This document shows, piece by piece, positions 1 through 64,000 of a stretch of DNA of 64,000 bases. The position numbers were made by a program, and so were the translations under genes. The stretch comes from Actinomycetes bacterium (GTDB lineage Bacteria > Actinomycetota > UBA4738 > HRBIN12): positions 30,125-94,124 of the forward strand of contig JANPEZ010000033.1 of assembly GCA_031423155.1 (NCBI GenBank). The letters are read 5' to 3'. The notes under the pieces are model-generated. The model saw only the letters and a list, made by a program, of their open reading frames with translations, was not told where the DNA came from and did no database searches. Position 1 is the stretch's first letter; every line of letters begins with the position of its first letter.

Positions 1-1882
1 AGCAGTAACTTGCGTGCTCGCCGCGGCCGATGCGGCCTCGGAGCTGATGGAGCTGAGCCAGACCGAATCGCTCGGCATTCTCGACGAGCATGACGGTCGC
101 GTTGGGGATGTCGACGCCCACCTCTATGACCGTGGTCGAGATGAGCACGTGGGTTCGCCCGGAGCGGAAGTCGTCCATGCGAGCTTCCTTCTCGGCCGGT
201 CGCATCCGGCCGTGGAGCAGGTCGACGGCCAGGTCGGGGAAGACCTCGGTCGCGAGGCGCTCGGCCTCGGCTTCGGCGGCCTTGACCTGGGTGCGGTTGG
301 CCTCGTCTATGGCGGCGCAGACGACGAAGGCCTGACGGCCGGCTTCGACCTCTCGGCGGACGAGTGTTTCGGCCGATTCGCGGTCGGCCTGGGTCTTCAC
401 GATGCTCGTCGCGATCGGCTCGCGTCCCTTCGGCATCTCGTCGAGCGTCGCGACATCGAGGTCTCCGTAGTACGTCAGGGCGAGAGTCCTGGGGATCGGA
501 GTGGCGGTCATGATCAGGACGTCCGGTTCGGCGCCCTTGCCCTTGAGTGCCATCCGCTGATGAAGGCCGAACCGATGCTGTTCGTCTATCACGGCCAGGG
601 AAAGATCGTGAAAGGTGACGCCTTCCTGCACGAGGGCATGCGTCCCGACGACGATGTCGACGTCGCCGGCCGAAATGCCTTCGAGGATCTTGGCGCGGTC
701 CTTGCCGGTGACGGCTCCCGTGAGCAACGCGTACGTGACGCCGGCCTCTCGCGGTTCAGCGCTGGGTTCATCGAGCAACGAGATCTGCGCGTCATCGGGC
801 TTGCCAAGTTCCAGGAACGGCACCGCTCCCATGGGACCGAGCAGCGCGGCCATCGACCGGAAGTGCTGGCCCGCAAGGACTTCGGTGGGTGCCATCACGG
901 CGGCCTGGTGTCCGGACTGGACGGCGATCAAAGCGGCGTGTAACGCGATCAGCGTCTTGCCCGAACCGACGTCTCCTTGCAGCAGGACGTTCATCGGGCG
1001 CGGGCGGGACATGGCGTCGCCTATCTCACCCATGGCCCGCGCCTGTGCGGATGTCGGCTCGAAGGGAAGCGTCACCGAGAGCCGCCGCGTGAGCGAACCC
1101 TCGCCCTTGTGGGCGATGCCGGTGGCCTCGGCCTCGACCCTGTGCTTTCGGAACGCCACGCCGAGTTCCAGCGTGAACAGCTCGTCGAACTTGAGCCTCT
1201 CGATGGCGGTCGCCAGCTCTTCGGGGGTCTCGGGAAAGTGGATGCGCCTCAGGGCCTCGTCGTAGGAGCCGAGGCTTTCGGCCTCGATGATCTGCGAAGG
1301 CATCGGGTCCTCTATGACTTCGAGTCCTTCGAGCGCGCGGTATATCAGTTCGCGGATCGTTCTGGTCGTGACGCCCTCGCTCGCGGGGTGGACGGGCGTG
1401 ATCCGGCCGGTGTGGACGGTGTCAGCGTCCTCGCCACGCAGGATCTCGACCTCCTGGTTGGCCAGTTGCAGCCGCCCCTTGTAGAGGTTCGGAACGCCCG
1501 AGACGGCCAGTTCCGTGCCGGGCTTGTACATCGAGGCCGCCCACGGCTGGTTGAAGAACGTCAGGTCCAGATAGCCCGAGCCGTCGTAGAGCGTGACCGT
1601 GACCATCGTCTGATGCCGGCGCGTCTGGCGCTTGAACGCCTTCTTCACGGTCGCGATAACGGTGGCGGGCCTGCCGACCTTGAGCGTTCCGATCGTCTCG
1701 ACGTTCGACCTGTCGATATACCGCCGAGGGTAGTGATCCAGCAGCGCCCTAACGGTCTCTATCTCGAATGCGCTCGCCAGAACATCAGCAGCCGGCGGGC
1801 CTTTCTTGCGCATACCCATCTGGCGCGCGGCGAGCTTGGAGTCGATCTCTTGCAGGGGCGAGTCGAGCGAAAGGGGCGCCAT
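1..1882 (-). CDS. recG: ATP-dependent DNA helicase RecG (3' end cut by window edge)
   Basis: Reverse-strand translation from the ATG at 1882 gives [21 protein letters not shown]... It contains Walker A GDVGSGKT, the DEQHRFG helicase motif and C-terminal [12 protein letters not shown]. Plus-strand ORFs 14..943 and 977..1912 are antisense artefacts of this gene. Confidence 0.85.
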
Positions 1883-1943
1883 CTCGCACCGGTTCTACCA
1901 CGCGGGCGGTGACACGCAGATCGTTTGCTACCCTTGTCGGTCT

Positions 1944-2138
1944 ATGGCTGCCGTCTGCGAGATCTGCGGGAAGAAACCTTTCTTCGGAAAGAGCGTTTCG
2001 CACTCCCACCACCGGACCAACCGCCGGTTCGATCCGAATATCCAGAAGGTTCGCGCGATGGTGGACGGCTCTCCCGGCCGCCTGCACGTCTGCACCTCCT
2101 GCATCAAGGCCGGCAAGGTCACCCGCATCCCCCGCTGA
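1944..2138 (+). CDS. rpmB: 50S ribosomal protein L28
   Basis: The internal Met of ORF 1806..2138 gives [36 protein letters not shown]..., a typical L28 sequence of 64 aa. Confidence 0.9.
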
Positions 2139-2144
2139 GGCGGC

Positions 2145-2930
2145 TCAGGCCTTCGGCTTCGGCACACTCCAGATCTGATCTACCGGTCCTATGCCTTTGC
2201 CCACGTCAAGAGCGCCCCGGATAGCGTTGGTCACGAAGTCCTTCCCTCGACGAACCGCGGTCTCAAGATCCAACCCGATCGCGAGATAGGCCGCGATGGC
2301 CGCACTCAGAGTGCAGCCAGTGCCGTGGGTGTTGGGCGTATCGATCCTGTCCGTCACCAGCCAGTGCACCTCGTCCCCGAGAAGAAGAAGATCTGCCGCT
2401 TCTCCCTCGAGATGCCCACCCTTCACGAGAACGCCGCGCGGCCCTAGCGCCCGGATGGCTTCAGCAGCCTTCCTCATGTCTTTGCGCCCCTGCACCTCGA
2501 ACCCCGCGAGACCGCTGGCTTCGTGAAGGTTCGGCGTGACCAAAGTGGCCAGGGGCAAGATCAAAGACATGAGTGAGTCCACAGCGTCTGCCGCCAGGAG
2601 TCTGTGGCCGTGTTTAGAGACGAAGACGGGATCAACGACGAGGTTGCGGATGCCGGTGTCTTCGATGGCGCCGGCCACGGCTTCGATGATCTGCGCGTTC
2701 GCGAGCATGCCCGTCTTTGCCGCGTCCACGCCGATATCTGTTGCGACCGCTCTGATCTGATCGCCCACCAGCTCCGGCGACAGCGCCTCGTATCCGCTGA
2801 CCCTGAGAGTGTTCTGCACGGTGACCGCGGTTAGCGCCGTCATGCCGAAAACCCCGAGCGCGCTGAACGTCTTGAGATCGGCCTGGATGCCTGCGCCGCC
2901 GCCCGAGTCGCTCCCGGCGATCGTCAGCAC
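2145..2930 (-). CDS. thiD: hydroxymethylpyrimidine/phosphomethylpyrimidine kinase ThiD
   Basis: [21 protein letters not shown]... then [12 protein letters not shown] and [14 protein letters not shown] motifs of the PfkB-like HMP-P kinase family. The GTG start is chosen to avoid overlap with thiL; the longest ORF reaches 3002. Confidence 0.8.
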
Positions 2931-2946
2931 CCGAGGCCGAGGCGGT

Positions 2947-3921
2947 CTATCGCCCACCGAAGTGATCCCACCCCTCAGGTGCAAGAGGAGCAAGAGACCC
3001 ACTCATGTCTTGGATCTTCAAGCCCTCGGCCTCGATGGTTCCGATAGCCGTAACGGCCGCCCCGAACGTTTCACGGAGCTCGACCTTTACCGCCTCAAAG
3101 GCAACGACATGAGGGAGGGTCACGAGCAACTCGTAGTCCTCTCCCCCCGAGAGCGCATCCGCGAACGAAGCGCCATCAGCCACCGGAATGTCTACCGACC
3201 GGAGAGTCACCCCCACCCGGCTCGCTCTACACATGCGCGACAGATCCAGAGCCAGCCCGTCGGAGATGTCCATCATCGCGGTGGCACCGTGCCGCGCCAG
3301 AACCCCCGCCTCCCCCACCCGCGCGACCGGTCGGAAGTGCGCCCGCAGAAGCGCGCGGTCGGTATCGCTCGACGGCGCGCGCCCCTCGCGCGCCAGCCGC
3401 AGACCCGCCGCGGACGCCCCGAGCTCGCCGGTCACCACGACCACGTCGCCGACCCGCGCGCCCGACCGCAGCACCGCGCGCCCGGGCGCGACTTCACCCG
3501 TGGCGGTCACCGAGACGGAGATCTTCGACCCGGACGACAGGTCCCCCCCGACGAGCCAGAGGGCGTACTCGTCGCAGGCTTCACGCATCCCGCCGAACAG
3601 TTCCATCACCCAGGACTCCTCGACAGAGGGAGGCAGGACCAGGGTCACCAAGGCCGCCCGGGGGCTTGCCGCCATGGCTGCCAGGTCCGAGACGTTTACG
3701 GTGATCGCCTTGTACCCCAGGTCGCGCGCCGACGTCAGCGACAGATCGAAATGGACCCCCTCGACGAGGACATCTGCGGTCAATACCTGCTCGCCGGAGG
3801 CCGCCGCCAGCACTGCCGCATCGTCTCCCGGACCCACGACGACCTCGGGCCCGGCGCCCGAGAGCACCTTGCGGATCGCCGCCAGCAGCTCGTCCTCTGA
3901 GGTCCTCATCCTTTTGTCCAT
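2947..3921 (-). CDS. thiL: thiamine-monophosphate kinase ThiL
   Basis: [13 protein letters not shown]...DDAAVL...GGDLSSG...[12 protein letters not shown], an AIR-synthase-related fold. Start could be M18 or M22 of ORF 2947..3972. Confidence 0.8.
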
Positions 3922-4065
3922 CCCGTACGGTCCGTGCCTCGACTTGCGTTCGAGAAGCACGAAAGGTGACACTCACCGATTTCGCTAGACTCTAGGCGCT
4001 CCAGCACGTGCAACGTCCGCGAGCGCGAACCCCTGACGAACGTACCCCGCATAGGAGGACACACG

Positions 4066-5565
4066 TTGCCCGAGGTCCACGTCAATCCCACCCCCGAAGA
4101 GCTGAGGAAGTTCACCGAGGCGATGCCCCAGACCCGCATCTCCGGCTTCGGAAACACCAACACCCAGACGAAGGTCCTCTCCCGCAGCGCCGCCAGCACC
4201 CATGTGGTCGGCGGGCCCTCCAGTGGCAAGGTCATGACGCGCGAGGAGTTCGACCGCATCGCCGCCCTTCAGGACGCATTCATCGCCGAGCAGGACATGA
4301 TCGTGATCGACGGCTACATCGGCAACGCCCCGAACATGCGCACGGCGGCACGCCTGACCATCGAGAAGGCCAACGCCAACATCGCCGGCATGCAGCAGAA
4401 GCTCTACTTCGAGCGCAGCGACGGTGCCGCGCCCACCGTCCACGTCATCTACACCCCGAACCTGCCCGCCGAGGGCTACCCGGACGACCGACTCATAGCC
4501 GTCGACCTGGAGAACAACGTGACCCGCGTCCTCAACTCCGACTACTTCGGTGAGTCGAAGAAGGGCGGCCTGCGGATGTGGAACAACATCGTCTACGACA
4601 AGGGCGGGCTAGCTCTGCACGCCGGCCTCAAGGTCATCCCGACGGCCGACGGTGACAAGGTCTTCATGATCATCGGCCTGTCGGGCACCGGCAAGACGAC
4701 CACCACCTTCACGACCCAGAACGGCTCCAAGCCGATCCAGGACGACTTCGTCGGACTGATGCCGGGCGGTCACGCCTTCGGCACCGAGAACGGCTGCTTC
4801 GCAAAGACCTTCGCGCTCAACCCCGACTTCGAGCCCTCGATCCACGGCGCCGTCGTGAAGCCGACCACCTACCTGGAGAACGTTTACCAGGACGACACCG
4901 GCACGGTCAACTTCAACAACGAGAACTACACCCAGAACGGGCGCGCCGTCTTCGAGATGAGCGACCTGCTCTCCTTCGAGGACGCCCAGAACGTGGGAAC
5001 GGTGGACTACCTGCTGATACTCAACCGAAATGAGAACATCATCCCGGGCGTCGCCAAACTGAACCAGGAGCAGGCAGCGGCCTACTTCATGCTCGGCGAG
5101 ACGACCGGGACGTCCGCGGGCGGCGCGAGCGAGGCGGGTAAGTTTCTGCGGGTTCCTGGCACCAACCCGTTCTTCCCTCTCCCACATGGCTTGCAGGGCA
5201 ACAGGATGCTCGAACTGCTGGCATCGCACCCGATCGAGACGTACCTGCTCAACACCGGGCGCGTCGGGGGCAAGGACGGCGACGATCGCTCCAAGAAGGT
5301 CAAGATCCCGCACACGTCCGCTTGCGTGAAGGGCATCGCCGAGCAGACCATCGTCTTCGAAGAGGACCCCGACTTCGGCTACCAGGTGGCGTCGAGCGTC
5401 CCGGACTTCGACGACGCCGAGCTGCTCCAGCCCCGCAAGCTCTACGAACGCCAGGGTCGCGGCGAGGAGTACGCCCAGATCGTCGAGCGACTTAAGGGCG
5501 AGCGCGTCGAACGCCTCCAGGAGTTCCCCGAGCTCTCAGAGGAGATCATCAAGGCCGTCGGCTAA
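4066..5565 (+). CDS. pckA: phosphoenolpyruvate carboxykinase (ATP-dependent)
   Basis: 499 aa with the kinase-1a motif GLSGTGKTT and overall PEPCK-ATP architecture. TTG start with an AGGAGG SD 7 nt upstream. Confidence 0.85.
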   Translation: MPEVHVNPTPEELRKFTEAMPQTRISGFGNTNTQTKVLSRSAASTHVVGGPSSGKVMTREEFDRIAALQDAFIAEQDMIVIDGYIGNAPNMRTAARLTIEKANANIAGMQQKLYFERSDGAAPTVHVIYTPNLPAEGYPDDRLIAVDLENNVTRVLNSDYFGESKKGGLRMWNNIVYDKGGLALHAGLKVIPTADGDKVFMIIGLSGTGKTTTTFTTQNGSKPIQDDFVGLMPGGHAFGTENGCFAKTFALNPDFEPSIHGAVVKPTTYLENVYQDDTGTVNFNNENYTQNGRAVFEMSDLLSFEDAQNVGTVDYLLILNRNENIIPGVAKLNQEQAAAYFMLGETTGTSAGGASEAGKFLRVPGTNPFFPLPHGLQGNRMLELLASHPIETYLLNTGRVGGKDGDDRSKKVKIPHTSACVKGIAEQTIVFEEDPDFGYQVASSVPDFDDAELLQPRKLYERQGRGEEYAQIVERLKGERVERLQEFPELSEEIIKAVG

Positions 5566-5879
5566 GCCTTCGGGGTTCGCTTGCCGAGGAACTGGCTGCC
5601 GATCAACTGCATGGCCAACAGTACGCCGAGGAGCACTGCGACCCAGCGGACCTGAGCGGTTCCTGCGATGAGTGATGGATCTCCCGAGTTCGCCGCGCCG
5701 TAGAGCGCGAACATCCCTGCGAACGCGAACCAGGTCCCGATGCGACCGGTGAGGTAGACGGCGTACAGGAGGTGATCGGCGACGTCGGTGGAGTCGAACG
5801 GGCGGCGGATCCAGTAAGCAAGGGACCTGACGCCGAGCGCCGCGAACACGGCGGCCAGGACGAACTCGAATACCCTCAC
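5562..5879 (-). CDS. small integral membrane protein (3 predicted TM helices), hypothetical
   Basis: 105 aa, hydrophobic. Its start overlaps the stop of the upstream PRTase gene by 4 nt, suggesting co-transcription. Confidence 0.45.
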   Translation of the reverse strand: MRVFEFVLAAVFAALGVRSLAYWIRRPFDSTDVADHLLYAVYLTGRIGTWFAFAGMFALYGAANSGDPSLIAGTAQVRWVAVLLGVLLAMQLIGSQFLGKRTPKA

Positions 5880-6565
5880 TTCAACCCCTTCTCGGCGCGC
5901 GCGAGCGCCGCGACCACTTCCTCATCCGATGTCTGGCCGAACACTTCGTAGAACTCTCCCACGGAGTGGAAGGCAGAGGGCGTGTCCAGCACGACGACCT
6001 CGTCTGCCTCGCGTGTGAGCCGGGCGACGGACTGTCCGGCGGCAACCGGTACCGCGACGATGACCGTCGCCGCACCCCGGCCCCTGACCCACCTGACCGC
6101 CGCCACCGCGGTGGCTCCGGTAGCGATTCCGTCATCCACGACGACGACCGTGCGGCCATTCAGGGTCGGCTGAGGCCTCGCGCCCCTGAACGCCAGCGCG
6201 CGCCTGGTCATCTCCTCCTCCTGGGCCGCGACCTCGCTCTCGAGGTAGTCGCGCGTAACGTCGAGAACGTCTATCAACATCTCGTCCCAGACCTGAACGC
6301 CCGGGGCTACGGCGCCTATGGCGAGTTCTGCGTTGCCGGGGGCTCCGATCTTGCGCGGCACGACGATGTCGAGGCCGGCTCCGATAGCGGCCGCTACTTC
6401 CTCGGCCACCACGACCCCTCCTCGGGGTATCCCCAAGACGATGACGTCGCCGCTCAGGCGGCCGGCCAGGGCCGCCCCCAATCGCTTGCCGGCATCCCTC
6501 CTGTCCTTGAACATCTCCTCGATGATGGCACCGCGTTGGCCCTGGAGCGCGGTCGGGGCTAGCAT
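5876..6565 (-). CDS. phosphoribosyltransferase-domain protein (type I PRTase fold with C-terminal extension)
   Basis: Internal Met MLAPTALQ... then VVVVDDGIATGATAVAA, the PRPP-binding motif. The longer ORF to 6850 is rejected because it runs antisense through the Lrp-like gene. Confidence 0.7.
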   Translation of the reverse strand: MLAPTALQGQRGAIIEEMFKDRRDAGKRLGAALAGRLSGDVIVLGIPRGGVVVAEEVAAAIGAGLDIVVPRKIGAPGNAELAIGAVAPGVQVWDEMLIDVLDVTRDYLESEVAAQEEEMTRRALAFRGARPQPTLNGRTVVVVDDGIATGATAVAAVRWVRGRGAATVIVAVPVAAGQSVARLTREADEVVVLDTPSAFHSVGEFYEVFGQTSDEEVVAALARAEKGLK

Positions 6566-6592
6566 GGCCTCCCCAGAGCAGGAGGTCGCCGA

Positions 6593-6826
6593 GTGGTACA
6601 GGCTTACATCCTCATCCAGACCGAAGTCGGCAAGGCCGCTCAGGTGGCCAAGTCGGTGCGGGAGATATCCGGCGTCACCGAGGCCGAGGACGTAACGGGG
6701 CCGTACGACGTGATCGTGCGGGCCGAAGCCAAAACGGTGGATGAGCTGGGCAAGCTGGTCGTCGCGAGGATCCAGTCGGTCGAGGGGATCACGCGGACGC
6801 TGACCTGCCCGGTCGTTCACCTCTAG
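6593..6826 (+). CDS. stand-alone Lrp/AsnC-type C-terminal (RAM) regulatory-domain protein
   Basis: 77 aa, MVQAYILIQTEVGKAAQVAKSVREISGVTEAEDVTGPYDVIVRAEAKTVDELGKLV... GTG start with a GGAGG SD 7 nt upstream. Confidence 0.75.
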   Translation: MVQAYILIQTEVGKAAQVAKSVREISGVTEAEDVTGPYDVIVRAEAKTVDELGKLVVARIQSVEGITRTLTCPVVHL

Positions 6827-6886
6827 ATGCGCAGGTAGTTGACGGTTCAAGCCGCAAGCTCGCCGACGCCCTTATCCTGTGCATCG

Positions 6887-9800
6887 ATGAGGAGTGGATG
6901 GTCCAAGGCGCGCTTCGCGAAGGTCATGTCGGCCTGTGCTCTGATGCTGCCCCTCTTCGCACTGGACCTCGCCCCGGCCGGCGCGGCCTTCCCCGGCGTG
7001 AACGGCAAGATCGCGTTCGCCAACTCGGGGATCGGCACGGTCAACCCCAGCGGCGCCGGAGTCCAGGACCTGACGCCCACGGCCGGTGACCGCACTCCAT
7101 CATGGTCGGCCGATGGATCCCAGATCGCCTTCGAAAGCGGCGGCGACATCTGGGTGATGAACGCCGACGGCTCCTCCGCTATCGCCCTCACCAGCGACCC
7201 CGGAACGGATACAGCCCCGAGTTGGTCGTCCGATGGCACTCAGATCGCTTTCCAGACGGACCGAGACGGCAACGCCGAGATCTACGTCATGGACTCGGCC
7301 GGCGGTTCGCAGACGAACATCAGCTCGAACGCGGCGAGCGACACCACTCCGGCCTGGTCACCAGATGGAACTAAGATCGCGTTCGTCTCCGACAGAGACG
7401 CGAACGCGGAGGTCTACGTGATGGATGCCTCCGGCGCGTCGCCGGTGAACCTCACGTCCGATGCCGGGGAGGACAAGAACCCGAACTGGTCCCCCGACGG
7501 AACCAAGATCGCCTTCCAGTCCGATCGCACGGGGGACAATGAGGTGTTCTCGATGGGATCGGACGGTTCGGCTCAGGCCAACCTGACGAGCAGCGCCGGA
7601 ACCGCCGACTCCAACCCGGCCTGGTCCCCCGACGGGACGATGATCGCCTTCATCAGAGACCTTCAGCTGTTCACTATGGACTCCGCCGGGGCCGGTGGCG
7701 CAGCACTCATCGCGGACGCCGACACGCGCTCGGCTCCCGACTGGCAGCCCCTGACCTGCACGATTACCGGGAGCACCGGGGACGACAGCCTGAGCGGAAC
7801 GACGGGCGATGATGTGATCTGTGCCGACGCCGGGAACGATTCGATCGGCGACCTTGGGACGGGGATCGACACCGTGATCGGGGGCGACGGAACCGACACC
7901 GTCGATTTCACCTCGGCCTCGGCCGGAGTGACGGCCGACCTCTTCGACGAGTCGGCCACGGCCGACGGAGCGGCGACCCTGCGCGAGATAGAGAACCTCA
8001 CGGGTTCCCCGAGCGCCGACACCCTCATGGGAGATGCCGGCGCGAACTTGCTGGTCGGCTCGGGTGGGGACGACACCCTCACCGGTCGCGCCGGATCCGA
8101 CACGGCCGGCTATGCGAGTGCGCCGGGGCCCGTCGCGGTCGACCTTGCCGCCGGAACGGCCACGGGTGATGGAACCGACACCCTTGCCGGCACGGACGAC
8201 GTGATCGGCTCGGCGTTCGCAGATACGGTCGGAGGGAACTCGGGCGACAACTCCCTGATCGGAGGTGGTGGGAGCGACACGGTCTCCTTCGCCTCGTCCG
8301 CAGCGGGCGTTACGGCCGATCTCGCTACGGACACGGCCACGGGCGACGGGACCGACACGATCTCAGGGTTCGAGAACATCGCGGGGTCTCCCTCGGCGGA
8401 TTCGCTGACAGGAGGAAGCGGCGCGAACACCCTCACCGGCGACATGGGCTTCGACACTCTGGCGGGCGGCGGAGGAGATGACGTCATCAACGGCGGGCCG
8501 GGCACGGACACGCTCAGCTTCGCCGCCTCCCCAGCGGCGGTCACTGTCGACCTCGCCGCAGGAACGGCAACGGGCGAGGGCTCGGACACCCTCGCAACGA
8601 TGGAGAATGTGATCGGTTCTCCTCTGGACGATGTGATCGGCGGCAGCTCCCTGGACAACTCGTTCGATGGAGGCGCGGGCAGCGACACCGTGACCTTCGC
8701 CTCCTCCGCAGGCCCAGTCACGGCCGACATCGGAGCGGACACCGCTACCGGAGACGGGACCGACACGTTCGCCGGCATCGAGAACGTGACCGGCTCGGCG
8801 TTCGCCGATAGCCTCGCAGGCGACGCCACGGACAACGTCCTGGACGGTGGCGCTGGAGACGACTCGCTGAACGGTGGCGCCGGAGCCGACGGGATCACGT
8901 TCGCCGCTGCGCCGGCAGGCGTGAACGTGAACCTGCAGCTGGGGACCTCGACCGGCCACGGGAGCGACACGTTCGCCGGCATCGAGAACGTGACCGGCTC
9001 CGCATTCGCCGACCAGATCTCGGCGGTGGCTCACGGGAACGGTCGGCTGATCTTCGACAAGGGACCGGGGTCGGTGCTGGACATCTTCACCGTCGACCCG
9101 GCGGGTACCGGGATCGATCACGTCGTTGACAATCCCAACGACGACTACGACGCGGCCTGGTCGCCGTCGGGGTCTCGTTTCGTCTTCTCCTCCAACCGTG
9201 CGAACAACTACGAGTTGTACAGCGCGGCGGCGGGCGGCGGAACGCTCAAGCGCCTGACGAGCAACAGGGCCTTCGACGGCATGGCCTCCTACTCGCCTGA
9301 CGGAAAGCGCATCACGTTCGTCAGCAGCCGCGACGGCAACTACGAGATCTACACGATGAACATCGACGGATCGGGGCTGGATCGCCTGACCAAGAACCCG
9401 GCCGATGATTTCTACCCCTCGTTCTCACCGGACGGGACGCGCCTCGTCTTCCAGAGCGACCGCTCGGGCAACCCCGAGATCCACTCGATGAACGTCGACG
9501 GCACCGGCTTGAAGCGCCTGACCGACACCTCCGCGCCCAACCTGGAGCCGAACTGGTCGCCGGCCGGTGATCGGATCGTCTTCATGAGGACCATCGGGGG
9601 CCACCAGGAGATCTTCACGATGAGCGCGACCGGTGGCCTGCAGACCAGGCTGACGTTCAACAGCGCCGAGGACTTCGACCCTGCCTACTCCCCCGACGGC
9701 TCGCGGATCGCCTTCTCCTCGGACCGCGCGGGCAGTTACGACATCTACACGATGGCCGCCGATGGCTCCGACGTGGTTCAGGTGACCTCGACGCCCGGTC

Positions 9801-10177
9801 TGGAGGAGTACCCGAACTGGCAGTGGGTCTGCGCCATCGTCGGCGCGAGCGTCTCGAATTGCGGCGACGCGGTAGACAACGTCATCGAGGGCGGGGACGG
9901 CGCGGATGTGATCTTCGCCGGACGCGGGAACGACGTCGTGCACGGTGGACTTGGGGGCGACGTGATCTTGGGCGGTGGAGGCTCGGACCTGCTCTTCGGA
10001 GACGACGGAGCCGACCGGCTCCAGGCCGGACCGGGTGCGGGAGCCGATGTCTTGAAGGGCCTGGCCGGCGCCGACTTCCTGTTCGCCAAGGACGGAAAGG
10101 GCGACGACACCCTCGCCGGCGGCGCGGACTCCGACGGCTGCCAGGCCGACAGGAACGACACCTCGACCAGCTGCTAG
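6887..10177 (+). CDS. exported giant protein with two TolB-type PD40 beta-propeller domains and tandem RTX-like hemolysin-type Ca2+-binding modules
   Basis: Signal-peptide-like N-terminus MRSGWSKARFAKVMSACALMLPLFALDLAPAGAA. Seven or more PD40 repeats (SWSADGSQIAF, AWSPDGTKIAF...). Six 58-75-aa modules with GGxGxD nonapeptides. A second PD40 propeller, then a C-terminal Cys-bounded Ca-binding segment. Confidence 0.8.
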   Translation: MRSGWSKARFAKVMSACALMLPLFALDLAPAGAAFPGVNGKIAFANSGIGTVNPSGAGVQDLTPTAGDRTPSWSADGSQIAFESGGDIWVMNADGSSAIALTSDPGTDTAPSWSSDGTQIAFQTDRDGNAEIYVMDSAGGSQTNISSNAASDTTPAWSPDGTKIAFVSDRDANAEVYVMDASGASPVNLTSDAGEDKNPNWSPDGTKIAFQSDRTGDNEVFSMGSDGSAQANLTSSAGTADSNPAWSPDGTMIAFIRDLQLFTMDSAGAGGAALIADADTRSAPDWQPLTCTITGSTGDDSLSGTTGDDVICADAGNDSIGDLGTGIDTVIGGDGTDTVDFTSASAGVTADLFDESATADGAATLREIENLTGSPSADTLMGDAGANLLVGSGGDDTLTGRAGSDTAGYASAPGPVAVDLAAGTATGDGTDTLAGTDDVIGSAFADTVGGNSGDNSLIGGGGSDTVSFASSAAGVTADLATDTATGDGTDTISGFENIAGSPSADSLTGGSGANTLTGDMGFDTLAGGGGDDVINGGPGTDTLSFAASPAAVTVDLAAGTATGEGSDTLATMENVIGSPLDDVIGGSSLDNSFDGGAGSDTVTFASSAGPVTADIGADTATGDGTDTFAGIENVTGSAFADSLAGDATDNVLDGGAGDDSLNGGAGADGITFAAAPAGVNVNLQLGTSTGHGSDTFAGIENVTGSAFADQISAVAHGNGRLIFDKGPGSVLDIFTVDPAGTGIDHVVDNPNDDYDAAWSPSGSRFVFSSNRANNYELYSAAAGGGTLKRLTSNRAFDGMASYSPDGKRITFVSSRDGNYEIYTMNIDGSGLDRLTKNPADDFYPSFSPDGTRLVFQSDRSGNPEIHSMNVDGTGLKRLTDTSAPNLEPNWSPAGDRIVFMRTIGGHQEIFTMSATGGLQTRLTFNSAEDFDPAYSPDGSRIAFSSDRAGSYDIYTMAADGSDVVQVTSTPGLEEYPNWQWVCAIVGASVSNCGDAVDNVIEGGDGADVIFAGRGNDVVHGGLGGDVILGGGGSDLLFGDDGADRLQAGPGAGADVLKGLAGADFLFAKDGKGDDTLAGGADSDGCQADRNDTSTSC
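7897..9020 (+). repeat. intragenic tandem repeats (6 modules of about 175-225 nt) encoding the Ca2+-binding modules
   Basis: Near-identical about 50-nt stretches, e.g. gacacgttcgccggcatcgagaacgtgaccggctc at about 8760 and again at about 8965. Protein-level motif DTxxFxSxxxGVTADLxxDTATGDGTDTxxGIENVTGSxxADxLxG. Confidence 0.8.
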
Positions 10178-10178
10178 C

Positions 10179-11288
10179 TCAGCCGTCCAGTCCCCGGGCG
10201 CGCACGGACCGGCCGGCCTCGGCGTCGTAGCGTTCAACAGCCAGATCGACCAGACGACCGATCAGGTCGGGGTAGGACAGGCCGCTCGCCTCCCAGAGCT
10301 TCGGGTACATCGAGATCGATGTGAACCCCGGGATCGTGTTGATCTCGTTCAGCCAGAGTTCGTCCTCGCCCCGTAGGAAGAAGTCGACCCGAGCCATCCC
10401 GGCGCATCCCACCGCTCGGAATGCGGCGACCGACATGCTCTGGATCCGTTCGAGCACATCGGGCTTGACGTCTGCAGGGATGATCGACTCGCTGGAGTCA
10501 TCCAGATACTTCGCCTTGTAGTCGTAGAACTCGGCGTGGGGGATGATCTCGCCCGCCACCGAGGCGACGGGCTCATCATTGCCCAGTACCCCGCACTCGA
10601 TCTCCCGGATGCCGGCCAGACCCTTCTCCAAGACCGACTTGTTGCCGTAGCGGAAGGTCTCGTCCATCGAGGTGTCCAACTCCGAGGCATCGTGCACCTT
10701 GGAGATGCCGACGCTGGAGCCGAGCGTCGCCGGTTTGGCGAAGAGCGGATAGCCGAGGGCCTCGGCCCTGGCGCCGACGTCCTCGGGATCCTCCAGCCAC
10801 TCGGGCTCGCGGACGACCTCGTAAGGGCCGACGGGAAGCCCGGCGGCGGCGAACAGCACCTTCTGGACGGCCTTGTCCATGCCGATGGCCGAGCCGAGGA
10901 CTCCGGCGCCGACGTAGGCGACCCTGGCCAGTTCGAGCATCCCCTGCACCGATCCGTCCTCGCCGAAGGGACCGTGCAGGACCGGGAAGACGACGTCTAT
11001 GGCCTCTCGAGACCCGTCGGCCGCGACCAGCTCCCCGGAACCGGCCCGCGACGCAAGCTCGACCGCCGAGCCGGTTTCGCCCGTGATCTCGGGCATCCGT
11101 CCCGATTCCGACGGGAGCGCCGGCGCCCCCGGCATGACGTGCCAGGCCCCCTCTTTGGTTATCCCGATCGCAACCACGTCGAAGCGCTCCGGATCGAGGG
11201 CGTCCATCACGTATCGCGCGGAGATGCAGGAGATCTCATGCTCGGCTGAACGCCCTCCGAAGAGAACCGCGATACGCGTCTTGCTCAT
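10179..11288 (-). CDS. ddl: D-alanine--D-alanine ligase
   Basis: MSKTRIAVLFGGRSAEHEISCISA...NTIPGFT, the ATP-grasp Ddl signature. The ORF-track N-terminal 145-aa extension is rejected as low-complexity read-back. Confidence 0.9.
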   Translation of the reverse strand: MSKTRIAVLFGGRSAEHEISCISARYVMDALDPERFDVVAIGITKEGAWHVMPGAPALPSESGRMPEITGETGSAVELASRAGSGELVAADGSREAIDVVFPVLHGPFGEDGSVQGMLELARVAYVGAGVLGSAIGMDKAVQKVLFAAAGLPVGPYEVVREPEWLEDPEDVGARAEALGYPLFAKPATLGSSVGISKVHDASELDTSMDETFRYGNKSVLEKGLAGIREIECGVLGNDEPVASVAGEIIPHAEFYDYKAKYLDDSSESIIPADVKPDVLERIQSMSVAAFRAVGCAGMARVDFFLRGEDELWLNEINTIPGFTSISMYPKLWEASGLSYPDLIGRLVDLAVERYDAEAGRSVRARGLDG

Positions 11289-12457
11289 ACCTTGTCCAGC
11301 GCGCGCAGGAAGTCCTCGACGATGTCTTCGGTGTCTTCCAGTCCGACGCTTACCCTGATCAAGCCGTCGCTGACACCGGCGGCGCTGCGCTGCTCGGCAT
11401 CCATCTGGCGATGAGTCGTCGAGGCCGCGTGTCCCACTAGGGTGTGAGCCCCGCCGAGACTCGTTGCGATCCAACCCACTTCGAGGGCATCGCAGAGGGC
11501 CTTCCCGGCCTCGACTCCACCGGCGACATCGAAGGCCAACATCCCTCCGGGCGCTCGCAGGATCCGCTGGGCGACCGAGTGTTGAGGGTGCGAAGCGAGC
11601 CCGGGGTACCAGACCCGCTCGACCTTGGCGTGCTCCTCGAGAACACCGGCGAGCACCGTGGCGCTTCGCGTGTGCTGCTGCATCCGCAGCGAAAGCGTGA
11701 CCAAGCCCCGCATCGAGAGCCACGCCTCCAGGGGAGCCATCGTTCCCCCGTACTCGATCGCAAGATCACGCAGACGGCCGCGCCCGGCCTCGGACGTGCA
11801 GGCCACTCCCCCGATGAGATCGTTGTGGCCTCCGATGTACTTCGTGGCGGAGTGGATCACGTACTCGAACCCGAGGGCCGCCGGATTGCACAGGTACGGG
11901 GAGGCGATCGTGTTGTCGACGGCGGCCGGGACGCCGGCGTCGCGGCACAGCTCGCCGAGCGCCGACAGATCCGGAACCGTCACGTTCGGGTTCGCGATGG
12001 TCTCGACGTAGAAGAGGGCCGCACCCGGCAGAGCGGCCTTCACAGCGTCAAGATCGTGAGGATCGACGAACGTTACTTCCGCGCCGAACCTCGGCAGGAT
12101 CTTGGAGAACAGCGAGAACGCACCTCCGTAGAGTTCGTTGCTTGCCACGAGCCGGTCCCCGGAGGCCACGTGCGCCGTGACCACCGTGTGGATCGCGGCC
12201 ATGCCGGATGCGAAGGCGAAAGCTCCCTCGGTTCCCTCCAGGTCGGCCATCACGTTCTCGAACGCATCCACCGTCGGATTGCCGTAGCCGCGGGTGTAGG
12301 TGTAACCGGGTTTGCGGAAGGCGATGGTTTCGGCGTAGTCCTCTGAGGTATCGAATCGGAAGGTCGAGGTCTGGAACAAAGGAACGCTCGGGGTCTCCTG
12401 CTCGACCGGCGGCGTCTTGGCGCCGTGAACGGCCCGAGTCGAGAACCCATCAGCCAT
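11285..12457 (-). CDS. PLP-dependent Cys/Met-metabolism enzyme (cystathionine gamma-synthase / O-acylhomoserine sulfhydrylase / methionine gamma-lyase family)
   Basis: 390 aa with the SATKYIGGHNDLIGG PLP-lysine region typical of this family. Overlaps ddl by 4 nt. Confidence 0.85.
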   Translation of the reverse strand: MADGFSTRAVHGAKTPPVEQETPSVPLFQTSTFRFDTSEDYAETIAFRKPGYTYTRGYGNPTVDAFENVMADLEGTEGAFAFASGMAAIHTVVTAHVASGDRLVASNELYGGAFSLFSKILPRFGAEVTFVDPHDLDAVKAALPGAALFYVETIANPNVTVPDLSALGELCRDAGVPAAVDNTIASPYLCNPAALGFEYVIHSATKYIGGHNDLIGGVACTSEAGRGRLRDLAIEYGGTMAPLEAWLSMRGLVTLSLRMQQHTRSATVLAGVLEEHAKVERVWYPGLASHPQHSVAQRILRAPGGMLAFDVAGGVEAGKALCDALEVGWIATSLGGAHTLVGHAASTTHRQMDAEQRSAAGVSDGLIRVSVGLEDTEDIVEDFLRALDKV

Positions 12458-12462
12458 GAGCC

Positions 12463-13137
12463 TCAGCCTACTTCAGTCCATCGCTTCGGATATCGGGAGC
12501 GAAGGTCCTTAACCATGCCGGTCAGCGCCGACATGAGTTCGGCCGTCATCTCTCGCAGGGCCTCGCGATCGGCCTTCTCGTCGGCGCGCGCGGAGAAGTC
12601 GATGGCCGGGCCGGCCCTCACCCAGACCGGCCGGCCGAACTTCACCGAGCCTCTGCCGGATTTCTGCCAGACGGCCTGCGATCCCCAACTGGCTATGGGG
12701 GTTATGGGGACACCGGAATCCAGCGACAGGCGGATCACACCGGTCTTTCCCTTCATCGGCATCGAATCGGGGTCATCCGTAACCGTGCCCTCGGGATAGA
12801 TGACGACGACCTCACCGCGTTCGAGCGCCTCGCGGGCCTCGACCAGCGGGGTCTGATCACCGCTCCCGCGCGAAACGGGGATCTGACCTGCGCCTTTCAA
12901 AGCTCTGCCCACGACGGGGACTTCGAACAGATCGTTCTTGGCCAGGAAACGCGCCCGCCGCCCCGCCTCGTGCACGGCGAACACGTTGGCCCACGGATCC
13001 AGGTAGGAGATGTGGTTCGCGGCTATCAGCGCGGGGCCCTGCGCGGGGATCAGATCCAGGTTCTCGAGATGCCAGTTGAACCAGAATCGAACCGGCGGAA
13101 GGCCGACGACGGCGCAAACGCGATACCAAGGCTCCAG
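12463..13137 (-). CDS. plsC: 1-acyl-sn-glycerol-3-phosphate acyltransferase
   Basis: ALIAANHISYLDPW (HX4D box) ... VIYPEGT. The start is uncertain: the ORF-track start at 13278 would overlap bioY by 137 nt. Confidence 0.7.
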   Translation of the reverse strand: MEPWYRVCAVVGLPPVRFWFNWHLENLDLIPAQGPALIAANHISYLDPWANVFAVHEAGRRARFLAKNDLFEVPVVGRALKGAGQIPVSRGSGDQTPLVEAREALERGEVVVIYPEGTVTDDPDSMPMKGKTGVIRLSLDSGVPITPIASWGSQAVWQKSGRGSVKFGRPVWVRAGPAIDFSARADEKADREALREMTAELMSALTGMVKDLRSRYPKRWTEVG

Positions 13138-13141
13138 TTGG

Positions 13142-13759
13142 CTATCCCTCCTCCGGCTTGAACCTTTCGAGCAGCTTCCACGCCGCGGGCAGCAGTCCGG
13201 CGGCAAGGAGCATCTTGATGGTGTCTCCGATGACGAACGGGTACAGACCGTACTCCAGACCCGTTTCCAAGGGGACATCCAGGGATGCCATCAGCCAAGG
13301 CACGCCGATCGCATAGATCACGATGGATCCGAGGAGCATCGCTCCGATGGAGCTTCTGAGGTCGCGGTCCCAGCCCCGGCGCGAGAGCCAGCCGACCAGG
13401 GCCGAGGAGACGACGAAGGCCCACAGGTACCCGCCCGTCACGGAGGCCAGCTCCAAGACCGCTATCCCGGTGTCGTGAGAACCATCGGCGTTAGGGGCGA
13501 AGACCGCGAGACCGGCCACGCCCCATAGGAGATAAAGGGCCAGGGTCGCCGATCCGAGGGCCGGGCCATAGGCCGCACCGACCAGCAAGACGCCAAGCGT
13601 CTGTCCGGTGATCGGCACCGGCGTGAACGGCAGCGAGATCGACACCTGCGCGAGGCCTGCGATGAGTGCGCTGCCCGCGAACGCGCAAACCACCTGGAAC
13701 GCGGCGCGTGAGCTCGCCCGCGAACGCGGTGGAGCGAACGTGAGTGCTAGGGATGACAA
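13142..13759 (-). CDS. bioY: biotin transporter BioY
   Basis: 205 aa, hydrophobic, BioY-type sequence (VPITGQTLGVLLVG..., GxxxYLxG). Confidence 0.8.
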   Translation of the reverse strand: MSSLALTFAPPRSRASSRAAFQVVCAFAGSALIAGLAQVSISLPFTPVPITGQTLGVLLVGAAYGPALGSATLALYLLWGVAGLAVFAPNADGSHDTGIAVLELASVTGGYLWAFVVSSALVGWLSRRGWDRDLRSSIGAMLLGSIVIYAIGVPWLMASLDVPLETGLEYGLYPFVIGDTIKMLLAAGLLPAAWKLLERFKPEEG

Positions 13760-13881
13760 ACGGATCGACCTCCTCAGGTCTGCTGGACGGATACCGGACC
13801 TGCGAGCATGCGGGAGCCTATCGCAGGGAAGGCCCGGTCTCTCGGTTCGGTTCGGCTAAACCTTCCGATAGTCTTGCCGGC

Positions 13882-14526
13882 GTGCGGATCCTCGCCGTCC
13901 CCGTTAAGTCACTCTCAGAGGCCAAGACCCGCCTCTCGCCCGCGCTTTCTGAGTTGGAACGCGCGGCCCTGACGCTGGCCATGCTCGAAGACGTCCTCGA
14001 CGCGACGACCGCTCTGAGCGGCTGGGAATCCTGGGTCATCTCCCCCGACGAGGCGGTCCTGGAGATCGCTGCCCGACGTGGAGCCCGTCCGATCCCGGAG
14101 GAGAAGCCGCCCCTGTCCAGCGCCGCCCGCCAGCTCACCGAGGAGGCGACCGCGGCGGGTGCGGAAGCTCTGGCGATCCTGCTTGCCGACACGCCGTTGG
14201 TCACATCAAAAGCGCTGACGCAAGCCCTGCACACCCTCGGGCGGGTGGTCCTGGCACCGAGCGAGGACGAGACCGGAACGAACCTGCTCGTCAGGCGCCC
14301 TCCGGGAACCATCCACGCCAAGTTCGGGCCGGAGTCTTTCCGCAGACACATGGAGACGGCCGAGTCCAGCGGCGTTCCGGCGGCGGTCGTTCAGATACCC
14401 GAGCTGGCCTTCGACCTGGACGTTCCGGGCGATATCCTCAAGCTGCTCCATTCGCGCCGGCAGGGGCGTACCCGCGAGGTCTGCCTGGATATGGACCTCG
14501 GATCGCGCATACAGATAAGGACCTAG
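13882..14526 (+). CDS. cofC: 2-phospho-L-lactate guanylyltransferase (F420 biosynthesis)
   Basis: VRILAVPVKSLSEAKTRLSP...LLADTPLVT...GTNLLVRRPPG...AKFGPESFRRH, the CofC/FbiD family. GTG start chosen to clear the divergent bioY start; the ORF track begins at 13744. Confidence 0.7.
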   Translation: MRILAVPVKSLSEAKTRLSPALSELERAALTLAMLEDVLDATTALSGWESWVISPDEAVLEIAARRGARPIPEEKPPLSSAARQLTEEATAAGAEALAILLADTPLVTSKALTQALHTLGRVVLAPSEDETGTNLLVRRPPGTIHAKFGPESFRRHMETAESSGVPAAVVQIPELAFDLDVPGDILKLLHSRRQGRTREVCLDMDLGSRIQIRT

Positions 14527-14538
14527 GAGGAACTCGAG

Positions 14539-14745
14539 ATGGCTCAGGGAACGATCAAGGACTTCGACGATGAGACCCGTAGCGGGAGCCTGCTTATGGA
14601 GGATCGCGCGGAAGTCAAGATCGACCCGACCTCCCTGGAGGGAGCCGAGATCAGAACACTGCGGCTCGGTCAGCGAGTGAAGTTCGATCTGGTCGAAGAA
14701 GCGGGAGCCAAGGTCGCAAGGACCCTTCGGCTCGTCACGTTCTAG
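14539..14745 (+). CDS. small cold-shock-domain-like protein lacking canonical RNP motifs
   Basis: 68 aa, MAQGTIKDFDDETRSGSLL...GQRVKFDLVEEAGAKVA, with a CspA-like layout. Strong SD (TAGGAGGAACTCGAGATG). Confidence 0.55.
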   Translation: MAQGTIKDFDDETRSGSLLMEDRAEVKIDPTSLEGAEIRTLRLGQRVKFDLVEEAGAKVARTLRLVTF

Positions 14746-14752
14746 CGAGGCT

Positions 14753-15046
14753 TCAGCGGCGGCGCTTCTTCGTCTGAACCTGCTCGCGGAACTCCTTGCC
14801 CGGGCTGAACGAGGGCACATCGCGGGCCGGAACCACTATCGGCGTCTCGGGCTTGCGCGGGTTGCGAGCGATCCTCTTGTTGCGACGTTTGCGTTCGAAG
14901 GTCCCGAAGTCCGCGAGGGTCACGCGGTCGCCCTTCGTGACGGAGTTCTGGATCGAGTCGATGGCCGCATCGACCACCCGCCCTACATCGGCTTTGGAAA
15001 GACCAGTCTTCTTCGCCACATCCGCGACGAGGCCGCTCTTGTTCAC
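14753..15046 (-). CDS. hup: nucleoid-associated protein HU with Arg/Lys-rich C-terminal tail
   Basis: GTG start giving VNKSGLVADVAKKTGLSKADVGRVVDAAIDSI...DFGTFERKRR, then KPETPIVVPARDVPSFSPGKEFREQVQTKKRRR, an actinobacterial-type extension. Confidence 0.85.
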   Translation of the reverse strand: MNKSGLVADVAKKTGLSKADVGRVVDAAIDSIQNSVTKGDRVTLADFGTFERKRRNKRIARNPRKPETPIVVPARDVPSFSPGKEFREQVQTKKRRR

Positions 15047-15197
15047 AGCGAACTCCCTTCCCCTGCTCCTTAAGACCGTTGCACCGTATCGGTAATCGGC
15101 CCATGCGGTCAATCCGCGAACCCAGGCCGTGTCGGGAGCATACGGGCGCAGGCGTCCCGGTGGGAAAGAGGCGACCTGTTAGCATCGAAACCGCTCT

Positions 15198-15271
15198 TGG
15201 GGCGTGGTGTAACGGCAGCACGACAGGTTCTGGCCCTGTTAGTCGAGGTTCGAATCCTTGCGCCCCAGCCA
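15198..15271 (+). tRNA. tRNA-Gln (anticodon CUG)
   Basis: Acceptor stem TGGGGCG/CGCCCCA, anticodon loop TTCTGGC, T-loop GGTTCGAATCC, encoded CCA. Placement was checked against ORF 15079..15279, which spans it. Confidence 0.9.
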
Positions 15272-15340
15272 GCACCTGATCGGCGCGAAGGCGTGTTGCG
15301 CGAAATCGGCGAAGGTGTTGGAACCGCTCCCGCCAACCCC

Positions 15341-15709
15341 TTACCCATGCGACTCTTTGGATGAACCCCTTCTCGCCAGCCACACAACGAGCGAAACCAC
15401 CGGCACCACGCCGAACATCGCGATGTAGATCGGGCTTTCATCCGGATACAGGAACACGGCAACGACATGAAATGCCAAGAGTGGGAGTGTTCCGAGAAGG
15501 ACAAGAAGCGCTGCATGCTGGTGCCTGAGGATGCGGTAGGCACCGACAGCGAGGGCGGCTACTCCGCACAATGTCAAGGCTGCCTGCAGTAGGTCGTTCC
15601 CGATCGCCTGGACTGCGAACTGCAGATAGAAGAGTGCGCCCACCACGAGGCCGATGCAGCCAGTGACGCGCGCCACGGTTGGCCCGGCGGAGACACCCAC
15701 TTTATCCAT
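15341..15709 (-). CDS. small 4-TM membrane protein, paralog A
   Basis: 122 aa. Aligns along its length with the protein at 15991..16323 (FYLQFAVQAIGNDLLQAAL... versus LYLNFAVTAISQSLTQAIL..., both ending ...DE(E)SPI(F/Y)...FGV(A/V)PV). Confidence 0.5.
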   Translation of the reverse strand: MDKVGVSAGPTVARVTGCIGLVVGALFYLQFAVQAIGNDLLQAALTLCGVAALAVGAYRILRHQHAALLVLLGTLPLLAFHVVAVFLYPDESPIYIAMFGVVPVVSLVVWLARRGSSKESHG

Positions 15710-15990
15710 GCTGTAAGTGTCTCAGGCCAAGGTCGGGAGTAGGAGCCGGGCGTATCTCTCCCATGCGATGTCGTGCGAATCGGCCACCCTAAGCCCTCGA
15801 ACAGGCCTCAGACGCACAGTTCTGCAACCTGTTTCAGCAGGTCGGAGGCGGTTCGAACTTTGTCTAACCAAGCCAGCAGATCCCAGGGTTACCACACGCC
15901 CGCCCTAGCTCGGCGCTCGTTGCTGCGCGGGACCGGGAGTGCGAAGATGCGCCGCGTGGAATCGGGAGCTTCAGGTAGCAGCGAGATCTG

Positions 15991-16323
15991 ATGCGCAGAC
16001 TCGGTGCGGTAGGTCTGGCTGTTGCTGCTCCCCTCTACCTCAACTTCGCGGTTACGGCGATCTCTCAGTCCCTCACGCAAGCGATCCTCGTCTTCTGTGG
16101 AACATTGGGCCTGGCGGCTGGGTCGGTCCGCAGGTTCAGGGGGCAGGGGGCGGCCATGGTCGTGCTCGCCGGCACCTTACCGGTGTTCGTCCTGCAGGTC
16201 GCCGCCATCTTCATCTTCGATGAGGAGAGTCCCATCTTCGTCGTCATCTTCGGAGTCGCGCCGGTCGCGACCGCACTCGTGAGGGTCGCGCGTCGCAAGG
16301 TACCGCAGGGAGCTCCTGCGTAG
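15991..16323 (+). CDS. small 4-TM membrane protein, paralog B
   Basis: 110 aa, homologous to 15341..15709. Lies 25 nt upstream of the TMEM175-like channel gene. Confidence 0.5.
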   Translation: MRRLGAVGLAVAAPLYLNFAVTAISQSLTQAILVFCGTLGLAAGSVRRFRGQGAAMVVLAGTLPVFVLQVAAIFIFDEESPIFVVIFGVAPVATALVRVARRKVPQGAPA

Positions 16324-16347
16324 AACTCCCGTCGACAACGATCTCCG

Positions 16348-17022
16348 GTGGAGGTACGGACGATGACGAAACTGCGCCGCGGGGAACCGACCGAGACGGG
16401 TAGGTCGGAGGGTTTCAGCGATGGCGTGTTCGCGGTAGCTATCACCCTCTTGGCCCTAGACCTGGTTCGCATCCGCGCTACACCCGGAGTGGGTAACGGC
16501 AAGCTCTTCGCCGCGATCGCGCGGTTCTGGCCGACCTTGCTAGCGTTCGCAGCATCGTTCGCATTCATCGGAGTCGCATGGCTCAACCATCACAACGTCT
16601 TCTCTCGGGTCAAGCACCTGTCTCGGGGCACGAACGCCGCCAACCTCCTGCTTCTAGCCAGTGTCGCCCTCGTCCCGTGGGTCACCTCAACCCTCGCTGA
16701 GGCGATGTCCCTTCCAGGCAAGCACGGCAAACAGGAAGTGCTCCTGTACGCCGCGGTCCTCATCTTCGATGCGATCACCTGGTTCATACTTCTGAACCTG
16801 TTGTCGCGACACCCCGAGCTGCTCGAGGACCCCGCATACGCACGCGGGTTCGCGGCGGACCGCTTCTCCGCCCTGATCGGCGTCGGCGCGGGTGTGGTCG
16901 GCGGGGTCATCGGCCTTTACTGGTCGCCCATCGCGGCGACGGTCCTGTTCTTCGCGATGCCCATCTTCTTCGCTGTCGTTTCCGAAGGATTCGAGCACGC
17001 GAGTGAGGAAGCGGACTCCTAA
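16348..17022 (+). CDS. TMEM175/DUF1211-family putative K+ channel
   Basis: RSEGFSDGVFAVAITLLALDL, the family hallmark, plus 6 TM helices. 224 aa. Confidence 0.75.
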   Translation: MEVRTMTKLRRGEPTETGRSEGFSDGVFAVAITLLALDLVRIRATPGVGNGKLFAAIARFWPTLLAFAASFAFIGVAWLNHHNVFSRVKHLSRGTNAANLLLLASVALVPWVTSTLAEAMSLPGKHGKQEVLLYAAVLIFDAITWFILLNLLSRHPELLEDPAYARGFAADRFSALIGVGAGVVGGVIGLYWSPIAATVLFFAMPIFFAVVSEGFEHASEEADS

Positions 17023-17032
17023 GGGTCCGAAC

Positions 17033-17611
17033 ATGGACCGTCGGAAACGCTCCTTCGATCGGGCTTATCGCCGAGGCGTGACGCCCTGGGACACGGGTGT
17101 CACTCCCCCGGAGGTCGTGGCGTTCATCGCAGCCTGTGCGACTCCCGGGCGGGCCCTGGATCTAGGGTGCGGTACGGGAACCAACGCGCTGTACCTTGCC
17201 CGACTTGGATGGCAGGTCGTCGGCATCGACCTCTCCGAACTCGCGATCGAGGCCGCGCGAGCGAAACTGGCCGCGACATCGCTCACCGAAGTGACTTTCC
17301 TGCGAGGCGACGTGACGGACCTGGCAGCCCTGGGGGTGGAGGGGCCTTTCGACTTCGTGCTGGACATCGGCTGCTACCACGGTATCCCTGTAGGCAGGCG
17401 CAAGGCCTATGTTCGCGGAGTGGCAGAGCGAACGCGGCCCGAGGCGACCCTCCTGTTGTTCGCTTTCAAGCGTTCTCACCGTGGGCTGATCCACCGGCCG
17501 ACGGTCGAGGACGAAGTCCGCAGGCGGTTCGCTGACTCGTTCAACGTGGTGCACGTCGAACCCGGCACGCGGCCGCCGGGCGCGGCCTGGTTCACCCTTC
17601 GTCGCCGCTGA
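17033..17611 (+). CDS. class I SAM-dependent methyltransferase
   Basis: LDLGCGTGTNALYLA motif I and a TehB/TPMT-like fold. Internal Met of ORF 16892..17611. Confidence 0.75.
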   Translation: MDRRKRSFDRAYRRGVTPWDTGVTPPEVVAFIAACATPGRALDLGCGTGTNALYLARLGWQVVGIDLSELAIEAARAKLAATSLTEVTFLRGDVTDLAALGVEGPFDFVLDIGCYHGIPVGRRKAYVRGVAERTRPEATLLLFAFKRSHRGLIHRPTVEDEVRRRFADSFNVVHVEPGTRPPGAAWFTLRRR

Positions 17612-17624
17612 GGGTCCGTTGGCA

Positions 17625-18539
17625 CTACATCGACCCGACACCCAGGTGTTGGGCCAGCTTGTCCAGGGTCTCGTTGCCACGCTCGATCGCGTTGACCTTC
17701 TCGATCGTTTCGTCTCGCTCGCTCGCCGTTTCGAATACCACACGCAGCGTTAGAGCCGTCATCCCCATGAAGTCGTCGAACGTGACGGTGGAGATGAACC
17801 GCGGGTCGGCGTGGGTCATGACCAGACGCTCGGAGGGGACGACCTCGTCGTAGACGTAGTCGTTCGGGTAGTCCGTACCGTCGGGGCCGTGGAAGATGAA
17901 CCTGAGCGCCCCGCCGACTCGGACGTCCATCTCCTGCATGGTCAACGTGAACCCCTTGGGGCCGTACCACTCGGGGAGCTGCTCGGGATCCGTCCAGGCC
18001 GCGTAGACCACCTCTCGCGAAGCCTGGAACAACCGCGAGATCACCATCTGGCGGTCTAGCGCGCCGGTCAGCACGTCGTCCAGACACTGAAGGCTCTGGG
18101 TCCATCCGGCCCGCATGCCTCCGAGCATCGGAGCTGCTTCGGGAACGAGGGCGACCGCCTGAGCTTTCACATGAAGCTCGGTCTTGCCGTCCACGTCTCG
18201 AAAGGTGATCGTGTTCGTGGCTTCTATCAGGACGTTGCCGGCCTGATCCAGTGCTTTCGACTCGACGACGAGCCGCTCGGGGGCGACCACCTCGATGTAG
18301 GTTCCGGTCATCTTGTAGTCCGTTCCGTCCGGATCACGCATGACGACCGTCATCGTTCCCCCCGGACGAGGGTCGGACTCGCAGACCGGCGCAGTGAAGC
18401 CCTCCGGTCCCCACCACTTAGCCAGCTGATCGGCCTCAGTGCAGGCTCGGAAGACCATCTCGCGAGGAGCGGCGAATATCCTCGTTATCTCGAGCTCTGC
18501 GCTGGCGGTTTCCATGGCAGTGTCGGATGTCTCACTCAT
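17625..18539 (-). CDS. tandem SRPBCC (Aha1/BPI-type START-like) domain protein
   Basis: Two repeated about 140-aa domains, each with an ...WWGPEGF / ...EWYGPKGF motif. Confidence 0.7.
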   Translation of the reverse strand: MSETSDTAMETASAELEITRIFAAPREMVFRACTEADQLAKWWGPEGFTAPVCESDPRPGGTMTVVMRDPDGTDYKMTGTYIEVVAPERLVVESKALDQAGNVLIEATNTITFRDVDGKTELHVKAQAVALVPEAAPMLGGMRAGWTQSLQCLDDVLTGALDRQMVISRLFQASREVVYAAWTDPEQLPEWYGPKGFTLTMQEMDVRVGGALRFIFHGPDGTDYPNDYVYDEVVPSERLVMTHADPRFISTVTFDDFMGMTALTLRVVFETASERDETIEKVNAIERGNETLDKLAQHLGVGSM

Positions 18540-18876
18540 CGTTCTTCCCCTTCCCTTGAAGTTCCTTCAGGTAGTCGTCGAGGCGGTCCAGACGCCCCTC
18601 CCAGAGTTGCCGGTACGCCTCGAGCCAGGCTGCAGCATCTTCGAGTGGCGCCGGTTCAAGGTTGCACGGCCGGCGTTGCGCCTCGCGTCCCTGCGAGATA
18701 AGCCCGGCCTTGATGAGGACCTTCAGGTGCTTGGTGATGGCCGGCTTGGTCATATCGAAGGGCTCTGACAGTTCACCAACGGTCGCCTTGCCGGCTGCCA
18801 GCCGTGCCAATATCGCGCGTCGCGTCGGGTCGGCCAAAGCCGAGAAGGTCCTGTCGAGCTGATCCGTCGCCGTCAT
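18532..18876 (-). CDS. ArsR/SmtB-family transcriptional regulator
   Basis: ALADPTRRAILARLAAGKATVGELSEPFDMTKPAITKHLKVLIKAGLI, a winged HTH. Start overlaps the SRPBCC gene. Confidence 0.85.
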   Translation of the reverse strand: MTATDQLDRTFSALADPTRRAILARLAAGKATVGELSEPFDMTKPAITKHLKVLIKAGLISQGREAQRRPCNLEPAPLEDAAAWLEAYRQLWEGRLDRLDDYLKELQGKGKNDE

Positions 18877-18943
18877 AGTTCACCGCCTTGTTATCTAACT
18901 GCTCGGTAAACTACATACTCGACCAGCCTTCGTCAAGCTCGAT

Positions 18944-20554
18944 TCAGACGGCGTCGTGGACGACCCGTCCGGCCGCAAGGGTCATCTGAACCTTCGTGTC
19001 CCCCAGGGGACCAGGCTCGAAGACGTTGCGGTCGGCGACGACCAGATCGGCTCGCTTGCCGACCTCTATCGAACCGGCGTCGTCGTCGTGGTTGACGTAT
19101 GCGCTACCCCGGGTGAAAGCCGCAAGACAGGTCGGCAGGTCCAGAGCCTGTTCGGGAAGCAATGGTTCGCCGTCGCGGTTGCCCGGGTCGGTCCGGGTGA
19201 TGGCGACCTCCATCTCCAGGAAGGGGTTGGGCGAGCTGACTCCCCAGTCGCTCCCCATAGCCAGAACGGCACCGGAGCGCTGCATGTCTGCGAACGGGTA
19301 GAGCATCCGCGCGCGGTCGGGGCCAACCTTGGAGAGGGTCAGCTCCTCCATCTGGGGATCGTTGCAAGCCCAGAGGGGCTGGCAGTTCGCGACGACTCCG
19401 AGAGGGCGGAACCTCGAGACGTCTTGCGGCGTAACGAACTGCAGATGCGCGATGTGGTGGCGCAGGTCGCTCATGCCGTTTGCTGCTCGGGCGACTTCGA
19501 CGGCGTCCAATGCCTGCCGCACGGCCCTGTCGCCTATCGCGTGCATGTGAACCTGGAACTCGGCCGCGTCCAGCAGGGTCAGCGCTTCCTTCAGCGGTTC
19601 CGCATCCACGTATGAGATGCCCAATGGTCGGTCGCCTTCCCCGCACGGACCGAGATAGGGATCCAGCAGAGCGCAGGTGCAGTTCTCGACGACGCCGTCG
19701 GTCATGATCTTGACGGTGCTCGCTCGCAGGCGACCCCCGTCGGCCCAGGAGCGTTGCTCCTGAAAGCCCTCAACCTGCGAGGCGCCGCCGTGACGATCCC
19801 ACCAAAGCGCCGCCGAGACCCGCGCCGTGAGTTCGCCCGAGTCGGCCATCTCGCGGTAGACCTTCAACAGGTCGGGGCGTACCCAAGCGTCCTGCCAACC
19901 CGTGATCCCCAGAGGGTGCAGGAAACGCTGCGCGCGCAGGATCGCCTCCTTCCACTCGGACGCGTCCGGCTGTGGAACGAACCGTTCGTAGAACGAGTAC
20001 GCGGCTCCCTCGTGAAGCGAGCCGGTCGGCTCACCCGACGACGGGTCCTTCACGATGCGCCCGTCCCACGGATCGGGGGTCGAGGCATCTATCCCGGCCA
20101 GCTCCAGCGCCCGCGAGTTCACCCAGGCTCCGTGCACATCTTTGTTCATCAAGAACACGGGCCGGCCGGGCACGATCGTGTCCAGATCTCGCTTGTCGGG
20201 GTTGCCTCCCGGGAAGTCGAACATCGCCCATCCCCCGCCGATGATCCAGGGCTCATCGGGATGCACGGCCGCGTACTCGCCGATGTGATCGAGGTAGGCG
20301 CTCTTTCCCGAGAGGTGATCCAGGCGTACCCTCCCGAGGTCGCGGCCGGCGAAGGCCGGATGGATGTGGGCGTCGTGGAATCCCGGCAGGATCATCGGAC
20401 CGCGCACGACCTCGGCTTTGGGACCAGCAGCCTCGCGAACCTCCTCCTCGGTTCCGACCGCCGTTATCCGGTCCCCGGTGATGGCCACGGCCCGCGCCCA
20501 ACTCCGCGCGGCGTCCACCGTGTACACGTCTCCGAGCAGGACCAGGTCCGCCAT
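18944..20554 (-). CDS. amidohydrolase-3 family metal-dependent hydrolase
   Basis: MADLVLLGDVYTVD...ILPGFHDAHIHP (HxH metal site)...HAIGDRAV...GSDWGV. The ORF-track 168-aa N-terminal extension is rejected. Confidence 0.8.
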   Translation of the reverse strand: MADLVLLGDVYTVDAARSWARAVAITGDRITAVGTEEEVREAAGPKAEVVRGPMILPGFHDAHIHPAFAGRDLGRVRLDHLSGKSAYLDHIGEYAAVHPDEPWIIGGGWAMFDFPGGNPDKRDLDTIVPGRPVFLMNKDVHGAWVNSRALELAGIDASTPDPWDGRIVKDPSSGEPTGSLHEGAAYSFYERFVPQPDASEWKEAILRAQRFLHPLGITGWQDAWVRPDLLKVYREMADSGELTARVSAALWWDRHGGASQVEGFQEQRSWADGGRLRASTVKIMTDGVVENCTCALLDPYLGPCGEGDRPLGISYVDAEPLKEALTLLDAAEFQVHMHAIGDRAVRQALDAVEVARAANGMSDLRHHIAHLQFVTPQDVSRFRPLGVVANCQPLWACNDPQMEELTLSKVGPDRARMLYPFADMQRSGAVLAMGSDWGVSSPNPFLEMEVAITRTDPGNRDGEPLLPEQALDLPTCLAAFTRGSAYVNHDDDAGSIEVGKRADLVVADRNVFEPGPLGDTKVQMTLAAGRVVHDAV

Positions 20555-20629
20555 GGCGGGGCACGCTAGTCGCTCGGCCCCGGCCTCACAACCGGGCGGC
20601 GTAGACTTCGCCCTCGTGAGGACCATCAC

Positions 20630-21214
20630 ATGCAACTGACCCCCACCGAAGAAGAGCGCCTGCGGGTCTTCACCGCGGCCGAACTCGCTCGCAAGATTCT
20701 GGCCCGCGGACTGAAGTTGAGCGCTCCCGAAGCGGTAGCACTGGCGTGCGACGAGATGCACATGGCCGCGCGTGCGGGGGCCTCTTACGACGAGGTCGTT
20801 GCGGCCGGCTTCGCCGCCGTCGGCCCCGACCGAGTGATCGAAGGTGTCGCCGACATCGCGGCCGAGATCAGGGTCGAGGTCTCGATGGACGACGGCTCCA
20901 GGCTCGTCGTCTTGAGAGAGCCCTTCGGCCCGGCTGCAGACGGGGGCCCCGGGTCGGTCGCGTTCGCCGAGGGAGACATCGCGCTTGCGCCCGGGCGCGC
21001 ACGGATCCGGCTGAGCGTCACCAACACCTCGACCAAACCCGTGCGCGTTTCCTCTCATTTCCCGTTCGCGGAGACCAACGCCAAGCTCTCGTTCGACCGA
21101 GAAGCCGCCCGGGGGTTCCGGCTAGACCTGGCCGCCGGAGATTCACTGAGATGGGCGCCCGGCGAGACCAAGGAAGCCCCCCTGGTCGCGTACGCAGGCC
21201 AAAGCGATGCCTGA
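20630..21214 (+). CDS. ureAB: urease gamma-beta fused subunit
   Basis: N-terminal MQLTPTEEERLRVFTAAELARKILARGLKLSAPEAVAL matches UreA. C-terminal GDIALAPGRARIRLSVTNTSTKPVRVSSHFPFAETNAKLSFDREAARGFRLDLAAGDSLRW matches UreB. Confidence 0.9.
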   Translation: MQLTPTEEERLRVFTAAELARKILARGLKLSAPEAVALACDEMHMAARAGASYDEVVAAGFAAVGPDRVIEGVADIAAEIRVEVSMDDGSRLVVLREPFGPAADGGPGSVAFAEGDIALAPGRARIRLSVTNTSTKPVRVSSHFPFAETNAKLSFDREAARGFRLDLAAGDSLRWAPGETKEAPLVAYAGQSDA

Positions 21215-22901
21215 GTCCATCTCGCGGGCCGAACACGCCCTCCGCCACGGCCCGACCACCGGGGACATCGTGCGCTTGGGCGACACGAACCTTCACATCC
21301 GGATCGAACGGGACCTGACCGACCCTGCCGACCAGGCGCTGTGGGGATACGCGAAGAACTTCCGCTCGAGGATGAGCCAGTTCGACCGCGCGACCTCCGA
21401 GAGCGAGCTGGACGCCGTGATCGGCGGGGCCATCGTGATCGACCCCACGATAGGCATCGTCAAGGCCGACGTCGGCATCAAGGACGGCCGCATCGTCGGC
21501 ATAGGACGGGCCGGCAACCCCGACATCACCGACGGCGTCGACCTGACGATCGGACCGGGAACCTGGCCCATCCCTTGCCACGGCCTGATCATCACCGCCG
21601 GCGCGATCGATACCCATGTTCACCTGCTCTCGCCGCGGCTGATCCCTGTGGCTCTTTCCGCCGGGGTAACGACGTTGATCACTGCGGGTTTCGAGGAGCC
21701 CGCGTGGCGGATGCTTCGAACCCTAGAGGCCTTCGAGCGCACTCCGGTCAACATCGGCATCCAAGCGTCCGCTCGTACCGAGGTGCCGGGTTACGCCGAG
21801 AGGGTCATCGAGTCCGGCGCGGTCGGTCTGAAGATCCACGAGGATTGGGGCGCCTACCCGCGCATCGTCGACGCGACCTGCTCGGTGGCCGACGCCTACG
21901 ACGTCGCGGTGTGCATGCACACGGATGGCCTGAACGAGTCGTGCGAACTGGATGAGACCGTCGCCGCCATCGCCGGACGGACCGTGCACGCCTACCACGT
22001 CGAGGGCACGGGGGGCGGTCACATCCCCGACCTGCTCGCGATCGTGCGAGAGCCGAACGTCATCTGCTCCTCCACCACTCCGGGTCTGCCGTACGGAGTC
22101 TCGGCCGCGAGCGAAGCCGTGGACATGATCCTCATCGCCCACGAGGGGAACCCCGGCGTGCTTGCGGACCTGGAGGGCGCGCGGGAGCGCGTTCGCCACA
22201 CGACGATGGCCGCCGAGGGACCGCTGCACGAGCTGGGCGCCATATCCATCATCAACAGCGACTCGCAGGGGATGGGCCGCATCGGCGAGACCGTGCGCAG
22301 AACCTGGCAGCTCGCCCACGTGATGAAAGCGTGGCGCGGGACCGAAGCGGGCTCGCGGTGGCTGCCCGACGAAGGGACCGACGACAATGAGCGCGTCCTC
22401 AGGTACCTGGCGAAGTACACCATCGAGCCGGCCATCACGCACGGCATCTCAGGGGAAGTCGGCTCGCTTGTGCCCGGCCATCTGGCCGACCTGGTCCTTT
22501 GGGATCCGGCCTCCTTCGGCGCGAAGCCGTTGGCCGTGATGAAGGGTGGGGTCGTTTCCTGGAGCGCGATGGGCGAAGGCAACGCCTCGATCCACGGATC
22601 CGAACCGACGCGATACGGCCCAGACTGGGGCGCGGAAGGTGACGCGTCAGCTGCCCTTTCCACCACCTTCGTCTCGGCCGCCGCAAGAGATCGGGATATC
22701 GCGGCGACCCTGGGTACCCGCAGGCGCGTCGTCGCGGTCGCAGGGACCAGAGGATTGAGCCGAGCAGACCTGCTCCTCAACCGGAGCATCGCCACGATCG
22801 AGGTCGCGCCCGGGGATGGAACCGTGACCCTGGACGGTCGCGTCCTGGCCGCCGAACCCGTCCGCGAAGTTCCCCTGGGCCGGCGCTACTTCCTCTCGTA
22901 G
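21207..22901 (+). CDS. ureC: urease alpha subunit
   Basis: 564 aa with GAIDTHVHL, KIHEDWGA, MHTDGLNE and INSDSQGMGR motifs. 8-nt ATGCCTGA overlap with ureAB. Confidence 0.9.
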   Translation: MPESISRAEHALRHGPTTGDIVRLGDTNLHIRIERDLTDPADQALWGYAKNFRSRMSQFDRATSESELDAVIGGAIVIDPTIGIVKADVGIKDGRIVGIGRAGNPDITDGVDLTIGPGTWPIPCHGLIITAGAIDTHVHLLSPRLIPVALSAGVTTLITAGFEEPAWRMLRTLEAFERTPVNIGIQASARTEVPGYAERVIESGAVGLKIHEDWGAYPRIVDATCSVADAYDVAVCMHTDGLNESCELDETVAAIAGRTVHAYHVEGTGGGHIPDLLAIVREPNVICSSTTPGLPYGVSAASEAVDMILIAHEGNPGVLADLEGARERVRHTTMAAEGPLHELGAISIINSDSQGMGRIGETVRRTWQLAHVMKAWRGTEAGSRWLPDEGTDDNERVLRYLAKYTIEPAITHGISGEVGSLVPGHLADLVLWDPASFGAKPLAVMKGGVVSWSAMGEGNASIHGSEPTRYGPDWGAEGDASAALSTTFVSAAARDRDIAATLGTRRRVVAVAGTRGLSRADLLLNRSIATIEVAPGDGTVTLDGRVLAAEPVREVPLGRRYFLS

Positions 22902-22952
22902 CCCCGAAGCGCTACCCCAGAACGTGTTGCAGGATCGCACTGGCTCCTGCAC

Positions 22953-22978
22953 ACTCCCCGTGAAAGTCCGAGGGGAGT
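22953..22978 (+). promoter_or_regulatory. stem-loop (ACTCCCC-12 nt-GGGGAGT) sequestering the putative SD of the downstream ABC ATPase gene
   Basis: Perfect 7-bp inverted repeat. Its 3' arm AGGGGAG is the only SD-like element, 11 nt upstream of the potA-like ATG at 22989. It could alternatively be a ureC terminator. Confidence 0.35.
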
Positions 22979-22988
22979 CCGCGACACC

Positions 22989-24125
22989 ATGAGGGCAGAG
23001 AACGGTTCCGTCCTGCTGATCGACGTCACCAAGCACTTCGGCTCGGTGACCGCCGTCGACGGCATCAACCTTCAGGTCGAGCCCGGGGAGTTCCTATCGC
23101 TGCTCGGGCCCTCCGGGTGCGGCAAGACCACCACTCTTCGGATGCTCGCGGGCTTCGAAGACCCCGATGGCGGGGAGATCCGTATCTCAGGGTATGCGGT
23201 GCAGGGGATCCCACCTCACAAACGCGACGTGAATACCGTCTTTCAGAACTACGCGCTCTTCCCTCACATGACGGTCTCGGAGAACGTGGCCTACGGACTC
23301 CGCCAGAAGAAGGTCGACAAGGCAGAGATCGGCAGGCGCGTCGGCGAGGCTCTCGAGATGGTCAAGATGAGCAAGCTGGCAGGACGCAAGCCTCGCGAGA
23401 TGTCCGGGGGTCAGCAGCAGAGGATCGCGCTGGCTCGCGCGCTCGTGAACCGGCCGAGCCTGCTGCTTCTGGACGAGCCCCTGGGTGCCCTGGACCGCAA
23501 ACTCCGCGAGGAGATGCAGATCGAGCTCAAGCTCCTGCAGTCGCAGGTGGGGATCACCTTCATCTTCGTCACCCACGACCAGGACGAGGCGCTGTCGATG
23601 AGCGACCGGATCGCCGTCATGCTCGATGGCCGCGTCGAGCAGCTGGGAGACCCGGACACCATCTACGACCACCCCGAGACCGCCTTCGTAGCCGGCTTCA
23701 TCGGAAAGCAGAACTTCTTCGAGGGAACGGCTCGAGACCAAGGCCGGACCGTCCAAGGGGATGGCTGGACCTTCCGCACGGCCCTGGAGCCGGTCGGCGC
23801 CGCGGATGGACTAGCGGCGCTGGCCGCCGTCCGGCCCGAGGCGATAACGGTTTCGAGCGCAGAGACTCCCGGGGCGCAGAACGCGATCTCGGGGACGCTG
23901 GCGAACGTCTCTCATCTGGGAGACGTGATCCAGTTCGTCATCCTGACCCCGGGGCGCAAGGAGATCATCGCGCGGCTACCTCGCCCGCGCGCTCCTCGCC
24001 TGGAGGTCGGATCCACCGTTTGGTGCTCATGGGACGCGGACCACACCCACGTCTTCGGAGCAGATCAGGCGGCGAAGGTCTTGGCCGACCCTGCCGCGGG
24101 TGCGGCGGTTATGGCGGCCGAGTAG
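22989..24125 (+). CDS. ABC transporter ATP-binding protein, PotA/spermidine-putrescine importer type
   Basis: Walker A GPSGCGKTT, signature LSGGQQQRIALARAL, and a C-terminal TOBE-like regulatory domain. Confidence 0.85.
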   Translation: MRAENGSVLLIDVTKHFGSVTAVDGINLQVEPGEFLSLLGPSGCGKTTTLRMLAGFEDPDGGEIRISGYAVQGIPPHKRDVNTVFQNYALFPHMTVSENVAYGLRQKKVDKAEIGRRVGEALEMVKMSKLAGRKPREMSGGQQQRIALARALVNRPSLLLLDEPLGALDRKLREEMQIELKLLQSQVGITFIFVTHDQDEALSMSDRIAVMLDGRVEQLGDPDTIYDHPETAFVAGFIGKQNFFEGTARDQGRTVQGDGWTFRTALEPVGAADGLAALAAVRPEAITVSSAETPGAQNAISGTLANVSHLGDVIQFVILTPGRKEIIARLPRPRAPRLEVGSTVWCSWDADHTHVFGADQAAKVLADPAAGAAVMAAE

Positions 24126-24148
24126 AGCAAGGACGAGAGGGGGAAGCA

Positions 24149-25333
24149 GTGAAAGATCCGAACGTGAACCTGAACATCCTGGCCAGCCCTGAGGCGGCCA
24201 GGCAGCTCAGCCGTAGGGCATTCCTCGGGGGCTCAGTGGTGGCTGCGCTTTCCGGCAGCGTGATCCTGTCGGCATGCGCCAAGGGTAGTTCCTCGGTCGC
24301 AGGAGGCCCCACCGGTGGCGCGACCGCGGGCCCGATGGAGGACACACTGAACTTCTATCACTGGGCCGAGTACGACGACCCGAAGCTGTTCAAGAAGTTC
24401 ACCGACGACTTCGGTCCAGCGACGAAGATCGACGTCTACGCCTCCAACGAAGAGATGATCGCCAAGCTGGTGGCGGCAGCCGGAACCAGCGGATACGACG
24501 TCGTCGTGCCGACCGGCGTCTACATCCCCCAGATGGTCGAGAACGGCCTGCTGTCCGAACTCGACCTGACCCGGCTGCCGAACTTCGCCAACGTCGAGGA
24601 GCAATACAAGAACCAGCCATGGGATCCGGGCAACAAGCACTCGGTCTGCAAGGACTGGGGCTCCACCGGCTGGCTGGTCGACACCTCGCTCGTGACTGCG
24701 CCGATCGTGACGTGGTCGGACTTCATCGACACATGCATGGGTGAGGCTTCCGGAAACTGCTCGGTCCTGGACGCGCCGGGCAACCTCACCGGCATCTACT
24801 TCTGGGCCAACGGCATCGACTGGACCACCGAGGACCCTGCCGACCTGGATGCCTGCGAGGCTTTCATCGTCGATGAGCTCGCTCCTCACGTGAAAGCGTT
24901 CGACTCCTACCCGGGCATCGCGCTCACCCAGGGCAACTACGCGATCTCTAACGCCTGGAACGGTGATGCGAGGCAAGGGCTCCTCGCGGTCAAGGACCCT
25001 GAGCGCTACGCCTGGGGTCTGGGTTCGCCCGAGACCGAGCTGTGGATGGACAACTGGTGCATCCTTGCGGACGCGCCTCACCCGAACGCTGCCTACGGCT
25101 GGATCGATTTCATCCTCGATCCGGCGACCTCGCTGCAGGACCTTCAGTTCCACGGTTACAACACCGGCATCACAGGGGTGCAGGAGGCGGCGCAGGCTGC
25201 GGGCTTCGAGTTCCTGGATATCGTCTTCTTCACCGACGAGCAGGTGGCCACGATGAAGGCCGGCGCCGTGAACTCCGCTAGCCAGCGTCTCGTGGACATC
25301 TGGAACAAGGCAAAGGCCGCGGCGGGCGGCTAG
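24149..25333 (+). CDS. PotD/PotF-family periplasmic substrate-binding lipoprotein (Tat-type signal)
   Basis: GTG start. SRRAFLGGSVVAALSGSVILSAC is a twin-arginine plus lipobox signal; the rest resembles an SBP fold. Upstream SD GAGAGGGGGA. Confidence 0.8.
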   Translation: MKDPNVNLNILASPEAARQLSRRAFLGGSVVAALSGSVILSACAKGSSSVAGGPTGGATAGPMEDTLNFYHWAEYDDPKLFKKFTDDFGPATKIDVYASNEEMIAKLVAAAGTSGYDVVVPTGVYIPQMVENGLLSELDLTRLPNFANVEEQYKNQPWDPGNKHSVCKDWGSTGWLVDTSLVTAPIVTWSDFIDTCMGEASGNCSVLDAPGNLTGIYFWANGIDWTTEDPADLDACEAFIVDELAPHVKAFDSYPGIALTQGNYAISNAWNGDARQGLLAVKDPERYAWGLGSPETELWMDNWCILADAPHPNAAYGWIDFILDPATSLQDLQFHGYNTGITGVQEAAQAAGFEFLDIVFFTDEQVATMKAGAVNSASQRLVDIWNKAKAAAGG

Positions 25334-26263
25334 ATGGTCCAGCGTGTAGCTGAGTCCGAAGCGGGGGCCCGGAGGATCCGGGCTCCCCGCTTCGTGATGG
25401 CGCTGCCGGCATGGGTCTGGTTCATGTTCTTCTTCACGATCCCGGTACTTTGGATCGTCTACTACTCGTTCGGTTACAAGCCGGACATCTTCCACACGAT
25501 AGCGACCGACAGGCTGTCACTGGACAGTTACAGGGAAGCCCTCAGCCCAACCTTCTTCAAGGTCTTCTCCCAAACGCTCCGGATCTCGCTCATCGGAACA
25601 GGGCTCTGCCTGCTCATCGGTTTCCCCTTCGCCTACTGGCTGGCGACGCGCGTGGCGGCAAGGTGGCGGGGAGTCCTGCTCGGGCTGGTCATCGTGCCGT
25701 TCTTCGTGAACTTCTTGGTCAGGACCATCGGGTGGCTGATCATCCTTTCACCGCAAGGGCCCTTGTCCACGCTCCTGCAGGACCTGGGGCTACGGAGCGA
25801 GCCGCTGCACCTGCTTCAGACCGTCGGCGCGGTACAACTCGGTGTCGTCTACAACTACCTGGCCCTGATGATCTTCCCGTTGTTCGTAGCGCTGGACCGC
25901 CTCGACCCCTCGATGAGGGAGGCCTCGAAGGACCTGGGCGCCAACCGCTGGAAGACCTTCCGACAGGTGACGTTGCCGCTCGCCTCACCGGGCATCGTCG
26001 CCGGGTTGCTTCTCGTGTTCATCCCGCTCACGGGCGACTACATAACGGCGACGGTCCTTGGCGGGGCCAAGGGCAACATGGCCGGCGCCCTGGTCGCCAG
26101 CCAGTTCTCGGTCGCCCAGAACTGGTCGCTCGGCTCGGCCCAAGCCGTCATCTTGATCGTCATGATCCTGGGAGCGGTCGCGACCTTCGCGGCACTCGGT
26201 CTGGTTATCCGCACGATCGCGCGCGCTTCTCGCAAGATCACCCTCCCGGAGGTGGTCGCATGA
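25334..26263 (+). CDS. ABC transporter permease (PotB-like)
   Basis: 6 TM helices and an EAA-like loop region (ASKDLGANRWKTFRQVTLP). Confidence 0.8.
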   Translation: MVQRVAESEAGARRIRAPRFVMALPAWVWFMFFFTIPVLWIVYYSFGYKPDIFHTIATDRLSLDSYREALSPTFFKVFSQTLRISLIGTGLCLLIGFPFAYWLATRVAARWRGVLLGLVIVPFFVNFLVRTIGWLIILSPQGPLSTLLQDLGLRSEPLHLLQTVGAVQLGVVYNYLALMIFPLFVALDRLDPSMREASKDLGANRWKTFRQVTLPLASPGIVAGLLLVFIPLTGDYITATVLGGAKGNMAGALVASQFSVAQNWSLGSAQAVILIVMILGAVATFAALGLVIRTIARASRKITLPEVVA

Positions 26264-27144
26264 GCTCGGCCGTCGTACGGGGGGCCCGGCATCGCCGCGA
26301 CCTGACTAACCTCGCGCTGCGGCTGTGGGGGGTGCTGGTCTTCGTCTTCCTATTCCTGCCGATCCTGATGATCGTCATCTACTCCTTCAACAACGGCCGG
26401 GCTCTGCTCGTGTGGAACGGCTTCGGGTTCGACGGGTTCCATACGGGCCTGACGAACCCGACGATCACGAACGCGATCAAGACCTCGGTAGCCGCGGCCG
26501 CCGGCACCGCTTTCATCTCGACGATCCTGGGGTCGTTCGCGGGCATCGCACTCGCCCGGCGCAAAGGCAAGTGGACCCCTCTGTTCATGGGCCTGGTGTT
26601 CCTCATCCTTGTCACTCCCGAGATCGTCAACGCCATCGCGCTGCTCATCTGGTACGTGCGGATCGGCGGACCGTTCGGCCCCGACACAGCGATCCCGGCG
26701 ATCAGCTACGGGATGCTGCGCCTCTGGGTCGGGCACTCGCTCTTCTCCACAGCCGTCGTGACGCTGATCGTCCGTGCCCGCTTGGAGGGACTCGAGGAGT
26801 CCCTCGAGGAAGCGGCCGCGGACCTCTACGCGACCCCGACGAAGCGTTTCCGCGAGATCACACTGCCCCTGATGATGCCGGCGGTGCTGGCGGGAGCCTT
26901 ACTGTCGTTCAGCTTCAGCCTCGACGACACGATCATCTCTTCTTTCGTGAGCGTCGCTGGCGCCTCACCCTGGCCGGTCTACGTCTTCTCATCGATCAGG
27001 GCGGTCCTGCGGCCCGAGGTCGCCTCCATCTCGACCCTGCTCCTGCTCCTGACACTCATCGCGATCGCCTGCGTGGCGATCGTGCTGCGAAAGAGCGGGC
27101 AGTCGACCGAAGAGGTCGCCGGCACGATGACCGGAGTCGGCTAG
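26260..27144 (+). CDS. ABC transporter permease (PotC-like)
   Basis: ATGA start overlap with the upstream permease. 6 TM helices, ...[18 protein letters not shown]. Confidence 0.8.
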
Positions 27145-28622
27145 CCGCCCGGGATCGACGCCGGTCCTGGCCCGGGGTGAGGATCCAAGATCAGGGGCGG
27201 TAGCGGCTCCTGAGTGAAGTCGAACTCGTCGCGGAGGTCGCCCAGGATCTTCACGTCCTCCCGAACCGTCGGGCGCGAGTCGGGCCGTCCGTCGGTCTTC
27301 GGATCCAGGCGCTGCCCCCCGAGGAACAGGTCCTCGATGAACTTGAGATACGCGTCGAACGATAGGACCTGCGAGTCGATGCCGGGCTTGACCCAGGGGC
27401 TGATGACTATGCCGGGAACCCTTAGGCCATAGCCGTTCTCATCGACCCTCGGGGGCAGCACATGGTCGTAGAAACCGCCCCAGTCATCCCAGGTCAAGAA
27501 GATCGCGCTCGTGGACCAGTAGTCGCTTCGCATCACCGCGTTGATCATCTTCGTTACGTAGGTCTGTCCCTTCGTCAGTGGCGCCCCGTTCCCCGGGTGC
27601 TCGCTGATGCCTCCCCCACCCGGAACCAGCCACGAGACGGTCGGCAGCGTTCCGTCCTTCAACGAAGCCAGGAACTCCCCGTGGGTCTTGATGTTGTCGA
27701 ACTGATCCGTCTCGTGCACGTCGGTGAAAGACGGCAGAGGGTTCTGGGCCGCGGTAGCCCCGTCGACGGGACAGGGCCTCTCTGTGCAGAGGGAGCCGCC
27801 CGGGTAGTACGCCCAGCTGACCCCGGCCTCGTGAAGCAGGTAGGTGATCGAGGTCCAGGCGTAGATCGGCGGGTGTGCCCCGATCCTCTGGCGATCGATC
27901 ACGTCGTCGACGTAAAGGTCCGACCGGCAGCTCATCGGATCGAAGGGGTCCGAGCAGGTGGCCGACCACGCGGAGACCAGGAACAGATGCGCGGGCAGGG
28001 TCCACGAGTCCGTCGGAGCGAACATACGGTCCTGCAACAGGTAGTTGTCCGCGTAGGCCCAGTAGTTGGGGATCTCGCGAGCATCGTGATAGCCCATGAC
28101 GTCGGGCTGGCCCTCCGGCCCCAGGTGACCCCCGCAGTCGGCAGGGGCGCGTGTCTTCGCACACGGGAAGGGACCTTCGCTGACCGCTCGCACGAAGCCG
28201 TCCATCTTCCCCTCGTTGACATCGATCAAGGCATGGGGGTGGGCGTGGGGCCCTCCGAGGTCGATCGGGGTCTCATCGTGATACGGCTTCGCGCAGCCGC
28301 CTGCAACCGGATCGGGAACGCAGGTTGTGAACTTGCCCGACGCGTTGACCGGGAGACCGTCGGCTCCGGGGTAGGTGCCGAAGTAGTGATCGAAGGAGCG
28401 ATTCTCCTGGACGATGAAGATGACGTGCTGGATGTTGTCGAATCCCTTCAGCCGTTCCACCGGAGGGACCGTGGCCGATGGAGAACCGGGCGCCGGCTCT
28501 CGGCTCGTGGTACAGGCTGCGAACGCCATGAGAGCGACGATCAAGGACGCGACAGGTCGGGGGCGGGTCACGGGCGGCGACCCTATCAGGGCCCGGCGGG
28601 TTGCGCAGCCCACCGGTAGCAT
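27141..28622 (-). CDS. secreted phosphoesterase, PlcN/AcpA family (phospholipase C / acid phosphatase), paralog 1
   Basis: Hallmark [21 protein letters not shown]...[14 protein letters not shown]-terminal lipoprotein-like signal [11 protein letters not shown]. Confidence 0.85.
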
Positions 28623-28652
28623 GGGGTTAACTCGTCGAATGGAGAAGTCATC

Positions 28653-30116
28653 GTGGGGGCAATGGCACCGAACGACAGCAAGACCCTCGTCACCCTCATC
28701 CCAGGAGACGGGATAGGACCGGAGGTCGTCGCCGCCGCGCGCCGGATCGTCGCCGCCGCCGGAGCTCCCATCAAGTGGGAGGAGACCGAGGCCGGGGCCG
28801 AGGTCTTCAAGAAAGGCCTGCCCTCAGGCGTTCCGGCCGAAACCATCGACTCGATATCACGCACGCGAGTGGCCCTGAAGGGTCCGCTGGAAACACCCAT
28901 CGGCTTCGGCGAGAAGTCCGCGAACGTCACACTTCGAAAGCTCTTCGAGACCTACGCGAACGTCCGACCCGTACGCGAGATGCCCGGAGTAAAGACCCCT
29001 TACAGCGGCCGGGGCGTAGACCTGGTCATCGTCCGCGAGAACGTGGAGGACCTGTACGCCGGCATCGAGCACATGCAGACACCCGGGGTAGCCCAATGCC
29101 TGAAGCTGATAAGCGTCAAGGGCTCGGAGAAGATCGCGCGCTTCGCCTTCGAGTACGCCCGCAGTGAGGGACGCTCCAGCGTGGCGTGCGCGACGAAGGC
29201 CAACATCATGAAGTTCACGGAAGGGACGTTGAAGAGGGTCTTCGAGCAGGTTGCGCCCGAGTATCCCGAGATCGAGTCCTGGCACGTCATCATCGACAAC
29301 TGTGCCCACCAGCTCGTCAAGAAGCCCGAGCAGTTCGACGTGATCGTCACGACCAACATGAACGGGGACATCATCAGCGATCTGTCCTCGGCCCTGGTCG
29401 GAGGCCTCGGGTTCGCTCCCAGCGCGAACATCGGCAACGAGATCGCCATCTTCGAGGCGGTTCACGGCTCGGCTCCGAAATACGCCGGAAAGAACGTGAT
29501 CAACCCGACCGCGATGATCATGTCGGCCGTGATGATGCTGCGATATCTGGAGATGTTCGAACAGGCCGACGCGATCGAACACGCGATCGGTGTCACGCTT
29601 GAAGAGGGAGTGCTCACCGGCGACGTCCTGGGCTACGACCGCGGAACCCCGACCTCCGAGTACACGGACGCGATCATCGGCAACCTCGGTAAGCGCTCGC
29701 AGACCTGGACGGTGAGAGATCACACTCCTTTGAAACTCCCGGTGCTTCGATCGGACCCCGACTACGTAAGGCCGGCCTCCCGCGCCGTCGTTGGCATGGA
29801 CGTCTTCATCGAATCACCGCTCTCGGCAACGGAGCTGGGGGCCTCGCTCATGGAGCTATCCCAGGACACGAGGCTCTCGCTGAAGATGGTCTCGAGCCGG
29901 GGAACGAAGGTCTTTCCCCCCACGGGGGCGATCACCGACACGCTGGATCACTGGCGAGCCCGCTTCATCATCAAGGAGAGCCCCGGAGACCTACCCGACG
30001 AGGACGTGCATCAGCTCCTGGCAAGGATCAGCCGCCGCCACAAGTGGATGCACATCGAGAAGCTTCAGGAGTTCGACGGCGAACTCGGCTTCACCAGGGA
30101 TCAAGGCGAGAACTAG
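28653..30116 (+). CDS. icd: isocitrate dehydrogenase, long (Thermus-type) form with about 150-aa extra C-terminal domain
   Basis: [11 protein letters not shown]...[15 protein letters not shown]...[11 protein letters not shown]...[14 protein letters not shown] core. The residues after about 335 form an additional domain. Confidence 0.85.
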
Positions 30117-30285
30117 GGTCCAAAGGCTCGACCTCGAGCAGCTGCAGCGCGGTCGAACCCCAGATAGAGGCGGCCTGGCGGATCCGCTCCTTCATCTCGG
30201 AGTCGCGCAGCTCCTCGGTCCTGGCGATCGCCTCGGCGATACCGGCGTCGTCGTTGGATGCGTCCTTCAGTCTCCTGCCGTACAT
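30091..30285 (-). CDS. small acidic hypothetical protein (64 aa)
   Basis: GGAGGGAGG SD 7 nt upstream of the ATG. Overlaps the icd 3' end by 26 nt. Confidence 0.4.
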   Translation of the reverse strand: MYGRRLKDASNDDAGIAEAIARTEELRDSEMKERIRQAASIWGSTALQLLEVEPLDPSSRLDPW

Positions 30286-30455
30286 ATGGCCGCCTCCCTC
30301 CGAGGAGTCGCTATGCGACCTTTATCGGCTCGGATGCGGCCATACCTGAGTCCGGGTAGACGGAGATACCCGAATGGAGTAGAGGAACTCACCGGGGCCA
30401 TGCCCTCGAGCCGGCCTGGAACCGCTGTTAACCTATGCCGCGCCGCGCCTCACGA

Positions 30456-30530
30456 GGTCCCATCGTCTAGAGGCCTAGGACACTACCCTCTCAAGGTAGA
30501 GACACGGGTTCGAATCCCGTTGGGACTACC
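30456..30530 (+). tRNA. tRNA-Glu (anticodon CUC)
   Basis: GGTCCCATCGTCTAGAGGCCTAGGAC..., anticodon loop CTCTCAA, T-arm ACGGGTTCGAATCCCGT, acceptor 3' TGGGACT plus A and CC. Strongly similar to canonical tRNA-Glu. Coordinates were verified against the spanning ORF 30286..30567. Confidence 0.9.
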
Positions 30531-30614
30531 CCAACGCATTGCCGCAATGGCGAAGCGTGTGGTCTGATGCCTGACCCCAGGATGAGGGCCGCCCCACCTA
30601 TCCAGGCAAGGAGC

Positions 30615-32075
30615 ATGGCGATCGCGACGTCCCGAAGGCTGCCGAAACTGACCATGATCGCCGCTATGGCGGTCGCTTCGGCGTCCTGCGGAGGAACCCC
30701 TGGTGCCTCGCCATCCGCGAACACGACTGCCCCCACCGGCGTTGCAAGCACGGCCGCTCCGGTCCCGAGTTGCTTCGGCATGGCGCCCACGATCGTCGGC
30801 ACGGCCGGCAACGACGTGATCGAGGGTACCGACGCCGCCGACGTCATCGTCGGGCTCACGGGGAACGATTCGATCGCGGGGGTTCACGGCGGCGACCGGA
30901 TCTGCGGCGGCGAGGGAGACGACAGTCTGATCGGGCTGGACGGGAGTGACAGGATCCGCGGCGGCCCGGGCGATGATGGTCTCTTCGGCGTTCACGGCAG
31001 CGACGTCCTGCTGGGAGGCGGCGGTACCGACGTTATGACCGGGGGCCAGGCCGATCCGGGCTCGGACCGGATGGTCGGCGGTCCGGGCGATGACTACCTG
31101 CTGAATGCCGGGCCGGGCGATGACCAGCTCTCCGGGGGAACCGGTGAAGACGTCCTAAGCGCCCACAACGACGCCGACTCCCTGTCCGGTGGGGGTGGCA
31201 ACGACATCCTTTGGGCCGCGGAAGGAAGCGACGACGCCAACGGAGGCGCCGGCCACGATCGGATCTACGGCGGCATCGGCGACGACGCGTTGAGGGGCGG
31301 GACCGGAGACGACATCGTCGACGGAAGCCTGGACACGAACTCGCTGAACGGTGGCGCCGACCAGGACTCCTGCCTACAGGGGAAAGCCACGGCCTGCGAG
31401 TCGACGAGCCCGAGCAGGCCTACCCCGCCATCGGGTGGGTCCTCCAGGTGCGCCGGGTTGAGAGCGACGATCGTGGGAACGCGAGGGAACGACTACCTGG
31501 TGGGGACACCGAGCTCCGACGTCATAGCCGGGCTCGGGGGCGACGATGTGGTGTCGGGTCTCGGAAGCGATGACGTCATCTGCGGGAACGAGGGCGACGA
31601 CGTACTCCTGCCGGGTATCGGCAACGACACAGCTCTCGGGGGGGCGGGTCGCGATGGGATATTCGGCGATGCCGGCGACGACGCGCTCGACGGGGACGGC
31701 GGGGGTGATGTCCTGGTCGGCGATTCGGGCGATGACCTGATGCAGGGCTCGGGAGGCAACGACTTCCTGTCCGGTGAGAGCGGGGTGGACCGGCTGCTCG
31801 GCGGCGGGGGGGTCGACGCCATGCACGGCGGCAGCAGTTCCGATGTGATCCTCGGAGGCCCCGACGATGACGCGGCCTACGGCGGTGACGGGAACGAGAC
31901 CATCCGGGGCGGCTCGGGCAACGATCACATGTACGGCGGCTTCAACGACGACTCGATCTTCGGCGGCACCGGCGATGACGTCCTGGCGGGCGATCGTGGG
32001 AACAACCCCATCGACGGTGGCGATGGTATCGACGTCTGCCTTGACAGCACGACGGTTACCGCCTGCGAGGGGTAG
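30615..32075 (+). CDS. lipoprotein with two hemolysin-type (RTX-like) Ca2+-binding repeat blocks
   Basis: Lipobox MIAAMAVASASC. Two blocks each opening C..TIVGTxGNDxLxGTxxxDVIxGLxGxD, followed by GGxGxD nonapeptides. Starts 85 nt after tRNA-Glu. Confidence 0.75.
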   Translation: MAIATSRRLPKLTMIAAMAVASASCGGTPGASPSANTTAPTGVASTAAPVPSCFGMAPTIVGTAGNDVIEGTDAADVIVGLTGNDSIAGVHGGDRICGGEGDDSLIGLDGSDRIRGGPGDDGLFGVHGSDVLLGGGGTDVMTGGQADPGSDRMVGGPGDDYLLNAGPGDDQLSGGTGEDVLSAHNDADSLSGGGGNDILWAAEGSDDANGGAGHDRIYGGIGDDALRGGTGDDIVDGSLDTNSLNGGADQDSCLQGKATACESTSPSRPTPPSGGSSRCAGLRATIVGTRGNDYLVGTPSSDVIAGLGGDDVVSGLGSDDVICGNEGDDVLLPGIGNDTALGGAGRDGIFGDAGDDALDGDGGGDVLVGDSGDDLMQGSGGNDFLSGESGVDRLLGGGGVDAMHGGSSSDVILGGPDDDAAYGGDGNETIRGGSGNDHMYGGFNDDSIFGGTGDDVLAGDRGNNPIDGGDGIDVCLDSTTVTACEG

Positions 32076-32081
32076 GTACGC

Positions 32082-32198
32082 ATGGGCAAGCGACCTCCAT
32101 TCGATCGCAAGAAGGTCCGCGCCGTGCTCGAGACCATCTGGCTCATCATCTTCTTCCTCGGTGCGACTGCCTTCGTGGTCGTGAAGGTGACCGCATGA
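32082..32198 (+). CDS. 38-aa single-TM anchor ORF (MGKRPPFDRKKVRAVLETIWLIIFFLGATAFVVVKVTA)
   Basis: Positive-inside N-terminus plus one TM helix. Ends at a TGA that is in frame with the following 175-aa ORF. Too short to appear in the ORF track. Confidence 0.35.
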   Translation: MGKRPPFDRKKVRAVLETIWLIIFFLGATAFVVVKVTA

Positions 32199-32219
32199 CA
32201 GTGCGACCCCCCACTGGGC

Positions 32220-32747
32220 ATGACGGGCGTTCCCGAATCGGAAACGGTCGTCGGTGAAGGCATAAGGGACATCCCCCCTCCGTGGCCTGTGGACAACGCG
32301 ACCCTCGCGGCTCGGATGGATCGCATCGGCATGCGCCCTGTCGATCCGGACACCCTGGATCCCCAGCGCCGATATGTTCACATCGATGTAGTGATCGGCG
32401 GCAAGCCCGTTACGGTTCCGGCCGACATCGGCATCGGGCCAGGTATCACCGCGCCTATCCAGACCCACGATCCCTCGGGAGTCGTCACGGTGATCGGTGA
32501 GGAGTCCTACTCGCTTCGAGCCCTCTTCGCGATCTGGGGCGTGCGGTTCACGGCCAACGAGATAGGAGACGTCTGCAACGAGGGCGGGCGTGTACTGAGG
32601 GTCTTCGTCGACGGCAGACCTAACGTCGGCGACCTGCTCAACATCCCGTTGGTCGCGGACGAGGGGAACCAGGAGATACTCGTCGTCTACGGAACGGAGT
32701 CCGAGTTGCCCAGTCCCCTGCCATCGAGCTACCCGTTCCCCGACTAG
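32220..32747 (+). CDS. hypothetical 175-aa domain protein, possibly the extracytoplasmic domain of a membrane-anchored protein
   Basis: No SD before the ATG. In the same frame as the upstream TM ORF across a single TGA at 32196-32198. Confidence 0.5.
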
Positions 32748-34183
32748 GGGGTCGGGTCCAGGATGAGTGGCGGGAGAGGCTCCTGCGTGAAATCGAAGAT
32801 CGTCGACAGGTCGCCCAAGATCGCCTCGTTCTCCCTGACGGTAGGCCTGGAATCGGGCCGGCCATCGGTTGCCGGGTCGAGGCGCTGGCCTCCCAGGAAC
32901 CGGTCCTCGATCAACTTCAGGTAGGCATCGAAGGACAACACCTGTGAGTCGATCGACCCGGGCTTCACCCAGGGGCTGATCACGAGCCCGGGAACGCGGA
33001 GTCCGTAGCCATTCCCCCCGGCAACCCTTGGGGGCACGACGTGATCGTAGAAACCGCCCCAGTCGTCCCAGGTCAAGAAGATCGCGGTCGACTCCCAGTC
33101 CGGTCCGTTCATGGCCGCATTTATCATCCGGGTCACGTAAGCCTGACCGCTGCGGATCGGCGTCCCCGATCCGGGATGTTCGCTCGCCTGGTTCCCCGGA
33201 ACCAGCCAAGAGACCGACGGCAAAGTGCCGGAGGCCGCAGCCGCCGTGAAATCGTCGTGCCACTGGATCCTGTCGAGCTGGTCGTTCTCGTTGACGTCGA
33301 CGAAGCCGGGCAGCGTGTTCTTCCCCGACGGCGTCGAACCGTATGGCCCCGCGGTCGAGTCGCACTTGACGCTCTTGTCCACGCAGGTGCCCCGGCCGGT
33401 GTAGTAGGCCCAGCTAACACCCTGTTCGTGGAGGAGGTATGTGATGTCGGTCCAGGCATAGATAGGTGGCCGCCCGTACCGATGCTGCTCGCCTTCGCCC
33501 CGAAGGTCCACGTTGGAACGACACGACATCGGGTCGGCCGGGTCGGAGCAGACCGCGGCCCATGCAGACACGAGGTACAGGTGCGCGGGCAGGGTCCATG
33601 AGTCGGTCGGTGCGAACATCCGGTCCTGCAACATGAAGTTGTCAGCGTAGGCCCAGTAGTTCGGGATCTCAGTCCGGGTGTGGTAGGCGAGGACGTCGGG
33701 CTGGTCTTCAGGTCCGAGGAAGTCCTCGCACCCGGCCTTGAAACGGTCGCCTGCACAGCTCGACGTCTGCTTGGCAGCCTCCCTGACGAAACCGTCCATC
33801 AGGCCGCCGTTGATGTCGCCGATCGAGGCCGGCTGAGCGTGCGGCCCGCCCTCTGCGAACTGGTTCGTCGAGTGGTACGGCCGCGAGCAGTGTCCAAGGA
33901 CGGGATCGGGGATGCAGACCTTCGGAGTGCCGTCGGCTCTCATCGCGATACCGTCCGCGCCCGGGTACGTGCCGAAGTAATGATCGAACGAACGGTTCTC
34001 CTGAACGATGAAGATCAGGTGCTCGATCTTCTCCAACCCCGGAGGGACCGGCGTCGGCGTAACGGGGGGTGTTGGAGTGGTTGAACCCGGGCCCGAGCAG
34101 GCGGCCAGCAGCGTGAGCGCCGTGATCGTCCCCAGCCAGAGCCGGGATCGGCGACGCGCGAGGACCGGCCGACGTGCAGACAT
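32744..34183 (-). CDS. secreted phosphoesterase, PlcN/AcpA family, paralog 2
   Basis: [22 protein letters not shown]...[13 protein letters not shown]. Lipoprotein signal LTLLAACSG. About 70% nt identity to paralog 1 at the C-terminal end. Confidence 0.85.
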
Positions 34184-34231
34184 GGCGCAAACCCTACCCG
34201 GGAGAGGAAGTGGCGACGAACTTCGCGGATC

Positions 34232-34447
34232 TCAGTCTCGACGCGTCCCGATGACCGGGTTGGTGTGGCACTCGCAGATGTCGTCGGTGCAGCCGGTCTT
34301 GCGCTTGACCCCCGGCTCCCAGACGAGGTCGTGATCGTCCTCGGCGAACAGGTATCCGCACCCGCACCAGTAGCAGACGTCGTGCAGGACCTGGTGCCAG
34401 GTACCCAGAGAGTCCTGGCGCTCCGGCAGGCTGAGAGTCTTGGGCAT
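34232..34447 (-). CDS. small Cys-rich (putative zinc-ribbon) hypothetical protein
   Basis: 71 aa with CYWCGCGY...CTDDICEC. GGGGGAGGG SD-like element 3 nt upstream. Confidence 0.35.
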   Translation of the reverse strand: MPKTLSLPERQDSLGTWHQVLHDVCYWCGCGYLFAEDDHDLVWEPGVKRKTGCTDDICECHTNPVIGTRRD

Positions 34448-34522
34448 CTACCCTCCCCCATCTCACGCGGGGCCGCGCCCCTCGACCCTACGACTCCGCA
34501 GGCGCCTAGCCAAGCCTCTCCG

Positions 34523-35236
34523 CTAGCAATCCGGACTCCAAACCGGACCGGCTCCCGCCCTGACCCCCACGGAGCGCGCCAGATCCCGGATCCGGCCGCG
34601 GTAGATCTTCATGTCGGGCCTGCTCCAGTCCGAGTGGGTCATGCACCTCCATTCCGGGTATCGCTCGCGGTGGTAGGGGCTGTCCAGGCTCTCCGCGTGC
34701 CCGATAACGTTGCCCACATTGATGTCGTACTTCTGCATCAGCCAGAGGGTCAGCGCCAGCGAGGAGTCCATCATCGCGTCGTTCCGCAGGATCTGGCTCT
34801 CGCTCGTTCCGACGTGCTCGATCCCGATCGAGGTCTGGTTGATGCCGATCACATGCCGGCACCTGATCCTTAGCCTGACGAGTTGATAGATCGTTCCGTC
34901 GGTGTCGATGATGAAGTGTGTGCAGGTCCCGGGAAGTTCCCCCAGATGCCTGGCGTTCGAGGCGAACGTTTCCCACGCCCCCGAGTAGGTCGTGCCGTCG
35001 GTGTAGTGCTCGACGATGACACGCGGGCCGGTCAGATGCCAGGTCCGCCTGCCGTAGTGACGCAGCGAGTACGCGGCCATCTGGCGTTTGCGGTCGGCAC
35101 CGAACGCGATGGGGTCCGCGGCGATGACCGGCTTGGAAACCGTTGCCGCCCTCGCGCGAACGGTCGCGGGTGAAGCCAGCGAGAACAAGGAGGAAATCAC
35201 TGCGGCGGTGAGCAGCAGGGTCGCCGATCGCCTCAT
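34523..35236 (-). CDS. secreted N-acetylmuramoyl-L-alanine amidase (amidase_2/PGRP domain)
   Basis: Signal peptide followed by IVEHYTDG...CTHFIIDTDGTIYQLV...IGIEHVG...GHAESLDSPYHRERYPEW. Confidence 0.8.
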   Translation of the reverse strand: MRRSATLLLTAAVISSLFSLASPATVRARAATVSKPVIAADPIAFGADRKRQMAAYSLRHYGRRTWHLTGPRVIVEHYTDGTTYSGAWETFASNARHLGELPGTCTHFIIDTDGTIYQLVRLRIRCRHVIGINQTSIGIEHVGTSESQILRNDAMMDSSLALTLWLMQKYDINVGNVIGHAESLDSPYHRERYPEWRCMTHSDWSRPDMKIYRGRIRDLARSVGVRAGAGPVWSPDC

Positions 35237-36654
35237 CGAGCCGAGCCGACCAAGCGAGCTACCGTTCGATCCCTCCCGAGCAACTCGAGGGACTGCGGCA
35301 AGGGCGGTGAGACGTTGGATCCGGTAACCGCTGCTCGGATCGGTTGCCAGCCCTTCGTGCGATTCAGCCCGGCGCTTTCGGCGAGCCCGTCGAGGGCCTC
35401 CTGGATCGCCTCAGCCGTCCACGGATCGAGCGTCTCGAGCCTTTCGGTGGCGGCCGCCAGGTACCCCTCGGGAGCCTTCTCGATGAGGCCGGCGGCCTTC
35501 TCGTTCGGCTCGACATCGTCGGAGAACAAGAACCTGAGCAGCTCGACCGACTCCGCCAGCGTCTTCATCCGCTCTTTGACGAGTGGCATCGCGCGGCCGA
35601 GGAGCACGGGGTCCACCAGCAGTCCGGCCTCGGTCAAGAATCGCACGCAACGCGACGCGAGATCGTCGTCCTCCAGTGTCTGGATGTAGTGGTTGTTCAT
35701 CCACTCGAGCTTGGCGGTATCGAATGCGGCCGGGTTCGACGAGACGCGGTCAAGGTCGAACGAGGCGATCAGCTCCTCGCGCGAGACCAGCGTCGTCTCC
35801 GCGTCCTTGGACCAGCCGAGAAGTGAGAGGTAGTTCATCAAGGCCTCGGGGACGATCCCCTGTTCGCGGAAGGCTTCGACGCTGGTCGAGCCGTGACGCT
35901 TGGAGAGGGGCTGCCGGTCGGGCCCGAGCACCTGGGGAACGTGGGCGTAGACCGGGGGGGTTCCCCCGAGGGCTTGGATCACGGCGGCGTTGCGTGGGCC
36001 GCTCGCCAGAAGATCGTCGCCCCGGATCACGTGGGTGACACCCATAAGCATGTCGTCGACCGCAACCGCGAGCAGGAAGACGGGCGAGCCGTCCGAGCGC
36101 ACGATGACGAAGTCTCCCAACTGCCCCGGCGGGAAACGAACCTCTCCTTTGACGAGGTCGCTCAAGACGTGCTCGCCTTCGGTCATAGCGAAACGCAGCG
36201 CGGAGGGGCGAGCTTGGGCCTCGTGTGCGGCGCGCTCTTCTTCCGTTAGCACTCGGCAGCGGCCGTCGTAGCCGGGAGGTCGCCCGGCGGCGAGTGCCGC
36301 CTTGCGGCGCGCGTCCAGCTCTTCGGCGGTGCAGTAGCAGCGATAGGCGTGGCCGGACGCCAGGAGCCGATCGGCGTGCTCCCGGTAGATGTCGAGCCGC
36401 TGGGACTGGCGGTACGGCTCGAACGGGCCGCCGACGTCCGGGCCCTCGTCCCAGTCGATCCCGAGCCAGGCGAGCGATTCCAGAACGCCGCGGTAGGCCT
36501 CCTCGGTGACTCGGCTGGCATCGGTGTCCTCGACGCGCAGGATGAACTCGCCTCCGTGATGGCGGGCGAAGGCCCAGCTGAACAGCCCCGTCCTGACGTT
36601 TCCGACGTGAAGGGAACCGCTGGGAGCCGGCGCGAAGCGCGCGCGGACCTTCAC
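35233..36654 (-). CDS. gltX: glutamate--tRNA ligase (presumably non-discriminating)
   Basis: GTG start giving VKVRARFAPAPSGSLHVGNVRTGLFSWAFARHHGG (HIGH), then KLSKR-like SKRHGSTS. The ORF-track 102-aa N-terminal extension is rejected. Confidence 0.9.
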   Translation of the reverse strand: MKVRARFAPAPSGSLHVGNVRTGLFSWAFARHHGGEFILRVEDTDASRVTEEAYRGVLESLAWLGIDWDEGPDVGGPFEPYRQSQRLDIYREHADRLLASGHAYRCYCTAEELDARRKAALAAGRPPGYDGRCRVLTEEERAAHEAQARPSALRFAMTEGEHVLSDLVKGEVRFPPGQLGDFVIVRSDGSPVFLLAVAVDDMLMGVTHVIRGDDLLASGPRNAAVIQALGGTPPVYAHVPQVLGPDRQPLSKRHGSTSVEAFREQGIVPEALMNYLSLLGWSKDAETTLVSREELIASFDLDRVSSNPAAFDTAKLEWMNNHYIQTLEDDDLASRCVRFLTEAGLLVDPVLLGRAMPLVKERMKTLAESVELLRFLFSDDVEPNEKAAGLIEKAPEGYLAAATERLETLDPWTAEAIQEALDGLAESAGLNRTKGWQPIRAAVTGSNVSPPLPQSLELLGRDRTVARLVGSAR

Positions 36655-37418
36655 TTGACCGCCACCGGATTGCGGAGAACGCCGAGGCCGTCGATGTCTA
36701 TCTCCACCACATCGCCGGGAGCCAGCTTGCCCACACCCTCGGGGGTTCCGGTCAAGATGACGTCGCCCGGAAGCAGCGTCATGAACTCGGTTATGAACTC
36801 GATCAGGGTCGCCACGCCGAAGGCCAGATCGCTGGTGCGAGCGGATTGCCGGACTTCGCCATTCAGGCGGGTCTGCACCAGAACATCGGTCGGATCCAGG
36901 TCGGTCTCGATCCAGGGACCCAGAGGACACGAGCCGTCGAAGCCCTTGGCGCGGCTCCACTGGCCGTCCTTCTTCTGCAGATCCCTCAGCGTCACGTCGT
37001 TCGCACAGGTGTACCCCAGGATGTACCTGCCCGCGTCCTCCGTGCGAACGTTGCGCGCGATCTGTCCTATCACGACGGCGAGTTCTCCCTCGTAGTCCAC
37101 GCGGTGGCTGATCGGCAGCAATGGGATCGGATCACCGGGCCCGATAACCGCGGTCGACGGCTTCAAGAACATGAGGGGCTCCTCGGGAACCTCTCCGCCG
37201 AACTCGGCGGCGTGGGCGGCGTAGTTCTTGCCGATGGCCGCGATCTTCGAGGGAAGGATCGGCGCCAGCAACCGAACGTCGTCCAGCGGGACCTCCTCCC
37301 CGGTCGGGATCGGCCGGTCGAAGAACGTGCCTTCGATCACCTTGATCGTGTCACCGGAAGGGTCCTCGATGAAGCCGGTCGCTATGCGGTCGCCGAAGCG
37401 GAATCGAAGGAGTCTCAT
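36651..37418 (-). CDS. fumarylacetoacetate hydrolase (FAH) family protein
   Basis: 255 aa, KNYAAHAAE...VDYEGELAVVIGQ...LTGTPEGVG. Confidence 0.85.
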   Translation of the reverse strand: MRLLRFRFGDRIATGFIEDPSGDTIKVIEGTFFDRPIPTGEEVPLDDVRLLAPILPSKIAAIGKNYAAHAAEFGGEVPEEPLMFLKPSTAVIGPGDPIPLLPISHRVDYEGELAVVIGQIARNVRTEDAGRYILGYTCANDVTLRDLQKKDGQWSRAKGFDGSCPLGPWIETDLDPTDVLVQTRLNGEVRQSARTSDLAFGVATLIEFITEFMTLLPGDVILTGTPEGVGKLAPGDVVEIDIDGLGVLRNPVAVK

Positions 37419-37738
37419 GGCCTTCGAGGCTACCGCACGCAGTCTCTACGGAAACGTCTTACCGCCGTCGAAGGTGGAGCCGACCTTGCGCCAGTAGCCG
37501 GCGATCGGCTCCATGAGAACAGCGTCAGCGAAGCCTCCCCCGTCCAAACAGGTCCCAGTCCGGGGAACCGACGCGCTCACCACCTATCCGGTGCTCGGTG
37601 GAGACCTCGACTCCCTCGATGTCGGACTTGGCGAACGTTGCCGGGCTCCTCCCTGGAGGGTCGTTCGGGTTCGAACGGTAGGAGCGGCCGGAGAGCCTGT
37701 CAGGCGCAGCGGGCCCCCGTCGGTGGTTTGATACCCCC

Positions 37739-38701
37739 ATGGACCTGATGGCCCCCGGGCTCGAGCCCGGCCCGATAACTCGCGCCGACATCGAGGACGC
37801 TGCCGAGCGGATCCTCGGCAGGGTGCGGCGCACCCCGGTCCTGGATCTGGGTCCGTTCGCACTCGGCGGGATCCCCGGCGAGCTTGCCCTCAAGCTGGAA
37901 CTTCTTCAGTACACGGGCTCGTTCAAGCCTCGCGGCGCCTTCAACCGCATGCTCGCGGCCGAAGTCGGTCCCGAAGGCGTCATCGCAGCCAGCGGGGGAA
38001 ACTTCGGCCTAGCCGTCGCCTTCGCCGCCAGGGAACTCGGCCACCGCGCCCAGATCTTCGTCCCGGAGACCTCGCCGTCGGTGAAGATCGACATGATCCG
38101 GGCGCATGGAGCGGAGGTCACGGTGATCCCGGGCTATTACTCCGAAGCGGCGGCGGCTTGCGAGGAGCAGGCAATGACTTCCTCCGCGCTCTTCATGCAT
38201 CCGTTCGATCAGCCGGAAGTCGTGGCGGGCCAGGGGACCATCGCAAGGGAGCTGGCTGATCAGATCGCCGGGGTGGACACGGTCGTGGTCGCGGTCGGCG
38301 GTGGAGGGCTCATCGGCGGGATCGCCGCGTGGTTCGCCGGCGAGGTCAAGGTGATCGGCGTCGAACCAGAGCTGTCACCCACCCTATCTGCAGCCCTGAA
38401 AGCCGGGGGGCCGGTAGATGTAGAGGTGTCGGGCGTCGCGGCCGATTCGCTGGGGCCCCGGCGGGCCGGAATGATCGCCTACGAGATCTCCAAGCGCTTC
38501 GTCGACCGCGTGATAACGGTCAGCGACGAGGCGATCATGCAAGCCCAGCGAACGCTTTGGGAGGAGGTCCACCTGGTAGCCGAACCGGGAGCCGCGACCC
38601 CTCTTGCCGCCTTGCAGACCGCCGCCTACGACCCCGAGCCGGATGAGCGCGTTGTCGTGATCATCTGCGGAGCGAACACCGACCCTTCGAAGATCGCCTG
38701 A
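37739..38701 (+). CDS. PLP-dependent serine/threonine dehydratase family enzyme
   Basis: LQYTGSFKPRGAF (PLP-Lys) ... GGGGLIGGIAAW, fold-type II. Confidence 0.8.
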   Translation: MDLMAPGLEPGPITRADIEDAAERILGRVRRTPVLDLGPFALGGIPGELALKLELLQYTGSFKPRGAFNRMLAAEVGPEGVIAASGGNFGLAVAFAARELGHRAQIFVPETSPSVKIDMIRAHGAEVTVIPGYYSEAAAACEEQAMTSSALFMHPFDQPEVVAGQGTIARELADQIAGVDTVVVAVGGGGLIGGIAAWFAGEVKVIGVEPELSPTLSAALKAGGPVDVEVSGVAADSLGPRRAGMIAYEISKRFVDRVITVSDEAIMQAQRTLWEEVHLVAEPGAATPLAALQTAAYDPEPDERVVVIICGANTDPSKIA

Positions 38702-38707
38702 GGGGTT

Positions 38708-39631
38708 TCAGTCGACGTAGGTGAGCCAGTCTGTGTGTTTGTCGTTCTCGCCTTTGGTTGCGGCGAAGAAAGCGCCCTGCAGCTCTTTGGTGATCGGGCC
38801 GCGATGGCCCTCGCCGACCACGCGATCGTCGACCTCGCGGATCGGCGTGATCTCGGCCGCGGTTCCGGTGAAGAAGCACTCATCGGCGTTGTATAGATCG
38901 GTGCGGACCAGGTTCTCCTCGCGGACCGTGTAGCCGGCCTCGCGCGCCAAGGTGATAACCGTGTTGCGCGTGATGCCGTCCAGGCACCCGGCCTGGGTCG
39001 GCGGCGTGAACAGCACCCCTTCGCGAAGAACGAACACGTTCTCGCCCGAGCCGTCGGTGATCGTGCCCGCCTCGTTCAGCATGATGGCCTCGTCGTAACC
39101 GGCTTTCAGCGACTCGACCTTCGCCAGGACGCTGTTGATGTACTGACCCGATGCCTTCGCCCCGGCGGGAAGCGAGTTCTGCGAGTTCCGCCGCCAGCTC
39201 GAAACCTTGATGCGAACTCCCTGCTCCAGAGCGTCTTCGCCCAGGTAAGCGCCCCAAGCCCAGACGGCGATCGTCACGTTGATCGGCGCGTTGAGGGGGT
39301 TCACACCCATCTCTCCGTAGCCGCGGAACGCCAGCGGCCTCACGTAACAAGCGTTCAAGCCGTTCGCGCGGATCGTGTCCTTGGTCGCGTCGACGAGAGC
39401 CTCGTGCGAGTACGGAAGGTCCATGTGGTAGAGCTTGGCGCTACGCGCGAGCCTCCGGAGGTGCTCGTCCAGGTGCCAGACGGCCGGGCCGCGCGCGGTC
39501 TCATATGCACGGATGCCCTCGAAGACCCCGCTGCCGTAGTGCAGCGCGTGCGAGAGTACGTGGACGGTGGCGTCCTGCCAGTTAACCAGTTCTCCATCCA
39601 TCCAGATCTTCTCGACGGGCGTGATCGGCAC
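38708..39631 (-). CDS. ilvE: branched-chain amino acid aminotransferase
   Basis: KIWMDGELVNWQDATVHVLSHALHYGSGVFEGIRAY...EAGTITDGSGENVF. GTG start estimated by codon count; the longest ORF reaches 39733. Confidence 0.85.
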   Translation of the reverse strand: MPITPVEKIWMDGELVNWQDATVHVLSHALHYGSGVFEGIRAYETARGPAVWHLDEHLRRLARSAKLYHMDLPYSHEALVDATKDTIRANGLNACYVRPLAFRGYGEMGVNPLNAPINVTIAVWAWGAYLGEDALEQGVRIKVSSWRRNSQNSLPAGAKASGQYINSVLAKVESLKAGYDEAIMLNEAGTITDGSGENVFVLREGVLFTPPTQAGCLDGITRNTVITLAREAGYTVREENLVRTDLYNADECFFTGTAAEITPIREVDDRVVGEGHRGPITKELQGAFFAATKGENDKHTDWLTYVD

Positions 39632-39708
39632 CGAAGCCTCCTTCTCGAACGACCAGCGGGAACGCTCCCCACGGGTTCTACAGGATACCGAGGAGCGACG
39701 CCAGGCTG

Positions 39709-40488
39709 CTAGCCGACGTCGTACGCACGCCACGACATGGGTACGAGTGGGTCGAATGGTGCGTCGAAGTCCGGAAAGGTTCGCTCCGCCCAGGCCTTGA
39801 CTTCGGCTATAGCCGGCATGAGCTCTTCCGGAGGCACCCGCCAGGTCCAGCTGTAGAGCCGCTCCTCCAGTTCTGAGAAGTAGTCGCGGAGCGTAGTCCC
39901 GTTGTGGGACATGACTTCGCCAAGCTCACGGCGACGGGCGCCTGAGGCGGCGAAGGCTTCGTCCAGGGCTTCGGTCTGGTCCACCCAGTCGAGGCCGACC
40001 GGGCGAACCCGGTCGCCCAGAAGGTCGACGAACCGAAGCCACATCTCCTGCCAACGCCCCGTGAATCCCCCGGGTTCGGTCACGATGACTCCTCCCTCTC
40101 GGACAACCCGGCAGAGCTCGGCGACCGCGCCCATCCAGTCGGGGATGAGGTGAAGGACCCACCTGCAATAGGCTCCCGCGAAGGTCCCATCGCCGCAGGG
40201 GAGCCTCGTCGCGTCCGCCTGGATGAGCGGGAAAGGAAGCGTACCCCCCGCCTTCTCGACGAGCTTCGACATCATCGCGTTCGACAGATCCAGGCCAGCG
40301 AGACTGATGCCCTTAGCCGACAGCGGGAGAGCGATCGCTCCGGTTCCGACACCGATCTCCAAGATGCGGCCGGGCCCCGAGAACTCCTGCGCGAGTAGGT
40401 CGAGTACCTCGCCGAGGCTGCCAGGGTCCGTTACCCGCGTCCTGTCGTAGTACTCCGCGGCTCGGTCGAAGGACAGCGACTCGGTCAA
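39709..40488 (-). CDS. class I SAM-dependent methyltransferase
   Basis: ILEIGVGTGAIALPLS motif I. Probable TTG start overlapping the stop of the oxygenase-like gene (TTGA). Confidence 0.65.
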   Translation of the reverse strand: MTESLSFDRAAEYYDRTRVTDPGSLGEVLDLLAQEFSGPGRILEIGVGTGAIALPLSAKGISLAGLDLSNAMMSKLVEKAGGTLPFPLIQADATRLPCGDGTFAGAYCRWVLHLIPDWMGAVAELCRVVREGGVIVTEPGGFTGRWQEMWLRFVDLLGDRVRPVGLDWVDQTEALDEAFAASGARRRELGEVMSHNGTTLRDYFSELEERLYSWTWRVPPEELMPAIAEVKAWAERTFPDFDAPFDPLVPMSWRAYDVG

Positions 40489-41507
40489 GAACCGGATCCT
40501 GAACGCTGCGCGGCGAGCAACTCGTAGCGCGGGATCTTGGCGATGTCGGGCGTGCGCTCGGGGAGCGCGGGGCGGCCTTCCACGTAGCTGCGCGCGACCA
40601 TCTGCGTGAACATGTAGACACCGGCCTCCCAACCGGTCGAGAACCTGCCGGGCCTGTGCCCGCGCGAGGCGGCCGCGCGCTGGAGGGACTCGCACGCGCG
40701 CCAGTCCTCTCCGTTCGTGATGTCCCAGAAGTCGACCGCATAGGCCGGATCGAAGCCGGGGCGCGCGACCAACTCCGGAGGGAAGAGCCACTCACACTCG
40801 ATGTAGACGCGGTCGGCGGCCAGCGCCTCGATCCGGTGGGTCAGCACGTAATCCGGGTGAGGGCTGATGAGCAGGTTCGGCCAGACGCCGAAGTACCCCA
40901 CCTCGCGGAGCGCTCTGCCCGAGAGTCCGCGCAGAGGGATGCCGTGGGACTTGCCGTCCAGCGACATCGTCTCGACGTCGTCGCGAAGATCCATAGGGCC
41001 AGCGACGAACATGCCACGCTGATCGATCGAGTAGCCACTATCCGGCGGAGTCACTTTGCAAAGGGCCGGGTGGATCTCCGAGCAGTGGTAGCACTCCTGG
41101 TAGTTCTCGTGGATCAACTTCCAGTTGGCACGAACCTCGTAGGAGTGCCGGGCGCCGACCACCAGTCTCTCGGGCTCATAAGGGGCCAGGTGCTCGAACA
41201 GGTTTCCGAACTGCTCCTCGAACTCCAGGCCCTGGGACGTTCGCGAGAAGGTCCATCCGCCGGCTTCCCTCTGCCCCCGAGCGCGCCGGTGCAGCCCCGC
41301 GCGGCCAAGGCATACCCAGGAGCGCGCGAACAGATGCTCCCTCTCCCATTCGAAGACCTCGGCCGACGTATAGGTCCGAGAAGGCAGCGCGCGCGCTTCG
41401 CCGAAGGGGGCGAGGCTGCCCACGAGCACCTCGGGTCCGAGAGGGAACTCCTGCATCAGCACAGCATCGCGGACGAGCGCATGCCTAGCAACCCGCCCAC
41501 CCAGCAT
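40485..41507 (-). CDS. ring-hydroxylating oxygenase alpha-subunit homolog retaining the catalytic (mononuclear Fe) domain but lacking the Rieske [2Fe-2S] domain
   Basis: NWKLIHENYQECYHCSEIHPAL, the His-His Fe site. The N-terminus FARSWVCLGRAG is followed directly by the linker (LEFEEQFGNLFEHLAPYE), with no CxH...CxxH cluster ligands. Confidence 0.6.
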   Translation of the reverse strand: MLGGRVARHALVRDAVLMQEFPLGPEVLVGSLAPFGEARALPSRTYTSAEVFEWEREHLFARSWVCLGRAGLHRRARGQREAGGWTFSRTSQGLEFEEQFGNLFEHLAPYEPERLVVGARHSYEVRANWKLIHENYQECYHCSEIHPALCKVTPPDSGYSIDQRGMFVAGPMDLRDDVETMSLDGKSHGIPLRGLSGRALREVGYFGVWPNLLISPHPDYVLTHRIEALAADRVYIECEWLFPPELVARPGFDPAYAVDFWDITNGEDWRACESLQRAAASRGHRPGRFSTGWEAGVYMFTQMVARSYVEGRPALPERTPDIAKIPRYELLAAQRSGSGS

Positions 41508-41562
41508 GCGGGCGCCGGGACCGGAGAGCCCTTCTCTGCGTCTTCCTGCCCAGCCAGCCCGC

Positions 41563-42720
41563 CTAGCTCTTCGCCGGAATCTCCTTCTTCGGATCCAGGA
41601 ACGGCAATGCCGCCACCGTCGCCGTCATGGTTCCCGTCGGGGATCCGATCTGGATACGAGAGCCCTCCTCAGCCTTGGCGATCGGAACCCAGGCGAACCC
41701 CATGTTGAACTCCAAGCGTGGTGAGTATGAGGCACTGACGAGGTGGCCCACCTCCTCGCCGCCCTCGACGATCCGCCAGAAGTCCTCCAGCCACATCCCC
41801 AGGGGTTCTCCGTCGATCTTCACGCCAACGAGCTTCTTCGAGACACCCTCCGCACGGATCTTCTGCAGAGCCGCGCGCGAGACGAAGATGTTGTCGTTGT
41901 CGAGTTCGACGAGCCGCTCCAGGCCGGTGATCTCGAAGGGGTTGTTCGAGATGTCCATGTCGTTGCCGTAGTTGAAGATGCCGGCTTCCATGCGTCGCTG
42001 GTCGCTCGGGGCGATGGCGCGGATCTCGAACTCCTCGCCGGCGTCCATGATCTTGTCCCAGAGCTCCGCCGCCCGGCCGGAGTCGCGCAGATAGACCTCG
42101 TAACCGAGCTCGGCGCTCCAGCCGGTACGCGAGACGACTACGGGGATCCCGTCCAGTTCGACCTGCTTGCACCAGTAGTACTTCATGTCGGCGACCTCAT
42201 CGCCGAAGAGCTTGCGCACCAACGGCTTCGAAAGGGGCCCTTGGATCTGAAGCGGGGAGACGTCCGGCTCGCGGATCTGAACGTCCATGCCCGCGAAGGC
42301 CTGCACGCCAACCGCGTAGAGCAACGCATCCGAGTCGGCCAGACTCAGCCAGAAGTGATCCTCGGCAAGCTTGAGAAGGATGGGGTCGTTGACGATGCCA
42401 CCGTCGGGCGCGCAGATGAGCACGTACTTGCACTGCCCCGGCTGCGTCTGCGACAGATCCCGCGGGGTCAGCAGTTGGGTGAACTTCGCCGCGTCGGGCC
42501 CGACGATCTCGACCTGTCGCTCCACCGCGACGTCCCACAGCGTGACCTTCTCCACCAGGTGCCAGTACTCCTTGACGTCATCGTCGTAGAGCGTCGGGAT
42601 CAACATGTGGTTGTACAGATCCCAGCTCGTCGCGCCCGCCTCGACGGTCTTGTCGAAGTAGGGCGACTTCTTGTACCAACTCGCGAAGTAGAACGGGAAC
42701 GATCTGTTCTGCTCAGTCAT
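41563..42720 (-). CDS. aminomethyltransferase (GcvT/DmdA/LigM) family THF-dependent transferase
   Basis: 385 aa with the GcvT-family N-terminal pattern (SPYFDKTVEAGATSWDLYNHMLIPTLY...LWDVAVERQVEIVGPDAAKF). Confidence 0.7.
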   Translation of the reverse strand: MTEQNRSFPFYFASWYKKSPYFDKTVEAGATSWDLYNHMLIPTLYDDDVKEYWHLVEKVTLWDVAVERQVEIVGPDAAKFTQLLTPRDLSQTQPGQCKYVLICAPDGGIVNDPILLKLAEDHFWLSLADSDALLYAVGVQAFAGMDVQIREPDVSPLQIQGPLSKPLVRKLFGDEVADMKYYWCKQVELDGIPVVVSRTGWSAELGYEVYLRDSGRAAELWDKIMDAGEEFEIRAIAPSDQRRMEAGIFNYGNDMDISNNPFEITGLERLVELDNDNIFVSRAALQKIRAEGVSKKLVGVKIDGEPLGMWLEDFWRIVEGGEEVGHLVSASYSPRLEFNMGFAWVPIAKAEEGSRIQIGSPTGTMTATVAALPFLDPKKEIPAKS

Positions 42721-44339
42721 CGGGTTGCCTTCCCCTTCCGCGCCTTGAGCGCTCTGTCTTTCTTGATCTCCCGAACCGCGTTGTAGGCCGGGATGCCGCA
42801 GACTCCTCCGCCCGCGTGCGTCGCGGACGAGGCCTGGTACAAGCCCTTGATGGGCGTGCGATAGTTCGCGTAGCCCGGCACGGGGCGCATGTGGAACAGC
42901 TGCTCTGCGGACAGCTCGCCGTGGAAGATGTTTCCCCCGATGAGCCCCCACTCATGCTCCATGTCGTAGGGCCCGATCACCTGTCTGTGCAGAACGCTGG
43001 CGGCGAAGCCGGGAGCAAGCTCGTCATAGCCGGCGATGACCCGATCCGCGTAGGCGTCCAGTTCCTCGGCATGGGGCTTCTCGCTCCACTCGTGGGGCAC
43101 CCACTGTGTGAACAGCGAGATGATGTGGTGGCCCTCCGGCGCGAGCGACCGATCGTAGACAGTCGGGATCACACCGTCGCTGAAGGGTTGCGTCGCAGCC
43201 CTTCCGGCGCGGGCCTCCTCGAAGGCCTTCTCCAGGTAGGCGATCGAGTGAGCTAGCTCCACCCCTCCGGACAGGTCGGTGAGCTCGGGGTTCGACGTGA
43301 ACCGAGGAAGCTCGGACAAAGCGCAGTTGATCTTCACGACCCCAGAACGTGTCTTCCAGTTCTCGATATCCCGGACGAAGTCGGCGGGAAGCTCGCCGCG
43401 ATCGAGTTGCTTGAGGAACGTGATCTGAGGGTGGATAGCGGTGACGACTAGGGGCGCATCGATCTCTTCGCCGCCTTCCAGGACCACGCCCGTCGCCCGA
43501 CCCCCGGCGGTCTTGATCTTGGCGACGCGGGCATGCGTGCGCACTTCGCAGCCGAACGTCCTAGCGCTCGCGGCGCAGGCATCCGACACGGCCCCCATGC
43601 CGCCTTCGGGAACCGCCCAAGACCCGAGATGGCCGTCGCCCACATCGCCGATCGAGTGGTGAGCCATCACGTACCCCGTCCCCGGCTCGTAAGGGCCGGC
43701 CCAGGTCCCTATCAACCCGTTCAGAGCCATGACGGTCTTGACCTGGTCCGATTCGAAGAACCGGTCGAGGATGTCGACGATGCTCATGGTCATCAGCCTC
43801 GTGACGTCGCCGATCTTCTTGACGTCCAGACCGCGGAACCTCCAGGCCAGCTTCAGCTGTTCGAAGAGATCGCCCGGACGCTTGGAGCCGATCGTCGGAG
43901 GAGTCGTCATCATCAAGGGACCGAGGACTTCCGCCAGACCGCCTATCCATGCGTCCCACTGCGCGATCGCGTCCGCATCCTTCTTGGAGAACTGCGCGAA
44001 CGATGCGTAGTTCTTGGCCGCATCGTCGTCGTACTGGACGATGCACCGGCCGTCGGGGAACGGAAGGAAGTAGGGCCCTACCGGGTGAGCCCTGTACCCG
44101 TGCTGCTCCAGCTTGAGATCGCGGATGATCGTGTCGGGCATCAGGCTCATCACGTAGCTGAGCGTGGTGACCTGGTACTCGGGGGCCTCGGGCCAAGGCG
44201 CGTCGGTTGCGGCGGCGCCTCCGACCTTGTGGCGAGCCTCCAGAACGATGGTGCGAGCGCCCGCCCTCGCCAGATACGCGCCCGCAACCAAGCCGTTGTG
44301 GCCCCCGCCGATCACGACCGCGTCGTAGCGATTCGACAT
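42717..44339 (-). CDS. FAD/NAD(P)-binding oxidoreductase, phytoene-desaturase/amine-oxidase superfamily
   Basis: MSNRYDAVVIGGGHNGLVAGAYLARAG, a Rossmann dinucleotide-binding motif. 540 aa. 4-nt overlap with the GcvT-like gene. Confidence 0.8.
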   Translation of the reverse strand: MSNRYDAVVIGGGHNGLVAGAYLARAGARTIVLEARHKVGGAAATDAPWPEAPEYQVTTLSYVMSLMPDTIIRDLKLEQHGYRAHPVGPYFLPFPDGRCIVQYDDDAAKNYASFAQFSKKDADAIAQWDAWIGGLAEVLGPLMMTTPPTIGSKRPGDLFEQLKLAWRFRGLDVKKIGDVTRLMTMSIVDILDRFFESDQVKTVMALNGLIGTWAGPYEPGTGYVMAHHSIGDVGDGHLGSWAVPEGGMGAVSDACAASARTFGCEVRTHARVAKIKTAGGRATGVVLEGGEEIDAPLVVTAIHPQITFLKQLDRGELPADFVRDIENWKTRSGVVKINCALSELPRFTSNPELTDLSGGVELAHSIAYLEKAFEEARAGRAATQPFSDGVIPTVYDRSLAPEGHHIISLFTQWVPHEWSEKPHAEELDAYADRVIAGYDELAPGFAASVLHRQVIGPYDMEHEWGLIGGNIFHGELSAEQLFHMRPVPGYANYRTPIKGLYQASSATHAGGGVCGIPAYNAVREIKKDRALKARKGKATR

Positions 44340-44391
44340 GGCTGCCTTCTCCCTGACCGGTGCTCACCGGTCGTCGGATGGCACCGTACTA

Positions 44392-44407
44392 CTGAATGGC
44401 TATTCAG
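44392..44407. promoter_or_regulatory. 16-bp palindromic operator-like site CTGAATGGCTATTCAG, copy 1
   Basis: Near-perfect inverted repeat, 53 nt upstream of the oxidoreductase start codon. Confidence 0.4.
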
Positions 44408-44469
44408 TTCAAGTCGCGGTGTCCTGAACGGCACACAGGAGAACGCGCCTGTCAGGGGCACGATGCCGC

Positions 44470-44485
44470 CTGAGTGGCTATTCAG
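44470..44485. promoter_or_regulatory. palindromic operator-like site CTGAGTGGCTATTCAG, copy 2
   Basis: Second copy 78 bp from copy 1. Overlaps the 3' end of the MFS gene. Confidence 0.35.
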
Positions 44486-45716
44486 GAAGTTCGGCTCGCA
44501 GCCGCCGGGATTCCTCCCGCAGCGGGCCGAAGAGGATCATCAGACCCAACCCCGCACTCACCCCGGCGAGGGCGTAGGCCCATCGGGGTCCAACGGCTTC
44601 GATCAAGATCCCGGCGAAAGCGAACGAACAGGCCAGCGCCAACAGAACCGCGGCCTCCGTCGCACCCATGACCCGGCTGCGGACCTCATCCGGCGTGCGA
44701 CGTTGCACGATCGCCTGCTCGCCGACGCTTCCGAAGCCATCGCCGGCACCGGCTATCCCGAGGACGGCAACCGCTACACCTAGTACCGGGGCCACCGCCA
44801 CCAGGGCGAGTCCGACCGCCACGAAGGCCACTCCCCCGATCACGGCGTTCGCCTCGCCGCGCGCTCGGAGCCACCTTTGAGCGATCAACGCCCCTAGCGC
44901 AGCCCCACCCGCCCATCCCGCGGACAGAAGGCCGTACCCGAACGAACCGGCGTGGAACGCTTCTGCCAAGGCGACCTCGGCGACGATAGTCGTTCCGGCG
45001 CCGAGCAGCAGGACGACCCAGCCTATGGTCATCGACCGAAGGAGCCGGTCCTTCCACAGGTAGACGAACCCCGCACGGATCCCGCGGAACTCCTCCGCCC
45101 GCTCTCGGTCGCCGTTGAAACGGCCCCCGGTCGTCCCGATGAGCCATGCCGAGACCAGGAACGAGATCGCGTTGAGGCCGAAGACCACGTAGCCGGCCAG
45201 ACGAAGCTGAGGAACGGTGCTGGCCGGTGCCATCAGTGCAACGACGCCTCCTCCGATGATCGGACCGACGAACTGCCCCAGGTTGCGGCTGAAGGAGACC
45301 GCTCCGTTCGCCCAGGTCAGATCGTCTTCTTCGACCAGGTTGGGCAGGGCAGCCGCCGAGACCGCCCAGATCGGCGACTCGACCGCGGCGGTGACGAAGG
45401 CCATGGCCAGGAGCTGGCCCGGTGTTCGCATGAAGGCAAGAGCGACGAACCCGGCGGCTCCGACGATGTCGGTGATCACCAGAAGTCGCTTTCGGTCGTA
45501 GCGGTCCCCGAGAGCGCTGGCCAGGGGCGAGAGGAGCCCTTGAACCCCGAACGTCAGCAGGAAGGTCCAAGCGACCCAGGTCGAGGACTTGTCCGTGATG
45601 TGGAACATGATGTAGGCGAGAGCCACCCAGGCGCCGCCGCTGCCGGAAAGTGAGATCAGGCGCGCGGCGGCAACGCGATGGACATCCGAGCGTTGGTTTC
45701 TAACCGAGGAACTCAT
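44478..45716 (-). CDS. MFS transporter
   Basis: 412 aa, 12 predicted TM helices. Confidence 0.8.
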   Translation of the reverse strand: MSSSVRNQRSDVHRVAAARLISLSGSGGAWVALAYIMFHITDKSSTWVAWTFLLTFGVQGLLSPLASALGDRYDRKRLLVITDIVGAAGFVALAFMRTPGQLLAMAFVTAAVESPIWAVSAAALPNLVEEDDLTWANGAVSFSRNLGQFVGPIIGGGVVALMAPASTVPQLRLAGYVVFGLNAISFLVSAWLIGTTGGRFNGDRERAEEFRGIRAGFVYLWKDRLLRSMTIGWVVLLLGAGTTIVAEVALAEAFHAGSFGYGLLSAGWAGGAALGALIAQRWLRARGEANAVIGGVAFVAVGLALVAVAPVLGVAVAVLGIAGAGDGFGSVGEQAIVQRRTPDEVRSRVMGATEAAVLLALACSFAFAGILIEAVGPRWAYALAGVSAGLGLMILFGPLREESRRLRAELPE

Positions 45717-45861
45717 GAGCGGGACTCCTGATGGAAGCGGACGGGCGGTGCGACGAAGGGGCGAGGCGTAACGCGGGGGTGCGCGTCAGAACGCTGAAGC
45801 GCTCCCGTTCGTCATAAGTGTCCGTTTCATCACCCGACTACCCTAGCACTCAGAGCCAGGC

Positions 45862-46596
45862 TCAGCGACCGATAAGCTTCTCTCGCCAACTCGTGACGAC
45901 CGCCTCAACGGCGACTCGCGTCTGGGCCTCGGCATCGTCCAGGGAGCTCGCACGCACCTGCGCGACTCCGTAGATGCCGTCCTTCTCCCAGAAGCATGTG
46001 TCGGTTATCCAGGTCGGCCCCTTCGCGTAGCAATCGAGGCTCACGCCCCCCGCGGTAGTCATGCGGCCACCCTCGGCCGACGCGCCGAGCGTTTGCTCGA
46101 AGGCTGTGAGCGAGGTGACAGACGATCCCTCGAAGGTCGTGATGATCAAGGTTTTCTGGCTCGGTGGCACGCCGTAGATGCCGGTCTGAACCGTCGCCCC
46201 CGCGAAGTTGGACTGATCCGCGCGCGTGATCTCGTCCGAGTTGTTCTTGCTCTCCAGATCCGTGAATCGGGTCCGTTGCCCGATCTCGTCAGGCAGCTGA
46301 GCCATAGGCCGGCCGGTGACCCACCACAGCCCGTACCCGATCCCTGCCAACATAACCACGAAAGTGATCAGAGCGCTGATCCAGTTCCTGTTCTTGGCCG
46401 CCTGCACCTGCGGCCTGTACGTGTAACCGGCTCCGTGCGTCGCGATCGTCGGACCTTCCCACCCCGTCGAGCGCGGCGAAGGCTCGCTCCCCCCCGCACT
46501 CGGGGGCATGGGGGCCGAACAGCTCCAACAACTCAGGGAGGTCAGGGAGTTGGCGGCGCCGCACCGGGCACACGGGATCATCGTCCCGGCTGTCAT
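45862..46596 (-). CDS. membrane protein with N-terminal zinc-ribbon (CxxC...CxxC), one TM helix and an extracytoplasmic domain
   Basis: MIPCARCGAANSLTSLSCWSC...WISALITFVVMLAGIGYGLWWV... Confidence 0.5.
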   Translation of the reverse strand: MTAGTMIPCARCGAANSLTSLSCWSCSAPMPPSAGGSEPSPRSTGWEGPTIATHGAGYTYRPQVQAAKNRNWISALITFVVMLAGIGYGLWWVTGRPMAQLPDEIGQRTRFTDLESKNNSDEITRADQSNFAGATVQTGIYGVPPSQKTLIITTFEGSSVTSLTAFEQTLGASAEGGRMTTAGGVSLDCYAKGPTWITDTCFWEKDGIYGVAQVRASSLDDAEAQTRVAVEAVVTSWREKLIGR

Positions 46597-46639
46597 AGGG
46601 ATAGTCTCGGCGACGCTTAGTACCGTCTTTAGGCGGGCG

Positions 46640-48223
46640 TCAGGCGGGGAGGGTTATGGCCCGGAGACGATCCGCGCCTATCTTCTGGGCGATGTGCTCG
46701 AGCACGTGCGCGGGAACGGGGACATCGACCGTCAGACACATCAGCGCCGATCCCCCTTCGGACTTGCGACCGACCTCCATCGTCGCGATGTTCACGCCGT
46801 GTTCACCCAAGATGGTTCCGACCTTGCCGATCACGCCCGGCACGTCTGCGTAGGTGAAGAAGATCATGTTCTCCGCCGGGGCGACATCGACATCGAAGTC
46901 GTAGACCTGCATCACGCGCTCCGCGTTGCGCTTGCCGACCAGGGTGCCACCTACGGTCACGGTGCCCTCGTCGGAATCGGCTCGAAGAGAGATCAAGCTG
47001 ACGTAGTCCTGCGAGACCGTCGATCTCATCTCGCTGACCGCTAGTCCTCGCTCCTTGGCAAGTGTGGGAGCGTTCACGAATGAGACGGGTTCGTTCACCA
47101 CACCTCGGAGGATCCCCTTCAGAACGCCGAGGGTCAGCACCCGGGTATCGGCCTCGGAGATACGGCCGAGGTAGGCGCACTCGACCTGACGGATCCCGGA
47201 CTCGGACAGTCCCGCGAGGAGAGTCCCGAGCCTCTCGGCCAGAGGAAGGAACGGACGGACGATCTCGGAGACCTCAGCGCCGGCCGAGATGTTCACCGCA
47301 TAGGGAACGAACTCTCCCTTGAGGGCGAGCCGGACCATCTCGGCAACGGTAGTGCCCGCTTTGTCCTGAGCCTCAGCCGTCGAAGCTCCCAGATGCGGCG
47401 TGACCACGACGTTGTCGAAGCCGAACAGGGGCGAGTCGGTCGTCGGTTCGGTCGCGAATACGTCGAGAGCGGCCCCTCCCAGGTGTCCGTCCTCGAGGGA
47501 CTTGGCGAGAGCGGCTTCATCGACGATGCCGCCGCGCGCGGTGTTCACGAGCCGTGCGCCCGGCTTCATGAGCGATAGTTCGTGAGCGCCGATGAGGCCT
47601 TCGGTGTCGTCGGTCCTCGGCAGGTGGATGGTCACGAAGTCGGCTTGAACGAGGAGTGCTTCGAGGGTGGGCATCACATCGACGCCCATCTCCTTGGCGC
47701 GTTCGGCACCGACGTACGGATCGAATGCGATGACCCGCATCCCGAACCCCGCTGCCCTGTGGGCCACGAGCGCCCCGACCCGACCGAGCCCGATCACGCC
47801 GATGGTCTTGCCGGCCAGCTCTACGCCCTCCCACTTGGATCGCTCCCAGGAGCCGGCCTTGAGCGCGGCGTGAGCTTGAGGCACGTTGCGCGCCTGGGCG
47901 AGCAGCAGGGCCATCGTCTGCTCGGCGGCGCTCACCACGTTGGAACGAGGAGCGTTCACGACCATGACACCGCGGCGCGTCGCGGCCTCCACGTCGACGT
48001 TGTCCAGTCCTATGCCGGCGCGCGCTATCACCTTGAGGTTCTCCGCCGCGGCCAGGACCTCAGCCGTGACGTTCGTGGCGCTACGGATGATCAGCGCGTC
48101 GTAAGGGCCGATCTCGGCAGCCAGGTCGCCTTCAGCAAGGTCGGTTCGTTCGTCAACCTGGAAGTCCTTACGCAGGAGGTCGAGTCCGGCTGCTGAGAGT
48201 TTCTCGGTAACGAGAACCCTCAC
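46640..48223 (-). CDS. serA: D-3-phosphoglycerate dehydrogenase
   Basis: VRVLVTEKLSAAGLDLL...GxGxxG NAD site IGVIGLGRVG. C-terminal ASB and ACT domains. About 528 aa. Confidence 0.9.
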   Translation of the reverse strand: MRVLVTEKLSAAGLDLLRKDFQVDERTDLAEGDLAAEIGPYDALIIRSATNVTAEVLAAAENLKVIARAGIGLDNVDVEAATRRGVMVVNAPRSNVVSAAEQTMALLLAQARNVPQAHAALKAGSWERSKWEGVELAGKTIGVIGLGRVGALVAHRAAGFGMRVIAFDPYVGAERAKEMGVDVMPTLEALLVQADFVTIHLPRTDDTEGLIGAHELSLMKPGARLVNTARGGIVDEAALAKSLEDGHLGGAALDVFATEPTTDSPLFGFDNVVVTPHLGASTAEAQDKAGTTVAEMVRLALKGEFVPYAVNISAGAEVSEIVRPFLPLAERLGTLLAGLSESGIRQVECAYLGRISEADTRVLTLGVLKGILRGVVNEPVSFVNAPTLAKERGLAVSEMRSTVSQDYVSLISLRADSDEGTVTVGGTLVGKRNAERVMQVYDFDVDVAPAENMIFFTYADVPGVIGKVGTILGEHGVNIATMEVGRKSEGGSALMCLTVDVPVPAHVLEHIAQKIGADRLRAITLPA

Positions 48224-48225
48224 GG

Positions 48226-49395
48226 CTATCGCGTCCCGGCTTCCATGAAGACGCCCTCGGCCGCGGCCACGGCGGCGCCTCGCTTGACGGGATGGCCGAG
48301 TTTCTCGAGGGTCATCTCGAGGGCGGCCAGGCCGCGGATGATGTCCAACTCGGAGAAGTATCCGAAGTGCCCGATGCGGAAGACCTTGCCCTTGAGGGGT
48401 CCTTGCCCCGGCGCAAGGACGCACCCGTGATCGGCCCTAACGGTTGCGCAGATGACATCGGCGTCGGCGGCCTCCGGAGCCCGGATCGCCGTCACTGTCC
48501 AGTTGTCCTCCAGGCCTTCGCCGAAAAGGTCCAGACCCAGCGCCCTGACCCCTTCCTTGACGGCTCGCGAGAGCATCTCGTGTCGCCTCAGAGCGACCTC
48601 GACGCCGTCCTGGAAATAGAGCTCGAGCGCCGCCTGCAGGCCCAACATCACACTGATGGCCGGCGTCCAGGGGTTCTCCGGATCGGGGAGGGACGCGAAC
48701 CGCTTGTAGACCCTCCAGTCGAAGTAGAAACGAGGGTTGGTCGAGGTCTCGGTGGCCGCCCAGGCTCTGTCGCTGATAGCGGCGAAGGCGATGCCGGGCG
48801 AGGCCGACAGTGCCTTCTGCGAACCCCCCAGGGCAACGTCGAGCCCCCATGCGTCGAACTCGACCGGCACGGCGCCGAGCGAGCTGACGACGTCGGCCAC
48901 CACGAGGGCACCTGCCTCGCGAGCCACGCTTGCGAGTTCTTCGATCGGCTGGATCACCCCCGTCGAGGTCTCGCTCTGCGTCAGTAGCACGGCCTTGACG
49001 GGATGCTCTGCGAGAGCGTCGGCGATCTCGGCCGGGACGATCCTTCGTCCCCACTCGTAGTCGACCGTCCGCACGATGAGGCCGTAGGCCTCCGCCAGTT
49101 GCTTCCAGCGATCGGCGAAGAATCCGGCAACCGGAACGAGTACCTCGTCTCCTGGCGAGAAGCAGTTCTGGATCGCCGACTCCAGGGCTCCGGTTCCGCT
49201 GGAAGTCATCAGGAGGATGTCCGCCGACTCGGTCCTGTAGAGCTCCTTCAACCTGGCGGTAACGTCGCGCATGATCGCCCCGAAAGCGGGCCCGCGGTGA
49301 TACACGAGAGGACTTCCCTGCGCCAGGAGCACCTCCGGAGGGATCGGAGTAGGTCCGGGAGCCAGGATGATCTCCGGCCTGTTCAACTGACTCAA
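48226..49395 (-). CDS. serC: class V aminotransferase (phosphoserine aminotransferase-type, SerC analog)
   Basis: 389 aa with the GGSQKALSASPG PLP-Lys region. Adjacent to serA. Confidence 0.8.
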   Translation of the reverse strand: MSQLNRPEIILAPGPTPIPPEVLLAQGSPLVYHRGPAFGAIMRDVTARLKELYRTESADILLMTSSGTGALESAIQNCFSPGDEVLVPVAGFFADRWKQLAEAYGLIVRTVDYEWGRRIVPAEIADALAEHPVKAVLLTQSETSTGVIQPIEELASVAREAGALVVADVVSSLGAVPVEFDAWGLDVALGGSQKALSASPGIAFAAISDRAWAATETSTNPRFYFDWRVYKRFASLPDPENPWTPAISVMLGLQAALELYFQDGVEVALRRHEMLSRAVKEGVRALGLDLFGEGLEDNWTVTAIRAPEAADADVICATVRADHGCVLAPGQGPLKGKVFRIGHFGYFSELDIIRGLAALEMTLEKLGHPVKRGAAVAAAEGVFMEAGTR

Positions 49396-49505
49396 CTCCT
49401 GAGGGGTCGGCGAACTTCAAGACTATCAGCGGGTGCTCGCGCGACCCGGGAAGCGGCCACGCTTGACGGCCCCTATCATCTGGCGGGCCCGACCGGAAAG
49501 GACTC

Positions 49506-52500
49506 GTGGCCACCCTTCGGTTCCTCCTCAAACGCTTCATAGCCCAGCGAGGGTTGGGGCTGGCCGTGGTGGTCACACTCGCCTTCAGCATCGGCGTGAT
49601 GGTGGCCGGGCCTATCTACGCCGACGCAGCCAGGGAGGCCATCGTTTCCTCCGCCCTTTCAACCGCCGACGTCACGGTGGTCAACACCAGGTTCAGCGTC
49701 TACGCGGAAGCCGGCTTCGATCTCGCCGGGGCGGACTCGTCGATCACCAGCCTCACGGGAACCATCCCGCTGACGGCTCTGGTCCGACAGGGGCGTGGTC
49801 CGGTCGTCATCGGCGCTGACACAGCCACATATCAGACGAACGCGATCTTCAGAGAAGGCGCCGAGGATCACCTTCCGGCATTCAGGGGCAGAGCCCCTCG
49901 GGTTGGAGAGATCGCCCTTCCGGCCACCCTCGCCATAGATCTCAACGCGCGCATCGGCGACGAGGTGGTCATCTCCGGAACAGCGGACGCCCGTCCGGTT
50001 CGTCTCCTCGTCACTGCAACGTTCTCGACTCCGGAAGCCGGCGACCCGTTCTGGTTCGGAAGCAAGAGCCCGTTCGCGGAACCGGATTCAGCGCAGCCCA
50101 TACCCGTGCTGATGAGCCGGGGCGGCTACTTCGACATCTGGAACGAGCTCGGCACGACCACGGAGTTCGTCTGGGATGCGTACATCGATCTCAGCCAGCT
50201 CACATTCACCGAGGCCAACGACCTTCCCGCGGCGGCGCGCCGAATCACCGATCAACTGCGGACGCATCCCGGGCTGGAAACTCTTCAAGCTGCCCATGGA
50301 CTCGACACCCTGCTCGTCGTAGTTCGCCAACGGATCGAGAACCTTCGCGTTCCGATCTTCCTTGTCGTCTTCCAGATAGGTGCGGTGACCTTGGCCGTCC
50401 TGGCCGGGGTCGGGTCTCTCACCCTGACCAGGCAGGCGTTCGAACTGGCGGTCCTGCACTCCCGCGGACTCTCGCGCCGGATATTGCTCCTTGCCCAAGC
50501 GGCCCAGGCCGCGTTGATGGCGGCTCTCTCCTACCCCCTGGGCCTGCTTCTCGGCTTGGGATTGGCGAAGCTGGGGAGCGGATCGAACGGACCTACCCTT
50601 CCGGGGACCCTCTTCCCGGTTCGGATGAACGCGAACGCCGAGCTACTCGGCCTGATCGTGGCGGTCGTCGGGGCAGCGATCTTGCTGCTCCTTTCTGTGC
50701 CCCACGTTCGCCGCACGGTTCTGGAGCAGCGAAGAACGGTGTCGCGTGAGGATCGCCCACCTCTCCTTCGGCTCCCGATCGAACTGTTCTTGCTGCCTGT
50801 CGGGATCTTCTCCTTCATTCAGCTACGCGCCCAGGGGAAGCCGAAACCGGGCGCGGGGACGATAGACCCGCTCGTTCTGCTTGCGCCAACGCTCCTGATC
50901 TTCGCGTGTTCCTTCCTGGCGCTGCGACTGCTGATGGTTGGACTCAGGGCCGCCGATCGTGCCATCGGGCGCTCGCGCTCGCTCAGCAGATACCTGGCCT
51001 TCAGGAGACTCGGCAGAGCTCCCGGTATCGGATTCGCGGCCGCGCTCCTGCTCCTCCTTTCGATAGGACTGCTGGTCGTATCGACGTCTTACCGGGCGAT
51101 CGCCCTCAGAAGCCACCAAGACGGCGCTCACCAGATCGTTGGGGGCGACTGGCGCATCCAGGTAGCCAGCCCGGATCAACCCATCCGCGCGATCGCGGCG
51201 ATGCCTCCCTCGACGACCCCGCTCGTCAGAACCCAGCCTTTCTTCCAGAGTGGCCGATTCTCCGACGTGCCGATCGCACTGGCGATCGATCCCGCAACCT
51301 TCTCCGACGGAGGCTGGTGGCGCTCGGACTACTCGACGACATCGCTCGATCGCTTGCTCGATGGCCTGCGAACAGACCCGTTCGGGATAGAGCTTCCTCC
51401 GGAGGCCGGTGGGATGACGGTCGAGATGACCGCCCCATCACAGGCCGCGGGCTTGGTTATGGCGGCGACCTTCGAGCTCGGCGACCGGACGATCATCACA
51501 TCCGAGGCTGGGGTCGTGCGCTCGGGCTCTCACACGTATGGGTTCGACGCGGCCGGCGCGAACCGGTTGCTCTCGATCTCGCTGGCGGATCCCGTAGGCG
51601 GGGAACTGCCTTCCTCCCTGGACCTGGAGATCGGACCCATTTTCGCCGGCGGACAGGAGATATCGACGGACGCATTCACCCCGATGACCTGGAGGGGCTC
51701 AGGCGGCGACCTTCGCGGCGGCTCGTTCCAGCTATCCCCCGGGCTGGGGGAGGTCGTCGGCGGACTGGTTCCGGTCTCGAGTCCGCTCCCCGTGATCGCC
51801 TCGACCTCCGTCGCCGAGCAGCTGGGCGAGGGATTCCCCGTCACCCTTGGAGCGCAACAGTTCCGGACGGTCACGATCGCAGTGGCCGAGTCCTTCCCGA
51901 CCGTCTCACCCGGTGGGGCCTTCATCGTGGTGCCGGCCGACTACCTCCTCGAACGCGCGGCGGCCATCCCCGAGGCGGGCTTGGCGCTGAACGAGGTGTG
52001 GGCCAACGGGGAGACCGACCCTCTGCCTGCCTTGGAGAGAGCCGGGTTCATCCCCGGTACGGTCGAACAGACGGCGCCGATAGTGGGCTCGCTCGCCCAG
52101 CTCCCTCAGAGCCTGGCGGTGGGTCTGGAGTTCACATCGGCGGCGGCGGGCCTGGGTCTGGTCATCATCGGCGTCGCGGTCGGCCTTGCGGTCTCCCAAA
52201 GGAGGCGCGACTTCGAATTCGCCGCGATGCGGGCGATGGGAGCCGAACCCTCACACCTGCGCCGCGCGTTGATCATGGAACAGACGGTGCTGCTCGGGTT
52301 CTCCGTCGCGGCCGGCCTGGCGGTGGGCTACCTGATGCTGAAACTGATGTTGCCCTACTTCGGCCGGGACATCGGCGTCGCATTCCCCGAGCCGATCCTG
52401 GTCGTCGATGGCAGAGCTCTCGTGGTCTCCGTGATCGCGATAGTCGTCGCAACGAGCTTCAGCTCTTGGCTCTCGCTCCGCTCCTTGATGCGCTCGTCCG

Positions 52501-52532
52501 TTACCGGGGTACTGCGAGGCGAGGCCGAATGA
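49506..52532 (+). CDS. ABC transporter permease with duplicated FtsX-like 4-TM domains and large extracytoplasmic loops (MacB-like)
   Basis: 1008 aa. An N-terminal TM helix, a large extracellular domain, then TM bundles around residues 290-420 and again at the C-terminus. Confidence 0.8.
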   Translation: MATLRFLLKRFIAQRGLGLAVVVTLAFSIGVMVAGPIYADAAREAIVSSALSTADVTVVNTRFSVYAEAGFDLAGADSSITSLTGTIPLTALVRQGRGPVVIGADTATYQTNAIFREGAEDHLPAFRGRAPRVGEIALPATLAIDLNARIGDEVVISGTADARPVRLLVTATFSTPEAGDPFWFGSKSPFAEPDSAQPIPVLMSRGGYFDIWNELGTTTEFVWDAYIDLSQLTFTEANDLPAAARRITDQLRTHPGLETLQAAHGLDTLLVVVRQRIENLRVPIFLVVFQIGAVTLAVLAGVGSLTLTRQAFELAVLHSRGLSRRILLLAQAAQAALMAALSYPLGLLLGLGLAKLGSGSNGPTLPGTLFPVRMNANAELLGLIVAVVGAAILLLLSVPHVRRTVLEQRRTVSREDRPPLLRLPIELFLLPVGIFSFIQLRAQGKPKPGAGTIDPLVLLAPTLLIFACSFLALRLLMVGLRAADRAIGRSRSLSRYLAFRRLGRAPGIGFAAALLLLLSIGLLVVSTSYRAIALRSHQDGAHQIVGGDWRIQVASPDQPIRAIAAMPPSTTPLVRTQPFFQSGRFSDVPIALAIDPATFSDGGWWRSDYSTTSLDRLLDGLRTDPFGIELPPEAGGMTVEMTAPSQAAGLVMAATFELGDRTIITSEAGVVRSGSHTYGFDAAGANRLLSISLADPVGGELPSSLDLEIGPIFAGGQEISTDAFTPMTWRGSGGDLRGGSFQLSPGLGEVVGGLVPVSSPLPVIASTSVAEQLGEGFPVTLGAQQFRTVTIAVAESFPTVSPGGAFIVVPADYLLERAAAIPEAGLALNEVWANGETDPLPALERAGFIPGTVEQTAPIVGSLAQLPQSLAVGLEFTSAAAGLGLVIIGVAVGLAVSQRRRDFEFAAMRAMGAEPSHLRRALIMEQTVLLGFSVAAGLAVGYLMLKLMLPYFGRDIGVAFPEPILVVDGRALVVSVIAIVVATSFSSWLSLRSLMRSSVTGVLRGEAE

Positions 52533-53395
52533 TGTCTCTCCCGCCCGACAGCTTCGTCGCCAAGTCCCAAGACCTGCTGGTCCGGTTCCGTCACGTGTTC
52601 AAGGTTTACCGGGTGGCGGACACCGGCATCGTCGCTCTGGGCGGGATCACCTTCGATATCCCCCGTGGGGAGTTCCTGGCCGTGGTCGGCCCCAGCGGCG
52701 CCGGGAAGTCCACGATCTTGAACCTGATAGGTGGCCTGGATCGCGCCTCTGCGGGAGAGATCGAGGTCGACGGGCGAGATCTCGGACTGCTTTCCGATGA
52801 TGAGTTGACGAGCTACCGAGCCGAGCGGGTCGGATTCGTCTGGCAAGGAACCGCGCGAAACCTGGTCCCCTACCTATCCGTCCGCGAGAACGTGCGACTG
52901 CCCGCGGCCATACATCGCGATTCCGCATCGGTCCGGCGCCGGGACGCCGATGAGCTCCTGGAGCTGGTGGGGATGGGCGAACGCCGGCGCCACCTACCGG
53001 GTCAACTCTCCGGGGGAGAGCAGCAGCGCGTGGCGATAGCCGTTGCCCTGGCCAACACACCCGACATCTTGCTGGCCGATGAGCCGACGGCCGAACTGGA
53101 CTCGGAGTCGGCCGAGAACGTAGTGGAGGTCTTCCGGGCCGTGAACCACGAGTTCGGGGTAACGATCGTTATGGTTACACACGACCTGGCTGCGGCTCGA
53201 CGCGCGCACGTTCGGGTGCGCGTAAGGGACGGGCGCCTCATCAAGGAGGGCACTCCTGTTGAACCCATCGAACCGGATGGGCGGCTCAGGCTTCCCGATG
53301 AGGTCGTGGCCGCGTTGGGTGGACTCGAACTCGAATCGGAGTTCGAAGGCGGAGAGCTGCGACTGCGGCGAAGGAGCGATACCGGCCATGCCTGA
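52529..53395 (+). CDS. ABC transporter ATP-binding protein 1
   Basis: ATGA overlap with the permease. Walker A GPSGAGKST, signature LSGGEQQRVAIAVAL, and a C-terminal about 50-aa extension. Confidence 0.85.
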   Translation: MMSLPPDSFVAKSQDLLVRFRHVFKVYRVADTGIVALGGITFDIPRGEFLAVVGPSGAGKSTILNLIGGLDRASAGEIEVDGRDLGLLSDDELTSYRAERVGFVWQGTARNLVPYLSVRENVRLPAAIHRDSASVRRRDADELLELVGMGERRRHLPGQLSGGEQQRVAIAVALANTPDILLADEPTAELDSESAENVVEVFRAVNHEFGVTIVMVTHDLAAARRAHVRVRVRDGRLIKEGTPVEPIEPDGRLRLPDEVVAALGGLELESEFEGGELRLRRRSDTGHA

Positions 53396-54101
53396 GCCTC
53401 TGCTTCGAGCCGAAGGCATCGTCCGCCGGCACCGAGGGGCCGGGGGTGTTCTTGCCGTCCGAGGGGCTTCACTTTCCCTGCAGCCCAAGGACTTCGTGGC
53501 TCTGATGGGCCCGTCGGGCTCGGGCAAGACGACCTTCATCGGGGTACTTGCGGCGCTCGACCGGCCCGATGAAGGCACCTTGTCCTGGAAGGGCCAGGAT
53601 CCCTTCTCGATGTCTCACGACCAGACCATGGCGCTGCGACGAACAGGCATGGGCGTGGTCTTCCAGAGCTTCGGGCTACTCCCGACGCTCTCGGCGGCCG
53701 AGAACGTCGAACTCCCGCTGAGGGTCGCGGGGGTGAACCTGGACGAAGGGCGCGAGCGGGCCCTGGGGTGGCTCGAGCGCTTAGGACTGGCCGATCGGGC
53801 GGACAACCGCACCTTCGAGCTGTCCGCCGGGCAGCAACAGCGAGTGGCTGTGGCGCGCGCGCTGATCGCCGAACCTGAGGTCGTCCTTGCGGACGAGCCG
53901 ATAGCCGAGGTCGACACCGAGAACGCCGATCTGATCCTGGAGGCGCTCTGGGACGTGATCGGCCGCGGCGGCGCGGTCCTTGCCGCAACTCACAACCCGG
54001 AGGCCCTGCGCTACGCGAGTCGAGTCGTTCTCTTCAAGGACGGACAGATCCAGGCCGAGGGGTCACCCGAGGATCTGGCCGGTCACCTGACCACCGACTA
54101 G
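53388..54101 (+). CDS. ABC transporter ATP-binding protein 2
   Basis: ATGCCTGA overlap with ATPase 1. Walker A GPSGSGKTT, signature LSAGQQQRVAVARAL. Confidence 0.85.
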   Translation: MPEPLLRAEGIVRRHRGAGGVLAVRGASLSLQPKDFVALMGPSGSGKTTFIGVLAALDRPDEGTLSWKGQDPFSMSHDQTMALRRTGMGVVFQSFGLLPTLSAAENVELPLRVAGVNLDEGRERALGWLERLGLADRADNRTFELSAGQQQRVAVARALIAEPEVVLADEPIAEVDTENADLILEALWDVIGRGGAVLAATHNPEALRYASRVVLFKDGQIQAEGSPEDLAGHLTTD

Positions 54102-55324
54102 TCCTGGGGAACCAGCGACCGCAGGTCGGTATCGGGATCCTCTAGTGCCTGCGGGTCCGGAACGATCTGAGACCGGATGAGCCCGAAGGATCGGCGCACG
54201 TCGCGCTTGTAGTCGAGTGAGACGCTCGAGCGAACCACGCCCCTTTCGTCCAGCAGGAACGCACAGAACGAGCCCTCCTCGAGCGACCCGCGCACGATCA
54301 TCCGATCCCAGGTGGGAGCGAACCCGGCCATCTGGATCTGGGAGTCGTACTGGTCGGACCAGAACCAGTGAGGATCGTCGAACACCTCGGAACCGCCGAG
54401 CATGTTGCGCGCGGCCGTTGCTCCCATCTTGATGGCGTTGTCGAAATGTTCGACGCGGATCGGACCGAAGACGGGGTGCTCATGACGGGCGACATCTCCG
54501 GCAGCGAAGACACCGGGGATAGCGGTCTCAAGGGTGGGTCCCACCGGGATCCCTGCGGGATCATCGAGGCCGGTGCCGGTCATGACGTCCATCGCGGGCT
54601 CGGTCCCTATCCCGACGACGACCAGGTCGGCCTCGAGCGAGAGTCCCCCGGAAGTGACCACCCGCTCCACCCGAAGATCACCCTCGAACCGTTCGACCTT
54701 GTCGTTGAAGTGCATGGTGACCCCGTGATCGCGATGCAGGCGCTCCACAACCCGTCCCAACTCGGGGCCTAGAACTCGGAACAGCGTCGTTTCGAAGATC
54801 TCCACGACTGTCACGATGCAGCCCATCTCGGCCAGGGAGGCCGCCACCTCGGCACCGATGAAACCCATCCCGATGCAGACGACCTTGGCCCCTGAGCTCG
54901 CGGCGGCGCGGATCTCGTCGGAGTCGCCCACCGTTCGCAGATCGGATATGCCGGGAAGGTCCGATCCTTCGACATCGAGCCGCCGGTTGCGGCTGCCCGT
55001 CGCAACCAGGAGACGTTCGTAGCCGATGCGCTCTCCTCCGGCCAGCACAACCTCTCGGGTCGCGGGCTCGATCTGTACGACGGTCGTTCCGGTTCTCAGA
55101 TCTATGCCGTTGTCGGCGTACCAGAGGGCCGGCCGCACGAACGTGTCGTCTATCGATGATCCGCCGCGCAGATACTCCTTGGACAACGCCGGCCGCTCAT
55201 AGGGAACCAGGTCCTCTGCGCCGAGCATCACGATCGGTCCGTCGAATCCGGAATCCCTGAGCGTCGCGGCAGCCGTAGCGGCGCACAGACTTGCCCCGAC
55301 TATGACGAAGGGCGAACCCGTCAA
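54098..55324 (-). CDS. FAD-dependent ferredoxin--NAD(P)+ reductase (putidaredoxin-reductase-like)
   Basis: FVIVGASLCAATAA, the FAD site, then a second Rossmann motif VVCIGMGFIGAEVA. 408 aa. Confidence 0.85.
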   Translation of the reverse strand: MTGSPFVIVGASLCAATAAATLRDSGFDGPIVMLGAEDLVPYERPALSKEYLRGGSSIDDTFVRPALWYADNGIDLRTGTTVVQIEPATREVVLAGGERIGYERLLVATGSRNRRLDVEGSDLPGISDLRTVGDSDEIRAAASSGAKVVCIGMGFIGAEVAASLAEMGCIVTVVEIFETTLFRVLGPELGRVVERLHRDHGVTMHFNDKVERFEGDLRVERVVTSGGLSLEADLVVVGIGTEPAMDVMTGTGLDDPAGIPVGPTLETAIPGVFAAGDVARHEHPVFGPIRVEHFDNAIKMGATAARNMLGGSEVFDDPHWFWSDQYDSQIQMAGFAPTWDRMIVRGSLEEGSFCAFLLDERGVVRSSVSLDYKRDVRRSFGLIRSQIVPDPQALEDPDTDLRSLVPQD

Positions 55325-55632
55325 ACCCCTACCTGCAGATCCTCGCCGTCCTCGCGTACTTCGAAGACCTCGATCGGATCGACCGCCGGCCCATCGAGGA
55401 CCTCACCGGTCTTCATGTCGAATCGGCTGCCGTGGCATTCGCACTCGATCGCGGTGCCGTCGATGTCTCCTCCCGACGACAGGTTGCACTGGCGGTGCGT
55501 GCAGATGTCGCTGAAAGCGAAGAGCTCCCCGCCCGAACGCGCCACCGCGATCAGCTGGCCGTCGACGTCGAAGGCCATCGCCTGTCCTTCGCCGATCTCC
55601 TCACCTTTGCCTACGGATCGAAACTCGGGCAT
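55321..55632 (-). CDS. Rieske [2Fe-2S] ferredoxin
   Basis: CTHRQCNL and CECHGSRF, the two CxH/CxxH boxes. 103 aa. 4-nt overlap with the reductase gene. Confidence 0.85.
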   Translation of the reverse strand: MPEFRSVGKGEEIGEGQAMAFDVDGQLIAVARSGGELFAFSDICTHRQCNLSSGGDIDGTAIECECHGSRFDMKTGEVLDGPAVDPIEVFEVREDGEDLQVGV

Positions 55633-55709
55633 GTCTTGCTTCCTCCCTCTCGCTCGGGCCGATCACTGCCATCGAAGCTTAAGCCCACTCCGCGATCCGC
55701 CAAGCACGT

Positions 55710-56975
55710 CTAGCCGGGGGGTCGGGTCGGCTCCAGCATCGGCCTGAGCAGGTACATGACTCCGAGTCCGATGTAGAAACCCGTCAGCATCAGCAGCCCG
55801 CCCCTCGTCTCTATCAGTAGCAGAGCCGGAAGGCAGGCGCCGGCAACCCAGGCGATCTGGAACATCACCTCGTAGCGAACGAAGACCCGTCCCAAAGCGC
55901 CCGCGGGGGCGTGCTCTTGCATGAGGCTCTGGAACGCCAGTCGCCCGAACTCGGTGGCCGACCCGGCCGAAAGGGCGAAGACGGCCAGGGCTACGAGTCC
56001 GAACAGTTCGAAGGCGATCACAGCTCCGAACGCGGCTACGAGGACGCATCCCACGACGACCGCCTCCTCGCGCAGGGTCTCCGGCAGTCGAGGGGCAAAG
56101 ACGTCCGCTAGGAACGCACCGGTGACCCCGGCGGCGGCCAGCACGCCGAACCACCACGAGGGCTCACCTCCGCGGCGAAGCGCGAACGCCAGCAGGAACA
56201 GGAGGAACCCGCTTCCCGCTCGAAGTCCCACCGCCCCGACCGCGGCCCCCGTGAGCGCCGGCACCTTACCCCGACGCCCTACCTTGTCGGGTCGATCGCG
56301 CTCGACCTTCGGGTGAGGCAGCCGCAGCGTCAGAGCCGCGGAGATCAGATAGACGACCGCTCCTAGGTAGATGGGGCCCGAGGCGCCGAACCATCTCAGG
56401 AAGAGCAGACCCAGCGGGGTAGCCGCCAACGCGCCACCGACGGCGACCCTGCCGAGACGGGCGTTCGCCCTCATCAGACCCTCGTTGGGCGCCGCGTAGG
56501 CGGCCGTCAGACCGTTCTTCGTTATCGCGTGGACCTTGGAGGCAACAAGGATGCTGAGCGCTGCCGGGAACAGCACATTGGTTCCTATGCGGGGAGCCAT
56601 GTATACCGCCACTCCGGCTCTTGCTGCCGCGGCGAGCAGCGAGATCACTCGGCGGGGCCCTGCGCGATCCAGGGGAACGACCAGAAGGGGTCCGGCAACG
56701 GCCAGGGGCAGCATCGTGAGCAGGAGGTAGGCGGCCACCTTCAGCTTCGCCTCGTCCACGGGCAGCGAGAAAAAGACGGTGTCGGCCAGAGCCAGCGCGA
56801 TGAGTGCGTCACCACCCGCGCTCGTGAAATGAACGAGGCCGTACCCGTCCAGCGGCCCTTTCGATCTCCACATCCTGCGCAGCGGCCAGACGATCGCTTC
56901 GGCAAGACCTGCCAGTCCGAGCAGGACGAGCTGCCACCAGGGATAGCGTGGAGGTCGTTGCTGCTGGACGCGCAC
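55710..56975 (-). CDS. MFS transporter
   Basis: 421 aa, multiple TM helices. Confidence 0.75.
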   Translation of the reverse strand: MRVQQQRPPRYPWWQLVLLGLAGLAEAIVWPLRRMWRSKGPLDGYGLVHFTSAGGDALIALALADTVFFSLPVDEAKLKVAAYLLLTMLPLAVAGPLLVVPLDRAGPRRVISLLAAAARAGVAVYMAPRIGTNVLFPAALSILVASKVHAITKNGLTAAYAAPNEGLMRANARLGRVAVGGALAATPLGLLFLRWFGASGPIYLGAVVYLISAALTLRLPHPKVERDRPDKVGRRGKVPALTGAAVGAVGLRAGSGFLLFLLAFALRRGGEPSWWFGVLAAAGVTGAFLADVFAPRLPETLREEAVVVGCVLVAAFGAVIAFELFGLVALAVFALSAGSATEFGRLAFQSLMQEHAPAGALGRVFVRYEVMFQIAWVAGACLPALLLIETRGGLLMLTGFYIGLGVMYLLRPMLEPTRPPG

Positions 56976-56977
56976 GA

Positions 56978-58432
56978 TTACTCCATCAGGCGTTCGCGCA
57001 GCAGTTCCTGCGCCACCTTGGGATTGGCCGATCCTGCGGATCGCTTCATGACCTGTCCGACGAGGAACCCGATCACGCTCTCGTTCCCGGCCCGGAACTT
57101 CGCCGCGGCGTCGGCATTGTCAGCGATCACCTCGTCGGCGATGGCGCCGAGGGCACCTTCGTCGGAGACCTGCTTCAATCCCTTGCGCTCGACGATGCCG
57201 TCGATCGGATCACCGGTCTCGAATGCGTCCTCAAGGGCTTGCTTCGCCCCGGCCCCCGAGACGGTGGCGTCGGCCACGAGCGCGATCAGGTCGGCCAGGT
57301 GATGCGGCGTCACCTTGGCATCGGCCGGCTCGATCCCCGCCTTGTTGAGAAGACCGGCTAGGTCCTGCGTGATCCAGTTCGCCGCCGCGGAAGCCGGCGC
57401 GCCCAGTGCGACCGTCTGCTCGAATAGGTCCGTAGAAGCCCTCGATGCCACCAGCACCGCGGCGACGGACGGCTTGAGGCCGAGATCGGACTCGTATCGA
57501 GTTCTGCGGGCCGCCGGAAGCTCCGGCAACTCGGCACGGATCTGCTCGATCCACTCGGCCGAAGGCTCGAGCGGCGGGATATCGGGCTCGGGAAAGTAGC
57601 GGTAGTCGAACGCCTCCTCTTTGGAGCGCATCGACTTGGTGGAACCGAAGTCCTCGTCCCAATGGCGGGTCTCCTGGACGATGTTCTCGCCGACGTCCAG
57701 CGCGCCGGCCTGACGCTTCATCTCGAAGTGCAGCGCACGCTCCATCGAACGGACCGAGTTCATGTTCTTGATCTCGACCTTCGTGCCGAAGGCTGCTGCT
57801 CCCGGCAGGCGAAGGGATATGTTCGCGTCGCACCGCAGCGAGCCCTCCTCCATGCGGACATCGCTCACGTCGAGGGCCTCCAGGGTTGCCCGGAGCGTTC
57901 GCAGGTACGCGCCGGCCTCCTGCGGGGAACGCATGTCGGGCTCTGAGACGCACTCGACCAGCGGGACTCCCGCTCGGTTGTAGTCGATCAGGGCGAACTC
58001 GGCTTCGTGGATGCGCCCAGAGGCGCTGCCGTGGGTGGTCTTTCCGGTGTCCTCTTCCATGTGGACGCGGGTGATGCCGACCCGCTTGGTCGAGCCGTCG
58101 GCGAGGTCCACGTCCAAGTGCCCGCCCACGCAGATCGGCAGGTCGTACTGGCTGATCTGGAAGTTCTTGGGCATGTCCGGGTAGAAGTAGTTCTTGCGGT
58201 GGAAGAGCGAGTGGGGCGCAATCTGGCAGTCGAGAGCCAGGCCGATCTTCACGATCCGCCGGATGGCTTCCTCGTTGGGAACGGGCATCGAACCCGGATG
58301 ACCGAGGCAGACCGGACAGACATTGGTATTGGGCTCGGCACCGAACTCGTTCAGACAACCGCAGAACATCTTCGTCTTCGTGGAAAGCTCTACATGGCAC
58401 TCGAGCCCTATCACCACTTCGTAGTCGGCCAT
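56978..58432 (-). CDS. gatB: Asp-tRNA(Asn)/Glu-tRNA(Gln) amidotransferase subunit B
   Basis: MADYEVVIGLECHVELSTKTKMFCGC..., with a C-terminal GatB/YqeY domain. Confidence 0.9.
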   Translation of the reverse strand: MADYEVVIGLECHVELSTKTKMFCGCLNEFGAEPNTNVCPVCLGHPGSMPVPNEEAIRRIVKIGLALDCQIAPHSLFHRKNYFYPDMPKNFQISQYDLPICVGGHLDVDLADGSTKRVGITRVHMEEDTGKTTHGSASGRIHEAEFALIDYNRAGVPLVECVSEPDMRSPQEAGAYLRTLRATLEALDVSDVRMEEGSLRCDANISLRLPGAAAFGTKVEIKNMNSVRSMERALHFEMKRQAGALDVGENIVQETRHWDEDFGSTKSMRSKEEAFDYRYFPEPDIPPLEPSAEWIEQIRAELPELPAARRTRYESDLGLKPSVAAVLVASRASTDLFEQTVALGAPASAAANWITQDLAGLLNKAGIEPADAKVTPHHLADLIALVADATVSGAGAKQALEDAFETGDPIDGIVERKGLKQVSDEGALGAIADEVIADNADAAAKFRAGNESVIGFLVGQVMKRSAGSANPKVAQELLRERLME

Positions 58433-58454
58433 GGCGCCCTAGCCTACCGGCCCC

Positions 58455-59546
58455 GTGCTTGCCCCGGTCCCCGGTTATCCTCCAAGGATGCCCGCCGACG
58501 CCCCCTCCGACAGGCACGCGGCGAAGATCTGGCTCGCGCTCGGCATCGTCTACGTCGTCTGGAGCACCACATACCTGGCGATCCGTGTGGTCAACGAGAC
58601 GCTTCCGCCGCTGATCGCGGCCGGCGTCCGGTTCCTCATCGCAGGCGGAGTGCTCTATGCCTGGGCCATAAGACGCGGCGATCGTGAAGGCGACCGCCCC
58701 GGATACCACCAGTGGCGCGCGGCCGCGATCATCGGGGCGTGCCTGATCGTATTCGGAAACGGCTTCGTCGTCCTGGGCGAGAAGACCGTCCCCACTGGCA
58801 TAACCGCTCTGCTCATCGCCCTGGTTCCGCTGTGGATGGCGCTGATCGATCGCGCGCTGCTGGGTCACATCATCCGCCCGAGGATCGTCGTCGGCCTCAT
58901 CCTGGGTTTCGGAGGGGCGGCGATGTTGATCGGCGGCAGCGCGATCCAAGGAGGCGCCCCTGCGAGCGGGATGCTGATCGTCGTCGTTGCCTCGTTGTCC
59001 TGGGCCTCCGGCTCGCTGTATTCGCGCACGGCTCCGCTACCGGCCCGTCCCTTGGTTGGAGCCGGCATGGAGTTCCTCTGCGGAGGAGTCATGCTCGTGA
59101 TCTTGGGAGGAGCGCTCGGCGAATCCGGACGGATCCATGCGGACGGTTTCTCGCGAGCGTCCGTCATCGCCCTCGTGTACCTGATCACGGTCGGGTCCTG
59201 GATCGCCTTCGCCTCGTACCTTTGGCTGCTACGCAACGCGAGGACCTCGCTGGTCTCGACCTACGCCTACGTCAACCCCGCGCTCGCTGTCGCGCTCGGC
59301 ACGGTCTTCCTCAACGAGACCATCGCCGCGCGCGAGATAGTCGCAGGTGCCGTGATCCTCGCGGCGGTGGCCTTGATAATCTCGGCGGGAGGCGCCGGCC
59401 GGGAGACGGGGCAGACGTTAGGCGGCGACGAGCGGCGGGCGCAGGAAGAGGGCGAGATCCTGCTCGAGGGCGTGCGCGGCGCGGAACAACACGAACTCGC
59501 CCAGGACCGGAGCCGTGAGTTGCAGGCCGACGGGCAGACCGCCTGA
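58455..59546 (+). CDS. EamA/DMT-family transporter
   Basis: 10 TM helices in two EamA repeats. A hydrophilic about 50-aa tail overlaps the gatA 3' end. Confidence 0.7.
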
Positions 59547-60887
59547 GTCCAACCCGCAAGGAACGCTGATGGCCGGCACGCCGGCCAGGTTCGCAGGGAT
59601 CGTGAAGACGTCCGACAGGTACATGGCCATCGGATCGTCGGCCTTCTCCCCTATCTTGAAGGCGGTCGTCGGCGATGTCGGCGATACCAGCACGTCGAAG
59701 TTCGCGAACGCCGCCTGGTAGTCGCGGATGATGAGCGTGCGGACCTTCTGCGCCTGGCCGTAGTAGGCGTCGTAGTAGCCGGCGGATAGCGAGTATGTAC
59801 CCAACATGATCCGGCGCTTGACCTCCGGTCCGAATCCGCGGCCTCGCGTAAGGGTCATCATCTCGATCGAGTCGGCGCCGCCTTCTGCGCGCAGGCCGTA
59901 GCGGACCCCGTCGTAACGAGCCAGATTCGAGGACGCCTCGCTGGGAGCGATCAGGTAGTAGGCGCTGAGGGCGTAGTCGGTGTGGGGAAGTGAGACCTCT
60001 CCGACATGGGCTCCGAGTCCTGCCAAGCGGTCGACCGCCGCTCGGACGCTGGCCTTCACATCGGGCTGCACTCCTTCGCCGAATGCCTCAGACACCACGC
60101 CGACGCGCAAGCCTTCGACCCCGCGACCGATCCCGTCGGTGAAGTCCTGCGCGCCTCCATCAAGGCTCGTCGCGTCGCGCGTGTCCTTGCCCGCCATAGC
60201 CGAGAGAAGGACAGCCGAATCGCGAACGCTGCGCGTGAAGGTCCCGACCGTGTCGAGAGACGAGGCGAAGGCGATCAGCCCGTAGCGACTGACGAGGCCG
60301 TAGGTCGGCTTCAGTCCGACCACGCCGCATAGGGCGGCGGGCTGGCGGACGCTTCCGCCCGTGTCGGTGCCCAGCGCCCAGACGGCCTCTCCGGCCGCGA
60401 CGGCGGCGGCGCTCCCACCCGAGGATCCTCCAGGAACCGTGTCCAGATCCCAGGGATTGTGCACGGGGCCGAAAGCCGAGTTCTCGTTGGAGGAACCCAT
60501 CGCGAACTCATCGCAGTTCGTCTTGCCCAGCAGCACCGAGCCGTGCCCGGAAAGCCGCCCCCAAGCCGTAGCGTCATACGGAGGGATGTAGGACTCGAGC
60601 ATCTTCGACCCCGCAGTGGTGCGGATGCCTTTCGTCGTCAGAACATCTTTCAGCGCAAGCGGTATGCCGGCGACGGGGTGCTGAGGCGCCCCGGAGTCAC
60701 GGTGCGTGTCGAGCTCTGCCGCACGCTCGCGTGCGACCTCCGGCGTCGCAGTGAGGAACGCCTTCACCCGATCGTCGACCGCATCGATCCTGGCGAGGCA
60801 AGACTCGGTGATGGCGGCGGCGCTCGTTCCGCCGGAGGCAAGTTCGACGGCCAGCTCCGACGCGGTCAGGTCGCAGAGTTCGCTCAC
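59418..60887 (-). CDS. gatA: Glu-tRNA(Gln) amidotransferase subunit A
   Basis: Amidase-signature family, [14 protein letters not shown]. 489 aa. Confidence 0.9.
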
Positions 60888-61177
60888 GAGCCGGTCTCGG
60901 CTATCCGAGGAACCTTGAACCGTCGGTCCTGCTCATCGGGCGCGTTCGAAAGGGCAGCGTCCTGCTTCAGGCTCGGCGTCGACTCATCGGGTCTGAACAC
61001 GTTGGCGCGAGGTATCGCATAGGCGGTTGGCGCGATGTCATCTGCGGCAACCTCGGAGACCTTGGCGGCATGCTCCAGGATGAGCCCGAGTTGGTCACGG
61101 AGCTTGGCCTTCTCCTGGTCGGTCAGGTCCAGGCGAGCGAGGCGAGCGACATGATCGACATCGATCTCAACCGGCAT
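60884..61177 (-). CDS. gatC: Glu-tRNA(Gln) amidotransferase subunit C
   Basis: 97 aa, [30 protein letters not shown]..., overlapping gatA by 4 nt. Confidence 0.9.
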
Positions 61178-61207
61178 GGCGCACAGTCTAGCCGGGAGCC
61201 CCGGGGT

Positions 61208-63914
<2,707 letters not shown>

Positions 63915-64000
63915 GTTCGTGCTCCCTCGGCCATCTAGGCGATGATAGCCGAGCCCTGCGACAGGCCCGGAAGCCGCGCCGGCTTCAGCCGCTCATGACG

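What the first reader, a model, noticed from the sequence alone, without database searches (positions are those of the whole stretch)
6887..10177. 1112-aa exported protein combining two TolB-type PD40 beta-propellers with tandem RTX-like Ca2+-binding modules
The domain order is signal peptide, PD40 propeller (7 or more blades), Cys-initiated RTX block, six tandem 58-75-aa TxxGxGxDT...IENVxGSxxADxL modules, a second PD40 propeller, then a Cys-bounded C-terminal RTX segment. PD40 propellers are typical of TolB and surface peptidases. Fusing them to hemolysin-type repeats in an actinobacterial-like genome is uncommon. The near-identical nucleotide repeats could also drive repeat-number variation.
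Basis: seen in the sequence. Interest (0 to 1): 0.5.

Follow-up and report, generated by a model that had tools for sequence, protein, structure and literature searches.

The report
Exported double-propeller, calcium-rod protein

Summary
Window 6887-10177 (+) is an intact ORF of 1096 aa counted from ATG 6887, or 1112 aa from TTG 6839. It has a Sec-type signal peptide, a PD40 propeller, a Cys-started RTX block, six RTX modules of 58-77 aa, a second PD40 propeller and a Cys-bounded RTX tail. Pfam gives PD40 6.5e-93 and HemolysinCabind 1.2e-39.

Two details are wrong:
- Each propeller has six blades, as in TolB, not seven or more.
- The modules are 56-64% identical in DNA, not near-identical, so recombination-driven copy-number change is unlikely.

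AlphaFold predicts the 437-aa stretch between the propellers as one continuous beta-roll (pLDDT 94.8). Its closest solved fold is the CyaA RTX domain.

No catalytic domain, sortase motif or type I secretion gene was found in the protein or the 64-kb window. The host is an uncultured Actinomycetota lineage.

PD40 fused to a Cys-capped RTX segment recurs in Actinomycetota MAGs, usually with one propeller. At the same LrpC|ddl locus, relatives carry a 502-aa version (one propeller, one module), partial copies of the long version, or no gene.

My reading is a Sec-exported, Ca2+-stiffened binding protein with two heads. That function is inferred, not shown. Interest is modest.

The parts
6887..10177 (+). 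Complete gene: 1096 codons plus stop. The alternative TTG start at 6839 would give 1112 aa.
   Evidence: ORF list and translation. The gene call on the identical Logan contig L158 starts at window 6887. GC3 is 0.85.
6887..6985 (+). Sec-type signal peptide, aa 1-33: MRSGWSKARFAKVMSACALMLPLFALDLAPAGA|AF. The cleavage site is inferred.
   Evidence: This is the only hydrophobic segment in the protein (KD-19 above 1.6 only at aa 10-35). It has a basic n-region and an AGA at -3..-1. Homologues have equivalent signal peptides followed by the same (A)FPGxNGKIAF first strand. No signal-peptide predictor was available.
6986..7756 (+). N-terminal six-bladed PD40 (TolB-type) beta-propeller, aa 34-290.
   Evidence: Pfam PD40. 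AlphaFold pLDDT above 90 with 24 strands. TolB is the best match in the PDB by sequence and by fold. It is 34% identical to propeller 2.
7757..7873 (+). Cys-started RTX block, aa 291-329 (C291-x20-C312): CTITGSTGDDSLSGTTGDDVIC...
   Evidence: Sequence. The same C...DV(I/F)C motif follows the propeller or the signal peptide in L001, L003, L008, L045, L106 and L138.
7874..9040 (+). Six tandem RTX modules, aa 330-718. Nucleotide spans are m1 7874-8077, m2 8078-8254, m3 8255-8485, m4 8486-8662, m5 8663-8866 and m6 8867-9040. Together with the Cys block they form one beta-roll rod.
   Evidence: Module alignment and direct-repeat family D2. AlphaFold of aa 287-723 gives pLDDT 94.8, pTM 0.89 and 49 short strands with no helix. 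Foldseek matches CyaA RTX 7usl_C at 1.2e-16. There are 14 GxGxD motifs and 65 acidic against 2 basic residues.
9041..9826 (+). C-terminal six-bladed PD40 beta-propeller, aa 719-980.
   Evidence: Pfam PD40. AlphaFold pLDDT above 90 with 24 strands. TolB sequence matches 666/679-979. It is 48.7% identical to the propeller of positional ortholog L001.
9827..10174 (+). Cys-bounded C-terminal RTX segment, aa 981-1096 (C982-x9-C992 ... six GxGxD ... C1085-x10-C1096, the last residue).
   Evidence: HemolysinCabind and RTX NCBIfam hits at aa 992-1084. All four Cys keep identical spacing in orthologs L001 and L163. The AlphaFold model is low-confidence here.
6593..6826 (+). Upstream syntenic anchor: a 77-aa stand-alone Lrp/AsnC ligand-binding-domain protein, 60 bp upstream on the same strand. 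Context only, not part of the protein.
   Evidence: Pfam AsnC_trans_reg. It is 88-95% identical in L001, L138 and L159.
10179..11300 (-). Downstream syntenic anchor: convergent D-Ala-D-Ala ligase, whose stop lies 1 nt from the stop of the PD40-RTX gene. Context only.
   Evidence: Pfam Dala_Dala_lig_N/C. The same convergent ddl follows the gene in L001 and L163 and directly abuts LrpC in L159-L162.

Best explanation
The gene encodes a non-enzymatic extracellular protein of an uncultured, presumably single-membrane Actinomycetota bacterium.

Proposed steps:
1. The protein is exported unfolded through Sec, using a cleavable N-terminal signal peptide (inferred from sequence).
2. Outside the cell, Ca2+ neutralises the very acidic Gly/Asp-rich repeats. 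Residues 291-718 then fold into one continuous RTX beta-roll rod. The fold is predicted. The length of roughly 10-12 nm is inferred from about 24 turns at 4.8 A rise per turn.
3. The six cysteines of the mature protein form three local disulfides that cap the beta-rolls (inferred from conserved spacing and from what is known of actinobacterial oxidative folding).
4. The result is a dumbbell: two six-bladed TolB-type PD40 propellers held apart by the rod, with a short capped beta-roll at the C-terminus.
5. The propellers are the likely ligand-binding heads, by analogy with TolB, which binds Pal and colicin peptides on its propeller, and with the substrate-gating propellers of S9 peptidases. The protein would therefore act as a two-headed, Ca2+-dependent binder or cross-linker of envelope or environmental polymers, in the manner of an adhesin. 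The ligand is unknown.

The gene is a fast-evolving accessory gene at a conserved LrpC|ddl locus. Its domain content differs between lineages.
For: **Architecture**
- Domain content and order.
- Six-bladed propellers at pLDDT above 90. TolB is the best fold match at E 1e-19 and a strong sequence match at 6e-30.
- The rod is predicted at pLDDT 94.8 and pTM 0.89 as uninterrupted short strands. It matches the CyaA RTX domain, RTX lipases and serralysins.

**Export**
- The only hydrophobic segment is N-terminal.
- The signal peptide plus first strand is conserved in homologues.
- The gene caller starts the gene at 6887.
- No HlyB, HlyD or TolC-like gene and no sortase was seen among about 40 ORFs scanned across the 64-kb window.
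- Linhartova et al. 2010 (PMC3034196) noted RTX genes in six Actinobacteria genomes, none of which had type I secretion components.

**Ca2+ dependence**
- There are 20 GxGxD motifs in the RTX parts.
- The rod has 65 acidic and 2 basic residues, and the mature protein has a net charge of about -115.

**Disulfides**
- The mature protein has an even count of 6 Cys.
- Cys spacing is conserved in L001 and L163.
- RTX-only homologues of the rod have a median of 0 Cys.
- Exported proteins of aerobic Actinobacteria show an even-Cys bias, and these bacteria have Dsb-like oxidases (PMC2823432).

**No enzyme**
- No catalytic Pfam or NCBIfam domain was found at E <= 0.1.

**Propeller-stalk-propeller design recurs**
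- P0044 and P0060 use Ig-like repeats as the spacer, and P0080 uses Calx-beta.

**Accessory and fast-evolving**
- L001 is fully syntenic and carries a 502-aa version. L159-L162 are syntenic without the gene. L138 and L163 carry orthologous ends.
- The protein is 46% identical to its L001 ortholog, against 57-95% for the flanking genes with a Pfam-assigned function.
Against: - No experiment or signal-peptide predictor supports export. There is no obvious Shine-Dalgarno sequence before ATG 6887.
- The binding function is pure analogy. No ligand, partner gene or conserved neighbour was found.
- The full-length model has pTM 0.45, and the C-terminal tail is low-confidence. The dumbbell geometry and the disulfide pairings are therefore not shown.
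- No cell-wall anchoring motif was found, so attachment to the cell, which an adhesin needs, is unexplained.
- CylK shows that a fusion of a beta-roll and a propeller can be an enzyme (PMC8916777).
Confidence: 0.55

Rival explanations
1. It is a classical RTX exoprotein (toxin or adhesin) secreted through a type I secretion system by means of a C-terminal signal.
For: Abundant HemolysinCabind repeats. The fold matches CyaA. The closest relatives of the rod are giant, Cys-free RTX proteins without signal peptides, typical of type I secretion substrates.
Against: The protein has an N-terminal signal peptide. It ends in a conserved Cys-x10-Cys rather than a typical unstructured secretion signal. 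No ABC/MFP/OMP exporter genes lie in the 64 kb. The host is Actinomycetota, where RTX genes without type I secretion systems have been noted (PMC3034196).
Confidence: 0.05
2. It is a TolB ortholog, a component of the Tol-Pal system.
For: NCBIfam TIGR02800 scores 363.8 bits against a cut-off of 343.15. TolB structures are the best PDB matches.
Against: The NCBIfam score is summed over six stretches from two propellers. There is no TolB N-terminal domain hit and no tolQRA/pal genes nearby. The gene is absent from syntenic relatives. The host phylum is Actinomycetota, which by general knowledge is typically single-membraned; that was not tested here.
Confidence: 0.02
3. It is an enzyme whose active site lies in a propeller or at an interface between beta-roll and propeller, as in CylK, or it is the substrate-gating part of a peptidase.
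For: CylK is a functional fusion of a beta-roll and a propeller (PMC8916777). DPPIV_N and S9-type propeller hits are present.
Against: There is no alpha/beta-hydrolase or other catalytic domain. CylK has a seven-bladed propeller and does not appear among sequence matches at E <= 1e-5. No peptidase gene is adjacent here or in homologous loci.
Confidence: 0.12
4. It is a structural surface-layer or envelope lattice protein, an RTX S-layer like RsaA.
For: It is exported, very acidic and Ca2+-binding. The rod gives a weak fold match to RsaA (E 0.05).
Against: There is no anchoring domain or motif. It is missing from a closely syntenic lineage and differs twofold in length between lineages, which is unlike a core envelope component. 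The RsaA match is weak.
Confidence: 0.1
5. It is an assembly chimera or a pseudogene, not a real single protein.
For: It comes from a metagenome-assembled contig. The exact protein is not in the large protein collection, although its neighbours are.
Against: A separate Logan assembly is 100% identical over 4540-8790. Orthologs are collinear over aa 30-475 (L138), 629-1095 (L001) and 923-1096 (L163). The frame is uninterrupted and GC3 is uniform.
Confidence: 0.03

Closest known systems
TolB C-terminal domain (E. coli, PDB 1C5K/1CRZ/2HQS)
   Same: A six-bladed PD40 beta-propeller. It is the best fold match (E 1e-19, rmsd about 3.2 A over 282 columns) and a strong sequence match (E 1e-26 to 6e-30).
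   Different: This protein has no TolB N-terminal alpha/beta domain and no Tol-Pal gene context. It has two propellers, sits in an Actinomycetota host, and is an accessory gene.
RTX domain of Bordetella adenylate cyclase toxin CyaA (PDB 7USL, 7RAH, 6SUS)
   Same: Ca2+-binding parallel beta-roll built of GGxGxD nonapeptides arranged in blocks. It is the best sequence match (1.6e-32) and the best fold match for the rod (1.2e-16).
   Different: CyaA is exported by type I secretion, C-terminus first, has no signal peptide and is essentially Cys-free in its RTX part. This protein has an N-terminal signal peptide and conserved Cys pairs, and its rod is internal, between two propellers.
Giant 'beta strand repeat-containing / calcium-binding' RTX proteins of Proteobacteria (for example P0034 from Bradyrhizobium, P0065 from Flavisphingomonas)
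   Same: They share the same 59-77-aa module, GGxGxDT..Y....V.V.L..G...G.A.GDTL..IEN..GS...D.L.G....N.L.GG, at 37-49% identity to the rod.
   Different: They consist of RTX modules only (Pfam PF00353 alone) and reach more than 4000 aa. Most have no signal peptide, and their median Cys count is 0. None has a propeller.
Actinomycetota PD40 propeller + Cys-capped RTX proteins (uncharacterised: L001, L002, L003, L008, L042, L045, L069, L106)
   Same: A signal peptide, a six-bladed-type PD40 propeller with a DWQP closing strand, then Cys...Cys, RTX repeats and a terminal C-x9-11-C. L001 sits at the same locus.
   Different: All have a single propeller and no or one module, and are 400-550 aa. The window protein has a second, N-terminal propeller and six modules.
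CylK (PDB 7RON), a fusion of a Ca2+-binding beta-roll and a beta-propeller
   Same: It is a published precedent for a beta-roll fused to a beta-propeller in one polypeptide (PMC8916777).
   Different: CylK is a cyanobacterial biosynthetic alkylating enzyme with a seven-bladed propeller and an atypical, short beta-roll packed on the propeller face. No sequence similarity was detected here.
Multi-domain exported PD40 proteins with other spacers (P0044 and P0060 with Ig-like PF10342 repeats; P0080 with Calx-beta)
   Same: A signal peptide, a PD40 propeller, a tandem-repeat stalk and a second PD40 propeller. P0044 aligns over query aa 14-978.
   Different: The stalk is built of Ig-like or Calx-beta domains, not an RTX beta-roll. 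These proteins are also uncharacterised.

Membership tests
RTX protein family in the strict sense (type I secretion substrates, Linhartova et al. 2010) | Tandem Gly/Asp-rich nonapeptide repeats (GGxGxDxUx) that form a Ca2+-binding beta-roll. | tested here: met
   PF00353 in 10 stretches, E 1.2e-39. Twenty GxGxD motifs. Beta-roll model at pLDDT 94.8. CyaA fold match. Ca2+ binding itself was not tested.
RTX protein family in the strict sense (type I secretion substrates, Linhartova et al. 2010) | No N-terminal signal peptide; an uncleaved C-terminal secretion signal. | tested here: not met
   An N-terminal basic and hydrophobic signal-peptide-like segment is the only hydrophobic stretch, and it is conserved in homologues. 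The C-terminus is a conserved Cys-x10-Cys.
RTX protein family in the strict sense (type I secretion substrates, Linhartova et al. 2010) | Cognate ABC transporter, membrane fusion protein and outer-membrane channel genes. | tested here: not met
   None was found among about 40 ORFs across the 64-kb window. The rest of the genome could not be examined.
TolB (Tol-Pal system) | Six-bladed PD40 beta-propeller. | tested here: met
TolB (Tol-Pal system) | N-terminal alpha/beta TolB_N domain that contacts TolA. | tested here: not met
   No TolB_N hit in Pfam at E <= 0.1. The propeller starts directly after the signal peptide.
TolB (Tol-Pal system) | tol-pal gene cluster and a periplasmic location in a double-membrane cell. 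| tested here: not met
   The neighbours are pckA, a phosphoribosyltransferase, lrpC, ddl, metB and plsC. The host is Actinomycetota. The gene is absent from syntenic relatives.
TolB (Tol-Pal system) | NCBIfam TIGR02800 equivalog score above the cut-off. | tested here: inconclusive
   363.8 bits against 343.15, but summed over six stretches from two propellers. The best stretch covers only profile positions 240-341.
S9 serine peptidases (DPP IV, acylaminoacyl peptidase) | C-terminal alpha/beta-hydrolase catalytic domain with a Ser-Asp-His triad. | tested here: not met
   Only propeller-region models hit (DPPIV_N, Peptidase_S9_N). No Peptidase_S9 domain was found.
CylK-type enzymes (beta-roll fused to a propeller) | Seven-bladed propeller with the beta-roll packed on its top face; catalytic Arg and Tyr at the interface. 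| tested here: not met
   The propellers here are six-bladed PD40. There is no sequence match to 7RON at E <= 1e-5. Interface residues were not testable because the full-model pTM is 0.45.
Actinomycetota Sec-type PD40 + Cys-capped RTX proteins (a grouping defined here) | Signal peptide; PD40 propeller ending in a DWQP-like closing strand; a Cys pair at the start of the RTX part; RTX repeats; C-x9-11-C at the C-terminus. | tested here: met
   All features are present. They are shared with L001, L003, L008, L045, L106 and L163. L001 is syntenic.
Sortase-anchored or fibrillar adhesins of Gram-positive bacteria | C-terminal LPxTG-type sorting signal with a hydrophobic tail, or an SLH, LysM or other wall-binding domain. 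| tested here: not met
   There is no sortase-like motif, no second hydrophobic segment and no wall-binding Pfam domain.

The most novel reading that the evidence does not exclude
The protein represents a lineage of RTX beta-rolls in single-membrane Actinomycetota that does not depend on type I secretion and is exported through Sec. In this reading, conserved disulfide caps (Cys-x20-Cys at the N-terminal end, Cys-x10-Cys at the C-terminus) take over the role of the C-terminal folding nucleus of classical RTX proteins, which would allow Ca2+-driven folding in the N-to-C direction. The beta-roll would have been recruited as a rigid spacer that grows by adding modules (one module in L001, six here), so that two TolB-like propellers can bind or cross-link extracellular ligands at a fixed distance.
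Probability: 0.3. Interest if true: 0.45.

Novelty: new variant of a known kind. Interest (0 to 1): 0.3.

Why it matters
[quoted passage not shown] A conserved, Sec-exported, Cys-capped RTX rod in Actinomycetota would show that the beta-roll is used independently of that secretion route. The review cited here (PMC3034196) records the same puzzle, RTX genes in Actinobacteria without type I secretion components, without resolving it.
- **An evolutionary series.** One conserved locus (LrpC|ddl) holds no gene, a version with one propeller and one module, or a version with two propellers and six modules. This is a clean natural series for studying domain accretion in surface proteins.
- **Possible practical use.** The rod is a confidently predicted beta-roll of about 430 aa and could serve as a Ca2+-switchable scaffold.
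- **Limits.** The function of secreted PD40 propellers in Gram-positive bacteria remains unknown. This case adds a candidate, not an answer.

Tried and rejected
1. **Exact look-ups.** Looking up the protein, with two alternative starts, in the 15-billion-protein collection and the contig index found nothing. Look-ups of PckA and P0138 also failed. The source was reached only through the 77-aa LrpC protein.
2. **Whole-protein homolog search.** The top 120 hits are giant proteins made only of PD40 or only of RTX repeats, because HMMER sums repeat scores. This was useless for finding proteins with the same architecture.
3. **Exhaustive representative search with aa 925-1096.** It gave 195,435 hits, and the top 150 are again repeat giants. 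It allowed no census of the family.
4. **Word-index search with the same query.** It returned mostly proteins shorter than 300 aa. It yielded only the ortholog fragment P0259 (L163) and P0281.
5. **Metagenome scan with the rod.** It found no close ortholog apart from the 1.7-kb L138. The rest are giant RTX proteins.
6. **First AlphaFold run with a mixed alignment.** It left the RTX parts below pLDDT 50. For the rod this was solved by a second run with an RTX-only alignment. The C-terminal tail remains unmodelled.
7. **afdb50 fold search.** The library was not available.
8. **Promoter and terminator scan.** It found nothing above chance.
9. **Neighbours of family members.** There is no conserved partner gene. 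LuxR-type regulators, DapF and a NAGPA-like protein each appear only once or twice.
10. **Literature searches for PD40+RTX or secreted PD40 proteins in Gram-positive bacteria.** No paper addresses this fusion.
11. **A lipoprotein reading of Cys17 (MSAC).** I rejected it because the hydrophobic core lies after that Cys, not before it.
12. **Tat export.** I rejected it because there is no twin-arginine motif.

Full report

Window 6839..10177 (+) is one uninterrupted ORF. Its GC3 is 0.85, typical of the surrounding genes.

The most likely start is ATG 6887. A Logan assembly contig (L158, run SRR20217180) is 100% identical to window 4540-8790, and the gene call on it begins at the position equal to 6887. 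The product is then 1096 aa.

Pfam finds PD40 in 10 stretches (E 6.5e-93) and HemolysinCabind in 10 stretches (E 1.2e-39). It finds no catalytic, anchoring or TolB_N domain. NCBIfam gives only TolB-propeller and RTX-type partial matches.

| Part | Residues | Notes |
|---|---|---|
| Signal-peptide-like N-terminus | 1-33 | MRSGWSKARFAKVMSACALMLPLFALDLAPAGA\|AF |
| Propeller 1 | 34-290 | PD40 |
| Cys-started RTX block | 291-329 | C291-x20-C312 |
| Six modules | 330-718 | 68, 59, 77, 59, 68 and 58 aa |
| Propeller 2 | 719-980 | PD40 |
| RTX tail | 981-1096 | C982-x9-C992 and C1085-x10-C1096 |

**2. What had to be corrected**

- *Blade number.* Each propeller has five [WYF]SxxG repeats plus an opening strand and a closing (D/N)WQ(P/W) strand. 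AlphaFold models both propellers at pLDDT above 90 with 24 strands each. That is six four-stranded blades, as in TolB, not 'seven or more'.
- *DNA repeats.* Tandem Repeats Finder reports no array. The modules are 39-60% identical in protein and 56-64% in codon-threaded DNA. The best local stretch is 90% over 68 nt, between modules 5 and 6. The suggestion that near-identical repeats drive copy-number change is therefore not supported.

**3. Structure**

The full-length model has pTM 0.45, and the RTX parts are poor in it. I re-ran aa 287-723 alone with an alignment of RTX homologues that are 37-49% identical. This gave mean pLDDT 94.8 and pTM 0.89, with 49 short strands at a spacing of about nine residues and no helices. 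That is one continuous beta-roll.

Foldseek against the PDB gives these best matches:
- Rod: CyaA RTX domain 7usl_C (1.2e-16), then 7rah and 6sus, then RTX lipases and serralysins. RsaA matches only weakly.
- Full model: TolB structures (E about 1e-19, rmsd about 3.2 A over 282 columns).

Sequence search of the PDB agrees, with CyaA at 1.6e-32 and TolB at 6e-30 to 2e-26.

The rod carries 14 GxGxD motifs and the tail carries 6. The rod has 65 acidic and only 2 basic residues. The mature protein has a net charge of about -115.

From 49 strands, about two strands per turn and 4.8 A rise per turn, I infer a rod of about 10-12 nm. This rests on the standard geometry of beta-rolls and was not measured on the model.

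**4. Export and anchoring**

- The N-terminal segment is the only hydrophobic stretch in the protein. There is no LPxTG-like motif.
- Homologues have equivalent signal peptides followed by the same first propeller strand, (A)FPGxNGKIAF.
- About 40 ORFs across the 64-kb window were scanned against Pfam. They are mostly housekeeping and transport genes, among them pckA, ddl, metB, plsC, bioY, cofC, gltX, gatAB, ligA and serA. No HlyB, HlyD or TolC-type exporter and no sortase is among them.
- The best named relatives of the GltX encoded in the window are 'Actinomycetota bacterium' MAGs at 74-78% identity. A CofC gene for F420 synthesis is consistent with that placement.
- The RTX review by Linhartova et al. 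reported RTX genes in six Actinobacteria genomes, none with type I secretion components (PMC3034196).

Sec export of an unfolded, acidic chain, followed by Ca2+-driven folding outside the cell, is therefore the most economical reading. It is inferred, not shown.

**5. The cysteines**

After removal of the signal peptide, the protein has six Cys in three local pairs. The four C-terminal Cys keep identical spacing in the orthologs:
- L001: ...PACTAFTGGPANCG... and ...DNCRKDTGDPAVSC*
- L163: ...RTCSVSGASTLNCG... and ...DRCLSDGADRRLSC*

.

The CT(I/V)(T/S)G...DDV(I/F)C start motif recurs in L001, L138, L106, L008 and L045.

By contrast, 29 RTX-only homologues of the rod have a median of 0 Cys, or 0.73 per 1000 aa, and most lack signal peptides. 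Four of them do have a signal-peptide-like N-terminus and two or more Cys (P0041, P0067, P0085, P0092). Two of these four, P0067 and P0092, are labelled Acidimicrobiales or Actinomycetota.

Exported proteins of aerobic Actinobacteria show an even-Cys bias, and these bacteria possess Dsb-like oxidases (PMC2823432). Disulfide caps on the beta-rolls are therefore plausible.

**6. Relatives and locus history**

No full-length ortholog was found in any collection searched. The pieces and the locus are nevertheless informative.

- *The fusion recurs.* Eight of 80 related genome loci encode a signal peptide, one PD40 propeller and a Cys-capped RTX segment, in proteins of 400-550 aa. Seven are labelled Gaiellaceae, Acidimicrobiales, Microthrixaceae, Rubrobacter, Solirubrobacterales or 'Actinobacteria'. 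The eighth, L001, is labelled only 'bacterium'. Pfam confirmed both domain types in the 7 that were scanned. L106 is a further example from a metagenome. The fusion is thus uncommon overall, but it is a recurrent and uncharacterised actinobacterial family.
- *A positional ortholog with a shorter protein.* L001 (MAG nzgw114) is collinear with the window across ThiD, PckA, a phosphoribosyltransferase, LrpC (95% identical), the PD40-RTX gene, convergent Ddl, MetB, PlsC, BioY and CofC. Its protein has 502 aa: signal peptide, Cys block, one module, one propeller and the Cys tail. It aligns to aa 629-1095 of the window protein at 46% identity.
- *Partial orthologs of the long form.*
  - L138 has LrpC followed by an ortholog of the N-terminal half (53-58% identical). 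It contains a propeller, the Cys block and at least two modules. It also has an apparent frameshift.
  - L163 has the C-terminal 174 aa (59% identical) and a convergent ddl.
- *A lineage without the gene.* In four syntenic JGI contigs (L159-L162, about 72% nucleotide identity), LrpC directly abuts ddl and the gene is absent.

The LrpC|ddl site therefore holds a variable accessory gene. The protein also diverges faster than its neighbours: 46% identity to L001, against 57-95% for the flanking genes with a Pfam-assigned function. Which direction the change took is unresolved. The extra N-terminal propeller and five modules may have been gained here or lost in L001. The two propellers are only 34% identical to each other, so there was no recent internal duplication.

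**7. Design parallels**

Other exported PD40 proteins have the same propeller-stalk-propeller layout with different stalks. P0044 and P0060 use four or five Ig-like PF10342 repeats, and P0080 uses Calx-beta.

The 59-77-aa module is the common unit of giant RTX proteins in Proteobacteria and in many metagenomes. Its pattern is GGxGxDT..Y....V.V.L..G...G...DTL..IEN..GS...D.L.G....N.L.GG.

CylK is a published fusion of a beta-roll and a propeller. It is an enzyme with a seven-bladed propeller and shows no detectable sequence relationship to this protein.

**8. Mechanism and confidence**

| Status | Claims |
|---|---|
| Shown or strongly supported | Domain content and order; six-bladed TolB-type propellers; a continuous RTX-type beta-roll between them; no catalytic or anchoring domain; an Actinomycetota host; accessory status at a conserved locus |
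| Inferred | Sec export and cleavage at A33\|A34; Ca2+-dependent folding; three disulfides; dumbbell geometry |
| Speculative | Function as a two-headed extracellular binder or cross-linker, with the propellers as ligand-binding heads |

No ligand, partner gene or conserved neighbour was found.

I rate the rivals as follows: type I secretion toxin or adhesin 0.05, TolB ortholog 0.02, CylK-like or peptidase-related enzyme 0.12, S-layer protein 0.10, and assembly artefact 0.03.

**9. Novelty and interest**

Both building blocks are textbook domains. The fusion already exists as an unstudied actinobacterial family, and the propeller-stalk-propeller plan exists with other stalks.

Three things appear to be new:
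- this particular combination of two propellers and a 430-aa RTX rod, for which no second full-length example was found;
- the conserved, Sec-linked, Cys-capped form of the beta-roll;
- the locus series that shows domain accretion or loss.

This is a new variant of a known kind. A specialist would find it mildly interesting, and it does not open a long-standing question on its own. I score interest at 0.3.

Noticed in passing
window 30567-32072 (+), flanked by 27141-28619 (-) and 32744-34180 (-): This is a second RTX protein, 502 aa, with HemolysinCabind in 8 stretches. It has a lipoprotein-like signal (…AVASASC) and two RTX units, each bounded by the same Cys pattern (C…DxxIC … C-x8-10-C). 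It lies between two PF04185 phosphoesterase genes (phospholipase C or acid phosphatase family). The placement hints at a link between Cys-capped RTX proteins and extracellular phosphoesterases in this genome.
   Followed up: partly
window 6593-6826 (+): A stand-alone 77-aa Lrp/AsnC ligand-binding-domain protein with no DNA-binding domain lies 60 bp upstream on the same strand. It is 88-95% identical across lineages whose other proteins are 55-80% identical, and its 90%-identity cluster has 227 members. It may be co-transcribed with the PD40-RTX gene.
   Followed up: partly
window 6827-10229 compared with L159 8234-8288 (also L160-L162): There is a presence/absence polymorphism. In four syntenic metagenome contigs, LrpC and ddl are directly adjacent and overlap convergently, with no PD40-RTX gene. 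In the window the two convergent stop codons are only 1 nt apart.
   Followed up: yes
L138 (Ga0307305_10064260), about nt 880-990: The ortholog in this 1.7-kb soil-type contig switches reading frame between the fourth and fifth propeller blades. This is either a sequencing error or a pseudogenised copy.
   Followed up: no
window 13142-13756 (-): A BioY biotin-transporter gene lies between plsC and cofC in the window and in L001. It is absent at that position in L159 and L160, which makes a second small gene-content difference within the same syntenic block.
   Followed up: partly
window 10179-11723 (-) and 35233-36957 (-): The maximal ORFs of ddl (514 aa) and gltX (574 aa) overshoot the real genes (about 373 aa and 473 aa) by 100-140 codons. 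This is a typical high-GC artefact. The longest-ORF coordinates in this window, including the 1112-aa figure, should not be taken as gene starts.
   Followed up: partly
window 18944-21055 (-) and 21207-22898 (+): These are divergently oriented amidohydrolase genes. The second carries a urease-alpha N-terminal domain, but no urease beta, gamma or accessory genes are nearby. It is followed by an ABC importer (22989-24122, 25334-26260). This may be a non-urease amidohydrolase system.
   Followed up: no
window 49506-52529 (+) and 53259-54098 (+): A 1008-aa FtsX-type permease lies near an ABC ATPase, in a MacB/DevC-like arrangement. I checked it as a possible exporter for the RTX protein. It does not resemble a type I secretion ABC/MFP pair, and it lies 40 kb away.
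   Followed up: partly

Follow-up and report, generated by a model that had tools for sequence, protein, structure and literature searches.

A ring-hydroxylating oxygenase alpha subunit without a Rieske domain is conserved in a putative onium-catabolic operon of uncultured Actinomycetota

How are electrons delivered to the mononuclear iron of a ring-hydroxylating oxygenase (RHO) whose alpha subunit has no Rieske domain? In the alpha3 Rieske oxygenases, a Rieske domain always hands its electron across the subunit boundary, to the iron of the adjacent subunit (PMC7948474, PMC10952381). The question was raised by a 64,000-nucleotide stretch of DNA from an Actinomycetes bacterium (the window), in which an initial reading of the sequence alone had described an operon with a Rieske-less alpha subunit. 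The four minus-strand open reading frames were present where the sequence-only reading had placed them (44339-39709), and encoded, in the same direction, a flavoprotein, a DmdA-like GcvT protein, the RHO alpha subunit and a class I methyltransferase (Table 1). The short overlaps that it had reported were also seen, as a 4-nt ATGA at the FAD/GcvT junction (42720-42717) and a 4-nt TTGA at the RHO/methyltransferase junction (40488-40485), the latter meaning that the methyltransferase starts with TTG and not ATG. The GcvT and RHO genes were 55 nt apart if RHO starts with the ATG at 41507, and 106 nt apart if it starts with the one at 41456; the relatives favoured the latter, which gives the shorter product.

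Table 1. Positions of the genes, motifs and sites considered in this work, counted from the first nucleotide of the window.
Feature	Position	Strand	Basis
FAD-dependent oxidoreductase, CrtI / flavin amine-oxidase fold, 540 aa	42717..44339	-	Pfam, NCBIfam, AF2 fold matches
GcvT-family DmdA-like tetrahydrofolate-dependent enzyme, 385 aa	41563..42720	-	Pfam, NCBIfam, PDB match
Rieske-less RHO alpha subunit, 340 aa (323 aa from 41456)	40485..41507	-	PF00848 only
Linker LHRRARGQREA in place of the ~85-aa Rieske [2Fe-2S] core	41262..41294	-	Alignment, translation
Active-site motif ENYQECYHCSEIH	41070..41108	-	Translation
Asp268, predicted third iron ligand	40704..40706	-	Profile alignment to 6y8j, translation
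Class I SAM-dependent methyltransferase, 259 aa	39709..40488	-	Pfam Methyltransf_11/25
MFS transporter, 412 aa, upstream of the operon	44478..45716	-	Pfam MFS_1, MFS_3
Palindromic operator-like site CTGAATAGCCATTCAG (minus-strand reading)	44392..44407	.	Consensus matches
Second, imperfect palindrome copy CTGAATAGCCACTCAG	44470..44485	.	Consensus scan
Rieske ferredoxin, BphF/AndAb/HcaC-type, 103 aa	55321..55632	-	CTHRQC...CECH motif, PDB matches
Ferredoxin-NAD(+) reductase, AndAa/HcaD/BphA4 type, 408 aa	54098..55324	-	NCBIfam scores

The Pfam search of the 340-aa RHO protein returned PF00848 (E = 9.2e-43) and no match to the Rieske family PF00355 at E<=0.01, the pattern anticipated by the sequence-only reading; an intact Rieske domain was thus not detected by HMM. 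Compared with Rieske-containing relatives (~400 aa, 53-56% identity), 85 alignment columns with the CRHRGH...CPYH motif were missing while the reading frame was unbroken, as expected for a clean in-frame loss, and columns 80-164 were empty in all Rieske-less sequences aligned. No Rieske remnant was found in any frame, and the CxH...CxxH motif was absent in all 41 members of the Rieske-less clade. The earlier observation was therefore confirmed, and the interpretation given to it was supported.

The short form (318-325 aa, PF00848 only) was found in more than 100 homologous 90%-identity clusters and in about 40 GTDB species of uncultured Actinomycetota, the relatives being labelled only as Actinomycetota or Actinomycetes MAGs. 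It accounted for 41 of the 80 loci from GTDB species representatives. In the neighbour-joining tree, the Rieske-less sequences formed one split (bootstrap 199/200; 198/200 with further representatives added). The dN/dS of the RHO gene was 0.06-0.18, the same as that of IlvE, GcvT and the flavoprotein, its open reading frames were intact in about 37 species, and the same architecture was present in independent assemblies from NCBI, JGI, ENA and Logan. The deletion had a single origin and was followed by purifying selection. The RHO gene is not a pseudogene, since what the relatives carried was the same short form under selection and not intact orthologues.

The His-His iron motif, which had been reported as kept, was verified by translation as His141 and His146 in ENYQECYHCSEIH (41108-41070). 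This motif also contained Tyr136 (pi-cation), Glu138 (bridging) and the Group V pair Cys139/Cys142. Residues Y136, E138, C139, C142, H141, H146 and D268 were equivalent to CntA Y203, E205, C206, C209, H208, H213 and D323, respectively, according to sequence matches, a profile alignment to 6y8j and published work (PMC7948474, PMC10952381). Among 43 Rieske-less sequences, the catalytic residues of ENYQECYHCSEIH were invariant or at least 90% conserved. The 2-His-1-carboxylate iron site (H141, H146, D268) was present and invariant, as were the bridging carboxylate Glu138 and the Cys-X-X-Cys pair next to the mononuclear iron (ECYHC). Tyr136, two residues ahead of Glu138, was at least 90% conserved, with Phe in one member. 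In CntA, mutants of E205 folded normally and lost electron transfer and activity (PMC7948474, PMC10952381).

The AF2 monomer model of the RHO (pLDDT 92.7, pTM 0.91) was closest in fold to Stc2, 3n0q and CntA. The top Foldseek matches were 4qur, 3vca, 3n0q and 6zgp (E 1e-20 to 1e-15), and phmmer and hmmsearch gave the same Group V set as the closest solved structures. The RHO scored 83.7 bits against the NCBIfam GbcA equivalog, below the cut-off of 670. Sequence and modelled fold together place the RHO in Group V (quaternary-ammonium), with CntA (carnitine), Stc2 (stachydrine) and GbcA (glycine betaine) as its best sequence and fold matches, and the His-His-Asp site, bridging Glu, CxxC pair and pi-cation Tyr were common to all of them. 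The sequence-only reading had suggested demethylation of methylated amines or aromatics; Group V membership, together with the closest folds, favours methylated onium compounds, and aromatics are less favoured. Only three positions separated the Rieske-less clade from its Rieske-containing relatives, which implied that the catalytic domain, including the surface that formerly contacted the Rieske domain, was barely remodelled. Whereas all characterised Group V members have an N-terminal Rieske domain and a CntB/GbcB-type reductase, the window RHO was without both. A regex scan of the window found no plant-type ferredoxin motif, as would mark a CntB/GbcB-type partner; its one FNR-type motif match was dismissed because the open reading frame belonged to no Pfam family. 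No CntB/GbcB-type reductase was seen beside the Rieske-containing relatives either.

The neighbours of the RHO gene were conserved to different degrees. The GcvT protein contained the Pfam domains GCV_T and GCV_T_C, and its best NCBIfam family was DmdA PRK12486 (366.6 bits; cut-off 410); the GcvT families PRK00389 and TIGR00528 scored 179.1 bits (cut-off 300) and 149.7 bits (cut-off 235.85), and all three scores were below the cut-off. Its best PDB match was the P. ubique DmdA structure 3tfh (3.6e-78, 38.6% identity over 355 columns). The assignment to a DmdA/LigM-type transferase therefore held for DmdA, at 39% identity to 3tfh, and failed for LigM. Identity to DmdA, which demethylates DMSP in SAR11 and roseobacters, was 39% over the full length, whereas DmdA and GcvT are separated by a much lower 22-26%. 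The DmdA-like gene, however, occurs in soil Actinomycetota and Dormibacterota, where its neighbours encode an oxygenase and a flavoprotein; dmdA has not been described in such a context. The folate domains of dimethylglycine oxidase, sarcosine oxidase SoxA and the TMAO demethylase Tdm were also matched, and these enzymes follow the same logic, in which a demethylating redox enzyme is paired with a tetrahydrofolate-binding protein. In the window, however, each of the two has a gene of its own, and the folate protein falls in the DmdA branch (methyl transfer) instead of the methylene-THF-forming branch.

The flavoprotein matched Pfam Amino_oxidase and NAD_binding_8, so that the presence of a DmdA-type tetrahydrofolate enzyme with a flavoprotein, as described earlier, was borne out by the Pfam, NCBIfam and PDB matches. 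Its AF2 model (pLDDT 79.9) was closest to 4rep and CrtI 4dgk, then to NicA2, putrescine oxidase and MAO. With the CrtI-family carotenoid desaturases and ketolases it had only the fold in common, and its scores missed the cut-offs (CrtO, 237 bits against 1000; crtI_fam, 77 bits against 238.1). Among the 29 Rieske-less loci whose upstream sequence was long enough, two had the RHO gene without the flavoprotein and GcvT genes, which implied that this module was not obligatory. In Dormibacterota, the FAD, RHO and DmdA-like module occurred with an intact Rieske domain. The methyltransferase, present in 37 of 40 loci, had a dN/dS of 0.24-0.65, and its identity was as low as 42-46% between genomes that were above 90% identical in the other genes; it is the least stable, loosely attached member of the cluster. 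The MFS transporter, a candidate uptake system, was syntenic in nearly all Rieske-less loci, and Pot-type ABC transporters took its place in the Rieske-containing relatives.

A palindromic operator was common to both forms of the oxygenase locus. The consensus YTGAAY-N4-RTTCAR had 56 exact matches in 1.49 Mb (window and loci), compared with ~1-2 expected by a rough estimate, and nearly all of them preceded either the FAD gene, in Rieske-less loci, or the RHO gene itself, in relatives with the Rieske domain. In the window, the CTGAATAGCCATTCAG site lay 53 nt ahead of the start codon of the flavoprotein gene, and the CTGAATAGCCACTCAG copy, 78 nt from the first, overlapped the MFS stop codon. Paired palindromes about 79 nt apart were also present in seven other loci (L001, L002, L009, L010, L018, L022 and L046). 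The consensus also preceded Rieske-containing relatives adjoining BetI-type TetR repressor genes. An operator common to the intact Rieske orthologues argues for the same pathway step.

The only Rieske protein found by a motif scan of the 64 kb was, as had been noted, the stand-alone ferredoxin 14 kb away from the operon. Its best PDB matches were the ferredoxins of biphenyl, carbazole and toluene dioxygenases, and the start of a 408-aa ferredoxin-NAD reductase gene overlapped its end. This reductase was of the GR type, without a Rieske motif, and scored below cut-off against NCBIfam AndAa (325 bits) and HcaD (273 bits). The pair (55632-54098) is thus of the same type as the BphG/BphF, AndAa/AndAb and HcaD/HcaC chains. 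In those chains, however, the ferredoxin passes its electrons to the Rieske cluster of the oxygenase itself and not directly to the mononuclear iron, and unlike them the window pair had no Rieske-containing oxygenase nearby and no oxygenase gene beside it. We know of no documented direct transfer from the Rieske cluster of a free ferredoxin to a mononuclear iron. Within 10 kb of 44 Rieske-less loci, no Rieske protein other than the BphF-type ferredoxin was found. It always had the reductase alongside and never an adjacent oxygenase, and in 12 of the 24 loci with a full 10-kb flank its gene preceded the operon. The pair was outside the operon, with serC/serA-type housekeeping genes and, in the window, an opposite-strand ABC/FtsX system in between. 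Its co-location may therefore reflect inherited synteny only; one related genome segment (L090) kept the pair and the same synteny with no RHO and no flavoprotein at the locus. An origin of the ferredoxin as a fission product of the lost domain was rejected: it is of the canonical BphF type and shares 29% identity with the Rieske domain of P0115.

We infer, with a probability of roughly 45%, that the RHO still works as an oxygenase, that its operon serves onium/betaine catabolism, and that it uses a Rieske cluster in trans, with the ferredoxin/reductase pair as the likely donor. One ancestral in-frame deletion removed the Rieske [2Fe-2S] domain, and the short form persisted under purifying selection across a whole lineage of uncultured soil Actinomycetota. 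The operon, under operator control, may take up and demethylate an onium (betaine-like) compound. A Rieske cluster in trans is proposed because each turnover still requires two electrons at the mononuclear iron and because of the invariant Glu138, the residue that in other members bridges a Rieske His and the iron ligand and takes up the electron from the Rieske cluster, although Glu138 could be retained for structural or iron-tuning reasons. The likeliest supplier would be the orphan Rieske ferredoxin with its NADH-ferredoxin reductase, and the ferredoxin may dock where the lost Rieske domain of the neighbouring subunit used to be.

Such a split version of the usual arrangement would be analogous to NdmC, the one characterised Rieske-less alpha subunit, which is fed by the Rieske domain of NdmD in the 7-methylxanthine N-demethylase NdmCDE of Pseudomonas putida CBB5. 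Both NdmC and the window RHO are RHO alpha-type catalytic subunits without a Rieske cluster. NdmC performs oxidative N-demethylation with a Rieske cluster from another polypeptide, whereas for the window RHO this is a prediction. NdmD joins its Rieske domain to an FNR-type reductase in one polypeptide, whereas the window encodes a free 103-aa BphF-type ferredoxin and a GR-type reductase. The Ndm complex is held together by the GST-like NdmE, whereas the Pfam scan gave no GST-family match among the operon genes. NdmA was not found among the RHO sequence matches at E<=1e-3, and on this basis the Rieske losses in NdmC and in the window RHO were most likely independent.

Electrons might instead come from a paralogue with a Rieske domain, encoded at another place in the genome, which would form mixed trimers with the short subunit and feed the adjacent sites. 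Inter-subunit electron crossing in alpha3 oxygenases could serve a subunit without its own Rieske domain, and closely related paralogues with the domain (53-60% identity) occurred in the phylum and the metagenomes that also yielded the short form. This arrangement appears unlikely, as none of the 41 Rieske-less loci had a Rieske-containing RHO within 10 kb, no isolate name compared by eye among the 80 species-representative loci gave both forms, and at least one active site of a mixed trimer would be left without a donor. It also seems doubtful that the RHO has given up reductant-dependent oxygenation, whether for redox-neutral or substrate-driven iron chemistry or to partner the DmdA-like enzyme or DUF179 (YqgE/AlgH) as a scaffold or by binding a ligand. 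The operon encodes no electron donor, the DUF179 gene adjoined RHO in 35 of 43 loci in two gene orders, and in one case the NCBI label was merely "SRPBCC family protein". All residues for O2 activation and electron entry, however, and not the fold alone, were invariant, the window itself and a sub-clade were without DUF179, an apparent DUF179-RHO fusion (P0112) was a frameshift artefact, and the shared operator points to the same pathway step as in the intact orthologues.

A peroxide shunt, in which the flavoprotein acts as an oxidase and its H2O2 drives an RHO that can dispense with the Rieske domain, is improbable. The amine-oxidase/CrtI fold would suit it, since many of its members reduce O2 to H2O2, and the flavoprotein gene was adjacent in 27 of the 29 loci, in an association with RHO older than the Rieske loss. 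The shunt, however, would leave the invariant Glu138 without a reason, two loci had the RHO and no flavoprotein, and Dormibacterota retained the Rieske domain together with a 68% identical copy of the flavoprotein. Shunt reactions in Rieske oxygenases are also usually slow and inactivating. A decaying pseudogene or assembly artefact, to which the frameshifted copies in some long-read MAG contigs (L043, L044, L063, L086 and L091) might point, is refuted by the number of clusters, the intact reading frames, the single clade and the dN/dS, along with the identical architecture across assemblies.

Since selection has conserved the truncated RHO across dozens of related species, its electrons must come another way.

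An ORF listing of the window revealed the four minus-strand genes where the sequence-only reading had placed them, encoding a flavoprotein, a GcvT-family protein, a ring-hydroxylating-oxygenase alpha subunit (RHO) and a methyltransferase. The flavoprotein and GcvT genes overlapped by ATGA and the RHO and methyltransferase genes by TTGA, and the start codon of the methyltransferase is therefore TTG. An ilvE-type gene with separate ribosome binding started 77 nt past the methyltransferase end. Compared with its nearest Rieske-containing relatives (~400 aa, 53-56% identity), RHO lacked 85 consecutive alignment columns (CRHRGH...CPYH), and an 11-residue linker spanned the gap. The proposed loss of the Rieske domain was thus borne out, with PF00848 as the sole Pfam match. 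Scanning of all six frames revealed one Rieske signature in the window, that of the 103-aa ferredoxin, which is its only Rieske protein as had been claimed. Gene fission with the ferredoxin as the excised domain was rejected, because the ferredoxin shared 29% identity with the Rieske domain of the homologous protein P0115 and its best matches were BphF-type ferredoxins. A relocated Rieske-domain ORF of RHO type was found neither in the window nor in the 10 kb around the Rieske-less loci.

Coordinates of features in the window and in homologous loci fetched for comparison (L numbers)
Feature	Sequence	Coordinates (strand)	Assignment
Flavoprotein, 540 aa	window	42717-44339 (-)	Amino_oxidase + NAD_binding_8 (Pfam)
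GcvT, 385 aa	window	41563-42720 (-)	GCV_T + GCV_T_C (Pfam)
RHO, 340 aa	window	40485-41507 (-)	Ring_hydroxyl_A (PF00848), 9.2e-43, no other family (Pfam)
Methyltransferase, 259 aa	window	39709-40488 (-)	Methyltransf_11/25 (Pfam)
ATGA overlap	window	42720-42717	flavoprotein/GcvT junction
TTGA overlap	window	40488-40485	RHO/methyltransferase junction
Linker LHRRARGQREA	window	41294-41262	RHO, across the 85-column gap
ENYQECYHCSEIH motif	window	41108-41070	RHO
CTGAAT-N4-A(T/C)TCAG, two copies	window	44392-44407; 44470-44485	139-nt region 5' of flavoprotein gene
Ferredoxin, 103 aa	window	55321-55632 (-)	Rieske signature
Reductase, 408 aa	window	54098-55324 (-)	AndAa/HcaD/BphA4 type
~1000-aa ORF and ABC ATPase-like gene	window	49467-54101 (+)	between reductase and aminotransferase ORF
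Aminotransferase ORF	window	48226-49395	probable serC type
5_ureB_sRNA match	window	21362-21651 (-)	Rfam, 54.7 bits (gathering score 40)
584-aa ORF	window	21150-22901 (+)	antisense to 5_ureB_sRNA match
Two paralogous 'Phosphoesterase family' genes	window	27141-28823; 32744-34231 (-)	PF04185
DUF179 (YqgE/AlgH) gene	L001; L004; L033; ~30 other loci	7413-7955; 6481-7023; 10990-11529	
Palindrome	L007; L047; L048; L050; L052	3875; 1060; 9928; 9982; 1958	
Palindrome	L053; L055; L057; L058; L066	9894 and 18973; 9929; 165; 9934; 2490	
P0189 gene	L092	146-1105	Rieske-less, outside main clade
Locus L090	GCA_016201135.1, JACQDK010000006.1	10001-19400	without RHO

PDB sequence and profile searches with RHO returned only 3n0q, Stc2 (3vca, 4qup) and CntA (6y8j), and the same structures were the first fold matches of its AlphaFold model (pLDDT 92.7, pTM 0.91; E 1e-20 to 1e-15). 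Judged by sequence and predicted structure, RHO belongs to the quaternary-ammonium Group V oxygenases. In CntA, the Rieske ligands are C86/H88/C106/H109, the iron ligands are H208/H213/D323, and E205 bridges the two centers, accompanied by the pi-cation residue Y203 and the Group V pair C206/C209 (PMC7948474, PMC10952381). With CntA as the key, RHO retained Y136, E138, C139, C142, H141, H146, and D268; this matching assumes a 20-residue tag in the chain numbering of 6y8j and fits seven of seven positions. All seven residues were invariant or at least 90% conserved among 43 members of the Rieske-less clade. Variants of CntA E205 fold normally but lose the passage of electrons from cluster to iron (PMC10952381). 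The main argument that a cluster may still dock at Glu138 is that this residue is invariant in a protein without a cluster of its own.

A search of 5.8 billion clusters retrieved more than 100 short-form clusters (318-325 aa, PF00848 only) from NCBI, JGI, ENA, and Logan assemblies, which were 58-77% identical to the window RHO and all labelled Actinomycetota; Rieske-containing proteins appeared only below ~60% identity. A scan of GTDB species, each represented by one genome, yielded 80 loci. RHO was Rieske-less in 41 of them, all uncultured Actinomycetota or 'Actinomycetes' MAGs, and carried the Rieske motif in 39, labelled Actinomycetota, Dormibacterota, 'Chloroflexi', and once Micrarchaeaceae. 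Neighbor-joining analysis over 301 shared columns grouped the 37 intact Rieske-less sequences as one split with 199/200 bootstrap support, which points to one ancestral deletion of the domain in the main clade. Only three alignment positions separated the clade from the Rieske-containing relatives. It had two further features of its own, a C-terminal tail conserved as PRYE and a Trp inserted as a single residue. The pairwise dN/dS of RHO (0.06-0.18) was indistinguishable from that of the adjacent ilvE, GcvT, and flavoprotein genes, and this selection analysis, together with the wide distribution, rejected a decaying pseudogene. A profile search of 1.84 billion representatives added three Rieske-less sequences (P0189, P0209, and P0217), which were Group V-like but lay outside the main clade with Rieske-containing nearest neighbors, and may by their sequences be independent domain losses. 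The P0189 gene sits on a 1.2-kb contig without gene context.

The window proteins were mapped onto all loci by tblastn, and the conserved order was MFS transporter (44478-45716, minus strand, in the window), flavoprotein, GcvT, an APH-like kinase in some loci, DUF179, RHO, methyltransferase, and ilvE. Both the flavoprotein and GcvT were present in 27 of the 29 loci with enough upstream sequence. GcvT was 38.6% identical to P. ubique DmdA over its full length, whereas DmdA is only 22-26% identical to true GcvT; its score was below the DmdA equivalog cut-off (366.6 vs 410). The tetrahydrofolate enzyme proposed earlier as DmdA/LigM-type is therefore DmdA-like, and the LigM part did not hold. The flavoprotein had the CrtI/flavin amine-oxidase fold and reached no family threshold. 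Its suspected human relative PYROXD2 is, according to an excerpt of one study, genetically linked to trimethylamine and dimethylamine levels (PMC3169529). Loci of Dormibacterota contained the flavoprotein (68% identity), a Rieske-containing RHO, and two GcvT proteins, one of them DmdA-like (55%), with a Pot-type ABC transporter encoded alongside; the module of flavoprotein, RHO, and DmdA-like enzyme therefore predates the Rieske loss.

Of 43 loci, 35 had DUF179, always adjoining RHO although the gene order took two forms; it was absent from the sub-lineage of the window (the window, L002/L023, L027, and L038); it could be a partner of RHO or a passenger. A DUF179-RHO fusion (P0112) was dismissed as an artefact of a frameshift-ridden long-read contig. 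The methyltransferase was present in 37 of 40 loci, but was only 42-46% identical in the pairs L016/L018, L011/L012, and L021/L024, whose neighboring genes were 82-98% (most >90%) identical, which suggests repeated replacement or very relaxed constraint with fast evolution. L015 and L029 had DUF179, RHO, and the methyltransferase without the flavoprotein or GcvT, and L030 was without GcvT. L090 retained the ferredoxin/reductase pair, MFS, a 57%-identical GcvT, and ilvE without the flavoprotein, RHO, or the methyltransferase; these four loci are natural 'deletion variants' of the cluster. The gene between GcvT and DUF179 encoded an APH(6)-like phosphotransferase in L011-L014, L016-L018, L020, L022, L029, L043, and L044, and an apparent tandem duplication of the GcvT-APH-DUF179 block in L022 may be an assembly artefact.

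The two palindromes upstream of the flavoprotein gene belonged to a wider pattern. The 1.49 Mb of fetched sequence held 56 exact matches to YTGAAY-N4-RTTCAR, compared with ~1-2 expected by our own estimate, and almost all were in three settings: ahead of the flavoprotein gene (Rieske-less loci), directly ahead of the RHO gene (Rieske-containing actinobacterial relatives), and ahead of transporter or flavoprotein genes (L007 and L053). A gene for a BetI-type TetR repressor (PF13977) adjoined the palindrome genes in L007 and L053, and tblastn homologues (35-56% identity) were present in L052, L049, and L079; the 64-kb window and the 10-kb surroundings of the Rieske-less loci contained none. Rieske-less and intact enzymes thus share a putative operator, which argues for one regulon and one pathway step in both. 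Riboswitch or RNA control was rejected since Rfam showed no riboswitch or RNA element near the operon. Between 38.5 and 46.8 kb, no sigma-70 promoter-like sites were found, and one terminator-like site was found on the plus strand, fewer than expected by chance.

No reductase or ferredoxin gene was found in the operon, either in the window or in the Rieske-containing relatives. The ferredoxin, of BphF/AndAb/HcaC type, was the sole Rieske protein near any Rieske-less locus, and at least 51 close matches were found in a homologue search. The reductase gene directly followed with an overlapping start, and no oxygenase gene adjoined the pair. Among 24 loci with full flanks, 12 had the pair 8-10 kb upstream of the operon in the same orientation; the window, with its 14-kb distance, counts among the 12. 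The genes were arranged as GatB, a membrane protein, ferredoxin, reductase, class V aminotransferase, SerA, MFS, and then the operon. The reductase gene is followed in the window and L088 by an inserted ABC/FtsX system of opposite orientation, which accounts for the spacing of 14 kb instead of 9 kb. At the same position, L088 and L089 encoded a 1008-aa FtsX-family permease and ABC ATPases, which L009-type relatives lacked.

Our boldest reading, with a probability of roughly 0.3, is a lineage-wide 'split' Rieske oxygenase, in which the cluster-less alpha subunit would act in a three-enzyme onium demethylation pathway under a BetI-type operator. The free, general-purpose Rieske ferredoxin would dock at the vacated Rieske-domain site and pass electrons through the bridging glutamate straight to the catalytic iron; DmdA-like methyl transfer, the iron oxygenase, and the flavoprotein would together process the onium compound. 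Both the electron donor and the substrate are what we infer. By analogy, the ferredoxin/reductase pair fits a split system like NdmC/NdmD, a Rieske-less catalytic subunit with a Rieske-bearing reductase. The link is weak, because the intervening genes are housekeeping genes, the synteny may be mere inheritance, and L090 keeps the pair and synteny with GcvT but without RHO and the flavoprotein. Two alternatives appeared unlikely to a similar degree: the Rieske-less subunit could form mixed trimers with a Rieske-containing paralogue and borrow its cluster, or the role of RHO could have changed to a reductant-independent one. A peroxide shunt supplied by the flavoprotein was more doubtful still, even though CntA supports such a shunt (PMC7948474). 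Overall, the observation of the sequence-only reading was confirmed, and its interpretation was supported with refinements.

Two other features of the window were observed. The 5_ureB_sRNA match may reflect conservation of the coding sequence rather than an sRNA. The two PF04185 genes are 5-13 kb away from the operon and had no counterpart in the flanks examined in relatives (L001-L004). PF04185 is the phospholipase C/acid phosphatase family; if the proteins are phospholipases C, the phosphocholine that they set free could be the origin of a choline- or betaine-type substrate.

These genes are currently annotated as 'glycine cleavage T protein', 'phytoene dehydrogenase-like', and 'Rieske 2Fe-2S family protein', and the last label is wrong for the Rieske-less clade; some clade proteins are named 'RHO alpha subunit C-terminal catalytic domain-containing protein' at NCBI. 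A 2025 review of Rieske oxygenases leaves Rieske-less subunits unmentioned, and literature searches for a module of Rieske, DmdA/GcvT, and flavoprotein, or for Rieske-less families by Pfam code, returned nothing relevant. The principle is not new, since NdmC is a catalytic subunit without a Rieske domain. What is new is a large, selection-maintained Rieske-less lineage within the Group V oxygenases, whose conserved partners are a DmdA-like enzyme and a CrtI-fold flavoprotein, and a predicted shared operator.

Rieske oxygenases by definition hold both metal centers in one subunit, and electron transfer between subunits, from cluster to iron, is the step hardest to manipulate. A conserved natural family with a near-unchanged catalytic domain and no cluster would mean that oxygenase subunits can do without a Rieske domain in cis well beyond the single example of the caffeine pathway, and would offer a system with donor and acceptor as separate proteins. 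If the split-oxygenase reading is true, the Rieske-to-iron electron-transfer step would be naturally and genetically separable, and the pathway for onium demethylation would be one previously undescribed. Together with the conserved operator, the linked genes for the DmdA-like enzyme and the flavoprotein, also present in Dormibacterota, suggest that abundant soil bacteria that are as yet uncultured process methylated onium compounds by an uncharacterised route.
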